Shown: piece by piece, positions 1 to 64,000 of the stretch
How the letters are laid out: the number at the start of each line of letters is the position of its first letter
Position numbering within the stretch: the stretch's first letter is position 1
Program-made: the position numbers and the translations under genes
From: Kondoa subrosea
Taxonomy: Eukaryota
DNA length: 64,000 nt
Direction: 5' to 3'
NCBI GenBank assembly: GCA_039545335.1
Contig: BCIN01000007.1
Span: 806,001-870,000 of the forward strand
The notes under the pieces: model-generated
Databases searched by the model: none
Seen by the model: only the letters and a program-made list of their open reading frames with translations
What the model was told of the DNA's origin: nothing

Positions 1-1407
1 GCTGATTTGGTACCCTTTTCAATAGTGGTCTTGGATCTTCGTAAGTCCTTAAGGCCGGGATTTTACTTTGGCTTATGTTTTGGGCGTCACACAGATCATT
101 CTAGGTGTTGCGACTGTAGCAATCGGTTCTCTTTCTTACTGGCTCACCTATGATTTCCCTGAAACCGCTACTTTCCTAACTCAACGTGAAAGGGTTGGTC
201 TCCCCCCTGTTTGCCGAAGACACGTTACTGACATGTTGTAAAGGAATATCAAGTCGCTAGACTAAGATTGGATGGCCAACAAACGGGCATGAAATCTCAC
301 CTTACCTGGAAGGGAGCTATGAGTGCTCTCTTCGACATTCGTGAGTGCAAACAGTTGCTCTGCTTTTGTCTAAATTCACCCTCTCTATCTCTAAGGGACT
401 TTACTCTTTGGTAAGCCAAATATCATTATTGGTCGTCTCGCTCATCTCGTATGGAATAGCTATGGTATACGTGTTAGTCCAGTCAATTCGGGGAATGGTT
501 CAGCAGCTGATCTATACACCACGCAGCGGAGCTGATATGCCCCTTTATGCCTTCTCTCTCTTCACCCCGACCATTGTTCAAGGATTGGGTTTCCGAAACC
601 GCAACATCGCAAATTTGGTCAGTGTGCCCATATATGGTTAGTGCATTTAAAGTAACACGAAAGAATCAACCTCTAATGCGAAGGGTTTACAGTACTTGCG
701 TGTATCGTCACCATCTGCGTCGGTATCCTCGCAGACAGAACAGGAAGACGTGGTCTAATCAATCTCGGCGGCTTCGCGGTCGGCATCACGGGTTATATCA
801 TTCTGATCGCATCTCGCAACTTTGGGCTGTCATATTTCGCAACTTATCTGGCTGCTTGCGGTATATATCCTATGATCGCGTATGTTTGACTGATATACAC
901 GTCGATCTTGCTCATTGTCTCCAAAGAAACACGGTCGCCTGGACAGCCAATAACATCGATGGACAATACAGAAGATCAATTATTCTTGGTGTGGTGATCG
1001 CTTGGGGAAATGTAAATGGTGCAGTCAGTAGTAACGTCTACTTCGCGAAAGATAAACCATGGGTTCGTCTGTTGAATTTGCGTCTGGCATTAAGCTAAAG
1101 TTGCTATGTAGTATCGACTTGGCCACGGTCTTGTGTTACTGTACCTCTGCCTAGGATTCATCTTCACTGGTCTCTTCATATTGTACGCCAGAAGAGAGAA
1201 CGCGCGAAGAGACAACGGGCACGCCAAAGAAATCATTGGCGGAGAGCGTCCTGCAGACGGATTGACAAAGGACGGCAAGCTCTGGTTCGCTACGGAAGAT
1301 GAAGCTGTACGTGCTAGACTTTATTTGGATTTGAACGTGTGCTCACGATCTTTTTTCAGCGAGTTGCTTTGGGCGACGAGTGGTCAGGATTCAGATACAC
1401 TTACTAG
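1..1407 (+). CDS. MFS transporter, allantoate/nicotinate permease (Dal5/Tna1-like) family; 5' part lies outside the window; multi-exon
   Basis: Exon translations include WIF..IILGVATV..DFPETATFLT, YAFSLFTPTIVQGLG, AWTANNIDGQYRRSIILGVVIAWGNVNGAVSSNVY, RRENARRD and the typical end GDEWSGFRYTY* (TAG 1405-1407). Confidence 0.85.
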
Positions 1408-1510
1408 AGTAGACTACCTCTTGCTCGTTCGTCAAATGTAGATAGAATGTATGTCAAGATCTGTGCCTATATAACAACTGTGCAAGGTATAATGGGTCAC
1501 TTTACAAATT

Positions 1511-4500
1511 TTACCAATCATCATCCTCCGGCACTTGCGATGGTTTCTTATCTTCATCACTATCGTTCTCCGCGTCTGCCTGCGCCTTCGCATATAAACG
1601 GTCCATATACTGTTGAGACTTCCTGAAAGCATTGTCAAATGCGATGCTAGTTCGGAATGTAGAAAAACGTACTGCGAATCGGTAAGTTGAGGACCCGCAG
1701 CAATCTTTGACTGCGTGTTGACTTTTGCCTGGGTAAGAGGAGCTTGAGATACTGCAGCAACACGTCAATTGAACTTCACAAAGCTGAATTACCAGACGTA
1801 CGCAAAGGCAAATCATTGGTATTCATGCTCAAGAACTCCCTACTTCCATCATGGCCTTGTAGCCAATCTGAAGCCGATACAGCTGCATGCTCCACATCTA
1901 TAGTGACAGGATAGACATCGTCTTGGAAGAATTCGAGCTGGCGAGATTGATCAGCTCGAGAAACACAGTATAAAACGGGTCGCTTGCCCGCGCGCGCGGT
2001 ATACTGAAGGCCACTCTTTCTATCGTAGCTGCAGTAAGACGATATGCCACATTGACCTCGACTTTGCTCGTATCGACGCATCTTTTGGGCAAGAATGCAA
2101 AGCCCAATTGTAGACTATTGTGCTCGAAGGAAGGCAGCTTGGCAAATTGGTCTTTCTCTTGATCCAGCTTGAGCTCGAAGCAAAGACATGTTCTTTCACC
2201 TTTAGCATACATATACAGGATAGACGTATCGGGATCAAAGAACGGGAATAAAGGTGCAGGCGAAACGTCTAGGAGATGTCGACTTGTAATTTTGAGCTCA
2301 TTATCGGCAAGAGTGTATAAAATGCATTCTCTTGTTGCGGTGCGGGAGAATCCAGTGGTCAGAAGATGAGTTGAGTCAAGCCATGTTAGTCGGACTAATC
2401 TAGGTGAATCGTGTAGCGGCGCAGAAATAGAATGAGCAGGCTTGCGCGGATCAAGAACGACTAGTTTCTTGTTCTTGCATGCGATGGCGAGTTGCGAACC
2501 TTCTGGATTCCATCGCGCTGTGAAAATCTTCTCGATGTATTCAGCATTGAACTGATCAAATTGCGTTGTATGACTTACACCAGCGCAATCAATAGGCACT
2601 GTGAGCAACATTTTCCCTGAAGCTATCTCCCATATGCGACAAGTCGGATTGCCTCGATCTTCGGACACAGACAGTAGCATACTTTGAGCTGATGGATGAG
2701 CTACCAATTCCGTGATCCGATCCATCTTCGAGTCTGCCATACTGATCAGCCATTGTAACCGCTGTCTCGGAGAACTTACCTGTCAGAGTTTGAGCAGCTT
2801 CGCTCAAATCATCACTCAAGCCGTTTCGAGGCACATCAAATACCCTAATTTTCGAATCATCACACGCTACTGTTACACGTTGAGGGTTGAATGGATCCAA
2901 TTCGAAAGCAGTTATGGTAGCTCCAGCAACCAAAGCAGGCAATTTAGGTGGAAAACGACCTTTCTTAGATATGGGATGGACAGCTAGTTTACCTCCAGCG
3001 CCTGACAAAGGGAAGACAAATAGTGAAGGATTGGCTTTCAAGAGAAGCATTTCAGGTGGAGTGACGGTAGCTAATCCGCTAAGACCTTCATAATCTGGTT
3101 TGAGAGGTGTTTTACCGATGAGAAAGTTTCGAGACCAGTGTACATCTGATTGAGGTATAGGTCGAACAATGCTTGCGGCTTTTGACGATGGATTTACACC
3201 AGATGCTGACGCAGGTGCGATTTTAGAGTCTGCTGGTTCGGCTTGCGTTTCGACAGAACGAGTTTGTAAATTGTGTGATGTGGTCTTATCAGTACTAAGG
3301 GCAGCTGTATTTGACTTTCCTGCACTTTGCTTGTTGCTGTCGACTGAAGGCGATGAAGATGGTAGTGCAGCCTTGGCGGCTGTCGAAGATGAATTGTCCG
3401 AAGCAAGGGGAGCTGATGATGTTTGTTTCGGGGCTTCTGCCTGTCTGTTTACTGAGTTGAGATCCATGTTTGACAGTCTCTTGATAATGGGCTTCTCTTC
3501 TTGTTTGGCCGGCGTGATGGATTTTGCGTGAGGCGAGCTTCGAGCAAGTCCGTTTTCAGAGATACTGACCAATGGCGCGAATTCTTCAGAGCCATTCAGC
3601 CACTCTTCCGCTGTAGAGCCAGGCTCTGGCATTGCAAATCATCAGTATGCTTTGTTGCGCAGTTTCACAATACATACCACGGCCAAGCACATCGGGATAC
3701 AGATCAGAATGGAAGTCCAAATATTGCCTTCGTGGTATATTAAGCGAAACAGGAACGATTGCGCCTTCTTTTGTTGAGATGTATAAGCGATTGATTTCGG
3801 TCTTCATGACTTGTAAGCAGCTAGCAGGTGCAAGAGCTGCTCCCAAGATAGGTACAGGTAAAGGAGAGCTCCCTTCAGTGAATGTATGCGAAGGCGAAAT
3901 TTCGGTCCATCGTAAATTCATGTCACCCTTCGCATGGTTCGATGAGCTGAATAGCAAGCTTTCGTCAGACATGACTTACCTTTCCTACTAGGTATACGAT
4001 ATCTCTTGAGTGATCTACGAGAGGGATGAGTGGGCCAGTATTGGTATCGACCCTTTGCGTGCGAAGAGCTTTTCCGAAGTTGCGTGAGTCGTAAATACTG
4101 TATTCCCTATCTCGAGTCTTTCCTTTCTCGTGAGATCAATACAGCGATCTGGTGCATCAGACCTACTCGAGAAAAGCCAGTGCTGAAGATCAGATTGCCT
4201 ACAGCAGCCAATTTAATTGGTTTGATGCCATTGTGATTGCTGGTTGTCGCGATAGCTGGTCCATCGCTTCTCGCATCCCATAGACTAATCATACCATCTT
4301 TAGACGCAGAGACAATGTTCTTGCCATCTGTTGTCCAGCAAGCGTCCCAGAAACCCTTTGGCCCAGCCGGCCAAGAATGCACGATCGAGGTTCCGCTGAG
4401 CAATGTGAGTTGCTGAGGAGACACCGCAAGTAGAAGATCGCTAGCATGAGGATGGAAAGCGAGACTCTGGGCTGCTTGAGGTAGTGTACAGCTCTGTGCT

Positions 4501-4992
4501 GCTGAAGGATCGGCTGGAGAAGATAGCGAGACCTACCTTAACCATTCAGCCATCTCCCAGAACGAAGGAAGAGATGATCATACCTTGCCATCTTCGAAAG
4601 CGACTGCTAGAGTCTCTTCGCCAAATGGAGATATACAGAAGTCCGCTATCGGTCCACCTAGGCTGATACTTGGTGCAGCTTGACCATGCTTCTTGCCTTC
4701 CGCACCGATAGGCAGCGTTATGAAACTGCCTAGAGGAACCCGATCAGACAATCAACATGCGTAATTGAAACAGCTGACCTTGGCTGGAAGATTTAGCGTA
4801 GACATGCGAAGAAGACGCAGCAACGCCTTGAGAATGATCAGAAACAGGGCCAACGGGCAATTCGGCCTGCCATTGGTCTCTCTATCGACACAACTCGTAA
4901 ATTAGCTCAAGCTCTTCTTGGATTACATTGACCACCTTTTCTGGACTTGCGACCTGATTCTTGTACAGTGAGGCTACTCTGAAAGCCGACAT
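1511..4992 (-). CDS. Tandem (double beta-propeller) coronin, coronin-7/POD-1 type; multi-exon
   Basis: Starts MSAFRVASLYKNQV. Two coronin units (PRRQYLDFHSDLYPD and IPRAR..EFFQDDVYPVT), WD40 motifs, a Ser/Ala/Pro-rich linker and an acidic C-terminus EDDDW*. Confidence 0.85.
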
Positions 4993-5255
4993 TGCAATAG
5001 AGAAGCAGATTACGCAGCCCTTAAGCGTGGTTGCAGGAGAAAGCTGGAGAATTGTATGCCATCCTCAAGTTCTGTCTACGATGTTTCTGGCAATTGCTAC
5101 GATACGGTATATGGATATTGGGCTTGACCATGCTCCGACTGTCCTAGAGGCTCCCAAATTGTCCATATGATCTCTACAGATATCAGAAATAATAGTGCGG
5201 AAATTCTCTTCATGTCTCCCTTTGTCGAGTTTGGGCTAGATTTGTTTCATAGATA

Positions 5256-5303
5256 TCTTCTTCTTTTCTTCTTCTTCTTTTTCTTCTTCTTCATCATCAT
5301 CAT
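5256..5303 (+). repeat. Imperfect (CTT)n/(TCA)n microsatellite, read as poly-Ser in the frame of the downstream ORF
   Basis: Seen directly: tcttcttcttttcttcttcttctttttcttcttcttcatcatcatcatc. Confidence 0.7.
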
Positions 5304-5335
5304 CCATTCTGTTCGATTTCCGCCTCCCCATCTCG

Positions 5336-5851
5336 ATGATCTCACCTCGGAAGCAAATCGGCTCCATTATGCCAAGAACTCCTGCATATCCCTACACCTT
5401 GTACAATACCCCTCACGACATTAATGAAAAGAATGGACGACACAGATACACTTTCAAGACCGACATCAGTTCAAAAGAATGTGAGCAGAATCTCGCACCT
5501 CAATCAATTGGCCTCGTCCCTAACGGGCTGATAGATTCGAATCTGCATCTTTTTCCTGCCGCTCCTACAGATTTCAAACTTCCCCATTGCAAGACTGTTG
5601 TGGACACTAATGGAGTCATCAGTCATCAGATTTATGCTTCGCTACATTCGGTGCTCAGCACGCAAGATGAGTATGCATTGAAACATTCCGATGGCAATTC
5701 GACCTGTAGAGTGCCCGATATTGCAAAGCATATCGAGATCCATCACAAGGCAGCCGCAGATACTATGGCAGCTGTTTTGCGTGGCACGTACAAAGCGCCA
5801 ATTTTGACCGACAAGAAGTACGGCAAAGGCTGGGCCGATAATCAAGTTTGA
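5336..5851 (+). CDS. Hypothetical protein; 5' exons probably lie upstream (~5056-5330) but are unresolved
   Basis: 171-aa open frame that stays open upstream through poly-Ser to a CATAG acceptor near 5252. No recognisable family motif. Confidence 0.45.
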   Translation: MISPRKQIGSIMPRTPAYPYTLYNTPHDINEKNGRHRYTFKTDISSKECEQNLAPQSIGLVPNGLIDSNLHLFPAAPTDFKLPHCKTVVDTNGVISHQIYASLHSVLSTQDEYALKHSDGNSTCRVPDIAKHIEIHHKAAADTMAAVLRGTYKAPILTDKKYGKGWADNQV

Positions 5852-5890
5852 GCGTATATTGAATTAGAGCTCCTCATCATTCATGCAACA

Positions 5891-6730
5891 CTAGGATTGT
5901 GCTATCACACTTTTCGTCTCTTGCCCAAATTGATCCTTCTTCTGAACCAGGCGTTTCACGGAGAGGTTATGCGATTTATACGATACGATGGTCCTATGGA
6001 GCAATTCAGATAGATAACAAAGAATGCAGACTTCCACTCACGCATAATTCAGGTTGAGCGTTCGCGAAACAGCATCCTTGAGTCTGTCTCTTTTCATCGT
6101 GTCTTTGTTCCAGACCTGCTCATACTAATCAAATCGCAGAATTATGGATGCGTGAAGGAGACGCACCGTTATCACATCTTCATCTTTCCGTATCGCGAGA
6201 GTGCATCCGCAGATATCGTTATTCGGGTCTTCCAAGCTTGGTTCTTCGTCTCTTCTGTTATAGCGCCTCGTCTCCAGACTCTCATCTATCAATCTTTCGC
6301 CAATCATGGCAAGTACCAATTCCTCCCATATCCTATCAACCATTTGCCCCTTCTTTAACCTAAGCAAACATTTCCCACCATTCGCATTAGCTTCATCTTC
6401 CCATGCTGGTCTTATCCCATTCTTGAAAAGATGATACTCTCTTCCTACTTGAGATTGAGTACTTCGTTTCAGATGAGAAAAGATTGACCAGAAATCTTCT
6501 ATAGTTGAAAACTTGGCTAAAGGTTTGATGAGCGATTCCCAATCTTCTGGAGATTTACTTGTGGAAGGTGAGCGATACGTTGTCGTTATTGTGTATTCGC
6601 ATTTGAGTGGATGTGTAGAACTTGATTCAGCTATAGAGGGAATAGAACGAGACGTAGAAGGAAGGGAAGCAGTGGTGGAAGACCAAGCGTTGCTAGCTGA
6701 GCGTTGTGGAGCAAGCGCAGTGTAGCTCAT
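5891..6730 (-). CDS. eIF4E-family cap-binding protein (class II/4EHP-like, divergent); 3 exons
   Basis: HPL..Y, FSTIEDFW, HLFKNGIRPAWEDEANANGGK, WEELVLAMIGE; exon 2 gives VWNKD and exon 3 YKSH...AQS* (stop 5891-5893). Confidence 0.9.
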
Positions 6731-7021
6731 GTTGTGCAATCAATTTTCTTGGAAATTGCTTGCAAATTTGTCCAAGAGGATGATGAGCGGCAAAAGTAGA
6801 CAGGAATGCAGTGTAATGGTATAATGATGCTTCGACTTGAATATGGTGTAGTCTGCTAGCCAAAAACTCCGCAATGGACGAATGAAAGCAAGCCAGAGAT
6901 GTTCTAAAATTTCGCAATGCGAAGAAGACTGGCTATATGACGCGTCGATGACCAGAAAAGGGTATAGAATGCTACATACATACATGCCAAAGGTATTCGA
7001 GTGAAACAACACGACTCTCAA

Positions 7022-9547
7022 TCATCTCTTGAGTAATCCGCTCAGTCCACTCTTCTCAGCCAGGGATTCGATTGCTATAGATACACGGTCATTGAGACAT
7101 ATAGAGCCAACATCAAGCGATTGACTTACGCAATCGGCTGAAAATTGAGTGTTCTGGTTCTTCCAGTCCTTCTTCTTCCACTTTCCGCTTGCAGTTCTCC
7201 AGCTGAGCCCAACTCATCAGCATTCTTTCAGCCATCTATTAGGCCAACTCACAATCTCGTTGACTTGCTTCCTGTCCAAGTCATCCCTAGCTTTCAATAA
7301 ATTACCGACAAATCCCAAATTTGCTCCATATTGTTTCGCAAAGGGCCAATAATCCAAAAAGAACATAGTCTTACTAGCTGTGATGAGTTTGAGTAATAGA
7401 TCCAAGACATTGAAATAGGCTTCCAGTTCGTTCCGATTTCGCTTGACGGTTGCAAAGAAGCCGAACGATTTCCTCACGTCTTCTCTAATCCGATCGGCTG
7501 CACCTGGTGATTTGAGTTTGCTTGCTCGACGTAAAGCAGTAAGGTAGGTGATAAGGAAAGTATCGATAATATCTTCGACCAATAAATCGAAAAGAGAAGA
7601 ATTGAGATGGGCTTGATAGTCACTCATATAATCTTGAATAGTTTCTACAATCTGAACCATTGGATCATCCACATACCAAGAATTGGTGAAGAGTAGTTTG
7701 GTTGCAGGTTTGAGATCATTGAAAATCAAGTCGATCAGGGTCTGGATACATTTCTTGGCTACATTCAGATAGCCATCCATAGCTTCGTTTAAACTTGAGT
7801 TGATCTGTATCCGGTATTTCTCGGAGACAATGGGTTCCAATTTGCCCAATAGAGCTTCCACGAAATCAGCAGATTTGACCATATCGTTTGCTAAAGCCAT
7901 AACGTATTCGACCAAACCACCAGGAACTTCTTCTGCTGTAGTTGTGGTTTGGCGTTTCATTTCAGAATCAATGACTTTGATCCAGGTGGTTTGAGTGTCC
8001 CTCATAGCTTTGGCACTTTCATCCACCACTCGAGCAAGAGCCATACCTTGACCTGAATCTGCTGCTGCGTCCGTTTGTTGATTGATCACTACATATAACC
8101 ACTTAGCAGTGGTTCAAGCAAAGGCGAACGTGGGAACCTACTATTGAACATGCTCACAGCGCCTTCCATTCCATACATATTGTCCGCATCTTCTTCAGGA
8201 GGTTTATCTCTCGTAGTAAACTCGGCAACTTCCAGCTTCATAATGTTCTCTGACCATTCCGTCATTTTGTCCACAATCAATTTCACATAATCCTCAATCA
8301 GATCTTGTTGTTTCCCATCCAATAATTTAGGTTGGAGCAACTCTTCGGGAATTTCTAGTTCTTTAGTCATTGCCGAAATGTATTCTTTGCAGAACTGTGC
8401 CAATCGCAATAGTGCTCCTGCACCTGGATTGGAAGCCACAAAGTCTTTGAGGAAATCATAGAGCGCTTTATGATAAGCTTTGATAAAGACGGAATAGATC
8501 TTCCAATCTGGTGGGAAACGAGCATCGAGTTGATCTTCTACTAGAATAAGGTCCTTGTAAATCCAGTCCAAGTTGTCCAAGAATTCCAAAGGATCGGCAA
8601 ACTTGTCTCGACAGCGAGCTAAAGCGGTTTTTGCTGATGTTTTGATCGCATCCATGACTTTGGCTCGATAGTGTTTAATCACTCGCTAATCAGGAAAGTC
8701 AGTTTCCCGTACATAGAGTAACAGTAGGATCTCTTACAGCATCTGCTTGCAATGACTTGAACTTGGAAGCTACATCTGCGCCAGTCCGCTTGACCAGTCG
8801 AATCGCAATCGCTTTCTCGTCCCTTCCGCCTTCAATCTCAGCTATTTTGGCTACTTTGACTGCTACCGTCGGGTGACCTGCTCTAGCTATCTCTAGAATA
8901 GTGCTGGCTAGATGTAGGTAATGGGATTCGAAAGACTATTATGGCTATTAGCGGGTCAGAGTAGAGCCGGTACGCCTACTCACTTCAAGTGTTCCTGCCA
9001 AACGATCAAAGTAACGGTCCAGTGTAGCCATAGTATCGTTGGAGGCTCTTTTGGCTTGTAAGACAGTCTCGTTACGGAAGGATTCAAGTTGAGTCAGATG
9101 GTAATGAATAGGCAAGAGATTCGGAGCAGGACCCAATGGATCAGCTCGATCTTGTTTGAGCATATCTTCAATGTAGTCGATCTTATCGTACATATCTCGC
9201 AATTGGCTGACCATTTCTAGCGTGCGAGTGAATTGACGATGAATCTTGGACACTTCGCCAATCTTGCCAAAACCATCAACATGTATTCTAGGATCTTCAC
9301 ATAACCGTTCCACATTGACTAGCTCTTCCCTAATCTCCCCTACAGTCACGCGAGTATCCATGAGTTTGGCCAAAGCATCTCTAGTGCTGTCCAGTTGATC
9401 TTTGGCTCCAGTTCTTAAGGACACTTCAAGCGAGTCCTGCTCTTGCTTCAATTTCCTCCGCAATCCAGCTATCTTGAGCAAATCATCAGGCGATTTCAAG
9501 GATTCAGCTATTCTCTGAGAAGGTGACAGCGAGATTGAGCCATTCAT
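7022..9547 (-). CDS. SEC6: Exocyst complex component Sec6; multi-exon
   Basis: LKSPDDLLKIAGLRRKL, PAPNLLPIHYHLTQLESFRNE, RFPPDWKIY, YVMALAND, LLKARDDLDR are characteristic of fungal Sec6. Confidence 0.9.
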
Positions 9548-9810
9548 CGTCAAAGCATGCCAGGTATCAAGAGCACCGTATCATCCACGTCTTGACAAGG
9601 GCTAAGGGGTATTCTGAGAAAAGGCAGCTGGTATAGACTTCGCTTGACAAGACCAACCTGTTTCCGAATTATTCAGCTCTTCCCCAGCTACGACGCCATC
9701 TTAATACTCGCGGTCCTTCGTGTATCTACTTGTCCAAATACTGTGACATAGATCTCTCTGTTCAGCTGTCTCCTCCGCTATTTTTGTTTCCGTCGCTTGA
9801 ATTCGCTAGA

Positions 9811-12180
9811 ATGGCCTTTTCGAATACATCTTCAGTAGACAGGATGAAGACTTTTGATTCCTTTACTACCAAAAGTCGGCGCGCAGTAGTATTCAGTACG
9901 TCTCTCTGTCAACATTTCACATGTTGCATCATTATTGACTTTTGGGCGCAAATAGGTACTAAAGGAATCGTATGCTTTATAGCTGACTTCGCCAAGAATT
10001 ACATCTGATCAGATCTAATAGGTCGCTACTTCTCAAACTCTGGCTTCAGAAGTTGGTCTGTCGATACTGAAAGCTGGTGGAAACTGTGCGGATGCTGGAG
10101 TAGCTGCAGCTGCTGCTTTAGCTGTCACGGAGCCTTCAAATTGCGGGTATGTCATCCTAATCTAGCAAACAAAACACACCTGATCCAAGAATATAGTATC
10201 GGGGGAGATGTCTTTGCCCTGTTTTACGACGCTTCTACTCAAACCGTACATGGCATAAACGGATCTGGTCGATCACCTGCTGCTCTCACACTAGCTAAAG
10301 GAAAAGAACTTGGCTTGTCTGAAAGAATCCCTCGAACCAATATCAATTCCGTTACCGTACCTGGATCAGCAGCTGCATGGTGTGATATACATTCTAAATG
10401 GGGTTCAGGAAAATTAAGTATGAAGGAAATTCTTGAACCTGCTATTCAATTAGCGGAAGAAGGGTTCCCTGTAAGCAGTATGGCAGCAGCAGAATGGAAA
10501 GGCGAAGTTCAGCATTTGAAAGACGCTAGTGAAGATGGTGTCAAGTTCTTGATTGATGGTCAAGCACCTAAAGCTGGTCAAATTTGGTCTAACCCTGATT
10601 TAGCTGGAATCTTCAGAGAGTTAGGTGAAAATGGGAAGAAAGGCTTCTACGAGGGAAGAGCAGCAAAGGAAATCGTCAAGCGTATGTATGATATACTCTA
10701 AACCTGATAATACTAATATTCATCGCAGTGATACAAGCGAAAGGCGGCGTCATGACAATGGAAGATCTGGCTTCGCACGAATCAGAATTCGTCGATCCTA
10801 CTTCCTACACATATGGATCAGAAGGCTTCACATTACACGAGTGCCCGCCGAACGGTCAAGGTCTGGTGGCTCTCATAGCTCTGGGCGTCATCGACTGCTT
10901 GCGAGAAGACGGTGTGGTTGATATCGAGCAACTCAAAGAAGGTTCAGCAAAATGGTACCATCTCCTGATGTGAGCGGCATGAATATAGTCTATTGGTGTA
11001 GACTGATTCTCGTGACAGTGAAGCGGTTCGACTAGCCTTCGCGGATGTGAGAACGCATGTTGGAGATCCGCAAAAGAGCAACATCCCAGTCAAAGAAATA
11101 CTTTCAAAGGTATAGGCTTGTAGTGCTCTGACTTCTCAGTGTGCTGACTGTAGCGACAGTCTTATCTTCGACAAAGAGCAAGCCTATTCAACAAGCAAAA
11201 GGCAGAAGCTCAATACCTACCTGGCGAGCCTTTTAAACATAGCGACACCGTTTGTGAGCTACCCTTTGGCTTAAAATTCTCCTGTACTGATCCATCAATA
11301 TTTTGTAGACTTCTGCGCCTCAGACGAACACGGCAATGCTATAAGTTTCATCATGTCTGTCTTTTCCGGATTCGGTACAGGAGCTGTACCTAAGGGCTGT
11401 GGCTTCAAGTGAGCTACTCGATCGCAGCATTCCATGGAGAATCTGATAGTGGGGACAGCCTCCAGAATCGAGGTTCCGGTTTCGTGCTTGATGAAGGTCC
11501 GAATGGCTTAGATGGAGGCAAGAGACCGTATCATACTATCATTCCTGCGTGAGTGCTTTCTTTGTGCTATGCAAATCCGGCTGAGATGTTTTATACAGGA
11601 TGGTCACCAAAGGCAAAGATTTATGCATGTCCTTTGGCGTAATGGGAGGCAATGCCCAGTAAGCAACTTATCTCTCAATACAGCCGTGTTCTGAAGCGTC
11701 TGGTAGGCCACAAAGTCAAGTACAAGTGTTGCTGTGGGTTGTATAGCTTCAGCAAATGGGTTCGCACTAAAATGCTGTCACAGGAATTACATACATCATG
11801 GTCATCATCCTCAATCGGCTCTAGACCAACCTCGTTTCCTCATAGGTCCGTTGAGTACTGCTTCTGGAACATCCAGTCCTAAGGCTTTGCTCGAAATGAC
11901 AGGTGGTAATGTCAGCTACGCAACATCAGGTAATAATGCCTTTTACAATGGTATCATCGCTTTAGAAGAAGGTATTCCTGAATCAGTGGTTGAAGAATTG
12001 AAAGCTCTTGGTCATAAAGTACAAGTCGTTTCTGGTTACGAGCGTATATCTTTCGGGAAAGGACAGATGATCTTGAAGACTGTGGACGTGAGAACTGGCA
12101 AGACTGTTTGGGCAGCTGGTTCTGATCCAAGATCAGATGGTGTTGCATTGCCCCTTTGCTTCTCTCCCTTTCCAGTGTGA
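9811..12180 (+). CDS. Gamma-glutamyltranspeptidase (soluble YwrD/LmbA-like type); multi-exon
   Basis: [39 protein letters not shown], catalytic Thr in [34 protein letters not shown]. Confidence 0.93.
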
Positions 12181-12552
12181 TTACTATTACAACGTGAAGA
12201 GAATAATGTTACAGTCTCCAGGTGTATACAACATGGCGAAAGCTTTCGATAGTTCTGCGCGATCGAATGGATGGGCTACACAAGATGCAAGTGAAACAAG
12301 GATCTAATGTCAATTCAAATGTAATCTTGTAGCAAGAAGAACCTCGAGAAAACCAAATGTATGATATAAGCGATACTGTCTTGAGCTCAGTGAGCTCTTC
12401 TGAGCACCTGCCAAAATGCACTTCGCCACTTTTTTTGACGACAGGAATCGCGCTTCCTACGCGTGATTTCCCTATTTTCTCTTCAAACACCGAGATATCC
12501 AGCTTGGAAGCGGAAAGAGTATACCCAGACTATAATACCTCACGCTTGCAGC

Positions 12553-15500
12553 ATGGACACGCCAGAGCTCTCCCATTCCGTTACTTCAACACCAGCTGAA
12601 TCTCAACCTTTGTCACCTCAAGATGATCCTCTCCTGGCTCCAGCAGCGGATGTCAAACCTCCTGCTCAATTAGCAAAGTGTATGCTCTCGTGCTTCGATT
12701 CTTCCTTCTGTGCTGTGCCTTATGATGCAAACTGTTTCGAAAAGTGTCATACTTGTTGAATCAGTCAAATATCTATTCCAAGATTATTGGTGACAAGATG
12801 GCGCGCGAAAGGCTAGAAAGGAAAGCTAGCGATGCGAAGACTGCAAAGAAAGCCGAATCTGGGAAACCTGGTCTTGCTGCACCTGTTGCTGGAAAGAAAA
12901 GGAAAGCGACAGAGAGAATCGCAGATGTCATCGACGAAGAGGTCGGTAGATCTGTTCCTTTGCTGTGCTTCAGCTCAATGAATAATCCTCTGACAGGATT
13001 TGGCTCAAGGCAAGAATTCTGAAAAACTTGCTCAGACTACTGAGAAGGTGTCTCTGCATTCAAGACAGCCAGCATTAGTTACTGGAGCTACTCTAAAAGA
13101 CTATCAGCTGGATGGAGTCGAAGTAAGGCGAAATTAGCTTGCAGGTGTTTTAACCTTATGGTGTCAATCGCGTCTTACAGTGGATGGTTTCGCTTTTCAC
13201 CAATGGTCTGAGTGGTATTCTAGCCGATGAAATGGGCTTAGGGCAAGTTCCGCTTTCTTTTCCTACAGATCCGACAATGCTGATTGGGAAGGAACATCTA
13301 GAAAGACAATTCAAACAATCGCTTTCCTTGCACATCTTCGGGAACGTGTGAGTATTGTGGATATTTCTGTCTACCTCATCTAACAAGTATTCAGGGTATC
13401 TGGGGCCCCTTTCTAATCGTATGCCCTCTGTCGACCGTCGCGAATTGGGTATCGGAATTCGAACGCTTTACGCCGGACATACCTGTGATCCTCTACCATG
13501 GAGATGTGAAAGAACGAGCGGAATTGAGGCATAAGCGGTTAGGTCTTGGTCCGCAGCCTAAAAAGAAGGGCAAAGGGAAACAAAAGAAGACAACTGTTGA
13601 TAACACTGGTGTGGAGATGCATGAAGATAGAGCAAAGACCTTCCCTGTAATTGTTACCAGCTACGAAATGGTCATGAACGACAAGAAGTTTTTGCAAAAG
13701 CTTGATGTGGGTGTTTTCGTCTGTCCGGCGTATGACTTCTGACAGATGCGAGCAGTTCAAGTATATCGTCGTTGATGAATCTCATAGACTCAAGAATCTG
13801 AATTGCAAACTTGTGCGAGAGCTTAAGGAGTATCGTTCAGCAAATCGACTGCTTTTGACGGTCAGTCTGCGCGTATTTCTGATCAGTATCGATCTGGTAG
13901 TAAATACGTCGGGTATGACAGGGCACGCCTCTGGTAAGCCTCTACGGCCTGGAAGACGAGTATTAGCTGATCTCGATACTTAGCATAACAACCTTACCGA
14001 ATTATGGTCGCTACTCAACTTCATTTTGCCAGATATTTTCGACGATCTCGACAGCTTTTCCAAGTGGTTTGACTTCTCAGACATCGATACAGATTCGGGT
14101 CACGCCAATATCTTATCCCAAGAACAATCACATCACATCGTTTCCAATCTACATGCTATTCTCAAACCTTTCTTGCTTCGTCGTTTGAAGAAAGATGTAG
14201 AAACCAACCTTCCGCCAAAGAAAGAATACTTGCTTTCCGCCCCTTTGACAGCTCAACAGAAAGAACTTTACGATGCAGTGATCAATCGCTCCATCCGATC
14301 CTTCTTGATGGAGAAGAAGATGAAAGGAGATGAAGAAGATCATGAAGATCTACCCTTAGCGTCTACTTCTGCTCCTGTCAAAGAAGAGACTGGCAGAGGT
14401 AAAAGACGGAGAACGGGTCAGAAATCTTATGTGGAGAAGACGAATGAGGAATATTTCGCGGATCTAGAAGCTGGTGTGCCTGAAGATAGCCAAGAACAGC
14501 AAATGAGCTTGGCGGAAAGAAGTAAGATGCATCAGCAGAAATTGGCCAGCAAAAGTGTAAATAATATGAAGCTGCAAAATTTGGTCATGCAGTCAGTCGA
14601 TGTCCTTGACGCTAGACAGAATACCGCTAAGTATGTTGTTGTTGACAGACTGCGGAAAGTCTGCAATCATGTCGGTCAAACATTGAGATGATCAGCTTGC
14701 GCTGATGTCTTGAGGTTGGTTTGACAGCCCTGGCTCTTCGATTGGCCGATAGACTCCAATACTGGTGTAGAAGCAGTCAACGAAGATCTGATTTTCGCTT
14801 CAGGCAAAATGCTTCTGCTCAATCGACTTCTCACGGAATTGTTTAAGAAAGGGCACAAAGTCTTGCTGTTCTCACAATGTCAGTATGGTTTGGTTCGGAA
14901 TCAGTCTTTGCTGATACTACTCTTCCAATGTTGACAGTCACTTCTATGCTTGATATCATACAAGACTGGGCAGCGGAATACAAAGGCTGGAAAATATGTC
15001 GTATCGATGGATCAACCAAACAAGTCGACAGACGGAATCAGATGAAGTCTTTCACAGAAGAAGAAGGACCTGATGGTGTGTTGATGTAATTTTCGTCAAT
15101 GATTTTGGCGCTAATTTCTTGTCCCGTAGCACCGAATTTGTTCTTGTTGTCTACACGAGCTGGGGGTGTAGGTATCAACTTAGTGAAGTCCGATACAGTC
15201 GTGTTGTTTGATAGGTTAGATTTTTTGTCAATGAGTGAATGTCACTGAGATCAATTTAACAGTGATTGGAACCCTCAACAAGATTTACAGGCCCAAGATC
15301 GAGCTCATCGAATAGGACAAACCAAGCCTGTCCTTGTCTTTCGTTTCGTAACAGGCAACACGATCGAATCACACATTTTGAAAAGAGCAGGCGCCAAAAG
15401 GAAATTAGAAGCACTCGTGATAGGTCAAGGGGAGTTCAAAGGCTCTTCTTCCGCTTCTCAAGATGATGATGACGATGATATCGCGGACGTGTTGATGGGT

Positions 15501-15822
15501 AAAAAGAAATCAGATGGTATCAATATGGCTGATTTGGCTCAAACTTTAATGAGGAAACAAGAAGCGATTACTTTGGCTTCGAAAGATGATGAGATAATAA
15601 GTCAGAGTCAATTGGATACGCTGTTGGATCGAAGTGTATGTTTTTTCACTCTTGCATTCAGAAGAAAATCAAGAGCTAAAGAAATACAATTGACAGCCCG
15701 AAGCCATGTCTAGAGAAACTGGCTGGTCAAGCGGTGATGCGATAGCAGAAGTGTTTGAGACTGAAGCGATAGAAGATGAAGGAGAAGGAGAGTCTGATTT
15801 GATTCCGGTTGTAAAAGATTAG
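12553..15822 (+). CDS. HELLS: SNF2-family chromatin remodeller, Lsh/HELLS/DDM1/Irc5 subfamily; multi-exon
   Basis: [107 protein letters not shown]. Confidence 0.88.
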
Positions 15823-15871
15823 AGGATGTTTTAGATAGGTTTACATAGATGTGTTATTCATGCAAAATGTA

Positions 15872-16792
15872 TTAATCCATTTCGTTCGGTTCTTTCATAT
15901 GAGCATCGTCGTCCAAAAGCCCTTTATCGATCACTTCTGCTTCTTGCGGTTCCTCTTCTTCTGGTTCCGGTTCCGACTCTTCTTCATCCTCAATTTCCTC
16001 TTCTTCAGGTTCACCAAAGCTATCCGCGTCATCTTCGTCTGCTATCAATTGAGTCGCATCTTGCTCGGGTGCTTGAGCAAGAACAGAAGGTGGTTGACCA
16101 TCTAAGATCGCTTCGAGTGAATGAGCAGGTGCTTTTTCTTTTATGGCTACAGGTGTGGGAGCAGAAGTGGATGCATCAGCAGCAGGTGCAGCTTTCTTTT
16201 TCTTGTTCTTGCCAGCTTTGTAGGCTGTTTGTCCAACCAATGCGGAATCAGAACGAAAGTCTGAATCCCACAATGCAGTCCAACAAACCTTTTAGTTCCT
16301 TGCTTAACATCTTGCCTACTTCTTTTCCATCCTCCCATTCGAGCATTTGAACAGCATCAAGCACATGTTGAGCGTTGATAGTCTTGACACCTTTACCAGC
16401 AGCAACATCTTGTGAGCTACAATACTTATGAGACTTGCGTGCAACCAGTACAGGGAGTAGAGGACGTACATAGCAGCGAGGTAAGAGATGAAAACAGTAG
16501 TAGCTCGAACCAAAGCAACTGGAACTTCTTTAGCCAATCTCACATCAGGCGGAACCTATTTACAACGCGTCAGAATAAGCCTTTAAGACAGTAGGTAGAA
16601 GAAAAGAAACACACAGCTCCTTTTGCTACTCTAGCGACTGCAGAGACAACCCCAATCGTAAGCCAAATGTACACATTTCAAGCAAGGGCAGAGAACGAAA
16701 CTGGTTGAACGAGGAACTTCGTAGTGATCTATCCCGGTCCCTACTTCTACATCATCCTCTTTCTGCTTCTTCTTGGATGCTTTAGGTGGCAT
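15872..16792 (-). CDS. DPB4: Histone-fold protein Dpb4/POLE3/CHRAC17 (DNA polymerase epsilon / CHRAC subunit) with an acidic tail
   Basis: Spliced: GIDHYEVPRSTIARVAKGAVPPDVRLAKEVPVALVRATTVFISYLAA...KTINAQHVLDAVQMLEW, followed by an E/D-rich tail. Confidence 0.85.
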
Positions 16793-17043
16793 TTCAGGTT
16801 CAGAGAGTTTTGCGTCGCGGTTCTGGTCTGATCAAGGTTGTGCAAGAACGATCAAGAACAAGTCCAAAATCACGGCTGGAAAGGGAGTTGAGAAGAGTGC
16901 AAGAATTGCAGCAGATAGCAAGAGCTGAATTCTGGAATTGCTTGAAAGAAGCTTGCTACTTGGACAAGGACATCTTTCTCTCTTTCCTCTCCTCTTCTCT
17001 CTTCGTCTATCTTCTGCCAACGTGTGAAATCTCTGGCGTCGTA

Positions 17044-17709
17044 ATGCCTCCACAACGTAGTCCTCCTCGAGCAGCAAGGAATGATGGTCAAACGGGTAAT
17101 ACTGCAGACAACTTTAATCAGCTAGGTTCAGTCATTAGTTCTTTCGAATGAGGCATAAAGCTGATCTAATGAGTGTAGTGTACCAAGCTGTAGCCCGTGT
17201 ACCGAGTGGTAGCGTTTCTAGCAAGTTGACTTCCTGTTGTTTCAACTTTGGCTGATACTATGGGTAATAACTTGCAGCTTATGGTCATATAGCAAAGATG
17301 ATTGATCATCCTAAACATTCTCGGTAGGTCTCCAATTTATGCTTCCTTTATTGTCAATCATACTGATCATGGAATACTAGACTGGTCGGTCAAGCATTAA
17401 GTACTTCTTATCCTTCTTACACCGTCTTGTTCAAGCTGATGAAATATGTAGAGTTCCTTCCACCTAATTTGCATGAAACAATACCTTGGCAGCGGATAGT
17501 TAATTCCAAAGGAATCATTTCTGCTCGAGGAAGTTCAGCAGCCGTAGAAAGGCAAGCTGTGTTATTAAGACAAGAAGGTGTGGAAGTCAATGATGGTGGT
17601 GAGGGAGCTTTGGAAGGTAAGTCTGCACCTTTGATTTGAAGTATAGCGATTGATCAACTTTGAAGGGGGCCGAATCAAATTGAGTCAGTATGGATGGTTT
17701 GAGCGCTGA
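17044..17709 (+). CDS. ATL1: Alkyltransferase-like protein (ATL; MGMT DNA-binding family with Trp in place of the catalytic Cys)
   Basis: Spliced: VYQAVARVPSGSVSTYGHIAKMIDHPKHSRLVGQALK..IPWQRIVNSKGIIS..RQAVLLRQEGVEV..YGWFER*. PWQR replaces PCHR. Confidence 0.88.
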
Positions 17710-17804
17710 AGACGCGTTGTATAATGCTTCTTATGACTGTATAATATGTATTGCATCATTGTACCATTTCTCACTGGGGAACTCTTCTTCGACCAACCAC
17801 ATGA

Positions 17805-18198
17805 ATGACCTCACTTCGACTACAAGCTAGGAAATTATACCGCGAAGTCAGCTCAATCTCCTTCAAATCGTCATATCTCACGCATTCCAATGCTAGCTGG
17901 TCGTGCTAGGCAAAGACTACCCAGATCCCTCGTACAACTTTCATGCGAAATTGAAACGATGCTATGGAGGCAAGAATGCTACTCCTGAAGAATTGGAGTA
18001 CGCTGTCAAGAAAGCAGAATTCATAAAGAAGGAAGTAGAGGCTCTGTGAGTTCACTTGTCACAAGCGAAGTGAGATCGAAAGCTCATTTGTTTGAACATA
18101 GGATCTTCCTACGCGTCAGTTTGCAGACGCTGTCCTCGATTCAAGGCTGACGGGATGAGCAGAAATATCGGCATTTGAAGAGATCTTATTACGATTAA
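17805..18198 (+). CDS. LYRM5: LYR-motif protein LYRM5/ETFRF1 (ETF regulatory factor); 4 exons; absent from the ORF track
   Basis: Spliced: MTSLRLQARKLYRE-LVVLGKDYPDPSYNFHAKLKRCY...KAEFIKKEVEALIFLRKYRHLKRSYYD*. Matches the LYRM5 pattern LY..L..LG.DYP...EALYFLRKYR..K.RYY. Confidence 0.88.
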
Positions 18199-19268
18199 GA
18201 ATTGGTTCTCGATTGCGCGTCAAGATGCTCTGGAAGGCTTCATGTGGTCAAGTGTGTGCGCATACGATGGTATGTGTACAGGACTTGATATGCTCGTCTC
18301 TTCTCTAATCACTTCGTCTCACTCAGATCCTTTATGTAAAATATGTACAGTTTTGTCGATAAACGAATTTCTTTTCTCTTACTCTTACACTGTATATCGC
18401 TGTCATCTCTGTGTATTTACTATTATTTGCTGCGTCTGTTCTTCTTCTCCTCCTTTTTTGTCTCTTAGGGTTGAATTGGCTATGAGCCAAGAACAAGCGT
18501 GTAACATCGGGGTCTTCTGGGCTTTAGAGTGCTCTCAGGAACATCACAAGCTGAAATGTGTCGCACAGCAAGCAAAGGAATCGATCTGTATAATTCAAGC
18601 AGTGATGTAGTCTTGTATCAGTTGTACAATACTATACCCATTTTGCTGAGACCTTGTAGGTCACGACAAACTCGCACCAATTTACATGTGTTTGGAGCTA
18701 GGCTTCATGACTGAACGAGCAGGTCAGCGCTCTGTGACACGAGAGCTGCTGACCTTCGTGTTCAGTCGATTGATGATGGATAGACAGCATTTGAGTATGT
18801 AAAACTGAGTGTGGATTTGTGCGGATATGAAACGAGATGAGAGCAATGACGGATAGCGATGATGATGATGCACAGAGACGAAACAGAGCAGAAGCTCAGC
18901 TTTTTAAACGGCGAGAAACTCAATTACTGCCGCCTAAGACGCACAGGGTGTCTAAGACATTTGACGTGATCTTTACAACTGCTCACGACCGTAAGGTCTG
19001 CTTGCGATAAGGAAACACCTCGAGACCGGAACTCTGTAAAAGCAGAGAAGTGCTTTAGAGCAAGTCACGAAACATGAAACAGCAAGAAGAACAATGGGCA
19101 AGCTGGCAAGCGCATACAGACTAGGGCAGAGATGAATCCAGAGCATATGCCAGCAATAATCAAAAGCTTCAGACACGACCGTTTGCAAAAAGACTTGCCT
19201 CAACCTCAAACGTCGAAGTTGGACAAATTAACGAATTCTCTTTTGGACTGAGGAATGAGCAGCAGTAG

Positions 19269-21793
19269 ATGTCAGCTCTATTATACGACGGTGAGCAGGA
19301 GCAGGCGAGGTTGAATCGCGCAGGCTTTGAAACGCGAAAGAACAGGTCCGCTCGCAAACGAGTTGGGAGAGGAGTCAATCGATCCAATAGAGCCAGACAT
19401 GTCATCTACACGCTATGTGACAAGGCAGGAAGGTCCTATCAAGGCAAAGAATTGGCTAGAGGTTCGCGATTTCCCTTTCCCTATACGCCAAAAACAACAA
19501 AGTCTAATGAGTTGATGAACAAAGGCTGTCTATCGCCCGCCCCCTCAGCTTAGCTTCACCGTAGTCACTTGTCTAGTAGGAACGCCGCAACCTCAACCAA
19601 TACCAGGAATGTCCAAAGAAGCGCAACAAGAGTTTATAGATCGGCTCAGATACTTGATCTGTTCTTCTACTTTGATGTCACCTACTATCACCCTACATGA
19701 CTTGAAAACGCCGGGTCCTTTGGCTGGCTCAACAGAAGATGTATTAGAGCTGGATCGAATCAAGCTAGCTGTCAAATGCGGGTTGTCGTTTGGCTCGCTT
19801 GTATTCGCTTGTCAATTTCTTCGAGCACTAAAAACGTGTCCTTCTCTGGTCTTTGCTGGAGTGCTGCTTTCTTTCACTCAACTACCTTTCGATCTGATAA
19901 AAAGCAAGCGATCTACAATACAGCAAGACCTGTTTCGTCTCATTGAGCAACTGCTCCAAGCGGGGCAAGTGACGGATGCTACTGTTGATGCAGCGTTGAG
20001 TAGAATCAAGGAAATGGAATGCGTTTCCAGAGGGTACGGTCTCTCGGCTCCTTTACCGCCTATATCTCGAATAGAATTGGCTACATTTCTGCCTTCCACA
20101 CCGGATCAACCTCTTCACGCTATGGCACTCAGAGAAGCAATACATCAAGCTTTAGCTGAAGCAAGATTGGCTTGCACTGAGGCGTCGAAAGAATTGGAAG
20201 ATCACATCAACGACGAGGAGATATCTTCCCTTCTGACAATGTACAACGTGAATTCCGATCCACCGCCGTCTCCCTTGCCTTCGCCAACCTTTCGAGACCG
20301 CCGGCAGCGCAATTCCTGGCATCCACAACCTCAACCTAATTCGCCTGCAAGTCCAATCCGCTCACCAGATCCTCGTAGGAGATCTTCAACCGCCCATCCT
20401 TTCCGGAATTCTTGGTCTCCATCAATGTCTGGTTCTACATCATCCAAAGACTTTAGTCCAATTAATGGACAAAGTGGGCTTCGACTCTCACTCAATTCTT
20501 CAACTGGGTCAGGCCCTGTTCAGCATCACGAATTCCTGCAACCTGCTTTTATCGAACCATTCGCTTCATCTTCTACATCGCTCAAAGCAGGCAAAAGGCG
20601 GCCTCTTTCTCTTTCCGCGACTCCTCCTTTCCAGCCTTCTGCTACAACCGAGAAATATTCACTCTCTGCCCTAAAGCGCGACTTCGAAGATATGCATCGA
20701 GAACGTCGTCGAGTTCTTTGCTGTTTCTTAGCTCTGTCTTCCACTCCCGCAGCAACAGCTCAAGCAGTTCCCACAGCCCGAACAGTGGTAACAAGTTTGA
20801 CATCTGCTTCTACAGCTATCAAGACCGCATTAGCTGATCTTCCCGCAACTACATCAGTACCTATTGACGAAGACCAACCTGGTTCTTCCACACCTAGAGA
20901 AAGCGAACCAAGATTAAGGAAACGAATGTCTTTCCTCTCCTCCTCAGCTTCAGCATCTAGGCAATCTTTTGCGCCTATCGATGCTCAAGCACCACAAAAA
21001 CAATCTTACCAACAGTACGAATCCAATGTTCAAGCAATTTCAACAAGCTTGAGAACTATAGCTGCCAAACTGAATGTAGCTGGAGAAGATCTGAGATCAG
21101 CTGTTGCTAATGGAAACAAGAGCGAAAGTGAACGAGTGTTGGCAATTCATGATTCTGTCAAAGGGGATTTGGAAAGTTTGGTCAAAGAATGGGAAGACTC
21201 AAGATTGGCTTTGAGGAAACTACTTCTTTCCCCTTCGATTGCTGAGAAGGATAAGAGAAGGTCCTCTATTGAAGAAGAACAGGAAGAAGAAGAAGGAGAT
21301 AGACAGATTTTGAGTGAAGAGGAAGATGAAGAACCTGATTTATCCATTTCATCAACCAATCGAACAAGTTCCATCTTTAGCGCTGAAACACCTGAACTTG
21401 GGTCTAGTGCTGGAAGAAGTGGATCTCCCTTGCAATTTGCAAACATTGGCGATTTCCAATCGTTCAGCTTACTTCCGCCTTTTGGTGAAGAAGAGGAAGA
21501 AGTGTTTGAGAGTATTAGTAGTGCTGAAGATAAATTGGAGGGAAAGAAGACGTCAAGGCAAGAGAGGATCAGGGCGATGAAGGAGAAGAGGGAACAGCAG
21601 GATGAAGTGAAACCTTCGATTGGTGCTGAGCCTATGATCAATGGTCAGCGGACAATGGTGCTTCAGCTTAGATTTCGCTGATTCCTTCTACCGTTTGCTG
21701 ACAGAGCTCAAAGGCGTAATTTCTGCTTTGAAAACAAAGAGGGAAGAGAGAAGGATTCCTATTAATTCAGCACCGGATGTTGAAGAGCAGTAA
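19269..21793 (+). CDS. Vezatin-domain (VezA-like) protein
   Basis: Spliced N-terminus MSALLYDGPLANELGE, then FIDRLRYLICSSTL, two hydrophobic segments, IKEMECVSRGYGLSAPLPPISRIE and a C-terminal SRQERIRAMKE...ELKGVI. Confidence 0.75.
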
Positions 21794-21911
21794 TTCCAAA
21801 GGAGATGTATCAACACTGCAAACACTCGTTTTCGTAGTCGTTCAATTTGGGTTCGGTGTACATATATATGTTTCTTCAAACTTTCGTGTATTCTGACATT
21901 GTACGTTTAGT

Positions 21912-23491
21912 TTAATTTGCATTAGCATTACAATCGTTCTTTGAAACCTCACTCGATGTCATTGACTCGGACATTGCTTCGTTGACCGCATGCAACCGCC
22001 GCTCTTCAGCTATTTTGACCAAATCAGGCTCTTGGCAAAACTCCCGTCTGAGCCTAGAGAAGGCCGTCAACGAGAAACTAGTGGGCTTTAAGATAACATA
22101 CCAAGCCATTGAGAATGCTTCTCCGAATTTGATCATCACCCGATTTTGAGAGACACATTGCCTGAATCCCGCTTTCAAGGCTCCACTCATTGCTGGTCCG
22201 TTTACAGTCGTGATGTCTGAGCATAATAATCAGATCTCCTCACAACAGTAGACGGGTAACTTACCGGCGACTACCACATAAATTTGTCGCTCTTTTATGT
22301 ATCGATGCTTCACGAGCGCACTTTTGATTTAACTTAGCATAAGGCGAGTGCGGAGTATCATGCGCTGCTCACAGAAACAGAGTCTCGCCTATTCTACGTC
22401 CTTTCAATTGCTTCTGGACGTAAGCAGAGATATGAGCCGAGTGAGGGTAGCATTGATCGCTGTCTTCATTGAATGGGGTCAGTGAGACATAACCTAACGG
22501 TTCGCCATCTTCTTCAGCGATCAAGATTGGGTACTTTTCGTCAATCAATCGTTGAAGCCAAGCTTTGCGCTCATCCACTGTCTTCGGCAGCCAGAATTCT
22601 AACGCATTACTGTGATGGATCGAATCAGCGGAATTCTTCGGGACAAGTATAACACTTACGAGCTCAAAATCACCTCATTGTATATGGAAACGATGAAAGA
22701 CAAATCGGCCATAGTAGCGTCTCGTATCATGAAGGTCGGCGACGGAAGACTGAGCTGGGATGTGGTGGGCATGGGGGACAAGACAAGTAGTTCGTCGGGC
22801 GGAAATCTACACGCTGGTTAGTCCAGTCGACATTGCCAGAACGAAGAAGATTAGCTTACCCTAGCCCTTGAACAGCCGGCGAAGTGCCAACGAAACAAGA
22901 ATACCAGATCGAATCGATGAATTTATTTTTCTTCACAGCGAGCTTCTCGAGTTTGCCGTCCAAATTGAACTTGAGTGATTTGGCTAAAGCATTGGCAGCG
23001 TCATTATTGCTGAGCAGCTTGAAGATAACAACATAGATTGACTGATCGTACGTCGCTTGATGTAGACAAAGATCCTTCCATAGTGCTGTCGCGATACCTT
23101 GACGTCTGTAGTGTTGAGAGCACACGACGACGAGATTTGTGTTGAACATGAAGGAGGACCTAATAGTCGGGTTTAGCTGATTGCACAGCTCGTTATCAAA
23201 GGACTTACCCATCGAAGGTACTTTGCGGCTCCAGCGCTGCAAAGGCTACCACTTCCGAAGCCAGCGTCTCTGCCACTAGACACGGATATCCCTTCAGACT
23301 AGCGAACCATGACTCGTGGTATTCCAGAGATCGCGCAGAGTTCCAGTCAAGGATATCTTCATTTACGGCGTCATTGACTGTCCATGCAAATATCAGATTC
23401 GATTCTCCCCAGTTCAGCGCTACTCACAGAGCGCATTCATGCTGGGTATATCTGCTGCGGTGGCATCCCGAATCTTATAATCAGGCTTCAT
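21912..23491 (-). CDS. Tandem two-domain GNAT N-acetyltransferase (PAT/YncA-like); multi-exon
   Basis: Domain 1: MKPDYKIRDATAADIPSMNAL...YPCLVAE...YRRQGIATAL. Domain 2: FMIRDATMADLSFIVSIYNEVI...YPILIAEEDGEPLGYVSL...KGRRIGETL. The two are joined in frame across a GT-AG intron near 22810-22859. Confidence 0.8.
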
Positions 23492-24335
23492 AATAAAGGG
23501 TATCTAGATGAGCTGGACAGAAGCAACAAAGACGTTGCAAGTGATAGAAGGATAAGAGAAGACAGCAAAACGTGGAAGAGCAAACAGAACACAGCAAAGG
23601 AAAAACGAGACATAGCCGAAGTATTGACAGAAGTTTGAACACTGCTGTCTTCTGATGTCTTCTCATAGCCTGAATACTGGGCATTGCGTTGTCTGAATCC
23701 GTGTGCGCGGTGATAAAGGCACGTCAGTTCACAGTGTTGCCAGTATGATCGTGATCTCGCTGAGGAAGCAAGTCAAGCTGGACTTGACAAATCGAAAATC
23801 TTGAAATGTTGGAACTTATCCTATAGCATGGTCTTATGCTATTTTTCGCTTACAGAGTGCCGTATTATCGCTACAAGCCCTGCGAGACCCGGCTTCGCAG
23901 TACAGGCATTGCCTATCGTGATTCTCCTGTCAAGGATTGCTGCACCTTGTCTTGAACTTGTCTCGCTTTGTCTCACGCCGTTCACTGCCTAGTGCATGCC
24001 ATCAGATATATCATATCACCGGTTTAAATGCTGTGACTCGGGCGCGTCAAATCCCTCTTGCTCACAATATTAATCTGTGTAATGCTGATTGAGCAAGCCT
24101 CAGTCTTGTCCCGACTTGCTGTCTCATGATCACCTCATACACTAGACGCTCTGATCCTTCTCCGGCTCTCCAAAACTCCGTACGTCCATGGGATGTCTAA
24201 ACAAGCATCCATTTTCCCTTTGAATGAAGCTCTCCATGAGAATGTTTAGAATGTTAAATCCTCTCTCTGTCTTCTTCTCTATCTTCCATCTATCATTCGT
24301 TTTTAGCATCATTTAAAGCTTAAGATCAGTCAGCG

Positions 24336-25289
24336 ATGGATTCAACTGATCAAGCTAGTAAAGGAGAATGCGTATCGAGCGTGGTCTTCGGGTAAGCTCT
24401 TTCTTTCATAGAGTCTAGAGGCCTTCGTCTGATCCTCTAAACAGATTCGTCATCGTGCTGGTCATGATCTGTTAGTCTGAGAATACTGATTATCCGTCTG
24501 TCGTATCGTCTGAAGCTTCTTTCTCTTTGTAGTTTCAATCGGCGGCGGCGGAGGTCTTGTATTCTGGGTTGGAACGCGAAAAGGTAGATTGCGGTGTTCT
24601 CAAGTGGTAATCTTCCAGCCGCTCATATCTTTACTTTCTTCCCTAACAGAACGAAGGTTGACTGCCCAAGGTAAGATCTCTCTATTTCCTTCTATTCGCC
24701 TTGCTAATGCTTCCATCAGCCGAGAAGATGCAGAAAGAACGAGATGAGCTCAGGGATAAAGAGATCCAGGTCGTGAGTTTGCTCCCCAAAATCAGATGAT
24801 TGCACAGCCTCTAATTCTTCATTGATCCAGCACGCTACGGCTACTCGTTCGTCTCTTCATATCTCTATCGCTCTATGCTAATATCTTCTTCTCCAGAGCA
24901 TTATCTAGGCGGTCCGTTTCAGTACCTCATCGCGTCAGAAGATTCTTTAATTTTTGATTACAGAGGTCGATCATTGGCGCAAGGAATTCCAGCGCATTCA
25001 ACAAGAGTCTGAGAACTTCAAGCGCTTGCTAGAGTGGGTTCTCTCAATGTCTCTTTGTTCGTTTGGACTGATGAATGAACCAATAGCAATTCGGGAATCG
25101 CTTACAATCGTATGAGTATGGCCACCACCGCTGTAGACGCACCACAGACCCGTCCTGGTTCAGTGAGTAATTTTTTTGTCCCGATGAATGACCGTTGATG
25201 GGAAGAAGCAGCTGTATGAGAAGACCAACAGAGATACCATGCCTTCTCTTGCTGGTAAACTCAACTTCTCCGACGAGAAGAGCGGTTAG
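24336..25289 (+). CDS. Orphan 153-aa single-pass membrane/coiled-coil protein, 10 exons; absent from the ORF track
   Basis: Nine GT-AG introns (49-66 nt), most with clear branch motifs, join exons of 56, 26, 51, 21, 53, 16, 15, 70, 76 and 78 nt. These total 462 nt in one open frame from ATG to TAG. Confidence 0.75.
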
Positions 25290-25483
25290 TGCAACACAAG
25301 CCGCGCAAACCTCAGAACCGGTTATCTCGTTATTGATTTCATACAACTCATTATTTTTCCCTTCTCCATAGTTTCGTTTACATTTATGTACTCTTGTATC
25401 AAATAGCATTTCTCGTTCCCTTTCCTCATGAGCTGTCGACCTCTTTTGCTTTTCGCAAACCCATTCTGATGTGTAGGCTAAAT

Positions 25484-26159
25484 CTATATCTGAGGCGACT
25501 CGAATCTCAATTGTTCCTCTTCCTGTTCCTGCTGCGCTTCTCTCTGTTGTTGCGCAGTCGGAGGTGGAGGTGGGTTTTCAGCTTCTTCAGCCGGGTCTTC
25601 AAGCATATTAGGATTCGCAACAGGAGGTGCTTGTTCTACTATTTCATCCACTGGTAACAATTGTTCTAATGCTAAATCCGACCATTGAAGTGTTGCTGAA
25701 GGAAGACCTTTTGGTAGATTTAGAGAGGGTAAGTTTGTTGCTAAAGAACGAGTGGTAGAGAATGGGTTGCGAAGAAGATTTTTGGCTGATGGTCTGTATG
25801 GATTACCGAATGGGTAGGAAGGATGTGCTGCAGTAGGTAAAACGCCTGAAAACAAGCATCAGACAACGAATATGGTCTCTGATGGGGAAACGCACTCTCA
25901 TCGTCTTCGTCCTGATAGCGAGGTAAGAGATGTAAGGGAACATCTATATCTGTACTGTACATCTCAGTATAGTGCTTACATACGCGTGCAAAGATAGCTT
26001 ACCTTCGTCTGGCAAGTCTACTACGAAATCATCTTCATCTGTGCCAAGGTGCTGAATTGCAGCCGTGTTGAGATGAGCGAGAGTGAATCGATCGTCCTAG
26101 CCGACACTTCTTAAGCTACAGGAGACCAGCGCCGAAGAAAACAAGAAACAGACTGCCAT
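25484..26159 (-). CDS. APC13: Anaphase-promoting complex subunit Apc13/Swm1-like; multi-exon
   Basis: Spliced: DLPDEDIDVPLHLLP..DEDDE..GVLP..H..F...LQWSDLALEQL, matching the Apc13 motifs LP.EDI.VP and W.DL[AG]L. Confidence 0.7.
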
Positions 26160-26321
26160 AACGAAATGAAAGTATAGAGATTGCAAGGGAAAGCGAGCAA
26201 ACAGGGAATAGGTAACTAGAGAAACGGGAATCTAATGTTCTAGGTATCTCTCCTTGCATGCAATGTCTTTCCAAATCCAGTCGGTCGAGTCAGGTCATCC
26301 TGGAACGAGCAAAATACAAAA

Positions 26322-28323
<2,002 letters not shown>

Positions 28324-28374
28324 GACGAAGGTTTCTCTATTATGCTTCTATTGGAAACGCTTGCTAGCTTCCGG

Positions 28375-29873
28375 TCACGAATGTTTCTCGTGTCCTTCTT
28401 CGATGGGATCCATGGCATCCTCGTCTGCTGTCATTGTGGGATCTATAGTTCCTTCAATTTGACTGTCTATGTCTTGAGTGTCTTCTATTAAAGACTATAA
28501 GAGAAAACGACATTTAGGCATCGACAGCAAAGAATAGACTCGATATAGCGCTTACTCGAGGTCTGAAAGGCCACTTGTTGAAAACTTCGACCAGATTCAT
28601 CCATTCTGCCGTATGTAGTGCACCAGGCTTGGCCTTCGGATCAATATAGTTGCCTTCTTTGGCCAGCGTGTCCAATAGCTTCTCAGCATTGGGTGCTAGT
28701 CCTCTGCACATACAACATCAGCCATCAAGGAAAGGTACGATATGAAACAAGACCCACTTGAGTCCAATTTTCAACGGGGATCCCTTGAGCGTAAAGAGCT
28801 TGCGGGCCAAAAATTCCAATGCTTCCATCTGCTCATCCGTCTGAATCCACGGCTGCTCGAGTGGTTCCACAACGAAAGCCCGGAGCTCTTTGGAAGTTAC
28901 GTTCGTCACACGCTTGGTAACAGGGAGGTCGTCTTTTGGAGTTGCACTGATTTGTTGCGGTTCCATGGTGGAACGAAATTTCGCCATCACTTCATTCAGG
29001 ACTGCTGATTTGTGTCGATATCTATCACCGACGCCGGCTGTACATCGTTGATAAAACTTGTCGGTCGAAAGTATCCCTAGTTGGAAGCGACCGTATTTTC
29101 GCCAAAGCCAATAACGTCCTCGCATAGCGCCTATGAGTTGGATCATGAAGCGTTCGAAAGCGTTGTTGTCTGCCCCTGTTGCGATGATAAATAGACTTTC
29201 GTTTGCTATTCAATCAAGCTATTAGACACTGCTTGTATTGACATTGGATTTAGACTGACTTTCATTCCATGCTGTCTCTTCCACTAATTCGAATGCTCCG
29301 GATTCTTCATACACTGTCCAGCTTTCCCAGAGAAGAGGATTGGGTGCGCCTCGAAACAGGCGAGGGTCGTTCAGCTTTTGAGCGCGCTTCTGTAGAATTT
29401 CATCAATCAACCTGAGTTAGCAGTAGCGCAGAAGAGAATACTTACTCGAAACGGCTCACACATACGAGGAGCGTGTTCCGCGGCGATGACTCGTTGAACA
29501 TTTGGTATCTTGAGCAATTCTTCAGTGATCAAACCATTGCCTTGAGACAGATGATTTATAAGAATACATATGGAGCACTTCTCCGGCCATAGACTTTACC
29601 TGCAAACATATCGACTACCGTAAAAGGCTTCTTGCGGTCATACAAACCCCAGCTTTTGATGATCTCACGAGCTTTAGCAGGACTACTAATGAGAATTCTG
29701 TGAACGCCGATCTTCTTATAGCGATTGTATTGATGAAGACCCGTATCAACGGGTTCATGCGTCCAAACTTGGGTAAGTGCATTCTGATTGCGAAGAGATT
29801 TGGCATTCTGCGCAAAGGCTACTGATTGTGAGTATAATTTGTTGCGTTGTGTCGCTGCCACTGCAGCCGCCAT
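28375..29873 (-). CDS. MTF1: Mitochondrial transcription factor Mtf1 / rRNA adenine dimethylase-like; multi-exon
   Basis: Basic N-terminal presequence-like region, TVVDMFAG-NGLIT, IPNVQRVIAAE, LLWESW, WLWRKYGRFQL, EFLARKLF, EWMNLVEVFNKWPFRP. Confidence 0.72.
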
Positions 29874-29998
29874 CCGAATCTTCAGGCTGTTCAAGTACAA
29901 TGCTCTGTTGTACAAAAACGACGAGAGCCCAAACTTATATGCCCAAGCTATCCCAAGCTAGAGATTCCGCGAATCAGGCAATACCCCCAATCAGGAAG

Positions 29999-30922
29999 AT
30001 GTTAGATACCAGAATATGCGTACAAGAACCCTTCTCAGCTATGTTTTGTCGGAAACCAACACAGCTTGGCCAGCTCGAGATTTTCTATCACGATTTGAAT
30101 TTCTGCATCTCTTCCCTATCTAAGGAAGACTTCTTGGCCTTATGTCAGTACCTTCATCGTGTTTCGAAGAGTCTGCAAGCGATTACTGGTGTTCTGCGAA
30201 TTGGGCTGGCTTCAGATGACTCGTCCCTCTATCTACTACCCATGCACGGTCTGAGCAAAGATTGGAAACCGATGCGAAGTGATCCTTCACAAAGACACTA
30301 TTTAGAGACGTATGCTGGCTATTTGAACACTTGTTCTGGTCCACGTCAATCTTCTGAACAGCTTACTTCCACATTACTTTCCCTTTGCACGCCTAAAGAT
30401 CTCAACACCTTTTTCAATGGCCCATCAGATAACCTCTTTGCCAAGATCGTCCGCGGTGAAGAGGAGCAATATCGGTTTTACGATTCAATCTCTCACATAG
30501 CTGTGCTTACACCGTTCCCACATCTACCAGGCGCTTCGACCGTTCTACCTCGTACTCATCTCTCAAGCAATATTTTCTCCATAAAAGAAGAAGAATATAT
30601 GGATTACGTCGGTTCAGCTTGGGAAGTGATACAAGTGTTGAAGCTTGGCTTAGGCGTAAAAAAGGTTGCAATGTTCTTTGAGGGCTACGAAATTGATATG
30701 GCCCATATCAAATTATATCCGATTCCATTAAATCAAGCGGAAAGAGGGGACGCAGAGGAAGAGCGGTTTTACGAATCTTACCCTGGTTTCTTGACCACGC
30801 AGCAAGGACCAGAGATGAGCGAGGAAGTCAGAGGGAAGACTGAGGCGTTGCTGCGGACTTGGCGGAGCAGGCTTTCGGAAGGAGATTGGGAAGCGGTTGG
30901 TCGGAGAGAGCCATTTGTATGA
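29999..30922 (+). CDS. HIT-like domain protein with two degenerate HIT-like halves; intronless
   Basis: NLFAKIVRGE, HIAVLTPFPHLPGASTVLPRTH, FEGYEIDMAHIKLYP. The start codon is uncertain (29900, 29939 or 29999). Confidence 0.8.
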   Translation: MLDTRICVQEPFSAMFCRKPTQLGQLEIFYHDLNFCISSLSKEDFLALCQYLHRVSKSLQAITGVLRIGLASDDSSLYLLPMHGLSKDWKPMRSDPSQRHYLETYAGYLNTCSGPRQSSEQLTSTLLSLCTPKDLNTFFNGPSDNLFAKIVRGEEEQYRFYDSISHIAVLTPFPHLPGASTVLPRTHLSSNIFSIKEEEYMDYVGSAWEVIQVLKLGLGVKKVAMFFEGYEIDMAHIKLYPIPLNQAERGDAEEERFYESYPGFLTTQQGPEMSEEVRGKTEALLRTWRSRLSEGDWEAVGRREPFV

Positions 30923-31909
30923 TCTTCTTGCGGCAAGACGTGACGTGTGTGGAATTATAACAGACTGCTCTCACGTCGCCTTGTACCTTGTCTCATCTTG
31001 TGGAAAAAGGCATCAAATGAATCTCGCTATACTTAAAGGCTGATACAAGAGCTGGAGAAGAATGGCTCTCGTTGTGCAAAAGCTCCATGAACGGTGGTTG
31101 CGAGAAACGAGGTGTTTCCAGATTTCCTTGCATGAGGCTCATATAGAGAGTGATGATATTCGCCTTTCTGGTACCAGAATGGCCTCTTCACAGGCCAGTC
31201 ACCCTTCTCTTGGGCCAATTTGAAGGCTGCTAGAAGCATCCCGCGCCCGCACTCGGGAAAGTAGAAACGCTTGACAGAGCTTGGGGTTAGCTTTTATGAT
31301 TTTATAAACTTATGCATCTCAACAAATCATGCATTAGTAGGCTAGTGGTAAACTGCGGCTTTGCCAATAGATTCATTTCTATCATAGTAGCCGCGTCCCG
31401 TGTTCAATTCACGGCTAATGCAATTGAAATTTCTTTTTGTATGCAGCACGTCCGTGTCTTTTTTGTTTCATTTTGGGCATCAAGGTTATCTCATTTTTTT
31501 GGCCGCTGAATGTCAAATGAGGGCTGTTGCAATTGTTTTCCGCTCAAATCGCAAGCACAAACAAGTCTCTATTGGTATCCTTGCAGACCACACTAATGAT
31601 GAACGATTCTTTGACTGCTTTCACACCAAACAATTCAAAATCATCTCTGCGAATCCACATATCAATGGAAACATCTAGTCTTGCTAGAACGTTGACAGCT
31701 TTCCGAGCCAGGATGGGTTGATCCAATTCATAGTTGATACACTACACTCGGCGGCTGTGAAGAGATCCGGTGACAACAGCAGTAGAAGCTGCCTAAAAGA
31801 CGAGCAACCAGTTGTCAGCGTGTATGATCGGAAATGGAATAAAGTGCTGACCTTGGATAAGATGCCGAGCTACTGTCAATACTATGAATGACACCTGTTA
31901 GTAGGTACT

Positions 31910-33491
31910 CTATGATCTGTAGTCGGCATTGATGGCGATATATTCCTAAGAGACAGGTTAAATCAGACAGAGCTAAGCCAGAGTTTCACGCGAATTATAC
32001 GAACCTTGCTAAGATCACATGTATAGCTGAGTGCCGGAAGATTAGTCCTGTCCAGTTTGACTGACCAAGGGACTCACTACGCGGCCTTCTCTTTGCCTTG
32101 ACCCATTTTCACTTGAATGTGAACATTCTCTTGCTCCAAAACTTTCCTCGCCCAAATTTCATCTACTCCATCGACTGGTTCACCATCCACCAGAAGTTTC
32201 ATCTCCTTCCCATTGGTCTCGCCAGCACTTTGATCAATAAACGAGACGGAGACTTTGGTTGGGTCGATAGTGAAATCTTCTGCTTCTGAATAGCCAACGG
32301 CGCAAAGTACACGTCCCCAGTTGGCATCTGCTCCATGAACAGCACATTTGAGCAAGGTGGAAGTAGAAATGGTGGAAGCGATATGATGAGCGATTTTGTA
32401 CGAGGGACATTCCTAGAAAAAGAAGAGAGAACCGGCTAAGAGTTTAATTGACGGTAAAAGTCACATACACTCACTTCAACGCTAACAGTGATGAATTTTG
32501 TAGCTCCTTCACCATCCCAGACCACCAGTCCAGCCAATTCAGTTGCGAATTCGGTAAGCTGATCTCTGAATTCTGTCCAGCCCTCTTCACCTTCCACTAT
32601 GGTATCATATCCGTCCCAAGCAGCTCCGTTTGCCAGTGCTACAACCGTGTCGTTAGTTGACATATCTCCATCCACGCTGATGGAATTGAATGATCGTTCC
32701 ACAGCATAAGTTAAAGCCGCTTGCAAGGCTGAAGGTTCAATAGCTGCATCTGTAGCAATCATACCGAGCAGAGTTGCATGTGGTGGACCCATATTTGGGT
32801 GAATCATTCCAGCACCTTTGTCAATCCCAACAAAACGAATAGGTTGTTTTCGACCAGGTATAGTACATTCTTTAGTTCGGAGTTTTGGGAAAGTATCGGT
32901 TGTCATAAAAGCACGAGCTGCTGCATCCCAAGATTCGAAAGACGACGAAAGTGTAGGTAGACAGGAAGAGCGAAGGGAAGGTAAAATTCGATGCATCGGT
33001 AGTTTTTGACCAATGACTCCTGTTGACATGACCAGAGTGTTCATTTTGGGTAGGTTTTGTGATGCAGATGGGTTTGAGTTGAAGAGATCATTGACAGTGT
33101 TGGCCATTGCCCAAGCATCTTCTAATCCCTTGCTACCAGTAACAGCATTTGCACAGCCAGAATTGACCACTATAGCTCTAGCTGTTGGACTCTCCTTGAG
33201 TACAGCTTTGCAGACTTGAACAGGTGCGGCTTGAAATGCATTTTTGGTGAAACAAGCTGCGGAAGCTGTTGGAAAAGGAGAAGAAGAGATGATGAGACCG
33301 AGATCCAGTGATTTAGGATTCTTCTTAACACCGCAATGCACACCAGTTGCTAGGAAATGTCGAGGGAAAGTCGGAGCTGATTCCGCCGTCAAAGTGAGTC
33401 GCTCTTGCTTGGTCTGACTCGACATAGCGCGCATGATAAGCTTTCCCGTCTGTTGAAGCCGCTTGCAATCCCTCAACTGCTGCAGAGCCAT
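31910..33491 (-). CDS. ARG7: Ornithine acetyltransferase / glutamate N-acetyltransferase ArgJ, mitochondrial
   Basis: FTKNAFQAAPV, VNSGCANAVTG, STGVIG, FMTTDTFPK, KGAGMIHPNM..ATLL, VDGDMSTNDT, DGEGATKF, DANWGR, YTCDLSKEYIAINADYRS*. Confidence 0.96.
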
Positions 33492-34357
33492 TTCCTGATT
33501 TCTTTAACTCCAACGATGACTCGAAATATAGCAATTGCTTGTGACTGCCTGCCTGCTTCCGCTTGCTTCGACCTGTCCTGTAGCGTCTCTTATCTTGAAA
33601 TCGCGGAGCGGATCAACAGCTTCAAGCTCAAGTCGTGCTTCGTGATCAATCAAGTTCATTTCTTGAATGACTCAAAGAACACTGCCGTCGGGACCGGACA
33701 AAAGCCGCAGAGCTAATCTTGAAGCGACTTTGCGATCTACTTTCCAGTCCAAAAGCTGCCGCTCTTTGGCAATTGTTCGTTCCTGCTTCATACTGTCGCA
33801 TCATGCACGAATGAAGCCTCAGCAATTGCACTGATAGTGGCATGCAGTCAGTCGTCCGCCTATGGCTCTGATCTGCTAGACCAGCCTTTCTCAACCTTTA
33901 GCTGATTTGGCTGCGAAAAGATTCTCTGATATTCTGGTTTTTCGGCTCGACCGTGTCTGCCTGTCGATAGTGCTCTTGCTCTGGCTTTGGAAGCTTTCTG
34001 AGCCCGCACCTTCTTAACATAGGAAGATTCCACATGGTCTCACGATTCCATGCTTTTACCCAATCGCCAGCCCCACACAAACAGCAATCTGACCGCTTAA
34101 GATTGGAAACTACATCACTGCCAAACAGCAGTGCTCTACAGTAGTACAATTGTCGATCCGAACGCGTCTTGCATCTGTCGGGTCTTGGCTGTTTGGCTAT
34201 TTATACGTTCGCGTCGGTAAATGTTTCTGGGTCCATGATATCTGGCGTAAACAGAAGAAAGAAGACACAACAGCAACTTTTTTGTTCTTATCCATCTTAC
34301 TTGACCATCTTACTTGACTTCATTCGCATCTCTTTCTTTGGAACTATTGATCAGACC

Positions 34358-36081
34358 ATGTTCACTACGCGTCTTCTTTGTCTTCTGGCGATATCATCCA
34401 CCTCTGTTATCGAAGCAGCTTGGCCAGCCAGATTCGCAGCAAGAGACACGTTGCATGTTCGGGCAAAGCCTAGAGATATTCGCATCCCAAATCAGCTACT
34501 CTTGCGCAGAGCCACCACCACTTCAGACGACGTCTGCACGTACGTACTATTTCTGCATCGTTTTTTCTGTGCTTAATCTGTACAAGATAGACCTCTTCCT
34601 TCCGCCAAATGCTCGCCTTCAAAGTGAGCAACTGTTTTGTTGATTTTCCAGTATCTCACGCGTCTGTTAACAGTTGTTCAAATTGCGGTTAGCTTAACAG
34701 ATAGCAATGCGTCGAGCAATGTGGACTGAGACGATGGGATGCTCCCAGGCTCTGGCTGTCTAGACTTAACCAGCAATTCAAATGCCTGCGGAAGTTGCGA
34801 TAATGTCTGCAACAATGGGCAGATTTGTATCCATAGCACATGTCAATGCCCTAGCGGTGGAACTCTGGGCGATTCCGACAAGTAAGTCGTCCTCAGATTT
34901 GGCCTTTCAAGCGATGTAACTGAGATGAGCTTTGTCCAGCTGCGGCACTTGTGGAATGCAGTGCGAGAATGGTGAAAGCTGCATTAACGGCGCATGCCAA
35001 TGCCCTGGAGGCGGCAATTTGGGCGACTATGATAAGTAGGTTTCTTTTGCCCGGCGCTAATTTCTTCAGATCATGTGCTAAGATCTTCAAAGTTGCGCCG
35101 CTTGCGGGAAATCATGCAGTGGCGGGAGCTACTGCAATCAATACAATCAATGTCAATGCTCGGATAATTCCATTTTGGGCAGCACTAGCTCGTGTCGTGT
35201 CTGTGAAGACCCGTGTGCGAGCGGTGAAATTTGCTCCAATAATCTCTGTCAGTGTCCGAATGGAGGTAGAGTCGGCGACTCGAATAAGTAAGTTACAGAG
35301 TCGATTTGCCTGAACTTACCACGTACTGACGCAACTGCAAAGTTGCGGGAGCTGCGGAACTCAATGCCATGATGGGAAAACCTGTAATCAAGGCCAATGC
35401 TCATGTCCGAATGGTAAACAACTGAACGATCGCTCCAAGTGAGTTTTACCCTCGCTATCAGACAAAATCGCTCTCATGCATTTTTAAAATAGTTGCGGAG
35501 AATGCGGCAATTTATGTCCAGGAAATACAGTATGCAATGGAGGCACCTGCCTTTGCCCGCAAAATAATGCTCCCTTTAATACGCCTTTGAAGTGAGCTAA
35601 AAGTATGCTCTAAGACATTCTCCCTCATTACATTCTATAGCTGCGGTGCTTGCGGACGTTCTTGTCCAAGTGGCGAGGAATGCATCAACGGCTCGTGCGG
35701 CTGTCCATCTGGGACTTTCGGCGACAGTAATAAGTCAGTCGCAGATCTTTAGCAAAGCCTCGACATCTTGCTAACATGGAGTACGCTAGCTGTGGATCCT
35801 GCGGTAACATGTGTCCCGCTGGAACTTTGTGCCAGTCTGGCAAATGTCAATGCGACGACACAGCATGCTCACGAATCGGTGGTGGCAATTACAAGTGCAC
35901 GTCCGACGGCTGCACCGTCTTCTACCAGGCGCGATATTGCTTTGGGATTCAAGACAATTATCAAATTGGCATCCAAAACGGTGTATGTGGCTGTCTGGAT
36001 TATGTGACGGCTTCCACTGTTGTCTGTCAGAGCGGAGACTGCAAACAAACCACTGCTCCAGGCTCAGCTCAATGTTATTAG
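34358..36081 (+). CDS. Secreted cysteine-rich protein with 8 tandem CxxCxxxC...C...CxC (Stig1-like) repeats
   Basis: Signal-peptide-like MFTTRLLCLLAISSTSVIEA, a dibasic RR site, and repeats beginning CGSCDNVC, CGTCGMQC, CAACGKSC, CRVCEDPC, CGSCGTQC, CGECGNLC, CGACGRSC and CGSCGNMC. Ends AQCY*. Confidence 0.85.
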
Positions 36082-36502
36082 AACCCTTAAAAGGAATTTT
36101 GATATTGCAATGTAATAGAACACTCATTCGTCTATAAAAGCTCGATATGGCTCATTAGCTTTGACACTATGCATATAAAACAATCCGAATAGTTCATATC
36201 ATGAGCGCAGTCTACCACTTTCGAAAGAAAGACACGGAGTCAGATAGGTCTTGCCGAATTCGCGTTCGTGTTGACAAAGATGAAGAAGATTCAGAAGAGA
36301 AATACAAATACGGCGAATCAAGTACGAGGATCACTGCACTACAAGACACGTGTACACAAGGCAGAAGAGGGAAAGAGGCATTCTGCATGATTTTTTGTAT
36401 TTGTGTATTTTGTCCTCTAGCAACCGAGTCAAGGCATCTGAGCTCCTGTAAGCTGATAGCACCCTACTTCAGCAACACTGATGAATATGCAGCATCAGAG
36501 CC

Positions 36503-39500
36503 ATGTCTGAAGCTCTTTCCATCGAGGATTGCATTGAAGGCTTAGCTGACGGTAAAGTACTGCAATGTGCTTGACATTCGCCTGTCCAAGCTTACAATTG
36601 CATCTGAACAGATCAAAACACGTACCCTGGCCTTGTCTGAGCTCCGCAGACACTTTGGCAACAATAGAACGGTTCAAGAGCAACCCAGCAAATCATGGAA
36701 CGATGTCTTCGTCGCCTTGTTCGATATGTGCAAGATTGAGCGTAATATCATCGCGAAGAAGCCAAAGGATGTGCCTGCTGCGGTTCTAAGGCGTTTGAAC
36801 GATGCGACTTCTGCTATTCGCTGGCTCATCGAAAGGACAGCACCTTTGCTTCAGCGCAAGACAGTCAAGAAACTCCTCAGCAGCATCTTGCGTGAGATAG
36901 TCTTTGGTGGTCAGGTTTATGATGCTACCGCTTTGGATTACATCAAGGCTCTTCGTCACCTGTTGGCTCATCCGCCGCATCTGGAGCACCTGGAAGAAGT
37001 CACATGGCTTGACTGCGTACAAATATGCTATGGAGCAGCTATGTCAAGCAAAGTCACACTCCTAGGCGATGTTTGGACTGGCGAAACCGATGTTCAGCTA
37101 CCGGAAGAAGATCTTAGCGATGTATACGATGATCTAGCAGGCACAAGCGATAAGAAGCGGGGCAAAGCAACAGCTTCCTCTAACCTGGCCACAAAACGAT
37201 CTGGTCAAGAACTTACCGAAATCTTTACTGTTCTTGCCTATCTCTTTCAATCGCGAAATGCTTCCTTGGTCATTCTTCCCAACGCAAGTCAGCTCACTAC
37301 TCGAATAACTCATCTACTTCATCTTCTATCTCCTTCGATCTATTCCCCAGAGACAACAGCTCATCTTCCTCTCTTGCAAGCTCTAAATGCACTTTTATCA
37401 CAGACCGATCTTAACGCTTGCAGCATGATGACCGAAACAGGCCCTCTCATCTGGACTCTATTGACAAGGCTTTGGAACGTTACAAGAAGCATGTCAATCA
37501 AAGAACAAGTGGTCATCGCCTTATTAAGACTTTCGCCTTCTGTTTTCACCGAAAACGATGCTGAGAGGTTAACACCTGAATCTTGCGCAAGAGATTGCTG
37601 GGAAAGGTTGATAGGTGAACCTGAAGCTCGTTTCCGAATCGAACCTTTGGCAATGGAACATCTTCGGTTCAGTCAACTATCTCAAGTATCCATCTCAAAG
37701 TCAATTTTTGCTGAACAAGTATTCCAAGCTGGTACTTCGGGGTTCACAAGTGCTCATGCTTTAGCTTGGGCGACTTTGGAGTTAGCTGCGGATTGTTTGC
37801 AAGTCTTGTTTGTGGGAAGCGATAAAGTGGTCGCAAAGGTATTGGACAGTCCAGGACCTAGCAAGCGCAGGAAGGTGAGTTGACACCTTCTTGTAGATGA
37901 AATGGCTGATTTCAGGTGTGATGCAGGTGGCAGATGCGGTTGACGAGTTTCTTAATTCGCTTCAGTCTACTTCAACCTCAGCTGCAACTGGCGCCTCGGC
38001 TGAAATATCGCTGGCCTATCGTCTCCAAATCTTGCTATTCTTCATTAGTCGGCATTGGGAAACTCTCCACGAAGCCTTGCAACGTCGCATTTTTCAGATC
38101 CTTCTTGCTTTAATTGCACACGATGAAGCCTCAATTCAAGCGTGGACTCTCCTCTGTATCGCAACTCTGATTCCTCGAACCGGAAGCGTTGCGCTGGGCC
38201 AGCCGACCGATTCAACCACTTTTCAACGTCATACATCGCCGTCAAAATCAAACAAGAGCAAGAGCGCTGAGGCTCCCTTAACGGATTGGGAACATATCTG
38301 GCTCACCTGTCTGCGCAAACTGTCGAATCCTCTGTTAGCGAGACCAGCTGCTTATTGTGCCTCACTTCTTCTGAGTTCTTCCTCTTTAACCGAAAACGAG
38401 GGCAGGGTGTATCGAATAGGCCGCAATCGACTGGTTGGCGATCTAGAGCCACTCTTCAGAGATCTTGCTATTCAAGGACCCTCGTTTCCCAGCGATTCCG
38501 TCTGTTCCTTTTTCGTTGCGTGTTTGGACTTGGCGAAAGATGATGTTGTCATGTCAAGATTGGATCTGCCAGAGAAGGTGTACGGATGGCTATGTAATGG
38601 TGTAACTTGGCGACCTACCGCCAAGAAGGATTCTGCTATCAAAGGTCAAACGGTGAATACCTCAGAAATGCTGGCTTTACTCTTGCAAATCACCGTTGGT
38701 CAGCATGCATGCTTTGCCTTACAAGACCTTACTCCATCAGTACCTCCTACTTGCGAAGTAACTCGGGCAATGCTGGAATTGCAAACAACTCGACCCATTC
38801 GTCGCTTCATCTATTCAAATGAATTACCATCCGCCCTGCTAGTGCCAGAGGCTGAGCAAAACCACTCGCCTCCTTCCACTCTGCCAGTCTTGCTGGATGG
38901 TTCAGCTTCAGCAAGCATAGCAAACCGAATTTCCGCATTTCTGCAAAAGCTTTTGGACAATCAGACCACCTGCTTGCAGACAGTCTCTGAGACTGGAAGT
39001 CATCCTAGCTATACTCTTGAGCGAATACGCCGACTTTTGCAATTGTGCTGCATCACAGTCTTGTTTGAGGGAGCTTTGGCTTGTACTCGACCCAAATTTC
39101 CAAGACTAGCTTTTCTTTCTGTAGCCAACGCACTCACTCAGATAATCGCTCCTGCTGCATCGAACAAGTGGAAGACAACGGAGAAGGCAGAGCTCTTCAG
39201 CGAGTTGCAATCCATCTTTGCTCCGTTTGCAGTCAGCCAAACACCAATCGATGTCTATTCTGGATTGGTTCCACCTGGGCTTGCAAGTATGATTCCCCAA
39301 GCTGTCATTCGTCGACACGTGCAGCCTCTACTCAAACGATCAGCAGCCCCTGTTGCTCTCTACGAGATTTTACGGAAAGCTTGGTCGAGCTCGGATTTGG
39401 CGGAATTACTGGACAGCGGTGTCCTCTACACTTTTCTGGAAGCCAATGTATCTGGTTCGGAAACGGCCGCTGAAGACATTGTCATGGCTACGCAACCTGC

Positions 39501-42500
39501 AGCTGCTTCTCAAAAACACGCGCGAATGGATCTTGACGACTCAGACAGCGACGACGACTTTGGTGGCAAAGTTCGAGAAGGAGGAACTTCGACAAACAAA
39601 GTTCGGAGCGGCGGCGCGTCAATTCTAGGCGGCAACGCAACCTCAATCAATGACCCCAATCTACAACCTCCTGCTTATGCGGCTTCTTTCTGTATTCGCA
39701 GCGTCATGTGTGGTCTCATAACTCTTCCGTGGTTGAGAAAGAGCACGCCAACATCACATCAAGCTTCTCAAGCCACTCAAGTAGTCTCGAAGGACTTCTG
39801 CGAAATGCTGGAAGCATGTCCAGACGAGCGCATAGTGGTAGTCAGCAAGTCTCTTTTGGATGCAACCCAAGAAGGTGCACCGAGTATCACCTTGAATGAG
39901 GCAGACATGATTATAAGTCGAATTGGCGATGATCTGATTAGGCGTTATGAATTCGCTCGCGCAGAAGAACCCGTGCAGTGTCTGATTCGTTTGCTGATGC
40001 AAACGCAACATCTCTGGGTTCACGAGTCGCCTACTAATGCAGACTACCGAGAAAAAGCCCAAACAATGTGCACTTGGTTGACAGAGATGCAGGTCAAAAA
40101 GCGTTTGCCGTCTTGGCGAGTGCGGATAGACTTACTCTACCTACTGGATTCTTTCATTCGGACCGATTCAACGGAAGCATCCTGGGGAGTCAACTCTCAA
40201 GATCATCCAAGGGATACTCATGGCAGCAGAATTCTGCCACGCAAGCTGGTCACTCTCATGATACCAGATCTAGATATCAGAGTTCGATTCAAGGTCGCTT
40301 GCTCGACAGCGCATGCGATCGATTACATCTATCAAGTATCGCAAAATGATGAAGTCGACAGTTTCTTCCAATCTGTTCTTCGGGAACTGGAAGTCAGACT
40401 GTCCATGCATGAGCAGATGCTTACTCGCTGCCTCTGTCTGGCCAACCTTATGATCTGCTGCGCACGTGTCCGCTACCAATCATACAACCATCTTATGATC
40501 GCTTGTCAGCACACGGAAACCTACGAAAGACATATTGCATCTCTTTTGGAAGGCGTGGCTGCACGACTAGGCTTAGCTGATATTCAAGCGCTGTTCGTCA
40601 TTTACGCACCTCAGTTCGCATTCACCAACTCCAGCGTGGACCCCCTTGAACTTCCAGAGTCTGTATGCGGCTTCTCCACCAAAAGAGCAAGAGCGGAAGC
40701 TGTATTCGATTCTCTTGCTGGTATTACCGCTGCTGAAGATGATCCAGACAAGTTTCGGAGACTGTGCGAGACTGTCAGCAAGACGCCGGAATCAGCGTTG
40801 TCGCAATGTTTCCCCGCATATCTTGCACATGCTCTCACAGAGATCGCTTCAGCAGCAGACCTTGAGATCGGTGAAGCCTCCATGCAGCAGGTCTACAACA
40901 AGGCCAAGAAAAGGTATCGAGAGTGTGATATCGCTACTAGTGGCATCTCCTTTGAAGAAATAGTACATCGCTCAATCGATACTATTGGCACGACTATCAT
41001 ATCGATGCTGTACGAGTCCGACTGCTCCGCTTTCGGGCCAATAAGGGTCGCCTTGGCAAAGATCGACACACGAGACGGCGGAGATGATGCTGCTAGGATG
41101 TTCTCTGGCATCTTGTCCAAGACGTCTGCAAATCGTATTGAAGCTCATGGGGTCAATCAATTCTCTTCCACCATTATTTACACTCTATACTGGCTTGCCA
41201 CTAAAGTGACAACGTTGCTTGAGCCAGTTGCTTTACAAAGTATGTTCTGTCAGATCTTCGTCAAGATCAATGAAAGCCCCTTTGTCGACAACCAGATTCG
41301 GATGCTCGCAGCTTTGGCAGTCTTGATGACCCTTGGACGGCATTACGTCAGAGATCCAGTCATTTTCAAGCGTCTGATGCAAGGCTACGCCGCACTTTAC
41401 AAGAAACCCGATCTCGCGTATGCAGCTTGGGCTGGTATTGCTTATCTGTTGCTGTTACACGAGCACTTTTCTCTGTACAACGATTGTCATGCCTTTCCCT
41501 TCATTGCAGTCGATATTGTAGAGACAATTGAAGAACACATGCGAGGCCCAGATCAAGCTCTTGGCAAGGCTAGTCAAGAACATTTACTACTTTTGCGTGG
41601 ACATGCTCAAAAGCTCGTTAGCCGGACCGACGAAAAAGGGTCCGGCGCACGGAGACAAGGCTTGCAGATCTGTTGCTTTGCAAGCGGGCTCAATGACTTG
41701 GCGTCAAGCTGTTCTGCTTCTGAATTACAAAGTATTCTGCAGTCGGCCCCAGCTGATTGGGATACTCGCTTCGCCATGGTCACATTTCTAGCTGCAAATC
41801 CGATCAAACAGGATCTCACTATTCCTGATATGGACAATATCCTCTGGGATCTGCTCAGCTCTTTGTCAAAAACATCGAATGTATCGCAAAGCACCAGCGA
41901 GGCCTTCGTTATGCTTCTGTTACGGGATCACGGTCGCATCACCTTACCGAGTCTCAAGTCTGCATCAACTCAGACAAGTATCTGCTCACAAGAGGGGGAA
42001 TCGGGTATTCAAGCAGACCTGGTGCGGGTTGTGTCGACATTTCTGTCTCGCCATGATATATCTCTTGTTGGTCTAGCTGTGCGATGTTTACGAAGCATTT
42101 TTGCATCTGCCGACTGGACCGTGTTCAAAACATACCTTGATCGGGTTGGGGACGATACATCCGAGCTCGCTCTAATTGCAAACACCTCCTTACGTCATAG
42201 TCTGAGCGTTCAGTCAGCCCTCCCATCCAATCCAAGCTTACAAGATGTATTGAAGTCGCCAAAGTTGAATGATGCAACCGTTCACGCTCCTTGGATTACA
42301 GCCTTGACTCAAGCTCTGCTACTCTCGCGCAGCGGAAAGAAGTCTGACTTTTATTTCCACTTGAGACCTCTATGTCAGCAAGACGAGCAATTCGCAGAAA
42401 AGATTTTGCCTCTTCTCGTGCATTCTTTGCTGTCGACAGATGAAAGCACAACGAGGCCCACTGCAACATCTAACGTACTTACTGCCTATTTCACAAGCCT

Positions 42501-45500
42501 TCTATATAGCAAAGGGACATCTCGAAGCAGTCTCTCGGTTATTGTAGAGACGGTTATGTACCTTCGAAGATTCCCTCAGGTTAATGAAGCGAACACTGGT
42601 ACCCCTCCATCACTCAGCGGAGACGCCTGGTTGGGGATTCCTTGGACACTCGTGGCTCATGCTGCTCTTAAGGTGGAAATGCCAGCCACGGCAATCTTGT
42701 GTCTAGAGTTGACGAGGGAACATGGACTGGCACCAGAGCGAAGATTGCTCAAGCTGTCTCCCGAGGAAGTAACGGCGTATATTCAGAAAGCGCAATCCCT
42801 AATTTACGCGACTATCGATGAACCCGATGGATTCTACGGCATTCAATTCATGGACGCTACAGATGGTCTGATACAGAAGTACAAGCATGAAAATAGGATT
42901 ACTTCAACATTTGAGCTTATTGGAGCTCAGAACGAAGCCTCTTTCGCCGCAAATGACAAGCGATCGATGGATAATTCTGCTCTGATTCAATCACTATCTG
43001 CTTTTGGCTTCGCTCACTTAGCAATGTCAACTCTCCAGGGCGGTCATGCCAATTCCCAGGCACTTTCGCGTTCCGAGTTTCTGAATTTGGCTTGGAGAAC
43101 AGAAAACTGGGATCTTCCTTCTCCGCTGTTTTCCGACCGCAAAGACTCTCAGCAAACCATATATTCGTCGCTTCGCAATATCCATAGAAGCAAGGATCGG
43201 AAAGCTACAATCGCTCATATCTCCGAATGCTCCAGAATCCAAACGAATCGGCTATCTGGCATTCGACAAGAGAATCCTCTGCCCGATTCAAAGGCTTTGC
43301 AAGCTCTGATGGCGCTGTACGAGATGAGGGTTTGGCTCAAGCATGATCCGACCCAGAATGGAAGTATCAGCAAAGAGATATCACGGCACTTCACTTCTCT
43401 AGCTTCGGAATTTCAGTCAGTCGTTTTCACTTCCAGAAGAGTCGTGAGCTGACCACACTGTAAATCAGATACGCCGATGCCGAGCTCATTATGGCGATCC
43501 GTGTCAACCTGTTACAAGGCGTCCGGCGATCCGAACAACGCATGCAATTTGGCGACCACAAGTCCGATCTTCTATACCAAGCAACGCAACTCGAAAGTCT
43601 ATGTTACTTGAGTATGAGCGAAGCTGCTCGCCGGGCGGGCCACTTGCAAGTCTCTCTCAATTGCGTTTCAACGGCTGCAACCCTTTTGCGAGAGATCGAC
43701 GATGTCCAAGACAGTAGCCTACAATTGAAGCTCACGGAAGAGCTGGCCAATGTCACGTGGAGTAAAGATGAACACAGCTTGGCAATCCGTACACTCGAAC
43801 AACAGATTAAGGGGTCGCCAAATGGTGCAGAACGCGGGCCTATTCTCGCTAAACTTGTGAGTGAACATGTACCTCCCATCCAACCATAGCTCATAGCCTG
43901 TCAGGGTGCTTGGTCAGCTGAATCTCGCCTGCTCGACGCACCGCAGATCAAGAGCCAATACTTTGAACCGGCACTATCAGATACGCAAGCGTCACAGAGC
44001 GCCAACATTGAAAGCAACGGAGACATCTATTACCAATACGCCATGTTCGCTGATCGCCAATTCCTCTTCTTGGACTCGCAGAAGGCTGACATCGCTCGGC
44101 TGGAGATACGACACTCTCGGCGCAAAGTTGACCTAGAAGAGCTCAGGCGTCGAATGCGTAACAGTCAAGATCCGAACCATCATCAGCTCAGTAATTCCCT
44201 TACAGAATCCGAAAAGGTGTTTGAACAAGACCGTATCAAGTTGGAAGCCTACCGCAGCGAACGGGACTCCTTTCTTCTCCTTGCAATCCGCATGCTTTGC
44301 TGTGTTCTGAAGACCTACGATCAGCATGATGATGTGGTGCATAGATTATGTTCACTCTGGCTGGCTCACTCTACCGATGAGCAGCTGAACAAATTTGTGA
44401 AAGGCGAGCTCGACAGCGTTCCCAGCGCGAAGTTTGCTTTTTTGTCTCACCAACTCTCGGCCCGTCTGACCAGACAATCGCAACTGGCATCAGCTTTTCA
44501 AGCCAACATCCGCAGTGTGGTGTTACGTCTCTGTCTAGATCATCCTTTCCATATTCTCTACCAGCTCTATCCTCTTCGACAAGGTGTTTCGGCTGCAACT
44601 GTTTCTTCAAAATCGCGGAGAACCAGTCACGAACCTTCCGCACAGGTCAGTCGCGCGTTGGCAGCAGAAGATATCCACAACCAGTTGCGTAAAGAGCCAA
44701 AGATGCAGGCCGTCTTGCAAGAACTCAATTATGCCTGCGAAGCTTACGTCGAATGGGCTGCCTTTGATCTGAAGACAATTGATGCCTTCCGGAAATGGAC
44801 AAAGAACAAGAAGTCAAACCCTGAACCTAAAATGCCCGACGATCTGAAACTTCGCAGGGTCCGCGATACTCAATTGCCTGTGAGCACAATAACATTGCAA
44901 ATCGACAAGACTTGTCGCTACGATCAAAGTTATATCCCCAGAGTTTTGAAGTATCAGAACTCGTTCCGAACCGCGGGAGGGGTCAATCTTCCGAAGATAT
45001 CGAATTGCATTGGTTCCGACGGTGCTGAATATAAGCAACTAGTAATTGATCGGCGTTTGCGCATTCAGGCTGAGCTGATGTCCGGTGATAGTTTAAAGGA
45101 GGCGATGATACCCGACAAGATGCAGTGATGGAGCAAGTCTTCACTCTCGTCAATGACCTACTTGCCAGCAATGACGAGACGCGTAGACGTTCGCTGAAAG
45201 TTCGGACTTACAAAGTAATACCCTTGACGGACAATACTGGCCTGCTGGAATTTGTAGCAGCGACTGCTCCAATATCCGAACTTACTGCTGATTTACTGAA
45301 GAGGTGAGTCTTTGACTGGAATCTGTGAGTATAGCCCTGAGCAGAGTTACGTCCAGCGTTCGACCAACGGATTGGAATTACAACAAATGTAGAAGTGCTA
45401 TGCAGGCTGGAGAAGAGAAAGACGTCGATGCGAAAGTAACCGTTCTACAAAACATTTTGCAAAACAATCGGCCTGTGATGCGACACATCTTTTACCAACG

Positions 45501-46318
45501 TCAACCTCAAGCTTGCCGATGGTACCAGATGCGCTTGAACTTTACCAGAAGTGTCGCTACGAACTCGATTGTCGGCTATATCTTAGGAATCGGCGACCGG
45601 CATACTTCCAATCTGCTATTCGACACTGAGCAAGGGGAAGTTGTCCCTATCGATTTCGGTGTAGCCTTTGACTCTGTAAGTATGAACTGATATTATGTTG
45701 CTTCTGTGGTTCTGATGCATCAACAGGGTACTCGACTTCCTGTCCCCGAATTGGTGCCGTTCCGGTTGACGCAAAACTTTGTCGACGCTTTTGGCATGTC
45801 AGGCGTTGAAGGCGTGTATCGAAGATGCTGCGAAGAAACACTTCGAGTGCTGCGAGAGAAATCTGGTGTCATTATGACCATTCTCGAAGTCTTCAAGTAC
45901 GATCCTCTACAAAAATGGACAGTTTCAGCAGACAAAATCAAGCGCGTCCAGAACTCTCAAATGATAGCTACTGCTTCTGCTGCTACCAGTACGCGACTAA
46001 GCAGTTCTCGTGCTGGTTCGCAAGTACTTCAATTCGATGCGAGCGGGGAAGATGATGAAGATGTTCCCGCTGATGCAGCTCAAGCTTTAGCTGGTGTTTC
46101 TGAAAAACTATCAAGCTCTCTGAGTGTCGAATATAAGGTCAACGAGCTGATTCAGCAAGCGATGGATTTGCGAAGGTTGGCTGTGATTTTCAGGGTGAGC
46201 GATATAGCACAGATCCTTGTCCGGTACTGACATTCTCATTGTATAGGGCTGGCAACCGGTGAGATTCAGTCTGACCATATGTCCTGACATATCCCTGACT
46301 ATCAAACAGTACATCTGA
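36503..46318 (+). CDS. TEL1: Tel1/ATM PI3K-related checkpoint kinase
   Basis: TAN-like N-terminus (GLAD..KTRTLALSEL), FAT region (IDEPDGFYG, AWRTENWDL), kinase motifs AGGVNLPK, KGGDDTRQDAVMEQVF, GIGDRHTSN, IDFGVAFD, PELVPFRLT, and FATC end GWQPYI*. Confidence 0.95.
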
Positions 46319-46521
46319 AACTTCAATTTGACATCTACTGACTGTAAAATAGCATCTGTATAAACATCATTGTAGTATTTGCATTGCATTGCATGGATTG
46401 GTCTGTTGATGAGTGTGTTTGTAATTTCGGGTCTCCGCCCAATGTCTTGGCAAAATCGACACAAGTGCTTTTGGACTCCTCAGTGCTCCTTCTTTCCCAT
46501 TCAACGACCTCATTTTACTCA

Positions 46522-47843
46522 ATGCACACTGCCATCGCACTTTCCGCTCTTTTTGCTTCAGCTCTAGCCCAATCGCTGCAGGCCAGTGAAGCCAATCTGC
46601 AATATGTCGAAGTAAGCAAAGGCTCATGTGTTTGGCGCTGTTTGCTCAATCACGGACTCTAGCAACAATACGATGCCTCTGGCTTCAATACTGCTCTTCC
46701 CAACTCTCAAAGCTTGTTTGTTTTCTTCTTGCTTCAAGTGAAAGAACCGAGCTCAGACGTATGCTCGTCGCTAGCGGTGTACCTCTACAAGCACAGGCAA
46801 TAATGACCGTCGTCTATCCTGGCAACGTTACCGTACAGAACGGACAGCCTTTGACTACCGCTCGTACAAAACTCCTCTTAGTCATGCGCAAACTTTCTGC
46901 TTACGTGATCATCTTTAGAAACTGCCGAACTACCTCAATTCAATATTGTTCCTGCTCAGACATTCTCAGCTCAATTCAACGAATCTTCGACTTTCACCTT
47001 GATGCTGGCGTAAGTGCGGCGTACATCTGCTGCCAAAAGCTAAGATCCGTTTCGGCGATGCTGCTGCAGTTGGCGGACCAGATAGCGAAGGCGATTAGTG
47101 AGCATTTGTAGCTTGTCTTGTTGTCGTAGACGCTAACTTTGAGAGGAAAGCCGTCATTTCCTTGCCAACGGAATCAAGATTGGAAATGGCACAACTCCCA
47201 TTAGTTTGGATGGTGCTAGCGTCATCACAAACTATGGTACGTTGCGTAGCTCCTGTCGCATCAAAGATGCTCAATTGTCTGCCTCTTTCAGCTGGACCGT
47301 GAGACATTTGCCTTTCTCTTAGAGCACAATGAGCTCACGTATTTATCAGAGGTCCTCTCGAGAACTCTGGTACTCACAGATATGCTTGGATGATGTTCCA
47401 ACAACCAGAAGCATTTGCCGCACCAGAAGGTCTGAATGCCGCTGGAACGTGAGTCAAAATGGTCATTTCTTCTCGTTCGACTCTGATGTCTTCCCAACAG
47501 TGCGCCTTCACACTGGAAAGTTGGCGAATACGTCTCACAAAGTGGTTTGGGACCAATGGTTGCGGCTTCCTTCTTCACTGTTGCTGCTCCCGTGCGTTGG
47601 CCTTTCAGCCTGCATGACCTGTTCTGATCTATATAACAGGGCACTGCATCTTTCTCAGCCGAAGCTACATCATCTGTCGCTTCACCTACTAATGCTCCTG
47701 CTTCGTCAACAAGCGGAGGTTCTTCTCGACCTGCTGCCTCTAATCCTGCTGCATCTGCACCTGCTTCAAGTGCCACTCACATGCAAGTAGGTAGCGCTCT
47801 CGGTCTGTTGTCAGGGCTTTTTGCGCTATTTGTCATCGCTTGA
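46522..47843 (+). CDS. PEBP-family protein with signal peptide, Ser/Ala-rich stalk and probable GPI signal; multi-exon
   Basis: MHTAIALSALFASALAQS, FTLMLAD, RHFLANG, NYAGPGPLENSGTHRYAWMMFQQP, ASFFTV and a hydrophobic C-terminus LGLLSGLFALFVIA*. Confidence 0.85.
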
Positions 47844-48032
47844 TCGAAGCAAGAGCATGAACGGACACTAGCTAGACTTTTACCAGCACTTTTTAACGCG
47901 AAATCAGTCATAGTCATGTAATCGCATAATGATATCCATTACTTCTGCTTAACGAGGCCCGTAAAGGACGGTAAAGCGAATCCTTCTACATATGACGTTT
48001 CAGTCGCGCGCGCTCTTTTTAAACGATCAAGA

Positions 48033-51000
48033 ATGTCTGTAGATGCACCCACAGTAGTAGTAGAAGAAGACCTGCTCTCGAATGAGCTCTCACCTTTGGA
48101 TTTAGCTGCTGCGCCTGCCCAGATTGAGGAAGTCTTGCAAGATCAAGAGGACATTTCTCGCGATATTAGACTGTACATTTCGCAAGCTGCTCTACCTGAC
48201 TGCATCTCTGCTGGCGTAATCGAATTAGCTACCCATCCAGCTCGTGAGGGGAGCATAGAAATCGTAGAGAATGTCAATGGACCTGAGAAATTTGGTGATG
48301 GGTGGATTGTTGGATTCCAGCTGGATGAAACTATGCCAGAAGGCGGAATGAGAATTCAAGTTTTTGATCCGGAAACTGGAGAACAGCAAGAAGCTGGTTC
48401 CAGCGCTCAGAATGTTGATGCCAAGTTGCAGATCCAGGTTTCATTCCGCAGACCTTGTGAAGGTATGCTCATTTCACTTCCGTCTGCAGCTTCTCGCTCA
48501 GATCTTTGATCAGCATTCCGTGGATTGGGTCATGTGTTGGCTACTACTCGTTATGCTCTAGCGTTAACTACTTCGTCTGCTGTTCGAAATCCGGAGGCCA
48601 ACGCGGATGAAAATATGTCTATTTCTTCTGGTAGCTCGATCAACCAAACGACAAAGCAGAAAGTGAGAGAGAAGGTCATCGCTCTGTTGGAACGAGAAGA
48701 AATGTGCTGTTTCGAAACCATGTCGTCAGTTGTTCCCTTCGTCGTGACGAGAAGTACTCATAATATGTCAAGGGCGATGATCGATTGCTCCCGCAACGGT
48801 GTACTGAAAGTCGATGCTGTCAACTTCTTCTTGCGTCAAATGGCTCAAGTTGGCTTGAACATGCTGTATCTCTATTGCGAGTATGTCGAGCTGCGATGGT
48901 TTGCACAGGATAAGCTCACATTTGCTTTACAGAGACACTTATCAAATCCCTGGCGAACCTTTCTTTGTATGTCCAACAACCTATTCATTGACAACATGGG
49001 CTAAATTATTTGTGAAGGGCTACTTCCGGGGTCCATATACTCAAGAAGAACTTCGATCAATCGACGACTATGCCTATCTTCTTGGCATTGAAGTTGTCCC
49101 TTGTATCCAAACACTGGGTCATCTAGCACAAATGCTTCAATGGCCTCGATACAATCATATGCAAGATACGGCCGATGTACTCCTAGCAGATAGCGAGGCA
49201 GTCTATGCTTTTATCGAGAAAATGATCAGTACCATATGTGCGCCGTTGAGATCGAAAAGAGTTCACATTGGTCAAGATGAAGCTTTTGGTCTGGGTGAAG
49301 GGCGGTATAGGCATTATAACCGAGGAAATGCGAGGAAAGATGGGACCAAGATCTTTACCGATCATCTGGCTAGAGTGAATCAGATTTGTCGGAAATTGGG
49401 CGTGAAGCCTTTGATATGGTCCGATAGTCAGTGCATTCTTACGATAGTTATATAGTTACTTAAGACGTTGAACAGTGCTTTTCTGTCTGGCGGCGAAAGA
49501 TGTCTCGCTGACTGGGTATTACGAAGGTGTCAATCCAGCAACTCCGGAACTTGTCAAGGCAATTCCAGATGATATCGAGGTGAGATCTCCAGCCACCTCG
49601 ATTTCTACTAGCTTGGCCTCATATCACTGAGCACAGCTCGTATTCTGGAGTGAGTACGGGCATATTAAAATCGATCGAGATACTAATTGCGTTCAGGCTA
49701 TTATCATACTCTACCTGATCCTTACACGCAAAAGATCAAACAGCATTGGGATCTAGTCAATAAGCCTCCGTGGATGGCTAGCGGTCTTTGGACCTGGGCG
49801 AGGTTAGTTGGTAGAACGGTGCTAGATGTCAACTCATTTGGGTTTGCAGATTCTGGTGCTCTCTACCATTCACATTCGAGACTGTAAGGGCGTCTATGAA
49901 AGCAACGAAAGCAGCAGAAAGTGGTGTGAAGCATGTCATGACGACCATCTGGGGTGATGAAGGAAACGAATGTGACATGTAGGCGCAATACTGATCATTC
50001 CCTGCGTTTTACTGATATGACGCTAGATACTCTTGTCTGCCTGGCTTGTACTATTATGCTGAACATGGTTACACAAAAGAGTCCGAGGTGGATGTGACTT
50101 TACTGAAGCTGAAATTCGGTCAGTCGCACAGTCGTTTGTGGATGCTATAGCTAATGTGCGGGATAGATGGTATTGTTGGAGGAAGCTTCGACTCGTTTGT
50201 GAACGCTTCAAAGATGGAGTATGCGCTTTCGTTTTTCTATTGGGCTACGTCGCCTTACCTTTGTATAGTGATTTACACCCTGAGTTCCAGCCTACTCAAG
50301 CGAAAGCGACTGTTGCAGGCAATATGAGCAAATGGCTGCTTTGGGAAGGTGAATCGTCCAAGAATAATGCTGCAACATGCTAATATCGCCAGACAGAACC
50401 CTTCTATGGCTACCTAGCACCGCAGTACAATACTTCTTACGATCTAGAAAGACACTACGGCGGTGTAGGTCTTTTCTCACTACTCCATAATCAAAGCTCA
50501 TGGGTTTGGTAGCTCGCCGACTACCTGGCTCTAGCAGTCTCGCCAGACGACGATGTCAACAATACAATAGGACTACCAGTGTATCCATTCAACAAGCGTC
50601 TTCATCTTCCGCAGCTTTTATCTCAGGTTCTCTCGCTCAAATGTCATTTGCGAGATTGGCTCGCTCACGCTTACAACGGGAAAGACTTGGAGCAACTCGC
50701 TTTATTAGCTGGACCTGGTCCCAACTCTCGGCTAGGGCAGCTGCGGATTGCTTTAGACAAGCTTTGGCGATATCATCGATCGATGTGGATGCAGATGTAT
50801 AAGGTATGCATGAATCGAGGGCATGCTCTTTTGCTGATGCTATGTAGCCATTCGGCTGGGAGAACCTTGAGCTGCGATATGGAGGACTCCGAGCTCGTCT
50901 GGATACAATGCAAGAACGGATAGCTTCTTATCTGGATGAGAATAATCCAAGCGTCTCGGATCTGCCTGAATTGGAAGTGGAAACTCAAGCGATCTGGCCT

Positions 51001-51108
51001 GGCGCTGGTTTGAGCTTATTGCTGTGCGTATGATCCTTGTCAGTTTGGAACTCGCTGATTCAGGTTTGCAGGGAATGGCAAAGGGCAGCGAAGCCTACTT
51101 GCTATTAG
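48033..51108 (+). CDS. GH20 beta-N-acetylhexosaminidase (HexD/GcnA-like; no signal peptide evident); multi-exon
   Basis: MIDCSRNGVL, MLYLYCEDTY, GYFRGPYT, VPCIQTLGHL, VHIGQDEA (catalytic DE pair), IWSD, TTIWGDEGNE, FGWENLELRYGG. Confidence 0.88.
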
Positions 51109-51654
51109 CAGACTCTTCAACTGTTATACCCTGCATTGTATCCTCTTGCATCTGTTGTCGGCAATCAATTCGCTTGCATGACCTATTATCGCTCCATCCT
51201 TCTACCTCCTATTTTACTCATTGATCTACTTCCTCGGGGCCCAATGAGACATGCTGCGTGCTCAGCCTAGCTGTCATCTTCTGTCTGGTCTCTCCAGACC
51301 ATCGTTGTCTCGTTGTTCAGTTTGAAGTTTCGTTCTTCGGTTTCTTCCTCGCTTTATTTGTTCACTCAATTCAATTCCTTCTGTGTCTGCCTTCTCTCAC
51401 ATGACGGGCTCTTCTCTTCTCCTTTTGCTTATCGATCGATTAAAGTCTCTGAATTTGCTTGTCGTCGGAAAACCCGCTCCTCGACTGTTGCGATGCTATG
51501 CGCGATCGATTGGTTGTGTGTGCTCTGTGTAAGCCTTTCCAATCCGGAGTATCCTCAGCTTTCGGCGAAGATCAATTCGTTTTGAGCTGCTTCCAACGTC
51601 CTGCGATCCAAAGCAGCAAAAAGAAGAGTCAAACGACGTGCAAAAAGAACTTAT

Positions 51655-51726
51655 TTCCCAACCGGGGAGTCGAACCCCGCTCTTATCGGTGAGAGCGATA
51701 TATACTAGCCGATGTACTAGCTAGGA
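51655..51726 (-). tRNA. tRNA-Glu (anticodon CTC), intronless
   Basis: The reverse complement folds as a cloverleaf: acceptor TCCTAGC/GTTGGGA, D arm GTAC/GTAT, anticodon arm TATCG-CT[CTC]AC-CGATA, T arm CGGGG-TTCGACT-CCCCG. Confidence 0.95.
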
Positions 51727-53056
51727 AAACGACTCAATGAGGTAAATGTGCAAGGTGTCAGTACAAACAAATCGTATTTACAGTAAGCTGTAACGCAAAG
51801 CATCAACAGATCCAATCTTTTCCTCCTGAAGTGCAAGCTAGGCATAACCCTAGTCAGAGTCTCAGCGTACCTGAAATCTGTCCGCCTGCGGTTTGAACAG
51901 CTGTAGAATCGGGGTGACTGTCGCGGACTGGGTATTTGTACTTAGGCCGTAGTCAGTGCTGGATGCCTTAGTGCGTCTCCTTAGTGCTCCGTAAGACCTG
52001 GCAAAGACAATCGAGAATATCGTTTCATCGTTTCATTAGCGCAAGCTACATCGCAGTACGACTCACGGGTCATATTTGGGGATCGAGGCAACAGCAGAAC
52101 TGGAGGAGNTGGAAAGCAAGTGATGAGCTCGCTCCAAAACAACATTGATGTGCGAAAGAATACATTATGGAGCAGAAAAAGATTACATTATGAAGCAGAA
52201 GACAGATTGGATCTTTCGGTACACCGACTCGCTGGGTGCGGTGATTGGGCTGGCGCAGAGGACGAACAGTAGCTCAATACTGGATCGGGTGCTTTACGAA
52301 GAGGATGCAATCGCTAGGTGGAGAGCAATTTGGTGGAGAGCTGGAACATTCGGAACAAGAATGCAGTGCAGGCGAAAAGTTCAATCGAGGACACGAAAAG
52401 TGCTTGTTTGATCGCGTAGGACTGATTGAGGACTGATTGGCTCGAGAGGGAAGATCAGGAAAAGCGAAGAGGAAGAGATTTGCGATTGTGCATTGCTTCA
52501 AGAATAAGAAACGCAGAAGCTCAACAGGGATGTCAAGGAAGTAAAAGTGATGGACTACCTGCTGGGTCTTGACAGCAAAAGATGGGACGCAATCGGACGA
52601 ATCACGCTCAAGCTGTGGCACGATGCACTAGAGGAGGCACCAGAGACGAGGAGGAGTGAACTACTTGGTTTGGAAGATGGATGAGAAGGAGGATGGAAGA
52701 GGAATCGAAACGTTCATCACACATAGCATGGCAAAGAAACACTTAGGCCCCCGAAATGGATCAGGAATGGATGCGCCGATAGGGCGCGGAGATTGGCGCG
52801 GAGCGAGGAGTTGATCTTGTACCGTCATTGTCGGCCGTAGCTGACTGCGAGCCAATCGAGAAACCCGTCTCTCTCAGCTCCATTCAACATCCAGCGCTTC
52901 CGACTCTTCCAGTAACTTGTCTAAGTATATGTATTGAACTTCAGCAAAGTGAAATCATCTCCATTCGCTTTGTGTCAGGGCCACCGATGGCAAGATGGAA
53001 CGACAGAGAGTTCAGCAATTCGGAATCCATTGTCAGTTATTGCAAAGGAACCTATA

Positions 53057-55002
53057 CTATACAAGTCTTTTCCCACTCTCTGTACCTTTTGTAGGTCGCT
53101 CACCCAGAGAGGAGCCTAGTTTGCTCAAAGGAAAGCTGAAAGTGAAGGCCTGCTGAGTCTTTGCTTCTGAAGCTGCTTTCGGTGGTGCAGACGCTGGAAT
53201 GTTCCCAACACTAGATGCTTTCGCTTGGGCAGCCTCTTCTGTGATTGAAGTGACTTGGGCAGACTGTTCTGTGATTGGAGCGACTATACCAGCTGAGGGT
53301 TCCGAAGATGGATGAGCTTGGCCGGCTTCTTGAACAAGTACTTCAGGCAATGGCTGAGCAACCGCTTTCTTCTCTTCTTCCGCTATTTGTTTCAGCACTG
53401 AATCCAGCTCGCTCTTGATTTCTTGTATGCTAGCATTGAACGCCAACTTTTCCTTTTCTTCTATCCTCTGCTTTTTCTGCATCGCTTCCTGCTCTAATTC
53501 TTGCTTTGTTGGCATCTTCACTCCGCTTCCAACCACTTTTTGCCATGTAGTTCCTTCAGCCTTTAGTTGTTGCGTCACTTGATCTTTCAGCTTTCTTGGT
53601 AAACCCACACCTTGATAGCCTAAAGCAGTATATAGCTGAACGAAGCTGGCTCCCGCTTTTGCGTAGTCCAGAGCATCTTGACCTGTACTGATCCCTCCAC
53701 AACCGACTAGAGGTATTTTGCCAGCAGTCATTCGATACAATTTGGCCAAGGTCGAGAGGGACAGAGGTTTCAAAGGTGGACCTGACAGACCGCCTTGTTC
53801 CGTCAATTGAGGATCCGAACCAGCTGATTCAGGTCGAGTGATGGTAGTATTCGAAACAATGATACCATCAATTTTGGTTTGTTGAGCTGCTGAAGCGATA
53901 TCGCCTAATTCATCTTCATCCAGATCGGGAGCAATTTTGACTAGTATTGAAGGTTTATAAGTAGCTGTAAGATTGTTTCGTGCTGTTACGACGGCGGAGA
54001 GGAGTTCTTCCAGCATCCCCCGCTTTTGCAGAGCGCGAAGACCTGGCGTGTTTGGCGAAGAAACGTTTATGACAAGAACATCGGCATACGGCCCTAATTG
54101 ATGTACACCATTTACAAAGTCGTCGATAGAGTCGGGTGCTGAGATCTTGTTCTTGCCTAAGTTGATTGCTAGAACTTTACCAGAGTGTAATGAACGTGGA
54201 GAAGAAATGATATCTGGAAGTTGAGCATCTGCTCCTTGTGGGGAGTTGAGTAGTCTAGAGATGGGTCGAGGGTCGGGTTCTGAGCCTGCTGCGTAAATAG
54301 GAAAGAGGGAGGAAGGCAGAAGGTGAGAATTTCGTTCAACGAAGCGACGTATTCGGGTTCTTAATCGTCCTAATACAGCAAGATGCCCTTCCGAATTGAA
54401 GCCGTATCGATTGATGACTGATTCTGAGGAAGGTAGGCGGAAGAAGCGAGGTTTGGGATTCCCAGGCTAGTAGAAAGATGAGCTGTGACGGGAAACCCAA
54501 GAGCTGAAACTTACCTGAGGTTCAGGCGTTATGCTTCCAATCTCTAGGTAGCCAAAGCCCAAATCAAAGATGCCATCTATAGCTTCAGCATGCTTGTCGA
54601 AGCCTGCTGCCATGCCAATGGGATTGCTAAATTGTCTACCCCAGAGCTGTTCTTGCTTTCAGCTACTGGCTTAGTGTATGAAAGACGACATACTTCGAAC
54701 GCTAGTACAGGATCATCTGATAGTCTGTCCTTGGGTGCCAGACCACTTTCAAGAACTTTGATTGCAATCTTGTGAGATTTCTCCGGATCATCTGCTGTTA
54801 GGGCGTGCAGGACAGGTATAGCCAGCCATTCATGAATGCCTGCTCTTGTGTCGGATGCGTAGAGAAGGAAACCGCCCGTGAAGATTAGGCCAGTCCAAGT
54901 CCAGAGAGTAGAGCTTAACCGCGAACGAGGAGCCCGTCTGGTGAATAGCGAACGTTGCTGTGGCCTGAGCAACAGTGTCGGCCTGAGACGAGCTGCTTGC
55001 AT
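53057..55002 (-). CDS. URA9: Class 2 (quinone) dihydroorotate dehydrogenase, mitochondrial, with a long C-terminal extension
   Basis: Presequence plus TM segment, [81 protein letters not shown]. Confidence 0.95.
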
Positions 55003-55789
55003 CAATGTTTTGGCTGTCGGAAGTTGAGCAATATCGTGTCGACAGAACTTGATAAGTGGTTGCAGTCCTGCATGACCTGGGTTCTTTCTTTTCCTGATAT
55101 TCGTGCCATATGTGCTGAATTCAAATGGACACTGTGCAAGCTGCAGCGCTTCGAGCTATGTTACAACCTTTTTTGTCTCTTGCATATCATGTCTGCTTTA
55201 TACAAGTTCTGCTTCCTCTGCTTTGCGTCTCGTCTATGTGCACGTCACCGTCCTACTGGTCAGAAACTCGCAACTCGCTTTATGCTTAAATGCAGATGGC
55301 TCACCCATTCCGACCCGCGGGTGCCTACCTGATAGAGAGATCCGAAAACGAAGGTACAGCGCAGCACACGAGGAACTTGACGCGAGATTTTGGCTCTCCT
55401 CCGCATGCAGCATTCCGAACGAGGTCACTAAAAAGGGTTCGCGATGTCTCTCTTCGACTACTAGATATCTATCTTCTGCGACACCAAGCTCTAAATGCCG
55501 AAAGCTGGATTTGTTCCAGATGTCGATAAGGAACTATCGACTATAAAACTGTCCGATTCAGCTGGGTTTTGCGCAATTGATTAGAAGGCGCTCAGGATTG
55601 ATGCCGATAGCATTGAAAGATTTAGGAGAAACACCCGAGGTAGCATTGTCTAGTGTAGTATCATAAGACATTCCACTACGCATCGGGGCTCAATAAAGCA
55701 GACATGACTACAAATCAGTGAGAGCGAAGCTGCTACAAGCTCTCGCACAATTAAAGGACAAAACTCTACAACTTTGCTCTCGCTAATTG

Positions 55790-57825
55790 TCAATATTTGC
55801 CCTGAGTGTATCCGCACTCTTTCAAAGCATTCTTGAGCGCTTCGATGATCTGAATGACTTTGCGTTAGATCGCTTAGGCATAGAACGAAAGGTTGACACT
55901 GACCTTGTCCACATCTCCCCTTTCTGGGTTGACTACTGTTGTACCCATTGTTCCGATACGGAAGTAGCCTTTTCGGGAAGACGCCAGACATCAGATTATT
56001 CTTCTGTATTAGGCAATGAACATGCTCACGCTCTTTGATATCTTTGTGAAGACCAGCAGCAACGGTCACGTTCTGTGCTCCCATCTTAGGAACGATATCT
56101 AAAGCTTTCATACCCTCGGGAGCGTATATTGCCTTTTCGCGCATTAGCTAAACTGTCATTTCAAATGTCATTCATAGCTCACAGTCATTCCGTTAGCGGC
56201 TGCTTCAGCATCAACAGGCACCATGGTCAGCCCTAGATCAGAAATAGCCTGCTTCAATTTCTTGCTTGTCTCCTTGTGCATTCTGAAGCGATCCTCGATT
56301 GAGACTGAGCCTTCAGTAATGATCTTCAACGATTCGTGAAGTGCTGTTACGAGTTGTACAGCAGCTACAAAGAGAACGTCAATCAAGCATATGCGTTACG
56401 AGTTGATGACTTACGAGTAGCGAAATAAGCGGCCATGCCTTAATTACCATGTCATACAATATCGAGACAAGCAAACAGACTTAAAGCTCACCCTTATCGT
56501 AAGCTTGGTGAATTGGTAGCCAACGTTTCCATGATGCAAAGTAGGAAGTGACTGGTGTTTTACGGGTTTCAAGAATCTTCAAAGCCTTTTGAGATACACA
56601 GGTGACCGATAGTCCTGTCACATAACAGTTCAGCAATTGTCAAGGTATAGGCCATTTGATGATCGCATACCAGGAGGACATCCGAGACCCTTTTGCGAAG
56701 CTTGACAAATCGTAAGCTATTGAATATTGAATAAATCGGCACGAATTCAACACACCAGCAATGACTACGTCGATATTCCACTCATCGAAGCGAATCTCTT
56801 CACTTGCCAAGGAGCAGACACCGTCCAGAATGATCAAAGTATCAGGTGAGACGCGTTTGACGAGTTCAGCGACTGGAAACCCACAACTTAGGTGCAGTCT
56901 GTATGGAACAGGATTGACTTACTAGCTTTTGCGTCTGCTAAAACGCCGGTAGCTGAAAGCACCTTCAATTACAGCGATAAATTCCCTCCATATTGCACTC
57001 ACAGGTGTCGACATGCGTGAAGGTCAGCACTATCGCGTGATTTAGCAAAAACCTTATGTTCAGCCTGCATATTACTTACGCTTGAACTTCTGCTTGTTCA
57101 GAGCTTCTTCGATTTGCTTGAGAGTAGGACGATCACCAACAGGTGCTTTTACTTGAGTGACTTTGGCTCCATATACTTCAAGACAGTCGGCCTGATCTGC
57201 TCCTCAGCTCATTTCCTACTCAGCACTCCAGATCACCCACGAAGCTATCTCCGAAGTAGCCAGAGTTTACAACAAGCGCATGCTCGCCCGGTTCCACAAG
57301 ATTTGAGGCCACCATATCCCAACCTAAGGCAAATACTTCAGACCTAAAGTGAGCGACGAAGAACAGTTCTAACCTAGAGTTCCACTTCCAGCAACGATGA
57401 ATGGCTGACCGTCCTTGGTATACAGCAATTTTCGAAGCCTGAAGCAAGCAGAAAGGGAACAGAATGAGCGATTTCGATAGGACATACTCAGGAGCTGTTT
57501 ACTGACATGGCCATTGTATTTTGAAACGTCTTTGCGAAGCCAGGCGAAGTGTGCGAAACTGATGGAGACTATTACTTCGCATTGAGCTGACTAAATCCGG
57601 TGCAGAGCATCTCCAGCTGACCGCATTTGCATACAAGACGCTGTCTACGACCTCAATAGGGCCAGGGATGACCAACAGCGAATGATCGGCTTGCTTGAAA
57701 TTCGACATTGTTTTGTAGGCGGATGAGCTGAAGAGGCGACTCGGTCGAGCGAGCAAGGATACAGGAGATGCAGTGGAAGGTCTGCTCAGGAAAGTCGTGG
57801 TCCGAAGTGAAGCAATTGCTTTCAT
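55790..57825 (-). CDS. AGX1: Alanine-glyoxylate aminotransferase (class V PLP); multi-exon; two in-frame ATGs (57825, 57708)
   Basis: LLVIPGP, FIVAGSGTLGWD, SGYFGDSF, THVDTSTG, LDGVCSLASEE, YFAT, GLHKDIK, YFRIGTMG, last exon IIEALKNALKECGYTQGKY*. Confidence 0.93.
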
Positions 57826-57959
57826 GCACTACAGACAAGATGAAATGTTCAACCGAAAATGGAGGCACCAGGAAGTATGCTTATATTACAAGTTAAATGG
57901 CAGCAGAGCGTGCCTTATTACCCTCTGTAGATACTAATACAAAGCGACTGTCCATCAAA

Positions 57960-60900
57960 TCACTCTTGATCCAAAGCAATATCCGTTGTTTCCAGAGATC
58001 GTTCCCGTTCACGAGATTGGCCATCAAAGTACAAAGACGCCTGGGTCTCTTGATCATCAACATCCTGCAGAGGTGGACCACTGTCGAAGTCGTAATCGTC
58101 GTCTTCAGCTCTATAAGTCGAGTATACTGATCTTGATCCTTCATCCGGATAGCTGAAACCCCAAGAAGGCTCAGGCATGCCAAATCCATTGCCAAAACGT
58201 GATAGATCATGCATGCCAGCGAATTCGTCTTCCTCCGAATCGTCATCTTCTGGCTTGTAGTATACGCGATTACCTTTATATGATATAATAGGTTCAGAAC
58301 AATCCGACACGACAAAGAGAGAAGGTCCTCACCTTGCCAATCATAGTGATTGCGGTATCGATCATCGCGAAAGCGGTCACGCTGAAGCTTGACTCCATCT
58401 GCGCAACATCTCAATATGCTGGCTCGAGTCTTCGTGAACAGGAAATAACCGACCCATTCCGTAATCGTAGTCATCACTGTCATACCAATGTCCGGGTGTG
58501 CCTTCCCCAGTTCCCAATTTTATTGTACCTTGACCATCAGCTACGTCTTGTACTGGTTGATCTGGCAAATGCTGACCGATAGGTCGGAAGTGAGCAGCGG
58601 CAAGAGACCCAGAAGTGGTATATTCTTGGTATGAGGGTGGACTTCTTTTATAGTGAAGGGGAAACAGGAATGAGGGTATATTCTGAAGGTCTTGATGCGC
58701 CTACTTACGAAGTGCCTTGAGCTTCGTTGCTGTCTGCACTATCTCTACGACTTTTCGCGAAGTAATTCATCTTGCCTATGGCTGGAGCGTCAACAGGCGG
58801 CAAGTAGTCTTCTGCTTGCTGGTCGACCTTATCGTCATCGCCATTTTCTGATGGCTGGGCACTGGCAGCGCGAGATTGGTTGACAATCTCTACAGTCTTG
58901 CCGCCGAAAGGTTGGTTGCTTCGTCTGCGATAGAAGAGCAGATACGCAGCAGGCGACTATCTCTAGGTGTCAGAACTTATCAAGCTCAAACAGGCAAAGC
59001 TCAGGCTTACTTTGACAGTTCGTTCCGGACTGGTAACGGCGGAAGCAGAAGACTGGACTGAAGTCAGGTTATATTGAAGCAACAATGATTAGGTTCTCAC
59101 GTCATCAAAATTGTACCAAATACCATCTTCCGAGTTCTTTGCGTAGGCAGTATAGTGCCCGCCTGGCGAATAAGTTGGATCAGGAAGTCTACCAGTGAAA
59201 GCAAACAAGACAAACCTCCTAGACCGCCGAAGTGGTTATCGACCGCAAAGAGATCGTAAATCATCGGTTCATCGGTCACTTTGTCTGTTTGAAGTATCTC
59301 TTTGCCTTCTGGTGTAGTGATGAGTCGTTCAGCTAGCTCTCGGTGAACGGTTCTGTTCGATAGATCGAGACCTTCTAAGGGGAAGTCGACCAGGTCGGAA
59401 ATCTTGTCTCTCGAATAGCGACCGGCGCTGAATCGTTTGAGATGAATGACCAGGATGTCGGGCAACGACCAGAGGTCGACCTGTTTTGTCGCTTCTTTGA
59501 ACTCTTTGCAGGTTGGGCAGTACCTGCATTTCCGAATATAAGCCCGATATCCCCGTTCTTTCTAGAGATACTCACCAGGTATTGTCAATGTCAAGTTTCT
59601 CTTGCCTACTGAATTCTGTCAGACAAGAGTCCAAGGTAAGATCGGTCTTCTCCTTCTTTTCCTCGGTTTGAGCAACTGAAACAGCTGTTTTGTGGTCCCA
59701 GCGCCGAACGTCAGGGCCGAAGAAATAAGCTACTGCGTCTGCACTCCATTCGCAAACGATGCTATCGCCGGTACGAATGACGGGATGAGCCTTGACAGGA
59801 GCAGCTGAAACTTGAAGGGCTGGGTCCACATCTTTGTAATGATCGTTCAACTCTTTGTCGTCCTCAGCAGTCGGTTGCACAAAACCGCCGGGAGGTTGAG
59901 GTGTTGAAGATAATTGTCTAGCAGCCTCTTCGCTTTCTCTTGCGATACGATCCAGCAGCGGGACTCGAAGACCAAATTTATCATTGACAAGACTGTGGAA
60001 AGGGAAAGCATGTTTTGTTTCGCCATTGATCATAATCTTGAAAAGATTGGGTACTGGTTGAGCATCAATTGGAATGGGATCGTAGGTCTGGGTTTCCACA
60101 GCTGTGGGAGCTGTCTTTGATTCTGCCGAGGCAGAGTCGTCCTGCTGAAATTCAGTTATAGGTACATCGCGGTCAGTATCTGGCTTGTCGAGCTCCTCTT
60201 TCACAGCTTCTTCTACGGGATCTGGCTTTTGGTACATATCTGCGCCTCTGAGAGATCTTCCAGCGAATTGTTTGACTAAAGCAGCGTAAACAGCTTCATA
60301 AGAAGTCGCTTGATCGCTGGTCATAGCCAAGAAGACAGGAGTACCAATGTATTCCATAGTAGTCGATGTTGATGTTCTTGAAATAGGCTTTTCCGAACCA
60401 GCATAAACTGGCACGAGTGCCCGATCAGCTTTAGCATCTTCTTCCATGTCCGAGTTTTCGGGTTTCCGGCGGAAGCTCATCTGCGAATAGGCGAAAGGAA
60501 GTTCTTGCAAGATAACAAAGTCTGCTGGACTCGATGCGTAGGGTTCGGATTTGATTTCCTCCGATGCCGAGTCTTCGAGCCATCTGTACATCTTGCCGTT
60601 CCAGCTTTCGAACGCTATCAGCTGTAAAACCATCGAATAAGTACAAGTTGAATTTTCGGATGAGATCGCACCTTAGCTGGGTCTAGATCCAATAATTGCG
60701 CAACGTGTTTCTTTAGCTGACGAGTGGTAAAGTTTTTCGGCAGTGTTGCTATCACTCGCGAAAGAGGCTTATTCGGATCCAGATGAGACACAAAGACAGC
60801 ACCAGACCATTGTTTGGGCGGCATAGGTAGAGTCAGCGAGGTGAAGGCGTCGAAAGTTATAGAGACCTGTAAACGGGGAACATGTTGAATCAGTGTTAAA

Positions 60901-62819
60901 AGCCCCAAATGGTCAAGGCTTACCTTGTTGCAATCCGGACAAATGACAGTACTTCGGTACATGCCTTGAAACAAGTCAACAATCACACTATCGTTTCTGA
61001 GCTTGAACTTGTCCCAGCTCTCGATGGCCATCTTCATCATTTCTAGATCTCCGCCGCCTTCCCATTCAGGTTTGACTGTAGCTGGTTTCTTATAGATCCG
61101 ATTCAAATCCTCATGCAAGCCATCAAGTAAGAATGAGATGAATTCTTGCGAATCTTGCTGATTCCAGCCAATGAACATCGGGCGAAACCGACCAATCATA
61201 GTCTTGAAAGCTCGAGGAGAGACGCTGGTATCTCTACCAGACCAAATTTGCTTGATGAGATCACCATAGGCTTCTGCTACAGCTCCAGACATTCCGAGCG
61301 GATTGTCTTTGTTGATTTCTTTGCGCCAGGCAGGAGCTGCGAAGCCCTTGAGCCGACAGTAAGACTATCTCGGGAAAAGACATACAAGTGAAGTAGGTCC
61401 GTAGTTCAGTAGTATTGCTCAAACATTGCAAAGCAGAGTTCATGAACTGTCAGTTGGACGAAGAGCGTCAGCTAATTTCAGCTGTAACTGTCGACATCAA
61501 CTGACGCATGTGTTTCCCAGATTCCCAAGGCCTGTCACGCCTTTTGTCCGACCGCTTGAACTGCTTCTCGTAAAAGGTGCAGTGAATTTATTCATCAATC
61601 CTCCTCCTCCTCCTTCAGCAGGTTTAGGTGAACGAGATCTTCCATTCCTCATGTTATCTGATGATTTTCGTGCCGTCAATTGATTGATCGCAATACCGTT
61701 ACTGCTGGAAGAATTCAACTTGTTGAAATAGTTTTGACCTCCACTAAAATTGGGTGCAGCAGCAGCAGCAGCAACAACAGGCGCGATGATGACAGGAACA
61801 GGAGGTTCTGTGACCAGCCAATTGCCTTCGGGTGTTTTCCATTCTACAGCAAGTTTGGTAGACATGTCGAGTTGAGCATCTCGCAAAGTGGTATCATCGG
61901 ATTGATGAGCTACCATCTCAAGTTTTTCAGACATAACTTCATCTACTTTGATAAAACCTTGATGCGTGCTGTTCTCCAATCGATAGACTCGGAATTCAGT
62001 TTGCTGCGGTTTGTTGAAATTGATCCATACCCCAGTTCGGAAAGCTTCTAATGTATCTGCTTGGGACAATTCGATTGTCTTTTCTTCACTGTTCTCAGGC
62101 GTGGCATCGTTCGCGACTACGGTTAAGCAGGTGAAGCGAGGAGGGAAGAATTCGATTCGATGTTCTGTTTGCATGCTTTCGCCATACGAAATAACTTTGC
62201 GAGGTAGATCTACGCTTTTGAGTCCATACCATTTCATGAGTAGATTCCAACCTTCCTGCGGAACAAAAACAGCATCTTCGTTCTCAACCGGTGCTTTGGC
62301 TAAATCGTTGTAAGGAGAGTTGGGTACCACAAGAGGAGTGTTATCAATAGGACCGACTGAGGCCATGGTAATATCTGCAAATTCTTTCTCTGCTTGCTGT
62401 CCAGCATCAGACGCGCAAGCTGCAGACCATTTTCGATACCAGCTTCTTGCGACAATGTAGCGAGTTTCGCCCTCTACAAGCGGAGCCTTCATTATGGGTT
62501 CCATTTGGGCCAGTTGGGCAGCTCCGGAAGGTAAATCATCGTCAACTGTCATGCTGCTAGATTCGCGAGAGAGCGCAGAAAGATTGTCAGGAGCGTCTGA
62601 AGAGCCAATGTTGAGTTGCTCCACGACCATAGCACTTTCTGACAGCAAAGATGTGCCAGTATTGGAAGATCCGCGACTCAAGACAGATCCCATAAACTGC
62701 TGAGAGCTTGCACTTGGTTCTTCTGATGCGGCTCTTTTGTTTGAAGATTCAGTGTCGTCAGAGGCCAGACTTTGAGAGCGGCTACGCTTCAGACTGGCAG
62801 AACCGCTGGACGAGGACAT
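57960..62819 (-). CDS. UBP12: Ubiquitin C-terminal hydrolase, Ubp12/USP4/15 type (DUSP + USP domains); multi-exon
   Basis: DUSP ([15 protein letters not shown]), Cys box [43 protein letters not shown], His box [31 protein letters not shown]. Confidence 0.92.
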
Positions 62820-63001
62820 TCAAACCCAAAAAGGCGAGGCAAGACAGAAATCAAGCGAGCACAAGCGAATGAGCTGCCTCTGTATGAGTACTGCGGATAT
62901 TCTTGTTGGACCTCAGTCTGAGAATCAGGCTGCCTCTTCTATGCTTGCAAAGTCACGGTGCAGGTTCGACCAAGTGACCAACTAAATCTTGTCGAGCATC
63001 A

Positions 63002-63544
63002 ATGACTTCACTCTCGGCATGTTAGCTGTTGCACTCACTTCTCTTCTTACAGCTGTACATTCGCTGTTGTGAATCTCCTGTCCCCTTTCTCCAGTTGCAA
63101 AGTCGAAGCTTCTGGTCTTTACAATGTTCTGCTCTCTGTCCTTGCCTTCTGTTTTGCTGTGTTCCTCTTGTCTACTACCGTATCACAATGTCAATTACTG
63201 CATATTTGCAAGCCCTGCTGCATGCGCTGTGGCTTCGAGTACTTTGGCTACCATGCATTGCTACGTATGGCTGACTACACTGTGGCTCATACATCCCTAA
63301 TCTCATTAGTAGGTTCGTCTACTACTGCTGCATGAGCTACAATCGATACGAAAGATTGGAACCTTTGGCGAATCGAACTGTTCTGGGATGGTTCAAATAT
63401 GCTTTTTTATCGACAGGCTACGTCTCTTCACTTCGCAAAGCAAGAGTCGATCTGCCTGAAGGTGTATTCGTCTCGCTTGCACTATGGGCCTGTACTCAGT
63501 GGTTTGACAAGGTGCATTTGTATCATCCAATTTCGGTGCTGTAA
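63002..63544 (+). CDS. Possible small spliced membrane protein; reading frame and start unresolved
   Basis: GT-AG intron-like segments (e.g. ~63265-63312) link hydrophobic open frames ending VFVSLALWACTQWFDKVHLYHPISVL*. Confidence 0.3.
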
Positions 63545-64000
63545 TCATCCTTTCGAGCGCAGCCATCAACAACGATGTAGATTGGGATCCAGAGAAGCAG
63601 GGCGAGTGCAAAATGACTCTTAAAACAGTTGTCATGCTGATCTCTCGGAATAGGTTGATTTGGCGAAAGAGGGAGCTAGAGAAGATGAGAGCCGTAGTAT
63701 ACCGTCAGTCATGCTGCTCGTAGGTAGACACATGGCGAAAGGTTCTTAATTGCTTGGACAGAATGCATTTATCGATAAGCCGTTGAGCAAGACATGTTGT
63801 CAATCCATCGATAATCTCGCCTCTAAGATTGAGTCGACATTCACTGCTCTATGCATATCTATACGACGTATCGTACTAACCCTTCTTTGCCATGCCTTTT
63901 CATCTCTATATCACCGCCTTCGCTTGGGCTGTATTTATAAGGCCTGTCTTTACTTACTCTCAACCTGTTCATATCTCGTCTTTCATTGTTCTCTACGCTG

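Follow-up and report, generated by a model that had tools for sequence, protein, structure and literature searches.

A putative peroxisomal targeting signal behind a leaky-type stop codon in a fungal alanine-glyoxylate aminotransferase gene

Organisation of the AGT gene

The 64,000-nucleotide stretch of DNA analysed here (the window) carries on its minus strand a 15-exon gene for an alanine-glyoxylate aminotransferase (AGT) of the AGX1 type, a class-V aminotransferase, with a coding region at 55793..57825. Exons 1 to 8 lie at 57825-57622, 57568-57507, 57438-57374, 57323-57241, 57191-57080, 57029-57003, 56952-56923 and 56872-56756, and exons 9 to 15 at 56700-56671, 56614-56492, 56438-56415, 56364-56183, 56132-56030, 55968-55904 and 55849-55793; these, and all of the features described below, are on the minus strand. 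The 14 introns are each 49-68 nt long and all 14 are of the GT..AG type. A metagenome scan, in which the best 80 of 436 confirmed loci were listed, provided two intronless relatives of this gene, L001 and L002. The spliced AGT model aligns with contig L001 over 1187 nt without gaps and with 80.5% identity, and because this gap-free alignment ends 1 nt past the second of the two in-frame stops described below, the last exon and its frame are correct, as they had been read in an earlier note on this DNA.

The enzyme assignment is based on the gene model, its fit to L001, and homology by way of a database protein, P0001. Three single AGT exons of the window matched no Pfam families because they are too short, and a homologue search with one 60-aa exon returned only four proteins; the query was then the full-length P0001, whose identity with the spliced AGT protein is 95% over 342 columns. 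P0001 has a match to PF00266 (Aminotran_5) with an E value of 9.6e-24 and 84.5 bits (cut-off 21.5). Among the matches listed, the named homologues share 59-69% identity and are described as alanine--glyoxylate transaminase or PLP-dependent transferase; they include P0111, a 'putative AGX1' of Violaceomyces. The model contains the segment ...ASQKGLGCPPG..., in which Q150 and K151 are invariant (alignment A1), and we take K151 to be the PLP-binding lysine.

At the start of the gene there is a 39-codon leader (MKAIASLRTTTFLSRP...; 57709..57825), a feature that the earlier note missed, which extends from the first ATG (57825, with T at -3) to just before the second (57708, with A at -3). Its composition of four R, two K, no D or E and 14 S+T resembles that of a mitochondrial presequence. 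The L001 leader is of equal length, with five R, one K and one D, and it too has T at -3 of the first ATG and A at -3 of the second. The two leaders are identical at 12/41 aligned positions, as compared with 95% identity for the mature protein. From these properties we infer a role for the leader in mitochondrial targeting.

Stop codon context and the hidden PTS1

The AGT reading frame ends ...ALKECGYTQGKY, stop, QLARAKL, stop, and the corresponding nucleotides are ggc aaa tat tga caa tta gcg aga gca aag ttg tag. The first stop, which we propose to be leaky, is a TGA (55790..55792), as it is in L001 and L002. At +4..+9 it is followed by the hexamer CAATTA (55784..55789), which fits both CAR-YYA and the yeast consensus CA(A/G)N(U/C/G)A; L001 has CAATTA at this place and L002 has CAATCA. 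The readthrough extension Q-L-A-R-A-K-L, identified from the sequence, the gene model and the relatives, consists of seven codons (55769..55789), the last three of which (55777-55769) encode AKL. It is closed by a TAG followed by A (55766..55768), and a stop is found there also in L001 (TAG A) and L002 (TGA A). With its end GKY the canonical enzyme has no PTS1; the C-terminus of the extension, AKL, fits the PTS1 pattern [SAC][KRH][LM], which is quoted in PMC3338719 as S/C/A-K/R/H-L. The letters, strand and coordinates of both stops, in frame with each other, are exactly those that the earlier note had given, and the sequence and gene model confirm its description of a GKY terminus without PTS1 to which readthrough adds QLARAKL.

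The context of the first stop has every one of the most permissive positions given for yeast in Table 2 of PMC8087045, where UGA with a C at +4 leaks most of all combinations in yeast. Passages in PMC4132726 describe CARYYA and the yeast CARNBA as readthrough hexamers that are active with UGA as well as UAG. The earlier note had stated that CARYYA promotes readthrough, that UGA-C is the leakiest stop, and that fungal cryptic PTS1s usually follow TGA CTA; the first of these agrees with PMC4132726, the second with PMC8087045 for yeast, and the third with the UGA-CU motif reported for Ustilago in PMC4207609. The window has 108 mechanical ORFs that reach 100 aa or more; none of them has a post-stop extension of 3-30 aa ending in [SAC][KRH][LM] (0/108), and none has CA[AG]N[TCG]A after its stop (0/108).

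Conservation of the extension

L001 (95% aa identity) reads TGA CAA TTA GCG AGA GCG AAA CTG TAG in this region, encoding QLARAKL, and the more distant L002 (about 71% aa identity) reads TGA CAA TCA GCG AGA GCG AAA CTG TGA, encoding QSARAKL. TGA, C at +4, CAR-YYA and an in-frame ARAKL with its stop are kept in both of the relatives whose DNA was examined (2/2), and comparison of the post-stop region among orthologues, which the earlier note had suggested as a check, finds the TGA-C context and in-frame PTS1 in each. The sole amino acid change in the extension is L to S in L002, with CAR-YYA retained, and the second stop keeps its position while its identity varies (TAG, or TGA in L002). L002 has a 12-nt indel and a diverged canonical C-terminus directly upstream of the extension, a 26-nt gap opens in the L001 alignment 3 nt past the second stop with none in the 1187 nt upstream, and the 3'UTR past the extension is barely alignable between the relatives.

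Between the window and L001 the extension has 3.0 changes at 5.0 synonymous sites and none at 16.0 non-synonymous sites, and the AGT coding region has a pS of 0.661 and a pN of 0.052; on these counts the extension substitutions follow a coding pattern. L001 and L002 show no differences at 5.5 synonymous sites in the extension. A third member of the clade, P0005, whose contig is not among the 80 loci listed, falls between L002 and the window in the tree, and its protein ends ...AGYAKASA. The hidden PTS1, examined here in the DNA of two relatives, may be missing from some members of the clade.

Hidden PTS1s at other fungal AGT loci

The loci listed include 75 fungal AGT loci, and at seven of these (7/75) an in-frame extension ends in a strict PTS1, or 7/61 when the count is of closed extensions with a length of 3 aa or more. 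In the two wrong frames after the AGT stop there are none (0/54 and 0/59). All seven follow a TGA, with 7/20 TGA loci having a hidden PTS1 as against 0/55 with TAA or TAG (Fisher p 3.9e-5, a test that overstates independence because the 75 loci are related); after removal of duplicates the counts are 6/18 and 0/48 (p 2e-4). TGA-C is present at six listed loci, and all six have a hidden PTS1. In the set of 75 we count about three independent lineages.

A PTS1 behind the AGT stop is found with TGA CTA in other fungal lineages, a point that goes beyond the earlier note. Four other loci, L067, L071, L075 and L079, have TGA CTA, and in a comparison with 240 proteins none of them exceeds 61% identity. 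L067 (LYGGAPISRARL) and L071 (LHGGARL) differ by an in-frame 15-nt indel, and ARL is kept in both. The Taphrinomycotina-like L043 has UGA UGC with an extension ending ..ARSKL and a 7-bp stem from +11, and L031, L041, L046 and L074 end ...GYQKA with a TAG stop and no PTS1 extension. In the main frame, a strict PTS1 end is found among the matches listed in 3/120 annotated basidiomycete-type AGTs (P0060 ...AKQAKL, P0035 ...ASRL and P0114 ...ARL) and in 0/120 of ascomycete type.

A predicted RNA helix downstream of the stop

GCTCTCA is the only block common to the 3'UTRs of the window, L001 and L002, and in independent MFE folds of the three sequences GAGAGC at +12..+17 pairs with the GCUCUC in the 3'UTR, followed by a second run of pairs. 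The predicted helix, which the earlier note missed, starts 8 nt past the stop, within the range of about 7-12 nt taken as the criterion for an extended stem-loop stimulator of readthrough. Its 5' arm (+12..+27; 55766..55781) overlaps the A-R-A-K-L codons and the second stop, and its 3' arm (GCAGCUU.GCUCUC; 55720..55735) lies in the 3'UTR, both arms being placed by the MFE folds and alignment A3, the 3' arm also by the 3'UTR comparison. The 16 positions of +12..+27 pair at 14 in the window, 12 in L001 and 15 in L002, and 41/48 cells in alignment A3 pair in register, compared with 29-48% for a 3' partner shifted out of register. Two pairs are changed on both sides and four have one-sided compatible changes, in three sequences from which the structure was itself derived, and the observed covariation values are matched or exceeded in 69-192 of 500 shuffles. 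With the first 9 nt held open the folding z-scores are -0.89 in the window, -0.67 in L001 and -2.56 in L002. Across 64 sequences, namely the window and 63 loci, z-scores computed in this way for the first 120 nt past the stop fail to tell loci with a PTS1 extension from those without one; because folding energy does not discriminate, the case for the helix is one of conservation. No long-range pairs at +10..+24 were found in L071, L075 or L079.

Because the extension overlaps the predicted helix, part of its nucleotide conservation could reflect RNA structure and not coding. The conserved post-stop block might then be a 3'UTR stem-loop with a role in mRNA stability, localisation or 3' end formation, with the AKL frame incidental and not usefully translated. 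The two runs of pairs in the folds of three sequences, the in-register pairing with its two compensatory changes, and the identity of L001 and L002 at all synonymous sites of the extension, which is beyond coding demand, are as such an element would predict. It leaves unexplained, however, why the frame is open for exactly seven codons with a strict PTS1 as the last three, why the second stop is fixed in place despite the change from TAG to TGA, and why UGA-CAA-UYA lies upstream. The helix energy is moreover ordinary in the window and L001, with only L002 at -2.56, and extensions from unrelated AGT lineages (L071, L075 and L079) end in a PTS1 without any such helix. An RNA element with no useful translation of the extension is therefore unlikely in our estimation, and the RNA element and readthrough are compatible, since a helix 8 nt past a stop is a known readthrough stimulator according to PMC3159437.

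Coincidence is a poorer prospect still, and already disfavoured. The tail would in that case have no present function, being either the relic of an ancestral PTS1 truncated by a nonsense mutation or random 3'UTR that reads ARAKL. A rough codon-count estimate places a strict PTS1 before the stop in roughly 0.4% of random extensions, and some chance PTS1 extensions are therefore expected in any genome; the few basidiomycete AGTs with a true PTS1 end (P0060, P0035 and P0114) would suit a relic. Neither version accounts for an extension that is kept when the synonymous sites of the coding region are near saturation (pS 0.66 against L001), for no changes at 16 non-synonymous sites next to a 3'UTR that barely aligns, or for the counts of 0/108 in the window ORFs and 0/113 in the wrong-frame controls.

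Least probable of all is that the PTS1 is exposed otherwise, by an alternative 3' splice or a frameshift avoiding the TGA, or by use of TGA as a sense codon: alternative splicing does expose cryptic PTS1s on GAPDH in U. maydis and PGK in A. nidulans (PMC3798809), but L001 and L002, which lack each of the 14 introns, still have the TGA in line with the extension, the L002 extension itself terminates with TGA, and PMC4207609 gives selenocysteine machinery as absent from fungi. Both specific candidates were rejected. The only GT..AG pair found for splicing across the TGA (GTGCGG...TTAG) spans 35 nt, as compared with introns of 49-68 nt, and lands out of frame; with regard to TGA as a sense codon, the AGT ORF contains no internal TGA, and two ORFs, of 1851 and 720 aa, stay open when TGA is treated as a stop.

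Comparison with known systems

Mammalian AGT uses alternative start sites to choose its targeting and has a non-canonical PTS1, KKL, in the main frame. The PTS1 of the window AGT, unlike that of the mammalian enzyme, is canonical but lies behind a stop. The combination of an N-terminal mitochondrial leader and a C-terminal peroxisomal signal, with a distribution that varies by species, is described for mammalian AGT in PMC3798809, citing Danpure 1997. A fungal AGT, AGT1 of Magnaporthe oryzae, is reported to be peroxisomal in PMC3338719, and its authors credit the main-frame C-terminal QKA. In the literature searched, most subscription journals being outside the search, we came upon no description of an AGT that gains a PTS1 by readthrough, and this is not proof of absence. 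AGT was not found among the readthrough clients in the main text and seven supplementary files of PMC4207609, and the text of PMC4359377 that bears on AGT cites it solely as a resident peroxisomal enzyme.

Close parallels are found in Ustilago maydis, in which Tpi1, Pgk1, Art1 and Rpe1 have cryptic PTS1s exposed by readthrough at a UGA followed by CU (PMC4207609). That system, as set out there, shares with the window AGT the UGA, a short in-frame PTS1 extension and its conservation in orthologues, and its clients are metabolic enzymes with dual localisation from one mRNA, as is proposed here for AGT. The CU is absent, however, from the window, L001 and L002, which have CA in its place (UGA CAA UYA). 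In human LDHB and MDH1, too, a PTS1 is concealed by a leaky UGA, and a small part of each cytosolic enzyme is peroxisomal as a result (PMC4359377, PMC4207609), but these are other enzymes, in animals, and the context given in PMC4359377 is UGA CUAG.

Pomoviruses are described in PMC3159437 as having UAG-CAA-UYA, and the window and L001 have CAA UUA, and L002 CAA UCA, behind UGA. CAR-YYA or CARNBA raises readthrough in plants, yeast and human cells (PMC4132726, PMC8087045), and data in PMC4132726 make CARYYA about equally active with UGA and UAG in human cells. The known cases of CAR-YYA come from extended viral replicases or coat proteins or from reporters, whereas here the hexamer is in a cellular gene, known from sequence, with a proposed function in organelle targeting. 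The predicted helix likewise resembles the extended stem-loop stimulators of alphaviruses, several plant virus genera and Drosophila kelch in its 8-nt spacer, bulged stem of 12-15 pairs and distant 3' arm, and in raised synonymous-site conservation, as these are described in PMC3159437. The loop of the AGT helix is about 30-60 nt, compared with about 100-270 nt in the known stimulators (PMC3159437). The helix differs from these also in being drawn from three sequences, with covariation that is not significant against shuffles and unexceptional folding energy.

Proposed origin and significance of a putative peroxisomal AGT

Taken together, the sequence comparisons make it likely, in our judgement strongly so, that one AGT mRNA would yield several protein forms, the peroxisomal form by readthrough of the UGA, and a fraction of the enzyme probably goes to peroxisomes upon such readthrough. 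Conservation and the coding-type pattern of substitution support the proposal in the earlier note of a programmed-readthrough peroxisomal isoform using a CARYYA context. The mechanism that we infer extends to the occurrence and rate of readthrough, the inserted residue, PEX5 binding and the localisations of the products. Most ribosomes would stop at the UGA (55792-55790) and produce an enzyme ending -GKY and having no peroxisomal signal, and in a minority a near-cognate tRNA would read the UGA. With UGA, a C at +4 and CAA-UUA as its hexamer, the stop is in about as leaky a context as any known from fungi, and the helix 8 nt past the stop may add to the leakiness. Readthrough ribosomes would add X-Q-L-A-R-A-K-L and terminate at the strong UAG-A. 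Because the extended protein would end in a canonical PTS1, AKL, the readthrough fraction would enter peroxisomes via PEX5, and AGT there would turn glyoxylate into glycine. At the other end of the mRNA the two start codons, the first weak and the second strong, probably divide the product into forms with and without the mitochondrial presequence.

A broader reading is possible, and we offer it tentatively. AGT might be a recurrent client of programmed readthrough across fungal phyla, and in the Pucciniomycotina-like clade the signal might be bipartite and virus-like, joining a UGA-CAA-UYA hexamer of pomovirus/TMV type to an extended stem-loop of alphavirus/kelch type whose 5' arm is the PTS1-coding extension. 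With leaky scanning past the weak first AUG, the enzyme would be split among mitochondrion, cytosol and peroxisome from a single mRNA. The L043 lineage would have the same architecture in a different sequence, and a third lineage would use a plain UGA CUA.

Nearly all annotated fungal AGTs among the matches in two lists are without PTS1, a strict end being present in 3/240 proteins, and a readthrough form of AGT is invisible to gene callers. Since the hexamer, spacer and helix all lie within about 110 nt, this cellular gene would be a compact natural test case of how a stop context and the RNA structure downstream of it act together. If the proposal is true, a new enzyme class joins the list of readthrough PTS1 clients, and fungi use a second leaky context, CAA-UYA, in addition to UGA-CU for PTS1 exposure. 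AGT is a classic peroxisomal glyoxylate-detoxifying enzyme in animals, and the hidden PTS1, again if true, would explain how some fungi put part of their AGT beside peroxisomal sources of glyoxylate.

The AGT gene and its relatives

The gene for alanine-glyoxylate aminotransferase (AGT) lies on the minus strand and, in a gene model made by eye and then checked by script, runs from an ATG at 57825 to a TGA at 55792-55790 in 15 exons, separated by 14 introns of 49-68 nt that are all bounded by GT..AG. The product, of 428 codons, terminates in ...IIEALKNALKECGYTQGKY, with the in-frame continuation QLARAKL; at 55792-55766 the minus strand reads TGA CAA TTA GCG AGA GCA AAG TTG TAG, with GGC AAA TAT just before. 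Pfam scans of the three largest exons taken singly gave no match, the exons being too short, and a 60-aa exon used as a query retrieved a metagenome protein (P0001) that shares 95% identity with the spliced window product over 342 columns. P0001 matches PF00266 (Aminotransferase class-V, E 9.6e-24), and those of its homologues that carry a name are alanine--glyoxylate transaminases, including one with the label AGX1.

Pfam searches with long exons identified neighbouring genes for dihydroorotate dehydrogenase (53057-54658, minus strand), which adjoins AGT on its downstream side, ArgJ (32436-33503, minus), ubiquitin C-terminal hydrolase (60618-61364, minus), exocyst Sec6 (7217-8113, minus) and an SNF2-family helicase (13984-14691, plus). 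A very large gene on the plus strand (36546-46230; ORFs of 445, 1851, 412 and 179 aa) looked like a Tel1/ATM-type kinase, and Pfam gave no match to the one piece of it that was searched.

An alignment of 22 AGT proteins (A1), used to scan metagenome contigs, confirmed 436 relatives, and the best 80 of these 436 loci were used. All 80 are fungal by best match (56-100% identity to fungal AGTs), and two of them, L001 (which encodes P0001) and L002 (which encodes P0006, sharing about 71% aa identity with P0001), belong to the clade of the window. All 14 introns are absent from both contigs. The spliced window mRNA aligns to L001 free of gaps over 1187 nt (80.5% identity), through the second stop and 1 nt past it. 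The alignment confirms the model's splice junctions, last exon and reading frame, and shows that a close relative's main mRNA contains the TGA in line with the extension. The sequence, coordinates, frame, last exon and gene identity described in the earlier note are therefore exact.

A rapid maximum-likelihood analysis of 35 AGT proteins unites the window, L001, L002 and the protein P0005 in one clade (SH-aLRT 94), with Mixia plus Cystobasidiomycetes-like sequences as its sister (SH-aLRT 93), and the top identity to named proteins is 69% among the matches listed. From this single-gene placement and these identities, the source organism looks like a member of the Pucciniomycotina without close annotated relatives. 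The L002 record changes frame at ~1-160, within the conserved N-terminal region (...YANASPSV in one frame, SHTSPGFAK... in another), which is probably an assembly or sequencing error.

A conserved putative peroxisomal signal behind a probably leaky stop codon

The extension was compared among the window, L001 and L002, three of the four members of the clade in the tree. L001 reads GKY TGA CAA TTA GCG AGA GCG AAA CTG TAG, and L002 reads ...VNSN TGA CAA TCA GCG AGA GCG AAA CTG TGA. All three share the TGA, a C at +4 (counted from the first stop), a CAR-YYA hexamer and A-R-A-K-L, and in each the eighth codon is a stop. The canonical C-terminus directly upstream of the TGA has diverged in L002, with a 12-nt indel, and the 3'UTRs beyond the extension are scarcely alignable (alignments A2 and A3). 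The three extensions differ in one amino acid only, a Leu that is replaced by Ser in L002 (TTA to TCA), and the changed hexamer still matches CAR-YYA; the second stop is fixed in position, changes from TAG to TGA in L002, and is followed by A in all three. Nei-Gojobori counts between the window and L001 give 3.0 changes at 5.0 synonymous sites of the extension and 0 at 16.0 non-synonymous sites, with pS 0.661 and pN 0.052 over the last 1140 nt of the CDS. To judge from these counts, the extension evolves in the manner of coding sequence.

The TMV signal is CARYYA, with CARNBA as the counterpart in yeast; the former is described as giving ~15% readthrough in one reporter context in human cells, with UGA and UAG about equal (PMC4132726). 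The most permissive yeast context is listed as UGA followed by C at +4, A at +5, A/G at +6, U/C/G at +8 and A at +9 (PMC8087045, Table 2), and the UGA C-A-A-U-U-A of the window fits all of these positions, as does CAAUCA in L002; pomoviruses are given as UAG-CAA-UYA (PMC3159437). For U. maydis, UGA followed by CU is described as enough for efficient readthrough, with UAA or UAG worse, and the screen described there took only genes ending in TGA CT (PMC4207609). The proposal that orthologues would keep the TGA-C context and an in-frame PTS1 (the C-terminal peroxisomal signal, in its strict form [SAC][KRH][LM]) holds in both L001 and L002, and the site is of the CARYYA type rather than the CUA type, as had been suggested (UGA CAAUUA in the window, CAAUCA in L002).

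Hidden signals in other fungal AGTs

C-terminal alignment and a stop were obtained for 75 of the best 80 of the 436 loci, and the counts that follow are based on these. A strict PTS1 ends 7 of the 61 closed in-frame extensions of at least 3 aa, and none in the wrong frames (0/54 in the +1 frame, 0/59 in the +2 frame). The positives make up 7 of 20 TGA loci versus 0 of 55 TAA/TAG loci (Fisher p 3.9e-5, the loci being related), or 6 of 18 versus 0 of 48 without 9 duplicate loci (p 2e-4, with the same relatedness). Because the loci are related, the seven are not independent events and represent about three lineages. All six loci with TGA then C are positive (CTA in four, CAA in two). Among 108 mechanical ORFs of at least 100 aa in the window, none has a post-stop extension of 3-30 aa ending in [SAC][KRH][LM], nor does CA[AG]N[TCG]A follow any of their stops.

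Three near-identical loci, L067 (1254-1295), L075 and L079 (both 2609-2650), read ...GYTRH TGA CTA TAT ... and encode LYGGAP(I/V)SRARL, and L071 (2604-2630) reads ...GYNKH TGA CTA CAT ..., encoding LHGGARL. L071 and L067 differ by an in-frame 15-nt indel with ARL kept in both, and all four loci have at most 61% identity to any retrieved protein. The AGT cDNA contig L043 (1260-1286) reads ...GYSPN TGA TGC CAG GCG AGG TCA AAG CTG TAG, encoding CQARSKL, a hidden SKL behind a stop in a context outside the classical leaky ones; it is Taphrinomycotina-like by single-gene similarity, its nearest relative among the matches listed being a yeast of that group (80% to a Savitreella protein). Across these loci and the window clade, a hidden PTS1 thus accompanies AGT stops of both kinds, those with Ustilago-type UGA CUA and those with CAA-UYA.

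Main-frame strict PTS1s are rare, ending 3 of 120 proteins in the basidiomycete-type match list (Amylocystis P0035, ...ASRL; Sphaerobolus P0060, ...AKQAKL; Panus rudis P0114, ...ARL) and 0 of 120 in the ascomycete-type list. The long tail of the Panus rudis protein may reflect annotation running through a stop or intron. Gloeophyllum P0078, in the basidiomycete-type list, has the near-PTS1 ending ...SKKL, and M. oryzae AGT1 is reported to be peroxisomal through a main-frame QKA (PMC3338719).

A conserved helix and alternative explanations

When 113-140 nt from the stop were folded separately for the window, L001 and L002, all three MFE folds contained a helix that the earlier note did not mention, in which GAGAGC (+12..+17, inside GCG AGA GC) pairs with GCUCUC in the 3'UTR, and the K-L-stop codons pair with bases directly upstream of GCUCUC. 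The 3' arm, GCTCTCA (window 55720-55726; L001 1459-1465; L002 1264-1270), is the single block that the three 3'UTRs, divergent elsewhere, have in common, and both arms fall in matching columns of the MAFFT alignment A3. On a chosen 16-pair register (A3 columns 12-27 with 90-105), with the structure derived from the same three sequences, standard pairs occupy 41 of 48 cells (85.4%), compared to 29-48% with the 3' partner slid by 1-3 columns. Eight of the 16 pairs are invariant, four vary on one side with the pair kept, and two change on both sides (G-C to A-U at +21, A-U to G-C at +26). In a shuffle control, 69-192 of 500 shuffles reach the observed values, which with three rows only is not significant. 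Folding energies computed with the first 9 nt kept unpaired give ordinary z-scores for the window (-0.89) and L001 (-0.67) and a moderately low one for L002 (-2.56), and z-scores obtained in this way do not distinguish loci with a PTS1 from loci that lack one. Unconstrained, the window and L002 each have z ~ -2.5, with 1 of 200 shuffles folding as well. Despite the wide distance between L001 and L002 in the CDS, their extensions show 0 differences at 5.5 synonymous sites, which fits an extra RNA-level constraint.

We regard the helix as a real conserved feature. Its geometry (an 8-nt spacer, a bulged 12-15-pair stem and a distant 3' arm) is that of the readthrough-stimulating extended stem-loops described for alphaviruses, several plant virus genera and Drosophila kelch (PMC3159437), and we put the chances that it stimulates readthrough here at about even. 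L043 has an analogous 7-bp stem of unrelated sequence (CGAGGUC from +11 with GACCUCG ~85 nt downstream), and the TGA CTA loci L071, L075 and L079 lack long-range pairs at +10..+24. An RNA element whose ORF is incidental would account for the invariant GCGAGAGC, but leaves the frame, the kept stop, the PTS1 and the leaky context unexplained, as well as the PTS1 tails of the helix-less lineages, and we consider it improbable. That the tail is a coincidence or a relic is less probable still, as it is contradicted by the coding-type substitution pattern and the chance controls. A route through alternative splicing or frameshifting, or a sense reading of TGA, is hardly credible, given that the TGA is still present in the spliced relatives, the only GT..AG pair spanning it on a by-eye reading is 35 nt and out of frame, the AGT ORF has no internal TGA, and the standard code leaves ORFs of 1851 and 720 aa uninterrupted.

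The N-terminal leader and predicted AGT isoforms

The first ATG (57825), with T at -3, lies two codons after an in-frame TAG, and the second in-frame ATG (57708), 39 codons downstream, has A at -3. The 39-codon leader between them (minus strand, 57709-57825; L001 70-186) contains 4 R, 2 K, no acidic residues and 14 S/T. The L001 leader has the same length and character, with T and A at the corresponding -3 positions, and is identical at 12 of 41 aligned positions; similar N-terminal extensions are present in many basidiomycete AGTs among the matches listed. The shared -3 pattern suggests conserved leaky scanning and a mitochondrial AGT isoform, and the leader looks like a mitochondrial presequence that would be reached by some ribosomes and bypassed by others.

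Exposure of a PTS1 by readthrough is well documented in fungal enzymes of glycolysis and the pentose-phosphate pathway, and in human LDHB and MDH1 (PMC4207609, PMC3798809, PMC4359377). We found no report of a readthrough PTS1 on AGT in the full-text literature searched, which takes in a minority of subscription papers, nor AGT readthrough in the main text and 7 supplements of PMC4207609. From the known cases and the absence of such a report, we file AGT as a putative new client enzyme of this mechanism, set apart from fungal cases already published by its stop context and possibly by a 3' helix.

We infer readthrough, its rate and all of the localisations in the following scheme, by which one AGT mRNA would give several protein forms. 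Initiation at the first ATG would yield a mitochondrial precursor, and initiation at the second with normal termination a cytosolic enzyme with the C-terminal GKY. Where a near-cognate tRNA reads the UGA, inserting Trp, Arg, Cys or Ser as described for this codon (PMC4207609), QLARAKL would be added, and the extended form, terminated at UAG-A with AKL exposed, would be imported into peroxisomes.
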